From positions 1-21,481 of the forward strand of contig NZ_FUWK01000044.1 of assembly GCF_900167395.1 (NCBI RefSeq): 21,481 nt of DNA. The letters are read 5' to 3'. Both the position numbers and the translations under genes were made by a program. This document shows, in pieces, positions 1-21,481 of this stretch (the stretch's first letter is position 1; every line of letters starts with the position of its first letter). Source of the DNA: Nitrosomonas europaea (GTDB lineage: Bacteria > Pseudomonadota > Gammaproteobacteria > Burkholderiales > Nitrosomonadaceae). A model generated the notes under the pieces. It was not told the origin of the DNA. It worked only from the letters and a program-made list of their open reading frames with translations, and searched no databases.

Positions 1-277
1 TGGCTGTTTTCAATATCTCATTGGCTCGGCGCAGTTCCCTGTTCTCACGCTCCAACGCCTTGAGGCGATCACGTTCACTGCTTGTCAGACCTTCGCGTGC
101 GCCATTGTTAATTTCGCTACGTTTAACCCATTCCAGCAACGTGGAGGGCACACAGCCAATCTTGGGTGCAATTGATTCAACCGCCGCCCATAGCGATGGA
201 TATTCGCCTCGATGTTCCTGTACCAGACGAACAGATCGTTCACGAACTTCAGGGGAAAACTTTGTTTGATTGCTCAT
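1..277 (-). CDS. IS3-family transposase OrfA (HTH plus leucine-zipper region), 3' end outside the window
   Basis: Hand translation of the reverse complement of 1-277 gives [92 protein letters not shown] with no stop. This is the classic IS3 OrfA pattern (..FSPEVR.R.VR.V....[12 protein letters not shown]). It is absent from the ORF track because it has no stop inside the window. Confidence 0.9.
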
Positions 278-327
278 GGCTCCATTCTCTCAAAAGTTGG
301 AGCCTCCTCAAAACCCGGGGCGATTCA
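1..327 (-). mobile_element. IS3-family insertion sequence, one terminus only (element continues past the window start)
   Basis: The minus-strand terminus TGAATCGCCCCGGGTTTTGAGGAGG (reverse complement of 303-327) matches the TGAAyCGCCCCGGG-type terminal inverted repeat I recall for IS3-group elements. It lies 50 nt upstream of an IS3 OrfA start codon at 277. Confidence 0.8.
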
Positions 328-992
328 TACGAAGGCGCGATACCAGCCTTGATCAAGCCATCTTCGACCATCCGGCTGCGCATATTCTTCAGCACGCGCA
401 CCATAGGTTTTAGCCACTTGGATGAAGCCTGATGCTTCGCTGTCAGGTTTGCGGAGTGCTGCTTCGGGTAGTTCGCGATTCGCTCGCCGGTAGCGTTGAA
501 GAAGCAGATGCCTTCGACGTACTCAGAGTCGCTCGCTGACCGGAATTTGAAGTAGCGCCGGAATTGCGTCGCGACAATCACGTCCGACTTGCGACGTGAA
601 CCGCTCGCGTTGATGGCAATCGCCTTGTCGCCAGCTTTCACGGCCGAGCCGTATTGCCCCTCAAGCACCGACAGTACGTCCCGCTTGAAGTCGGCATGTG
701 TGTAGGTCGCGTCGTTGAAAGCCTGCTTGTAGGCCGACTTTTCGTCGTCGGACAAAGATTCGAGATCGCTGTGAAAGCAGTCGTCGAGCCGGATGACGAT
801 GTCCACATCGCTCTCGGCGTAGATATTCGTGTCGTTGCCGTACGAGCCTTGAAGGAACACCTTGAAGTTCTTGCTGGCATACGGCGTGGTGCTGGCCTCC
901 AGAACGCTCTTGATCGTGTTGTAGGTGGTACTCGACTGTGTGATCGATCCCTGGTGGGACCACGTTTCGAGCTGCGATTCTGAAATTGGCAT
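249..992 (-). CDS. SMODS/CD-NTase-like nucleotidyltransferase (CBASS cyclase candidate), C-terminus replaced by read-through into the IS3 end; probably a pseudogene
   Basis: It carries a pol-beta NTase signature, GSYGNDT...SDVDIVIRL, with a later KSDVIVAT acidic strand and a YPKQH...[14 protein letters not shown] helix typical of SMODS/CD-NTase folds. It sits 14 nt downstream of a patatin gene. After ...GIAPSY (codon at 327-329) the reading frame enters the IS terminal repeat. The last 25 codons ([25 protein letters not shown]) are therefore IS-encoded. Confidence 0.75.
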
Positions 993-1006
993 CTTCTTTT
1001 CCCTGG

Positions 1007-1954
1007 CTATATCAAATACTCGCGAAGTTGCTTCTCACGCGACGCGAAGGACTCCCGTCCTCGCTGGAACAAGATGCCCAGCTTCTTGAGGTCGTGCTCC
1101 AGCAGATCGGTCGCCATTTCAGGCGTGACGTAGGAGTCGTTGATACGGATGGTCAGCAAGTCAGGGAACAGAATCTGCCGCAGCTGGTCCATCGACTGCG
1201 TGTTGATCTCCAGGGTCTTCTGCAGCAACTGGACGCTGACGAGATATTTCTTCGCCAACCACATCAGCAGGCTCGGCTTCGGGTCGGGGTAGATGCCCAC
1301 GCCGACGCTCACCAGCCGGATGTCCTTGCGATCACTCCGAAGCGCCTGAACCGCATCGGCGATCGCGTACAAAGTCGGGTTGTTTGCACAGTACCCGCCG
1401 TCAATTAGCTCGATGTCCTCGCCCATTGAAGTCCTCACTACCGTTCGCTCGAAGAACGGGTAGGCCGAGCACGATGCCTTGACGGCGTCTGCGATGCTCA
1501 CGCCAAAGCCCGGGACGAACGTGCCGACTTGGCCGTGCGCCTGCGCGACGCTGCCCTTGAAGATCATTGGGCGCTCGGTCAGCCACTTGGCCGTGACGAT
1601 CCCGATGCCGGTCTTCACATCACTGAACGTTGCATCGCCGAAGACCTCGCTAGCTAGCTTCTTCAAGGCCTGCGACCTGGCCGGAGCGGTTTTCTGCGAC
1701 ATCACGGTAGGCACGTGCTTGCGGTACAGCTCCAGGATGGAATCGACGCTGTGGCCGAGCGCGATCAGTGACGCGATGATCGCGCCCGTACTGGTACCGA
1801 AAACCAGATCAAACTTCTGGTGCAAAGGGCACCCGACCATCGCCTCGATTTCCTTGAGTACACCCAGCGTGTAAAAGCCCTTCGCGCCGCCGCCGTCCAG
1901 CGTAAGGACACGCAGTAAGGCGGACGCCCCAGGCTCATTTTTCGACTCCATCAT
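1007..1954 (-). CDS. capV: Patatin-like phospholipase, CapV-type CBASS effector
   Basis: Three patatin motifs are present: DGGGAKG oxyanion motif, GTSTG (GxSxG nucleophile) and [10 protein letters not shown] (catalytic Asp). The track starts the ORF at GTG 1972. ATG 1954 (MMESKNEPG...) is preferred because GGGAGGA lies about 8 nt upstream of it. Confidence 0.9.
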
Positions 1955-1992
1955 TTTCAATGTCCTCCCCACCGATCAAGAGCGGACGCAAC

Positions 1993-2008
1993 GCCGATGA
2001 TCATCGGC
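1993..2008. repeat. Perfect 16-bp palindrome GCCGATGATCATCGGC, followed by a second palindrome GCTCAG-CC-CTGAGC (2007-2020), in the capV/WYL divergent intergenic region
   Basis: Read directly from the sequence and self-complementary when checked by hand. It lies about 40 nt upstream of the capV ATG. Its function (operator or 5'-UTR hairpin) is not established. Confidence 0.9.
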
Positions 2009-2154
2009 TCAGCCCTGAGCATGAGGCCGCTCCAGCTTCCTTGGCTTGAGGTGAAGCTCGGTGAAGTTCTGCATGGTCTCTGTATCGGTCCTCTTGTCGC
2101 TGCGCCGCCTGTGGTTATCACAAAGCGACTGATGCACAAATCAAAATAGATTCA

Positions 2155-2183
2155 TGGACATATTCTATGGCAGACCATATACT
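2155..2183 (+). promoter_or_regulatory. Candidate sigma70 promoter for the WYL-headed operon: TGGACA-N17-TATACT, with inverted repeat TATGG-N4-CCATA (2166-2179) overlapping the spacer and -10
   Basis: The -35 hexamer is 5/6, the -10 hexamer is 5/6 and the spacer is 17 nt. It lies about 50 nt upstream of ATG 2234 in the only AT-richer patch of the intergenic region. An operator-like dyad sits inside it, as expected for an autoregulated WYL repressor. Confidence 0.4.
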
Positions 2184-2233
2184 TTCCGCAACAATCCGTA
2201 CAAGCATTCGCTAACCCGAACGAGCCAGCCAGG

Positions 2234-3139
2234 ATGTCGAACGAACAGCTTGCAGATCTAACCCAGCCACAACGCGACCGGCTCGCGTTTGTGGAGTTGC
2301 GCGTGCGCTTCATCGGGGAGATACGCCGTCAGGACTTGGTTACGCGGTTTGGCATCCAGTCCGCCGCCGCATCCAGGGATCTGGCGCTGTACAAAGAGTT
2401 GGCCCCGGGCAACATCGATTACGACTCCAAGGGCAAGTCCTACGTCCTGGGGCCGGACTTCCGGCCCGTCTTCGACTTCCCCCCGGAGCGGGTGCTGTCG
2501 TGGCTAACCCAGGGCTTTGGCGATGGCGAGCCGATGCGGCTCAAGGCGTGGGTGGCCAGCGAGAGCCCGTCACGGCTCACGCATCCGGATCTGGATGTGC
2601 TTGCGAGCGTGACCCGTGCGATTCACCAGGAGTGTCCGCTCGGCATCGAGTACCACTCCATCTCCAGTGGCCGCACCGAGCGGGAAATCGTCCCGTTTGC
2701 GCTGATCGACAACGGCCTGCGCTGGCATGTGCGCGCCTTCGACCGGAAGTCCCAAGAGTTCCGAGATTTCGTCATCACTCGGATCAAGCGCCCGGTCCTT
2801 ATAAGGGATGCAGAGGTGCAGTCCCATGAGCGCAGTGATCAGGACATCCAATGGACCCGGATCGTGGAGCTGGAGATGGTGCCGCACCCGGACCAGCCCC
2901 GTCCTGAAATTACGGAGATGGACTACGGCATGGTTCGCGGGTCACTGCGGATGAAGCTGCGTGCTGCCACCGCCGGATACATCTTGCGGCAGTGGAGCGT
3001 GGACTGCTCTCCGGACCACAGTCTGCGCGGTTACGAATTCAGGCTCTGGCTGAAAGATCACCTGGCGCTGTACGGCGTCAAGAACGCTGTGTTGGCGCCG
3101 GGCTACCGCTCGCCTGACCAAAATAAGGGAGAGCAATAA
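2234..3139 (+). CDS. WYL-domain transcriptional regulator (wHTH-WYL-C-terminal extension; BrxR/CapW-like)
   Basis: The N-terminal wHTH reads RDRLAFVELRVRFIGEIRRQDLVTRFGIQSAAASRDLALYKE. The central WYL-type strand reads PFALIDNGLRWHVRAFD. At about 300 aa it matches the size of BrxR/CapW-class regulators. It is divergent from the CBASS pair and 1 nt upstream of the next gene. Confidence 0.85.
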   Translation: MSNEQLADLTQPQRDRLAFVELRVRFIGEIRRQDLVTRFGIQSAAASRDLALYKELAPGNIDYDSKGKSYVLGPDFRPVFDFPPERVLSWLTQGFGDGEPMRLKAWVASESPSRLTHPDLDVLASVTRAIHQECPLGIEYHSISSGRTEREIVPFALIDNGLRWHVRAFDRKSQEFRDFVITRIKRPVLIRDAEVQSHERSDQDIQWTRIVELEMVPHPDQPRPEITEMDYGMVRGSLRMKLRAATAGYILRQWSVDCSPDHSLRGYEFRLWLKDHLALYGVKNAVLAPGYRSPDQNKGEQ

Positions 3140-3140
3140 C

Positions 3141-5215
3141 GTGGCCTACGACCCAAAACGCGCGCTGGAACTGCTCCGGATTGGCTCCGGACGCGCCAAT
3201 GCCACTTTCCGCGACGGCCAAGAAGATGCCATTCGTCACATCGTCGAAGGCAAAGGCCGCTTGCTGGTCGTGCAGAAGACCGGGTGGGGTAAGAGCTTTG
3301 TCTACTTCATCGCGACCAAGTTGCTGAGGGAAGCTGGGGCCGGCCCTGCGTTACTGATCTCGCCGCTGCTGGCGCTGATGCGAAACCAGATCGCAGCAGC
3401 AGAGCGGATGGGGGTTCGCGCCGCCACCATCAACTCCGACAACATGGATGACTGGACGGTAGTCGAGGGCAAGCTGGCCAAGGGGGAGATCGACATCCTC
3501 TTGATCTCGCCGGAGCGCCTGGCGAACGAGCGCTTCCGGACGCAGGTTCTGGCCGGCATCGCTGCACAGATTTCGATGCTGGTCATCGACGAGGCGCATT
3601 GCATTTCCGACTGGGGTCACGACTTCCGCCCTCACTATCGCCTGTTGGAGCGGATTGTCAAAACGCTGCCGCCAAACCTGCGCTTGCTCGCCACCACGGC
3701 AACAGCGAATAACCGCGTGATGGAGGACCTTGCTGCTGTGCTCGGTCCGAAGCTGGACGTCTCGCGTGGCGACTTGAATCGGACTTCGCTTTCACTGCAA
3801 ACGATCCGCCTGCCCAGCCAGGCCGAGCGCCTTGCCTGGCTGGCAGAGCAACTGGCCACGCTGCAGGGCCACGGCATCATCTACACGCTGACGGTTCGTG
3901 ATGCCAATCAAGTGGCTCAATGGTTGAAGACCCAAGGCTTCAACGTGGAAGCCTATACGGGTGAAACCGGCGATCGCCGAGAACAGCTTGAGCAGGCGCT
4001 GCTCAACAACCAAGTCAAAGCGCTGGTTGCCACAACAGCGCTAGGCATGGGGTACGACAAGCCGGATCTGGCGTTTGTCATCCACTACCAAATGCCGGGA
4101 TCGGTCGTCGCCTACTACCAGCAGGTTGGTCGCGCGGGACGCGCACTGGACTCCGCCTATGGAGTACTCCTCAGCGGTCAGGAAGAGTCTGACATCACTG
4201 ACTGGTTTATCCGGAGTGCCTTCCCGACCCGGCAAGAAGTTGCCGACGTCCTGGGAGCGCTTGAAGACGAGCCCAATGGGCTGTCTGTCCCTGAGCTGCT
4301 GAGCCGAGTCAATCTGAGCAAAGGACGTGTCGACAAGACGATTGCACTGCTTTCCCTCGAAGCGCCGGCGCCCATCGCCAAGCAAGGCAGCAAGTGGCAG
4401 CTCACGGCGGCAACGCTGAGTGAAGCGTTCTGGGATCGAGCGGAACGCCTCACCGCACTACGGCGAGACGAGCACCAGCAGATGCAGGACTACGTGAGCC
4501 TGCCGTTTGGTGAGCACATGGGCTTTTTGATTGGCGCGCTCGACGGCGATCCAAGTGTTGTCGCAGAACCAGCCTTACCGCCATTGCCTGCAACCGTGGA
4601 TGCCGAGCTGGTCAAAGCCGCCGTCGAATTTCTTCGTCGAACCAGCTTGCCCATCGAGCCACGCAAAAAATGGCCCGATGGTGGAATGCCCCAGTATGGC
4701 GTCAAGGGATTCATCGCACCTGCCCATCAGGCCGAATCCGGCAAGGCGCTATGCGTCTGGGGCGATGCCGGTTGGGGCGGCTTGGTTCGACAGGGTAAGT
4801 ACCACGACGGCCACTTTTCCGATGACCTCGTTGCTGCGTGCGTGAAGATGATTCAAGAGTGGAATCCGCAGCCGAGCCCGACCTGGGTGACCTGCGTTCC
4901 TTCGCTTCGGCATCCCGAATTGGTGCCGAATTTCGCGCAACGCTTGGCTGCTGCGCTGGGTCTGCCGTTTCATATGGTCATCGCAAAAACAGACGCAAGG
5001 CCCGAACAGAAAACGATGGCAAACAGTACACAACAGGCGCGCAACATTGATGGTTCGCTCGCACTCAACGGCCAGCCCATACCTCCCGGACCAGTCCTCT
5101 TGGTGGATGATATGGTCGACTCCCGCTGGACGCTAACGGTGTCTGCTTGGCTGCTGCGCAAGAATGGTAGTGGAGAGGTATGGCCGATGGCCCTTTCACA
5201 GACGGGGCATGACGA

Positions 5216-5219
<4 letters not shown>
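3141..5219 (+). CDS. RecQ-family SF2 DNA helicase fused to a C-terminal ComF/GntX-like phosphoribosyltransferase domain
   Basis: GTG start. RecQ motifs present: QKTGWGKS (Walker A), [49 protein letters not shown]. The C-terminal ~200 aa carry [13 protein letters not shown]..., [23 protein letters not shown] and [12 protein letters not shown], a PRTase/ComFC-type acidic PRPP-loop pattern. Confidence 0.88.
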
Positions 5220-6625
<1,406 letters not shown>

Positions 6626-6690
6626 CTGATGAAGACCAAACAAGAACACAAGCCGCAGTGCGACGGCATTGATATAGAAGGGCCAAGCGT

Positions 6691-8225
6691 TTGAGCGATC
6701 AACACATCACACTCAGCCAGCTCGAAAGTCACCTCTGGGAGTCAGCCAACATCCTGCGTGGCCCGGTAGATGCGGCTGACTTCAAGACCTACATCTTCCC
6801 GCTGCTGTTCTTTAAGCGCATCTGCGACGTCTGGGACGAGGAGTACCAGGAGATCGTTGATGAGACCGGCGACGAGCAACTGGCCTGGTTCCCGGAGTCG
6901 CACCGCTTCCAGATCCCGGAAGACTGCCACTGGAACGACGTTCGCACCAAGGCCAGCAATGTCGGTACGGCCCTGCAGCGCGCGATGCGCGAGATTGAGA
7001 AAGCCAACCCCGACACCCTGTACGGCGTGTTCGGCGATGCCCAGTGGTCGAACAAGGACCGGCTGTCTGATGCCTTGCTCAAGGACCTGATCGAGCACTT
7101 CTCCAAGCTGCCGTTTGGCAACAAGAACGTCAGCTCGGACCTGCTCGGCGACGCCTACGAATACCTGATCAAGAAGTTCGCCGACGCCACCAACAAGAAG
7201 GCCGGCGAGTTCTACACCCCGCGCAGCGTCGTGCGGCTGATGATCGACATGCTCGATCCCAAAGAAGCCGAGACCATCTACGACCCGGCCTGCGGTACCG
7301 GCGGCATGTTGCTGGCCGCCGTGCAGCACGTGAAGGAACAGCATGGCGACGTGAAGCGGCTGTGGGGCAAGCTGTATGGACAAGAGAAGAACCTCACCAC
7401 CTCGTCCATCGCGCGCATGAACTTGTTCCTCCACGGCATCGAGGACTTCCAGGTGGTGCGCGGCGACACGCTGCGCAACCCGGCCTTCTTCGAGGTCGAC
7501 CGACTGGCCACCTTCGACTGCGTGATCGCCAACCCCCCTTTCTCGCTGGAAAAGTGGGGCGAGGACCTGTGGCTGAACGATCCCTTCGGCCGCAACTTTG
7601 CCGGCCTACCGCCCTCATCCAGCGGTGACTTCGCCTGGGTGCAACACATGGTCAAGTCGATGGCCGACGTCATCGGCCGGATGGCCGTGGTGTTGCCCCA
7701 GGGCGCCCTGTTCCGCAAAGGTGTGGAAGGCAGCATTCGCCAGAAGCTGCTGGAGATGGATCTGGTCGAAGCTGTCATCGGTTTGGCGCCAAATCTGTTC
7801 TACGGCACCGGCCTGGCCGCGTGCATCATGGTGTGCGCCAAGCGCAAGCCGGCCAAACACAAGAACAAGGTGCTGATCGCCGATGCGTCACGCCTGTTCC
7901 GCCGGGGTCGTGCGCAAAACCATCTGGAACCCGAGCACGCCACCGAAATCCTCAGCTGGTATCGCGGCTTTGCCGATGTGCAGGACGCAGTCCCGTGGTC
8001 AGTCTCGACGAGATCAAGGCCGAAGACTGGACGCTGAACATTTCGCGCTATGTCCTGCCGCCATTGCAAGAAGACATCCCACCGCTGCCCGATGCCATCG
8101 CGGCATTCAAGGACGCGCTCACCCGCTGCCGTGAAGCCGAAGAGCGGCTTGCGCAGGTCATGACTGAAGGGGGATGGCTCGACACCGTTCGCCCTGAGCC
8201 TGTCGAAGGGCGGGAGCAGGCATGA
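6691..8225 (+). pseudogene. hsdM: Type I R-M methyltransferase subunit HsdM, paralogue 1, frameshifted near its 3' end
   Basis: TTG start. The frame running 6691-8037 carries the HsdM N-domain plus EFYTPRSVV, DPACGTGGML and NPPF, then ends prematurely (…FADVQDAVPWSVSTRSRPKTGR*). The expected continuation VVSLDEIKAEDWTLNISRYVLPP... lies in another frame (track ORF 7821-8225). The shift maps to the CCC run at 7992-7994. The last codons (VRPEPVEG) are encoded by the left inverted repeat of the GIY-YIG cassette. Confidence 0.8.
8185..8209. repeat. Left 25-bp inverted repeat of the GIY-YIG cassette (CCGTTCGCCCTGAGCCTGTCGAAGG)
   Basis: Its reverse complement matches 8502-8526 at 23 of 25 positions (hand alignment). 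Confidence 0.85.
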
Positions 8226-8533
8226 TGAGCTTCTGGGTATACATGCTGCGATGCAGTGACGATAGTTACTACACCGGCCATACCGACGATCTCCAGGGTC
8301 GGATCGCTCAGCATGACACGGGAGCGTTCCCAACGTGCTTTACGTTCAAACGTCGCCCGGTTGAACTGGTGTTTGCTCAAGAACACGCAACCCGAGAAGA
8401 GGCGCTTGCCTCAGAGCAACAAATCAAGGGCTGGAGTCGCAAGAAGAAGGCCGCAATGATTCGTGGTGATTGGGCTGAAGTATCACGATTGGCCCGTTCA
8501 TCCTTCGACAAGCTCAGGACGAACGGACTATGA
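8222..8533 (+). CDS. Small GIY-YIG nuclease-family protein (UPF0213/YhbQ-like)
   Basis: FWVYMLRCSDDSYYTGHTDDLQGRIAQH is a GIY-YIG motif variant, followed by REEALASEQQIKGWSRKKKAAMI. There are 4-nt ATGA overlaps with hsdM paralogue 1 upstream and hsdM paralogue 2 downstream. Confidence 0.9.
   Translation: MMSFWVYMLRCSDDSYYTGHTDDLQGRIAQHDTGAFPTCFTFKRRPVELVFAQEHATREEALASEQQIKGWSRKKKAAMIRGDWAEVSRLARSSFDKLRTNGL
8502..8526. repeat. Right 25-bp inverted repeat of the GIY-YIG cassette (CCTTCGACAAGCTCAGGACGAACGG)
   Basis: Partner of 8185-8209. It encodes the SFDKLRTNG tail of the GIY-YIG ORF. Confidence 0.85.
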
Positions 8534-10044
8534 AACGCATCAGCCAACAAGAACTCGAAAGCTACCTGTGGGGCGCAGCCGTATTGCTTCGCGGCCTCAT
8601 CGACGCGGGTGACTACAAGCAGTTCATCTTCCCGCTGCTGTTCTACAAGCGGGTCTCGGATGTCTGGGACGAGGAATACCAGGCGGCGCTGGCCAACTCA
8701 GGCGGTGACCTCTCTTACGCGCAGTTCGCGGAGAACCACCGCTTCCAGATTCCCGCTGGCGCACACTGGAACGATGTGCGTCAAACACCGAAGAACGTGG
8801 GCGCAGCTATTCAAAAGGCCATGCGCGCCATCGAAAGTGCCAACCCGGATCTGCTCGATGGCATCTTCGGCGATGCGCCGTGGACCAACCGCGAGCGCCT
8901 GCCCGATGAAACGCTGAAAAACCTGATCGAGCACTTTTCGACACAGACACTCTCGGTGGCCAACGTCCCCGAGGATGAGCTGGGCAACGCCTACGAGTAC
9001 CTGATCAAGAAGTTCGCGGATGATTCCGGCCACACGGCGGCCGAGTTCTATACCAACCGCACCGTCGTCCACCTGATGACGCAGCTTCTAGCGCCGCAGG
9101 CCGGCGAGTCGATCTACGACCCCACCTGCGGCACCGGCGGCATGCTGATCTCGGCCTTAGATGAAGTAAAGCGCGCAGGCGGCGAATACCGCACGCTCAA
9201 GCTTTACGGGCAAGAGCGCAACCTCATCACCTCATCCATCGCCCGAATGAACCTGTTCCTGCACGGCGTGGAAGACTTCGAGATCATCCGGGGTGACACC
9301 TTGGCCGAACCCAAGCACATCGAAGGCGACCGCTTGCGTCAGTTCGATGTGATCCTGGCCAACCCGCCGTACTCCATCAAGCAGTGGAATCGCGAGGCCT
9401 GGAGCAGTGACAAGTGGGGCCGCAACTCCCTGGGTACACCGCCGCAGGGCCGCGCCGATTACGCCTTCCAGCAGCACATCCTGACCAGCCTCACCGCCAA
9501 GGGGCGCTGCGCCGTGCTCTGGCCCCACGGCGTGCTGTTCCGTAACGAAGAACAGTCCATGCGCGCCAAGATGGTCGAGCAGGACTGGGTCGAGGCTGTC
9601 ATCGGCTTGGGCCCCAACCTGTTCTACAACTCCCCGATGGAGTCGTGCATTGTCATCTGCAACCGCAAGAAGGCCGCCGCTCGCAAGGGCAAGGTGATCT
9701 TCATCGACGCGGTGAATGAGGTCGCCCGGGAGCGGGCGCAGAGCTTTCTGAAGCCCGAGCACCAGCAGCGCATCCTGACCGCTTACAAGACGTTTGCCGA
9801 TGTGCCCGGTTTCGCCAAGGTCGCCACCCTGGCCGAGATCGGCGCCAATGCGGGCAACCTCTCGATCCCGCTGTACGTGAAGCGCATTGCCGCCGCCATC
9901 GCCACCGACAGCAATGATGACGCGGTATCGCTGCGCTCAGCCTGGGATCAATGGCAAGCCGACGGTCGCGCCTTCTGGCAACAGATGGATGCGCTGGTCG
10001 AAACGCTCGATGGCCTCGTCGCTCAGGAGGCAGCCGATGCGTAG
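8530..10044 (+). CDS. hsdM: Type I R-M methyltransferase subunit HsdM, paralogue 2 (intact)
   Basis: Full-length HsdM with LESYLWGAAVLLRG N-domain, DPTCGTGGML (SAM binding) and NPPY (catalytic). It is collinear with paralogue 1 but clearly diverged. It has EFYTNRTVV where paralogue 1 has EFYTPRSVV. Confidence 0.95.
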   Translation: MKRISQQELESYLWGAAVLLRGLIDAGDYKQFIFPLLFYKRVSDVWDEEYQAALANSGGDLSYAQFAENHRFQIPAGAHWNDVRQTPKNVGAAIQKAMRAIESANPDLLDGIFGDAPWTNRERLPDETLKNLIEHFSTQTLSVANVPEDELGNAYEYLIKKFADDSGHTAAEFYTNRTVVHLMTQLLAPQAGESIYDPTCGTGGMLISALDEVKRAGGEYRTLKLYGQERNLITSSIARMNLFLHGVEDFEIIRGDTLAEPKHIEGDRLRQFDVILANPPYSIKQWNREAWSSDKWGRNSLGTPPQGRADYAFQQHILTSLTAKGRCAVLWPHGVLFRNEEQSMRAKMVEQDWVEAVIGLGPNLFYNSPMESCIVICNRKKAAARKGKVIFIDAVNEVARERAQSFLKPEHQQRILTAYKTFADVPGFAKVATLAEIGANAGNLSIPLYVKRIAAAIATDSNDDAVSLRSAWDQWQADGRAFWQQMDALVETLDGLVAQEAADA

Positions 10045-11923
10045 CGCTACCGATCTACTGGATGAACTCAATGCGGTGGACGAGTCTGCCCGTATCGAAG
10101 CCAAGCGTGCCAGCGACATGGGTAAATCGGTGATGGAAACGGTCATCGCCTTTGCCAACGAGCCCGGCCTGGATGGCGGCTACCTGCTACTGGGCGTGGA
10201 CTGGGCGATCAACGACAAGGGCGATACCGTGTACCGGCCGGTGGGGTTGCCCGATCCGGACAAGGTGCAGCGTGATCTCGCCAGCCAGTGTGCCAGCATG
10301 CTCAACGTCGCTCTGCGGCCAGAGATGCAGTTGGAGCAGGTGGGTGGCAAGACGCTGCTGGTGGTGTATGTGCCCGAGGCTGACGTCACTCACAAACCCA
10401 TCTACAAAAAAGCCACGGGCCTACCAGGCGGCGCTTACCGCCGCATCGGCTCAAGCGACCAGCGCTGCGTCGATGAAGACCTCTGGGTGTTGCGTGGTGA
10501 AAGCCAGCCCTTGCATGGCCCTGATTCAAGCATTCTTTCTGATGCCCGCGCCGACGACTTTGACCCGACCGCCATTGCCGCGTATCGGCGTGAGCGTGCC
10601 CGCATCAACCCCCAGGCCGAAGAGCTGGACTATGGCGACGAAGACATGCTCGAAGCGCTGGGGGCACTAAGGCGTGTGGATGGTGTTTTGCAACCCACAT
10701 TGGCTGGCATCGTTTTGTTCGGTAAACCGCTAGCTTTGCGCAGATTGCTGCCCATGGTGCGTATTGACTACATACGTGTACCGGGCAACGAATGGGTCGA
10801 AGATCCAGAAAATCGCTTCCAATCCATCGACATCCGCAAGCCCCTGATGCTGGCATTGCCGCTCGCCGAAGCCAGCATTATTGATGAGCTACCTAAAGGC
10901 TTTCGCCTGCCAGAGGGCCAGCTACAGAGCGTGCAAGAGCCCATTCTGCCGCGCAAGGTGATCCGCGAGGCGCTGGCCAATGCCGCCATGCACCGCAACT
11001 ACACCCTGCACAGCCCGACGCAGATCATTCGCTACAGCAACCGCATCGAAATTCGTAACGTCGGCTACTCCCTCAAGGAGCCAGCGCAGCTGGGCTTGCC
11101 AGGTTCACGTCTGCGCAACCCAGCCATTGCAGCAGTGCTGCATGATCTGCATCTGGCCGAAGCCAAGGGTACGGGGATTCGTGCCATGCGTCGCCTGGCT
11201 GCAGATGCAGGCTTGCCGCTGCCAGAGTTCCACTCAGACCGGCAGGCCAATGAATTTAAGCTCACTCTGTTTCTGCACAACCTGCTCACCGAAGAAGACC
11301 ACACCTGGCTGCGCAATTATGCCGGCAGCACACTGGGCCCCGACGAAGCCAAGGTGCTGATCTATGTGCGGGCAACCGGCGCGGTGGATAACACCGCCTG
11401 CCGCGACTTCTGTGGCTCGGATACCCTGGCCGCCAGCATGGTACTGCGCCGGCTGCGCGACCGGGGCCTGCTTGAGAAGCGGGGTGCAGGCAGTCGCACC
11501 TATTACACCCTGGCCGGTAATGAGCCTCGTCCGACTCTGGAGAGCGCACAGTCAGAGCTGCCGTTGGATGTCCCCGCAGACACCCCTCCTGTTGGCCAGC
11601 CTCAGCCTGCAGAGGCGGTAGCGGGCCAGCAAGCATGCAACCCTCAGCTTGCAACCTTGCCGCCTGAGCTTGCAACCTTACTTGCAACCTTGCAGGGCCG
11701 GATCAGCAGCGAAGCCTTGCGTGACGGCATCCGCCGCCTGTGCCAGTGGGCGCCCCAGAGCGGTGATCAACTTGCAACCTTGCTGGGAAAAGACCGCGAC
11801 TACCTGCGCAACAAACACCTAATACCCATGGTGCGTGACGGCCAATTACGTTTCCGCTACCCGGAAAGCGCCAAACACCCACACCAGGCGTATGTCGCCC
11901 CAGAGGACAAGCGTAATGATTGA
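10037..11923 (+). CDS. AlbA_2 (Schlafen-type DNA-binding) plus HATPase_c_4-like putative regulator, COG2865-type, embedded in the type I R-M operon
   Basis: ATG 10037 is preferred over the track start 9887, which lies inside hsdM. It overlaps the hsdM stop as ATGCGTAG. The N-terminus ESARIEAKRASDMGKSVMETVIAFANEPGLDGGYLLLGV is AlbA_2-like. The central REALANAAMHRNY...NRIEIRNVG...GTGIRAM is HATPase_c_4-like. The C-terminus has wHTH-like segments. Confidence 0.8.
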   Translation: MRSATDLLDELNAVDESARIEAKRASDMGKSVMETVIAFANEPGLDGGYLLLGVDWAINDKGDTVYRPVGLPDPDKVQRDLASQCASMLNVALRPEMQLEQVGGKTLLVVYVPEADVTHKPIYKKATGLPGGAYRRIGSSDQRCVDEDLWVLRGESQPLHGPDSSILSDARADDFDPTAIAAYRRERARINPQAEELDYGDEDMLEALGALRRVDGVLQPTLAGIVLFGKPLALRRLLPMVRIDYIRVPGNEWVEDPENRFQSIDIRKPLMLALPLAEASIIDELPKGFRLPEGQLQSVQEPILPRKVIREALANAAMHRNYTLHSPTQIIRYSNRIEIRNVGYSLKEPAQLGLPGSRLRNPAIAAVLHDLHLAEAKGTGIRAMRRLAADAGLPLPEFHSDRQANEFKLTLFLHNLLTEEDHTWLRNYAGSTLGPDEAKVLIYVRATGAVDNTACRDFCGSDTLAASMVLRRLRDRGLLEKRGAGSRTYYTLAGNEPRPTLESAQSELPLDVPADTPPVGQPQPAEAVAGQQACNPQLATLPPELATLLATLQGRISSEALRDGIRRLCQWAPQSGDQLATLLGKDRDYLRNKHLIPMVRDGQLRFRYPESAKHPHQAYVAPEDKRND

Positions 11924-13106
11924 AAGGGACTTAAAGCCTGGCTGGCGTCGAGTGAAGTTTGGCGATGTGGTCCGCCAATGCAAAGAGAAGGCCGATCCCG
12001 AGACCTCTGGCCTTGAGCGTTACATCGCTGGTGACCATATGGACACCGACGACCTTCGACTCCGTCGCTGGGGTGAGATTGGCTCGGGTTACTTGGGGCC
12101 AGCCTTCCACATGCGCTTCAAGCCCGGACAAGTTCTCTATGGCTCGCGCAGAACCTATCTGCGAAAGGTGGCGGTAGCTGATTTTGAAGGTATCTGTGCG
12201 AACACGACCTTCGTGTTGGAGCCGCATAACCCCAATGAACTTCTGCCGGAGTTTCTGCCGTTCCTGATGCAGACTGAGGCATTCAACGACTTCTCGGTTA
12301 AGAACTCAAAGGGATCAGTCAATCCCTACATCAACTTTTCTGATTTGGCGAAGTTTGAGTTTGTACTGCCACCCATTGATGAGCAGCAATCAGCCATAGC
12401 CCTACTAAGCGCCGCAACCGACCAGTGCCATGCCGTCGAAGCTGCACATCGCGCTGCAGGCCGGATGCTGCAGTCGTTCAAGGATTCACTGCTTCTGCGC
12501 AAAACATCGTCCTTAGCAAATTCCTTTCTCCTGGGCGACCTCTTATTGAGGTCACCGGAAAGCGGCTGCAGTGCGCCGCCAAAGGATGCCGACACAGGCT
12601 ATTTCGTACTCGGATTGGCTGCACTGTCTCGCGATGGATATGTATCAGGGGACTTCAAGCCCGTCGAGCCAACAAGCAAGATGGTCGCGGCAAAACTCTC
12701 TATGGGCGACATGCTGATTTCTCGCTCCAATACAGTGGATCGAGTTGGGTTCGTTGGGATTTTCAGCGATAACCGTGATGACGTGTCCTTTCCGGACACG
12801 ATGATGCGTCTCCAGCCAAACCCTGCACTGGTTCACCCGCATTTCTTGGAGGCCTTGTTACAGACCACATCTGCCCGCGAATTCCTAATGCGAATTGCAG
12901 CGGGCACCAGTGCGAGCATGAAGAAGATCAATCGTGCCAACCTGCTGCAGATGCGCTTGAACGTGCCGGATCTTGATGTCCAGGAAATGGCGCTCGATGA
13001 ACTGCAGCAATTTAAAAACGCGATTGCAACGCAAAAGGCACGCTGGGATGCCGCGCGGCAGCTAACAAGACTCATTGCCATGAGAACAATTGGGGGAGCG
13101 GCATAG
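11916..13106 (+). CDS. hsdS: Type I R-M specificity subunit HsdS (two target-recognition domains)
   Basis: ATG 11916 (MIERDLKPGWRRVKFGDV...) overlaps the upstream stop as ATGATTGA. The track start 11835 lies inside the upstream gene. It has two TRD-like halves separated by a conserved helical spacer (LPPIDEQQSAIALLSAATDQ...) and a second spacer at the C-terminus. It looks AT-richer than its neighbours, as is usual for hsdS. Confidence 0.9.
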   Translation: MIERDLKPGWRRVKFGDVVRQCKEKADPETSGLERYIAGDHMDTDDLRLRRWGEIGSGYLGPAFHMRFKPGQVLYGSRRTYLRKVAVADFEGICANTTFVLEPHNPNELLPEFLPFLMQTEAFNDFSVKNSKGSVNPYINFSDLAKFEFVLPPIDEQQSAIALLSAATDQCHAVEAAHRAAGRMLQSFKDSLLLRKTSSLANSFLLGDLLLRSPESGCSAPPKDADTGYFVLGLAALSRDGYVSGDFKPVEPTSKMVAAKLSMGDMLISRSNTVDRVGFVGIFSDNRDDVSFPDTMMRLQPNPALVHPHFLEALLQTTSAREFLMRIAAGTSASMKKINRANLLQMRLNVPDLDVQEMALDELQQFKNAIATQKARWDAARQLTRLIAMRTIGGAA

Positions 13107-16105
13107 TGTTTAACGAATCCAACACCGTCGAAGCCTATGTCCGCGATCTGCTCGCCGGCCCAATCAAGGCGGTTCCGGTCAACACCGCCCAGGAACCTCA
13201 AGCCAGCTATGGTCCCAGCCCCAAAGGCGTTGGCTGGCGCTACGCTGCTCCGTCTGAGGTGCCGCGCCAGAATCAGGAAGTGCTGGTCGAGCCGTGGCTG
13301 CGCGAGGCGCTGATTCGGCTGAACCCGGAGATTGCCGCCCAGCCCGACCGCGCCGACGAGGTGCTCTACAAGTTGCGCGCCATCGTGCTCTCGGTGCGAT
13401 CGGATGGGCTGATCCGCGCCAACGAGGAAATGACCGCGTGGATGCGCGGTGAGCGCTCGATGCCCTTCGGCGCCAACAACGAGCATGTGCCGGTGCGGCT
13501 GATCGACCTGGATGATCTGTCGCAAAACCACTACATCGTCACCCAACAATACACCTACCGTGCTGGCCCCACCGAACGCCGGGCTGATCTGGTGCTGCTG
13601 GTGAATGGCCTGCCGCTGGTACTGATCGAGGCCAAGACGCCGGTCAAGAAGTGCATCAGCTGGGTCGACGCTGCGGTGCAGGTGCACGACGACTACGAGA
13701 AATTCGTGCCGGAGCTGTTCGTTTGCAACGTGTTCTCGGTGGCCACCGAGGGCAAGGCGTACCGCTATGGCTCCATTGGGCTACCAGTCAAGGACTGGGG
13801 GCCGTGGCATCTGGATGGTGATGGCGAGGATGGTCAGCACCATCCGCTGAAGTCGCTCAAGCTGTCGGCCGAGAGCATGCTGCGCCCGCATGTGGTGCTG
13901 GATATTCTGGGCAGCTTCACGCTGTTTGCCACCAACAAGAAAAAGCAGCGCATCAAGATCATTTGTCGCTACCAGCAGTTTGAAGCGGCCAACAAGATCG
14001 TCGAGCGCGTGCTGGCCGGTTACCCCAGGAAAGGGCTGATCTGGCACTTCCAGGGTTCGGGCAAGTCGCTGCTGATGGTGTTTGCCGCGCAGAAGCTGCG
14101 CATGCATGCCGGCCTAAAGAATCCCACCGTGCTGATCGTGGTGGACCGGATCGATCTCGACAGCCAGATCACGGGTACGTTCACCGGGGCGGACATTCCC
14201 AATCTGGAAAAGGCGGATACCCGCGAGAAGCTGCAGCAGCTGCTGGCGCAGGACGTGCGCAAGATCATCATCACCACGATCTTCAAGTTCGGCGAGGCGC
14301 CCAACGGAAAATCGGGCAGCCTGAACGACCGCAGCAACATCATCGCCCTGGTGGACGAAGCCCATCGCACGCAAGAAGGTGATCTGGGCCGCAAGATGCG
14401 TGAGGCCCTGCCCAACGCGTTTCTGTTCGGCCTGACCGGTACGCCGATCAACCGCGCCGACCGCAACACCTTCTACGCCTTCGGTGCCGACGAGGACGAA
14501 AAGGGCTACATGAGCCGGTACGGCTTCGAAGAGTCGATCCGCGACGGTGCCACGCTGAAACTGCACTTCGAACCGCGCTTGATCGATCTGCACATCGACA
14601 AGGCAGCGCTGGACGCCGCCTACAAAGACCTGACCGGCGGCCTGTCGGATCTCGACAAGGACAACCTCGCAAAGACCGCCGCCAAGATGGCCGTGCTGGT
14701 GAAGACGCCCGAGCGCATCCGCAAAGTCTGTGAGGACATCGTCGAGCACTTCCAGACCAAGGTGGAGCCCAACGGCTTCAAGGGCCAGATCGTCACCTTC
14801 GACCGGGAATCCTGCCTGCTGTTCAAGGCCGAGCTGGACAAGCTGCTGCCGCCCGAGGCCACGGACATCGTCATGTCGGTGCAGGCGGCGGACAAGAAGG
14901 AACATCCAGAGTACGCGCCCTACGACCGAAGCCGCGACGAAGAAGAACGACTGCTGGATCGCTTCCGCGACCCGGCCGACCCGCTGAAGCTGATCATTGT
15001 CACGGCCAAGCTGCTGACCGGCTTCGACGCGCCGATCTTGCAGGCCATGTACCTGGACAAGCCGCTGCGGGACCACACGCTGCTGCAGGCCATCTGCCGA
15101 GTGAACCGCACCTACTCCGAACAGAAGACCCACGGCCTGATCGTCGACTACCTCGGCATCTTCGATGACGTGGCGGCAGCGCTGGAATTCGACGACCAGA
15201 GCGTCAAGCAGGTGGTGAGCAACATTCAGGAGCTGAAGGACAAGCTGCCCGAAGCCATGCAGAAATGCCTGGCCTTCTTTGCCGGCTGCGACCGCAGCGT
15301 GCAAGGCTATGAGGGCCTGATCGCCGCGCAGCAGTGTCTGCCCAATAACGAGGTAAGAGACAACTTTGCCGCTGAGTACAGCGTGCTCAACAAGATCTGG
15401 GAGGCGCTGTCACCGGACACCGTTCTGGGCCCCTTCGAAAAGGACTACAAGTGGTTGTCGCAGGTGTACCAGTCGGTGCAGCCCTCCAGTGGCCACGGCA
15501 AGCTGATCTGGCACTCGCTGGGCGCCAAGACCATCGAGCTGATCCACCAGAACGTGCATGTGGACGCCGTGCGGGATGACCTCGACACCCTGGTGCTGGA
15601 CGCTGATCTGCTGGAGGCCGTGCTGTCGAACCCCGACCCGAAGAAGGCCAAGGAGATCGAGATCAAGCTCAAGCGCCGGCTGCGCGGGCATGGCGGCAAC
15701 CCCAAGTTCAAGAAGCTGTCGGAGCGGCTCGATGCGCTAAAGGACCGGTTCGAGTCTGGCCAGATCAACAGCGTCGAGTTTCTGAAGCAGTTGCTGGAGA
15801 TCGCCAAGGAGACGCTGCAAGCCGAGAAGGAGGTCCCGCCTGAAGAGGACGAGGATCGCGGCAAGGCGGCGCTCACCGAACTATTCAACGAGATCAAGAC
15901 GGCCGAGACGCCCATCATGGTCGAACGCGTGGTCGCGGACATCGACGAGATTGTGCGACTGGTCCGTTTCCCGGGCTGGCAAGGCACGCAGGCCGGTGAG
16001 CGTGAAGTCAAGAAGGCCCTGCGCAAAGCCCTCTTCAAATACAAGCTGCATGCGGATGAAGAGCTGTTCGAGAAGGCCTACAGCTACATCCGGCAGTATT
16101 ACTAA
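13106..16105 (+). CDS. hsdR: Type I restriction enzyme R subunit HsdR (nuclease plus SF2 translocase)
   Basis: GTG start overlaps the hsdS TAG by 1 nt. PD-(D/E)xK region: RADLVLLVNGLPLVLIEAKTP. Helicase motifs: HFQGSGKSLLM, ALVDEAHRTQ, FGLTGTP, TAKLLTGFDAP, QAICRVNR. Length 999 aa. Confidence 0.95.
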   Translation: MFNESNTVEAYVRDLLAGPIKAVPVNTAQEPQASYGPSPKGVGWRYAAPSEVPRQNQEVLVEPWLREALIRLNPEIAAQPDRADEVLYKLRAIVLSVRSDGLIRANEEMTAWMRGERSMPFGANNEHVPVRLIDLDDLSQNHYIVTQQYTYRAGPTERRADLVLLVNGLPLVLIEAKTPVKKCISWVDAAVQVHDDYEKFVPELFVCNVFSVATEGKAYRYGSIGLPVKDWGPWHLDGDGEDGQHHPLKSLKLSAESMLRPHVVLDILGSFTLFATNKKKQRIKIICRYQQFEAANKIVERVLAGYPRKGLIWHFQGSGKSLLMVFAAQKLRMHAGLKNPTVLIVVDRIDLDSQITGTFTGADIPNLEKADTREKLQQLLAQDVRKIIITTIFKFGEAPNGKSGSLNDRSNIIALVDEAHRTQEGDLGRKMREALPNAFLFGLTGTPINRADRNTFYAFGADEDEKGYMSRYGFEESIRDGATLKLHFEPRLIDLHIDKAALDAAYKDLTGGLSDLDKDNLAKTAAKMAVLVKTPERIRKVCEDIVEHFQTKVEPNGFKGQIVTFDRESCLLFKAELDKLLPPEATDIVMSVQAADKKEHPEYAPYDRSRDEEERLLDRFRDPADPLKLIIVTAKLLTGFDAPILQAMYLDKPLRDHTLLQAICRVNRTYSEQKTHGLIVDYLGIFDDVAAALEFDDQSVKQVVSNIQELKDKLPEAMQKCLAFFAGCDRSVQGYEGLIAAQQCLPNNEVRDNFAAEYSVLNKIWEALSPDTVLGPFEKDYKWLSQVYQSVQPSSGHGKLIWHSLGAKTIELIHQNVHVDAVRDDLDTLVLDADLLEAVLSNPDPKKAKEIEIKLKRRLRGHGGNPKFKKLSERLDALKDRFESGQINSVEFLKQLLEIAKETLQAEKEVPPEEDEDRGKAALTELFNEIKTAETPIMVERVVADIDEIVRLVRFPGWQGTQAGEREVKKALRKALFKYKLHADEELFEKAYSYIRQYY

Positions 16106-16117
16106 AGGGGGCGGGGG

Positions 16118-18340
16118 ATGACCACTCAGACGATAGATAGTGCACCGCATGCAACCTGGTTTGTCGGCGCCAGCTACGGCGGTACCGATGATCAGATGCC
16201 GCGATTTCTTGCGGAAGGAATTTGGGAGAACGGCTACGACGACAAGCTCCTCGAAGTGGTGCGTTCCATGCGCCCGGGAGAGCGGATCGCCATCAAGTCG
16301 TCTTACACGCGAAAGCACGGTCTGCCTTTCGATAGCCGAGGCCGAGCGGTTTCGGTTATGGGCATCAAGGCGGTCGGCACGATCACTGAAAACCTGAACG
16401 ACGGGAAGCGGGTGAAGGTGGACTGGGCCAAGGTCGAGCCAGTACGGGAGTGGTACTTCTACACTCACCGAGCAACGATCTGGCGTGTGCTGCCCGGCGA
16501 ATGGATGAACGATGCGCTGATTGCATTTGCGTTTGACGGCAAGCCGCAGGATGTAGATCGCTTTCGCAACGAGCCCTTTTGGCGGGAGCGTTACGGCACG
16601 ACTTCGCCAGAAAAGCAGCGCTTCGAGTGGACGGACTTCTACGAGGCAGTGGCCGAAAAGCTGCTGGCCCACGCAGACGATCGAACTCCGCTCATCGAGG
16701 GCATCCACGAGATCGCGTCCCGGGTGCCGGGGCTGACCTATCTCCAGGATAAGTTTCCTGATGGAACCAGTGGTCCGCTGCGGGACATTTGCCCATTCAC
16801 CACGATGGGCACCTTTAACCGATCCATGACCGATGCCAACCGCAAGACCCTCGCGGGTGAACTTGCCAAGCTGCTGGGTGTCACGGTGCCGGTCCCGCCT
16901 TCATTCGAGGGCATCCCCGTCCTCAACAACCAACGCTCCTGGTTTTTCGCCTATGCCGACAAGCGTGGTGCGGGCGACATCGACGCGCTATGGAAGGTAT
17001 TCGTTGCCGCGAGCAAGATGGTCGATGGCGACCAGTTGGACACTCGCGATGCCTTCATCCGGGCTTATGATGAGGCAACCCAAGTGTGGGGTGTCGCATG
17101 GAACCTTTCGACAGGTCTCTACTGGGCGCATCCGTGGGAATTCCTGACCTTGGATAGCCAGTCGCGCCACTACATCAACAAGCGGCTCGGCCTGAATGTC
17201 GCCATCAGTGGTCAGCAAGGCCCATGTGATGGTCGGGCCTATTTGAAGCTGCTGGACGATTTGCGTTCGCGCTTCGGCGAAGACGGCTATCCCGTCCACA
17301 GTTTCCCGGACTTGTCTCTTGCGTCCTGGATGTACAAAGACCCGGTTGACGAGCCTGTGCCGGCTGGCGATATCGGTACCAATGCCGGAGCCGAACAGGA
17401 AACTGAAGGCGAAGTTCGCGAAGCCTTTCAGGTGGCAGCGCCAATCGTTCCCTACTCGGTGGAGGACATCCTCAAGGACGGCTGTTTCCTGGAGCGGGCC
17501 GAGATTGACCGCTTGCTCGATCGTCTGCGCACAAAAAAGAACCTCATCCTTCAGGGGCCTCCGGGCACGGGCAAGACCTGGCTGGCCAAACGGCTCGCGT
17601 TCGCGCTCATGGGCCAGAAGGACGACAGCAAGGTCCGTGCAGTGCAGTTCCACCCCAACCTGTCCTACGAGGACTTTGTTCGAGGGTGGCGCCCCACTGG
17701 CGAAGGCAAGTTGTCGCTGGCGGACGGCGTCTTCATGGAAGCTATCAAGGCCGCATCGAAGGACCCTTCGTCGAAGTTTGTCGTGGTGATCGAGGAGATC
17801 AACCGTGGCAACCCGGCGCAGATCTTCGGCGAGTTGCTGACGCTGCTTGAGGCCGGCAAACGGACACCCAACGAAGCGCTGGAACTCTGCTATCCGGATG
17901 CGGACGGCAAACGCCGTCCCGTCCATATTCCCGAGAATCTCTATGTGGTCGGCACCATGAATATCGCCGACCGATCACTTGCACTGGTCGATCTGGCATT
18001 GCGTCGCCGCTTTGCTTTCGTTGGGCTGGAGCCAAGACTGGGCCAGGTTTGGCGGGATTGGGTGGTCAAGGAGTGTGCTGTCGATCCGGGTTTGGTCGCG
18101 GATATCGAGCGCCGTATCGCCGAGCTGAACGACCAGATCGCGGCGGACGCGCGCCTTGGCAAGCAATTCCGAATTGGTCACAGCTATGTGACCCCTGCAC
18201 ATCGACTGGAAGCCGGAGACACGAAGAAGTGGTTCCTGCAGGTCGTGGAAACGGAGATCGGCCCGTTGCTGGATGAATACTGGTTCGACGCGCCCGACGA
18301 AGCACAAAAGGCGATTGCACGGCTGACGCAGGGCTGGTGA
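16118..18340 (+). CDS. mcrB: McrB-like AAA+ GTPase subunit of a type IV (modification-dependent) restriction system, with a ~470-aa N-terminal extension
   Basis: McrB signatures: LILQGPPGTGKTW, VVVIEEINRGNPAQIFGELLTLLE, VGTMNIADRSLALVDLALRRRFAF. The N-terminal ~150 aa look like a small beta-barrel reader (RPGERIAIKSSY...VMGIKAVGTITEN...VKVDW). The start lies 12 nt after the hsdR stop, behind a GGGGGCGGGGG ribosome-binding site. Confidence 0.9.
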   Translation: MTTQTIDSAPHATWFVGASYGGTDDQMPRFLAEGIWENGYDDKLLEVVRSMRPGERIAIKSSYTRKHGLPFDSRGRAVSVMGIKAVGTITENLNDGKRVKVDWAKVEPVREWYFYTHRATIWRVLPGEWMNDALIAFAFDGKPQDVDRFRNEPFWRERYGTTSPEKQRFEWTDFYEAVAEKLLAHADDRTPLIEGIHEIASRVPGLTYLQDKFPDGTSGPLRDICPFTTMGTFNRSMTDANRKTLAGELAKLLGVTVPVPPSFEGIPVLNNQRSWFFAYADKRGAGDIDALWKVFVAASKMVDGDQLDTRDAFIRAYDEATQVWGVAWNLSTGLYWAHPWEFLTLDSQSRHYINKRLGLNVAISGQQGPCDGRAYLKLLDDLRSRFGEDGYPVHSFPDLSLASWMYKDPVDEPVPAGDIGTNAGAEQETEGEVREAFQVAAPIVPYSVEDILKDGCFLERAEIDRLLDRLRTKKNLILQGPPGTGKTWLAKRLAFALMGQKDDSKVRAVQFHPNLSYEDFVRGWRPTGEGKLSLADGVFMEAIKAASKDPSSKFVVVIEEINRGNPAQIFGELLTLLEAGKRTPNEALELCYPDADGKRRPVHIPENLYVVGTMNIADRSLALVDLALRRRFAFVGLEPRLGQVWRDWVVKECAVDPGLVADIERRIAELNDQIAADARLGKQFRIGHSYVTPAHRLEAGDTKKWFLQVVETEIGPLLDEYWFDAPDEAQKAIARLTQGW

Positions 18341-19476
18341 TGACCGCCGTCGCAGAACAGGAGGAAAGTGCATCCAACAGCGCTGAGGGGTTCATCGGAC
18401 GCATTCCGGTGCGCAACCTCTGGCTGCTGATGCTCTACGCCTCTGACCTGTTCCGCACTCGCGGCATCGGCAAGATCGGCTTGGAAGACAGCCCGGACGA
18501 TCTACCGGATCTAGTCGCGGAGATCCTTGCCCACGCGGTTGAGGTGCGACAGCGTCGCCGCTTGAGTCTTGGATATCGATCTCGTGATGCAGTCATCAAT
18601 CGCGTGCGTGGCCGGATCGACGTCCTGACCACCGAACGCCATCAGTTGATGGATAGAGGCCTGGTGGCGTGCTGGTTCGACGAACTCACCATCGACACCC
18701 CACGCAATCGTTTCGTCCGAGCAGCCTTGGAGTCCATCTCCAGGATCGTTCAGAGGAAGGACGTTGCCCATCGGTGCCGCGCACTTGCGGGTGGCATGAA
18801 GGCAATGGGTGTATCAGGGGATGCACCGGCCCGCGCCCAAATGAGCACCGATCGCTTCGGCCGTAACGATGCGGACGACCGGTTCATGGTGGCAGCCGCA
18901 AAGCTGGCACTCGATCTGGCACTGCCTACGGAAGCGTCGGGTGCGAATGTGCTCTCTCTGCCGGACCGAGAAGCGACATGGGTACGCCGTTTGTTCGAGC
19001 GAGCGGTGGGCGGCTTCTACGAAGTCGTATTGAGTCCGCAGGGCTGGCGGGTGCTATGCGGCGGGACGATGGGCTGGCAGATCGAGCAGAGGACAGCAGG
19101 GATCGACAAGATCCTGCCGACGATGCGAACTGATGTCGTGCTCGACCACCCGTCAACCGGACAAAGGATCGTCATCGATACCAAGTTCACCTCGATTGTG
19201 ACAAGCGGTTGGTACCGTGAGGAAACCCTGCGCAGCGGATACGTGTACCAGATCTACGCCTATCTGCGCTCCCAGGTTGGGTGCGGCGATGCGCTTGCAG
19301 ATCACGCGAGTGGATTGTTGTTGCATCCCGCGATCGGCCAGATGGTCGACGAGACGGCTGTCATCCAAGGGCATCGCATTCGTTTCGCCACCGTGGATCT
19401 GACTGCGTCGACGTCGGATATTCGATTGCAACTGCTGCGATTCTTTGACCCGAACCAGCCAGTGACAGGCCAGTGA
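18337..19476 (+). CDS. mcrC: McrC-like nuclease subunit
   Basis: The start overlaps the mcrB stop (GTG 18337 or ATG 18340). McrC-type motifs: VRGRIDVLTTERHQLMDRGLVACWFDELTIDTPRNRFVRAAL. A PD-(D/E)xK-like core follows: MRTDVVLDH...IVIDTKFTS...YQIYAYL. Confidence 0.85.
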   Translation: MMTAVAEQEESASNSAEGFIGRIPVRNLWLLMLYASDLFRTRGIGKIGLEDSPDDLPDLVAEILAHAVEVRQRRRLSLGYRSRDAVINRVRGRIDVLTTERHQLMDRGLVACWFDELTIDTPRNRFVRAALESISRIVQRKDVAHRCRALAGGMKAMGVSGDAPARAQMSTDRFGRNDADDRFMVAAAKLALDLALPTEASGANVLSLPDREATWVRRLFERAVGGFYEVVLSPQGWRVLCGGTMGWQIEQRTAGIDKILPTMRTDVVLDHPSTGQRIVIDTKFTSIVTSGWYREETLRSGYVYQIYAYLRSQVGCGDALADHASGLLLHPAIGQMVDETAVIQGHRIRFATVDLTASTSDIRLQLLRFFDPNQPVTGQ

Positions 19477-20495
19477 AGAGCATGGATCGAATCGGCATCG
19501 ACACATGGGCAAACATCAGCGCTGAAGGTTGGAGCTCCCTCCTTTTGGGCAACGGCGCCAGCATTGCCATCCACAAGGAGTTCGCATACCCAACACTCCA
19601 TGGCATTGCTGATGCAAAAGGACTGCTCGCCACTACTGCCCCAATATTCGCCAAGCTCGGGACAACCGACTTCGAGCATGTTCTGCTGGCGTGCTGGTAT
19701 GCCGAGCACGTCAACGGGGCATTGGGGACGCCGTCGGCCGCCATCTCCGCAGCCTATGAGGAGGTCCGTACCGCACTGATCGAAGCTGTGCACAGTGTGC
19801 ATCCGGTGCATGCCGATGTTGCCGCCGACCTACAAAGGGTCGGTGCGTTTGCAAGCGCGTTTCCCACGGTCGTCAGCCTGAACTACGACATCACCTTGTA
19901 CTGGGCCATGCTGCTGTTCAACGCGGCGAACGGGAGTTGGTTCAAGGACGCATTCCACGACGGGGAGTTCCAGACGGATTGGGAATATCTGCGGCGACCC
20001 TATGGGCACGCTGCAGGAGCAACATTGGTTTTCTACCCTCACGGCAGTCTTGCGGTTGCTCGTGACTACCTTGGTGATGAGACAAAGCTTTCTGTAGGCG
20101 CGGGAGCCGCAGGTGACTTGCTTGGCACCATAACCCGGAGGTGGGCGTCCGGGCACTATGTGCCCGTGTTTGTTAGCGAGGGAACCAGTCATCAGAAGGT
20201 CGCTGCGATTCGCCGAAGTCACTACCTGACGAACGTATATGAAGAGGTGCTGCCCGCCCTTGGAGAGAGCCTGGTCGTCTATGGCTGGAGCTTTGACGAG
20301 CGAGACCAGCATGTGCTCGCTGCCATCGCAGCGAATCCGCCAAAGCGAATGGCCGTCTCGGTTTTCACTGGTCAGCCAGATGGAGATCAGCAAGCGTTCT
20401 GCCTTCAGGTACTCAAGGCCGTTGGCCGGTCCTTGCCTGGCACAGAGGTCACGTTCTTCGATTCGCGGAGCCCTGGATGCTGGAACAATCCATGA
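19473..20495 (+). CDS. DUF4917 / SIR2_2-like Rossmann protein, translationally coupled to mcrC
   Basis: The start (GTG 19473 or ATG 19482) overlaps or abuts the mcrC stop at 19474-19476. The motif order is SLLLGNGASIA ... VVSLNYD ... VFYPHGSL ... PVFVSEGTSHQKVAAIRRSHYL ... VVYGWSFDERDQHVL. This matches my recollection of DUF4917/SIR2-like families. The assignment is by eye only. Confidence 0.6.
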   Translation: MKSMDRIGIDTWANISAEGWSSLLLGNGASIAIHKEFAYPTLHGIADAKGLLATTAPIFAKLGTTDFEHVLLACWYAEHVNGALGTPSAAISAAYEEVRTALIEAVHSVHPVHADVAADLQRVGAFASAFPTVVSLNYDITLYWAMLLFNAANGSWFKDAFHDGEFQTDWEYLRRPYGHAAGATLVFYPHGSLAVARDYLGDETKLSVGAGAAGDLLGTITRRWASGHYVPVFVSEGTSHQKVAAIRRSHYLTNVYEEVLPALGESLVVYGWSFDERDQHVLAAIAANPPKRMAVSVFTGQPDGDQQAFCLQVLKAVGRSLPGTEVTFFDSRSPGCWNNP

Positions 20496-20509
20496 TGAGG
20501 TGCTGAACA

Positions 20510-21010
20510 CTACTGCTCGCCGGCAACCTTCATCTCCCTTACCCACGCTTGCAACGCCGTTAGTTGCTCGGCGTTCTCGTGGCAGGTTTGGTAGTTGGCA
20601 GCAACGGTTCCGGCGACGGCAGAGAGCGCAATGCCTGTGGCGGCCGCATCAGCATCTCGGGCGGGCTCGGGCAGTTCACCGGCGGCGGCAGCGTCGTGCA
20701 GGCGCACAAAGCCACGGTTGATAGTGCAAGCAGAATCGGCTTGAACGGGCACATAGACAAGAACCTCCTTGATGATGGTTTCGCCCTTCTCGCGAACGAT
20801 GCGAACGCGGTCGACGTACTCGGTGACGACCTTGACGGTGGCCTGCGCCTGCCGTTCGCGGACGGCGGCGGCTTGCAGGGCTTGTTGCTGGATGGCGGCA
20901 TCCCATTGCGCTTGAACGTGGCTCGCACCCTTGATCCAGCCGAAGCCAACCAGGGCGACGCTGAGCGCCGCGAGGGTCAGCAGCCGGTACGGCCACGGAA
21001 TCACGCTCAC
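20510..21010 (-). CDS. Phage Rz-like i-spanin
   Basis: GTG 21010 overlaps the lysozyme stop as GTGA, with GGGGAGG just upstream. The product is MSVIPWPYRLLTLAALSVALVGFGW (N-terminal TM) followed by a Q/A-rich coiled-coil region. The longer track ORF (to 21403) is out-of-frame overlap with the lysozyme gene. Confidence 0.75.
   Translation of the reverse strand: MSVIPWPYRLLTLAALSVALVGFGWIKGASHVQAQWDAAIQQQALQAAAVRERQAQATVKVVTEYVDRVRIVREKGETIIKEVLVYVPVQADSACTINRGFVRLHDAAAAGELPEPARDADAAATGIALSAVAGTVAANYQTCHENAEQLTALQAWVREMKVAGEQ
20560..20754 (-). CDS. Rz1-like o-spanin lipoprotein, fully embedded in the +1 frame of Rz
   Basis: ATG at 20754 gives MCPFKPILLALSTVALCAC-TTLPPPVNCPSPPEMLMRPPQ..., a signal peptide with a lipobox-like LCAC and a short proline-rich mature part. 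This is the lambda Rz/Rz1 embedded architecture. Confidence 0.6.
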   Translation of the reverse strand: MCPFKPILLALSTVALCACTTLPPPVNCPSPPEMLMRPPQALRSLPSPEPLLPTTKPATRTPSN

Positions 21011-21411
21011 GACGCCTCCCCGATGCACTGCCGGTATTCGGCTTCTCGCCGAGTAGCCAGCCCGCCGCACAGCCGCGCGTTGGTGGGCAGCGCGCAGTCT
21101 TTGCCCTGGAAGAAGCGCCAGCGCAGCAGTTCGGCGCAGGCCCCGGCGTAGTCCTCCGCATTGAGTTTCATGACCAGCGTGGATTGGCAGAACGCGCGGC
21201 TGCCGACGTTGTAGGAGAAGCTCACCAGCGCGTCGTACTCGTGCTGGGCCAGGGGCACGGTCACACATTGCTTGAGCGCTCCCTCGAATTGCTGTACGTC
21301 GGTGAGCGCCCGAGCCAGCGCCTTCGGAGGCGTGGTCGTGTCGCCCAGCTTCACCCCGGTGGTGGTACCGAACCTGATGGTCGGCACTGAACCGTCCCGA
21401 CAATCGAGGAG
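21007..21411 (-). pseudogene. GH24 phage lysozyme (P22 gp19 / P21 R type), 5'-truncated
   Basis: ...VPTIRFGTTTGV...VPLAQHEYDALVSFSYNVGSRAFCQSTLVMKLNAEDYAGACAELLRW...TRREAEYRQC aligns with T4/P22-type lysozymes from the PTIGxGHT segment onward. The N-terminal catalytic Glu segment (EGxxLxxY) is absent. The homologous frame runs into AT-rich DNA at about 21412 and hits an in-frame TAA at 21421-21423. Only a GTG at 21387 is available as a start. Confidence 0.75.
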
Positions 21412-21481
21412 GCTATTTGGTTAAAGTAAAATATCCATCAATGTCTTATTATCCTGGGTTTGTCGGTAGTTTTCTTCAGCC
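21412..21481. other. AT-rich segment of unknown origin abutting the truncated lysozyme (possible end of another inserted element, or the 3' end of a minus-strand gene)
   Basis: By direct count about one third G+C over the last ~68 nt, against GC-rich flanking DNA. The minus strand reads ...AEENYRQTQDNKTLMDILL* and ends at 21421. This is too short to identify. Confidence 0.3.

Follow-up and report, generated by a model that had tools for sequence, protein, structure and literature searches.

The window (the whole 21,481-nucleotide stretch that was analysed) has an operon in which a gene of the DUF4917 family follows mcrB and mcrC (Table 1). Together, mcrB and mcrC encode a bona fide type IV restriction enzyme of the two-gene McrBC kind, whose presumed N-terminal reader domain is not of the E. 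coli type. The explanation favoured, with moderate confidence, is that this canonical McrBC is accompanied by a separate, co-transcribed cargo module, a DUF4917 SIR2-fold NAD-dependent effector that is probably autonomous. The best explanation of the DUF4917 gene is an optional, swappable and modular add-on, rather than an obligate third subunit, in a defence hotspot beside a prophage.

Table 1. Features of the mcrBC-DUF4917 operon and its surroundings in the window.
Feature	Positions	Strand	Description
Type I restriction-modification (R-M) array, upstream and co-oriented	8530..16105	+	Pfam matches
hsdM	8530-10044	+	Pfam
Schlafen-AlbA_2/HATPase_c_4 gene embedded in the R-M array	~10037-11923	+	Pfam
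hsdS	~11916-13106	+	Pfam
hsdR	13106-16105	+	Pfam; ends 12 nt before mcrB
mcrB	16118..18340	+	740 aa; N-terminal region of 440 aa, then McrB AAA+ GTPase motor (residues ~445-735)
mcrC	18337..19476	+	379 aa; PD-(D/E)xK nuclease subunit
mcrC/DUF4917 junction GTGAAGAGCATG	19473..19484	+	mcrC stop TGA 19474-19476, GTG start 19473, conserved ATG 19482
DUF4917 / PADLOC PDC-S21 gene	19482..20495	+	337 aa from ATG 19482, or 340 aa from GTG 19473; single-domain protein with a modelled SIR2 fold
Convergent phage lysis genes, conserved right border of the hotspot	20510..21387	-	PHROGs, Pfam
Rz-like spanin	20510-21010	-	PHROGs signal-peptide/Rz-like spanin family
Phage lysozyme	21007-21387	-	PHROGs endolysin family; Pfam Phage_lysozyme E=2e-29

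The mcrC product matches the NCBIfam McrC equivalog NF007277 with 456 bits (cut-off 338) and Pfam McrBC with E=3.8e-18. In the alignment to E. coli McrC 6hz4_M (E=1.4e-16), its 'TD...IVIDTKF' lies opposite the E. coli 'TD...LIVDAKY'. The mcrB product matches Pfam AAA_5 (E=3e-30), and its residues 445-733 align to E. coli McrB 6hz4 (E=3e-72). The NCBIfam McrB model matches only the C-terminal half of this product, with 247 bits (cut-off 637). An McrB-type AAA+ GTPase and an McrC PD-(D/E)xK subunit are together in one operon, with their genes overlapping at 18337-18340. Residues 1-440 of the mcrB product have no match in the local Pfam copy or PADLOC, and an N-terminal 5mC-binding domain of the E. 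coli type was not found in this protein. The precomputed domains of mcrB homologues are PF28527 DUF8425, AAA_5 and McrB_lid. The N-terminal region is of the DUF8425 type in these homologues and is presumed to be a DNA-modification reader.

The third gene had been predicted to be of the DUF4917 type, and a Pfam profile search bears this out. PF16263 (DUF4917) is matched with E=2.3e-76 and 257.6 bits (cut-off 28) over profile positions 1-311 of 311, and PADLOC PDLC04961 (candidate PDC-S21) with E=6.2e-101. The motifs that had been pointed out in the protein (LLLGNGASIA, SLNYD, FYPHGSL, VSEGTSHQK and YGWSFDERDQH) all appear in the translation and occupy family-invariant positions. An alignment of 81 sequences with 33-91% identity has invariant or nearly invariant G23, N24, G25, N134, Y135, D136, H187, G188, K202, K239, G268, D275 and H277 (numbered from the ATG). 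The window protein is full length and has all of the family-invariant residues. The family has 2039 clusters (50% identity) that match at E<=1e-3, and the representatives of the best 150 of these 2039 matches are mostly 320-370 aa, which is a single-domain length. An exact-sequence lookup of the window protein gave no match, and neither did a tblastn search of GenBank phages. The sole megablast match of the module to plasmids is a 72% AAA fragment.

The protein had also been read as a SIR2_2/DUF4917-like Rossmann protein. The SIR2-like fold of this reading is upheld by structure comparison, as DUF4917 is by Pfam, while the SIR2_2 sequence similarity is not, with no match to Pfam SIR2 or SIR2_2 at E<=1. 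An AF2 model built from the 81-sequence alignment has a pLDDT of 96 and a pTM of 0.93. It supersedes an earlier model from a shallow alignment (28 sequences with >=67% identity), which had a pLDDT of 68 and one marginal Foldseek match, KomBC. Foldseek gives 38 PDB matches at E<=1e-3 and all are defence sirtuins, the best being SIR2-HerA 8sub_E (E=1.9e-9, TM 0.53), followed by PsSIR2, KomC, BcThsA and DSR2. The PADLOC SIR2-family models do not match the protein, and PDB sequence-profile searches with both DUF4917 alignments returned only noise. The family-invariant G-N-G, N-x-D, H-G and G-T-S follow beta-strands, where sirtuins have GAGxS, TQNID, HG and GTS/GSS. N134-x-D136 and H187-G188 come directly after beta-strands 129-132 and 181-184 and match the order of TQNID and HG in Sir2Tm, a putative equivalence of catalytic residues that is based on motif order and secondary structure and not on residue-level superposition. 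The beta1-beta2 insert (residues ~39-124) is all-helical in the model. As modelled, the third protein is a sirtuin fold and is probably NAD-consuming.

The three open reading frames, which the profile matches show not to be chance ones, are chained as first described, and the two 4-nt stop/start overlaps are found as GTGA at 18337-18340 and 19473-19476. Both overlaps hold only if GTG starts are chosen. The alternatives are an in-frame ATG at 18340 for mcrC, with a 1-nt overlap (TGATG), and an in-frame ATG at 19482 for the third gene, 5 nt past the mcrC stop. Judged by the sequence, an alignment of 33 junctions and the N-termini of homologues, the ATG at 19482 is more likely to be the true start of the third gene, since most of its homologues (334-337 aa) begin MDRI... 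at the ATG and the GTG is not kept in two loci (L105, L110). The L007/L008 lineage lacks the ATG, so the GTGA overlap must serve as the start there. Neither start of the third gene has a well-spaced Shine-Dalgarno and the gap between the genes is <=5 nt either way; therefore, coupling to mcrC translation is plausible. In the DUF4917-linked loci the gap from mcrC is -4 to +20 nt. There is no promoter-like site in 12800-21481, and terminator-like sites are not in excess there. The DUF4917 gene is probably co-transcribed with mcrBC and perhaps translationally coupled.

The original prediction was a three-component hybrid, which is only weakly supported by the comparison of about 240 related loci. 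A dedicated hybrid is not supported, since McrBC and DUF4917 can each be found intact and under purifying selection where the other is absent. Close DUF4917 homologues in genomes have mcrBC upstream in 8 of 21 informative cases and lack it in 13. DUF4917 is downstream of close mcrC homologues in 19/67 loci, three of the 19 being remnants. In 13 of the other 48 loci mcrC abuts the same lysozyme flank, which is a clean presence/absence polymorphism of DUF4917. The co-occurrence that had been proposed as a check is recurrent and not obligate, being facultative in both directions. The third gene is not conserved with mcrBC, nor mcrBC with the third gene, in the manner of an obligate three-gene McrBC-SIR2 system. 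The dN/dS values are 0.06-0.12 for unlinked DUF4917 pairs and 0.07-0.15 for linked pairs. Members of this DUF4917 lineage (81-96% identity) are also the last gene of GmrSD or BREX operons or stand alone, with placements behind GmrSD-72aa, BrxL, PglZ-240aa and DUF499. Four loci (L013, L017, L022, L025) retain 45-70 nt from the 3' end of mcrC ahead of an intact DUF4917 gene (z=5-20), and an mcrC-tail remnant is moderately supported for the GmrSD-72aa lineage. A similar remnant at the BrxL-linked copies was rejected by shuffling controls (z<1.5).

Some functional synergy between McrBC and DUF4917 may exist, since the linkage looks ancestral and, of the co-oriented genes 3' of this McrBC clade, only DUF4917 recurs. 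In the tree of the close subfamily, McrBC linkage is basal and widespread. The mcrB-mcrC-DUF4917 triad is repeated with at least three different contexts upstream (type I R-M, Z1-Vsr and PglZ), and no alternative co-oriented third gene recurs behind mcrC in the loci without DUF4917. The original prediction knew of no characterised case of this combination, and no paper in the literature searched describes McrBC with DUF4917.

The neighbourhood of the operon is a defence island that also holds CBASS, PsyrTA and type I R-M. Since hsdR ends 12 nt before mcrB, the hsd array and mcrBC-DUF4917 are probably a single transcription unit. The order hsdR-mcrB-mcrC-DUF4917 is repeated in L001, L012 and L029. 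The convergent phage lysozyme is a near-constant neighbour of the close DUF4917 lineage in loci with downstream sequence. This flank or an alternative lysozyme flank is 3' of DUF4917, or directly 3' of mcrC, in dozens of loci. Base composition was considered as a sign that DUF4917 is foreign to mcrBC and gives no such mark (GC3 of 0.65 and 0.70-0.71, respectively).

In the favoured explanation, the DNA-targeting defence operon that happens to precede DUF4917 (McrBC here; GmrSD, BREX or type I R-M elsewhere) would drive its expression through read-through and termination-reinitiation. By analogy with SIR2-HerA, ThsA, DSR2 and KomC, the protein may consume NAD+ as an NADase; activity as an NAD-dependent transferase or deacylase would be less likely. 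It could form a second layer of the abortive-infection type that is active without McrBC. In line with autonomy, no partner family is present in more than about 9 of 52 distant loci. Since DUF4917 has no sensor domain, its activation would be expected, by analogy with other defence sirtuins, to come from a small molecule, from a phage protein, or from assembly into oligomers or filaments. As a counterpoint to autonomy, the close-subfamily gene is nearly always behind a DNA-level defence operon and has no evident promoter of its own. A wholly independent toxin-like gene would not obviously need such a place.

A PrrC-like role is rather unlikely. DUF4917 would be kept latent by, or signalled by, the NTP-dependent restriction machine encoded alongside, and would deplete NAD+ when the machine engages foreign DNA or a phage anti-restriction protein disables it. 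The gene placement is of this kind, with gaps of <=12 nt in the hsdMSR-mcrBC-DUF4917 array of the window, and distant DUF4917 genes fill the prrC slot as hsdM-hsdS-DUF4917-hsdR with stop/start overlaps (L048, L062). Similar arrangements are in L053, L055, L067, L069, L227 and L229, and L071 and L069 have independent McrBC associations. In C. jejuni, the DUF4917 gene sliP shares an operon with the type I hsdR. Every intact context of the close subfamily is a DNA-targeting defence operon, and expression relies on the upstream gene because no well-placed RBS is present at the junction. However, proteins with 81-96% identity are behind unrelated partners (McrC, a 72-aa ORF after GmrSD, BrxL) or none, which disfavours a specific protein-protein interface, and with it PrrC-type latency and release by anti-restriction. 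The copies without mcrBC are still under purifying selection, and for about 80% of the distant members no gene up to two genes away is a restriction gene. Regulation of DUF4917 by a restriction complex is purely hypothetical and drawn from the analogy with PrrC.

Besides hydrolysis, a sirtuin fold can carry out deacylation and ADP-ribosylation. The third protein could on that account be an NAD-dependent modifier of protein or nucleic acid (a SliP-like deacylase or an ADP-ribosyltransferase) with a phage or host target, possibly McrBC, and no cell killing, although this is distinctly unlikely. It draws on the one characterised DUF4917 member, SliP (Cjj81176_0779) of C. jejuni, for which NAD+-dependent deacetylation of acetyl-lysine peptides is reported and which is regarded as a virulence factor, a histone deacetylase secreted via the flagellum. 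The glycines of its G-N-G are required for activity by mutagenesis and SliP consumes NAD+, which also speaks for the favoured NAD-consuming effector, although the loss is modest (~2-fold in vitro) and reported as deacetylase-coupled. Against a modifier, the significant structural neighbours are all NADase-type defence sirtuins with no class I-IV deacetylases among them. The Zn-ribbon Cys4 module of canonical sirtuin deacetylases is absent, with no invariant or nearly invariant cysteine among the 81 diverse members. The family profile has no significant similarity to Sir2Tm (hhalign probability 5%). The context of DUF4917 is defence islands and prophage cargo, and truncation is frequent, as would fit a gene that is costly.

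Copies reduced to truncations or remnants are common (L016, L031, L033, L092, L095, L163 and L240) and the linkage is facultative, but it is highly improbable that the third ORF is a mere island neighbour or a decaying and possibly non-functional passenger, given the intact window copy, a dN/dS of ~0.1, the recurrence of the triad in different upstream contexts, and a spacing of <=5 nt in the same orientation, which implies co-expression with mcrC.

The favoured reading, a co-transcribed and probably autonomous NAD-dependent effector, also bears on the family as a whole. Since its genes are terminal in McrBC, GmrSD and BREX operons, inside type I R-M and beside prophage lysis cassettes, the context argues that DUF4917 belongs with the NAD-depleting defence sirtuins. 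It is a large sirtuin-fold family whose sole functional study treats a member as a secreted virulence factor, and these defence contexts prompt a second look at the interpretation of SliP in Campylobacter. If DUF4917 acts alone, it would be among the smallest SIR2 defence modules, and what triggers a sirtuin that lacks a sensor would need explaining. Should it instead depend on the neighbouring restriction system, it would couple restriction to abortive infection in a new way. A broader idea, quite doubtful at present, is that DUF4917 is a general 'restriction sentinel' class of minimal SIR2 NADases that are co-translated with McrBC, GmrSD, type I R-M and BREX. These would fire when foreign DNA stalls such machines or phage anti-restriction proteins neutralise them, as a PrrC-like back-up via NAD+ depletion that is spread largely by prophages.

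Compared with E. coli McrBC, the McrB AAA+ motor and McrC of the window are orthologous in kind and the genes also overlap, but the 440-aa N-terminal region of McrB is unrelated to the E. coli N-domain and the operon has a third gene downstream. The SIR2 subunit of SIR2-HerA (Nezha) is the best structural match of the third protein (8sub_E, TMq 0.53, ~365 aligned columns) and is a defence NADase of similar size, although the identity is only ~13%. The NADase of that subunit is controlled via assembly with the HerA ATPase partner; no HerA gene is beside DUF4917 in the loci examined. ThsA (Thoeris), DSR2 and KomC (Kongming) are of the same fold class (Foldseek E 4.5e-5 to 8.6e-4), and these SIR2 effectors all deplete NAD+ in abortive infection. 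Each has, or is paired with, a sensor of its own (SLOG for gcADPR, a C-terminal tail-tube-binding domain, and KomB with dITP, respectively), whereas DUF4917 has neither a further domain nor a constant partner. The prr locus (EcoprrI hsdM-hsdS-prrC-hsdR) also has an abortive-infection effector gene within or appended to a restriction operon, and distant DUF4917 genes are in the same hsdS-hsdR slot, but PrrC is an ABC-ATPase/anticodon nuclease. SliP shares the Pfam family, the G-N-G NAD-phosphate loop and a restriction operon with the window protein, a likeness set by family and not by measured identity; unlike the window gene, sliP is not an mcrBC neighbour. No published validation of PDC-S21 was found in the literature searched. 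The window protein is a full-length high scorer for PDC-S21 / DUF4917 (PF16263), with the same single-domain length of ~335 aa and the invariant residues. PDC-S21 is a computational single-gene defence candidate, whereas the window gene is operonic with mcrBC.

The window carries mcrB, mcrC and a DUF4917 gene as three co-oriented open reading frames. The ORF listing and the raw sequence agree with the original prediction on the coordinates of this chain and on its stop/start overlaps, which read GTGA at both junctions. For mcrC there is an alternative in-frame ATG at 18340, which gives TGATG and a 1-nt overlap with mcrB. For DUF4917 there is one at 19482, 5 nt past the mcrC stop. Judged from the alignments, ATG 19482 appears to be a better start candidate than GTG 19473, since, among the 120 database proteins nearest to the DUF4917 product, most have 334-337 aa and start with MDRI..., and since the GTG is replaced and the ATG retained in two related loci (L105 and L110). 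The lineage of loci L007 and L008 has lost the ATG, so its start must be at the GTGA overlap. No well-spaced Shine-Dalgarno was found in the raw sequence at either DUF4917 start; therefore, translation by reinitiation after mcrC is plausible. A scan from hsdS to the end of DUF4917 revealed nothing promoter-like, nor were terminator-like sites enriched.

Principal genes of the window, with evidence where it is tabulated
Feature	Coordinates	Strand	Details
SMODS/CD-NTase cyclase	249-992	-	PADLOC Cyclase, E=7e-106
Patatin phospholipase effector	1007-1972	-	PADLOC Effector, E=1.5e-165
WYL-domain regulator	2234-3139	+	upstream of PsyrT
PsyrT, RecQ-like helicase toxin	3141-5219	+	E=1e-281
PsyrA, DprA/SLOG-like antitoxin	5216-6625	+	E=9e-143
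Schlafen-AlbA_2 + HATPase_c_4 gene	~10037-11923	+	between hsdM and hsdS, 8-nt overlaps at both ends
mcrB	16118-18340	+	740 aa; ORF listing and raw sequence
mcrC	18337-19476	+	379 aa; ORF listing and raw sequence
DUF4917 gene	19473-20495	+	340 aa; ORF listing and raw sequence
Rz-like spanin + phage lysozyme	20510-21387		type A flank, convergent to DUF4917

In the mcrB product, Pfam AAA_5 recognises the AAA+ motor of McrB (E=3e-30), and residues 445-733 match E. coli McrB 6hz4 (E=3e-72). The N-terminal 440 aa of the product (16118-17437) matched nothing in the Pfam and PADLOC versions searched locally; in McrB homologues this region is annotated (precomputed) as PF28527 DUF8425. Among relatives the N-terminal region is 46-99% identical and the AAA+ part 69-100%, and this far faster N-terminal divergence suggests swapping of specificity domains. 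In loci L001 and L029 the N-terminal region is separated as a 130-aa ORF next to a 611-aa McrB. The mcrC product scores 456 bits against the NCBIfam McrC equivalog (cut-off 338), and its alignment to E. coli McrC (E=1.4e-16) includes the D...D-x-K stretch.

In this lineage, wherever the downstream sequence is available, DUF4917 is almost always followed by a phage lysis cassette. Two types of flank are found 3' of DUF4917, and both are convergent. The type B flank has another phage lysozyme followed by an ORF that is holin-like by our reading of the sequence, with no Pfam match. On IMG/VR viral contigs, which are not independent evolutionary samples, the close DUF4917 subfamily was found 20 times (10 behind McrBC, 6 behind GmrSD, 2 behind BrxL), with a lysozyme detectable in 19/20 and directly downstream in 18/20. 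Very distant viral homologues have a convergent lysozyme within ~3 kb in 16 of 51 cases. IMG/VR homologues of only 25-29% identity have the convergent phage lysozyme 0.5-2 kb downstream, so the association with lysis cassettes reaches well past the subfamily of the window. The recurrent lysozyme flank marks the mcrBC-DUF4917 module as cargo at a prophage-associated defence hotspot. Past the lysis genes, which border the island, GC drops sharply to 41% in the last 94 bases (21388-21481).

The remaining genes fit this picture. The cyclase and patatin genes form a CBASS-like pair (249-1972, minus strand), and PsyrT and PsyrA are the overlapping genes of a PsyrTA/RqlHI-type system. A second hsdM copy (6691-8037) is apparently shortened, with C-terminal coding in another frame to ~8225, and is followed by a 103-aa ORF (8222-8533) that has a GIY-YIG/UPF0213 nuclease look by eye and no PADLOC match. 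An older type I system may have left the 6691-8533 region behind as a methylase that was frameshifted or displaced. The Schlafen-AlbA_2/HATPase_c_4 gene is another passenger in the type I operon; it has a weak PADLOC likeness to pAgo-associated N-terminal regions (E=1e-12). The type I restriction-modification array ends 12 nt upstream of mcrB.

A DUF4917-seeded survey covered 79 loci, one genome per species. In the close subfamily (at least 81% identity), mcrB-mcrC is immediately upstream in 8 of 21 informative loci and not in 13, so the linkage is optional, and the three-component hybrid that the original prediction considered is little supported. Upstream contexts without mcrBC include a BREX operon, PglX-PglZ-BrxL (L024), an SNF2 helicase-PglZ-240aa operon (L013 and L017), a DUF1156 methylase with DUF499 (L031) and GmrSD-72aa (L032 and L033); transposase or integrase debris precedes DUF4917 in L010 and in metagenome/genome contigs L003-L005. 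A McrC-seeded survey of metagenome contigs (at least 66% identity), also not independent samples, gave DUF4917 downstream in 19 loci (3 of them remnants), its absence in 48, and 13 uninformative. In 13 loci without DUF4917, mcrC directly adjoins the convergent gene otherwise found after DUF4917. DUF4917 behind mcrC is thus a clean presence/absence polymorphism, and no recurrent alternative co-oriented third gene was found behind mcrC in the loci without DUF4917. In L007 (1-9014) the triad follows a HATPase_c_3-Z1-DUF4420-Vsr cluster, and the F-type conjugation genes of this element (TraG, TraH, TraF, TraN) indicate that the triad is also carried by conjugative elements. Genes of related loci were our greedy ORF calls, and neighbours were identified by tblastn/phmmer with window proteins and limited Pfam scans; the survey may therefore have overlooked defence genes, McrBC-like or otherwise, that have diverged.

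The model with the best support is that of a layered island, in which McrBC would restrict modified DNA and DUF4917 would be an appended, modular, probably autonomous SIR2-fold effector that consumes NAD and relies on the upstream operon for its expression. The chief rival casts DUF4917 as a sentinel of the PrrC kind, coupled to restriction machines. Its company is consistently of the restriction type, and in six distant loci it lies inside hsdM-hsdS-DUF4917-(0-2 genes)-hsdR, the same hsdS-hsdR slot that PrrC occupies in the prr locus. Among the loci with DUF4917 in this slot are L048 and L062, both with stop/start overlaps around DUF4917, then L053, L055 and L067, and also L227 and L229. Among distant homologues (37-47% identity), mcrBC is upstream only in L071 (1/55). 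L069 (5085-16200) has a composite operon, hsdM-hsdS-DUF4917-mcrB-like (896 aa)-mcrC-like (443 aa)-hsdR, in which DUF4917 is independently combined with type I as well as McrBC-type genes; its mcrC-like gene is probably the single McrBC match (E=4e-99) of a Pfam neighbour census of 52 distant loci. Within two genes of DUF4917 that census found no dominant partner family (HsdM 9, HsdS 6, HsdR 3, integrase 3), the others being mostly seen once and largely housekeeping. However, near-identical DUF4917 proteins occur with unrelated partners, and DUF4917 persists without any partner, which weakens the case for a coupled sentinel. If supported by experiment, the sentinel reading would be of considerably greater interest.

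For the autonomous effector, the DUF4917 assignment of the third gene was borne out over its full length (Pfam PF16263, E=2.3e-76), and the five motifs quoted for it are all in the translation. The protein also matches PDC-S21 (E=6e-101), which PADLOC lists as a 'phage defence candidate' of one gene. The claim that it is SIR2-like stands at the level of fold, through the defence-sirtuin matches of its model, but not at the level of sequence, where Pfam SIR2 and SIR2_2 give no match at E<=1. Neither DUF4917 family profile has a PDB sequence match, and hhalign of the family profile against Thermotoga Sir2 (confirmed as 1yc5) gave a probability of 5%. A first model from a shallow alignment was poor (pLDDT 68) and was set aside. 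The second, from 81 sequences of 33-91% identity, reached pLDDT 96 and pTM 0.93. With it, Foldseek returned 38 PDB matches at E<=1e-3, all defence sirtuins; the top match is the SIR2 subunit of SIR2-HerA/Nezha (E=1.9e-9, TM ~0.53), and others are PsSIR2, KomC, BcThsA and DSR2. The third protein is therefore predicted to have a SIR2-like fold. Conserved G23-N24-G25, N134-Y135-D136, P186-H187-G188 and E233-G234-T235-S236 directly follow beta strands 19-22, 129-132, 181-184 and 227-230, with residues counted from ATG 19482. The sirtuin motif series is GAGxS, TQNID, HG and GTS/GSS, which these match in order and placement; N134, D136 and H187 are thus putative counterparts of the sirtuin catalytic residues. 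Since the Cys4 zinc module is absent, the protein resembles NADase-type defence sirtuins more than deacetylases. A modifying enzyme is a lesser rival with a precedent in SliP of C. jejuni, the one studied DUF4917 member, which consumes NAD+ and has been viewed as a secreted deacetylase.

A neighbour-joining tree built from 33 unique close DUF4917 sequences mixes copies with and without mcrBC linkage, the linked ones being basal. Across contexts, homology starts only ~10-15 nt before the ATG in junction alignments. In four loci without mcrBC (L013, L017, L022, L025), the last 45-70 nt of mcrC are still present (z=5-20 relative to shuffled sequences). The remnant in the GmrSD-72aa lineage is weaker (z=4-6), and by the same controls the BrxL lineage has none. 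With basal linked copies and mcrC remnants, mcrBC linkage looks ancestral for the close subfamily; since then the gene appears to have been stranded or relocated on several occasions. The dN/dS is 0.06-0.12 for unlinked pairs, with one outlier at 0.36, and 0.07-0.15 for linked pairs, so purifying selection on the gene persists without McrBC. Seven loci have truncated, frameshifted or remnant DUF4917, some with only 41-105 residues, and several remnants directly behind intact mcrC point to repeated loss. Frequent truncation is what a costly defence gene would show. The other lesser rival, in which DUF4917 is a passenger that is decaying or has no role here, is at odds with the low dN/dS.

No description of McrBC with DUF4917 and no defence test of DUF4917 was found in the literature searched. 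DUF4917 itself is already known in Pfam and, as a candidate, in PADLOC, and a sirtuin likeness was earlier proposed for SliP. The sliP gene shares an operon with type I hsdR, and SliP has the same G-N-G loop as the window protein, which we place with the defence-island sirtuins.
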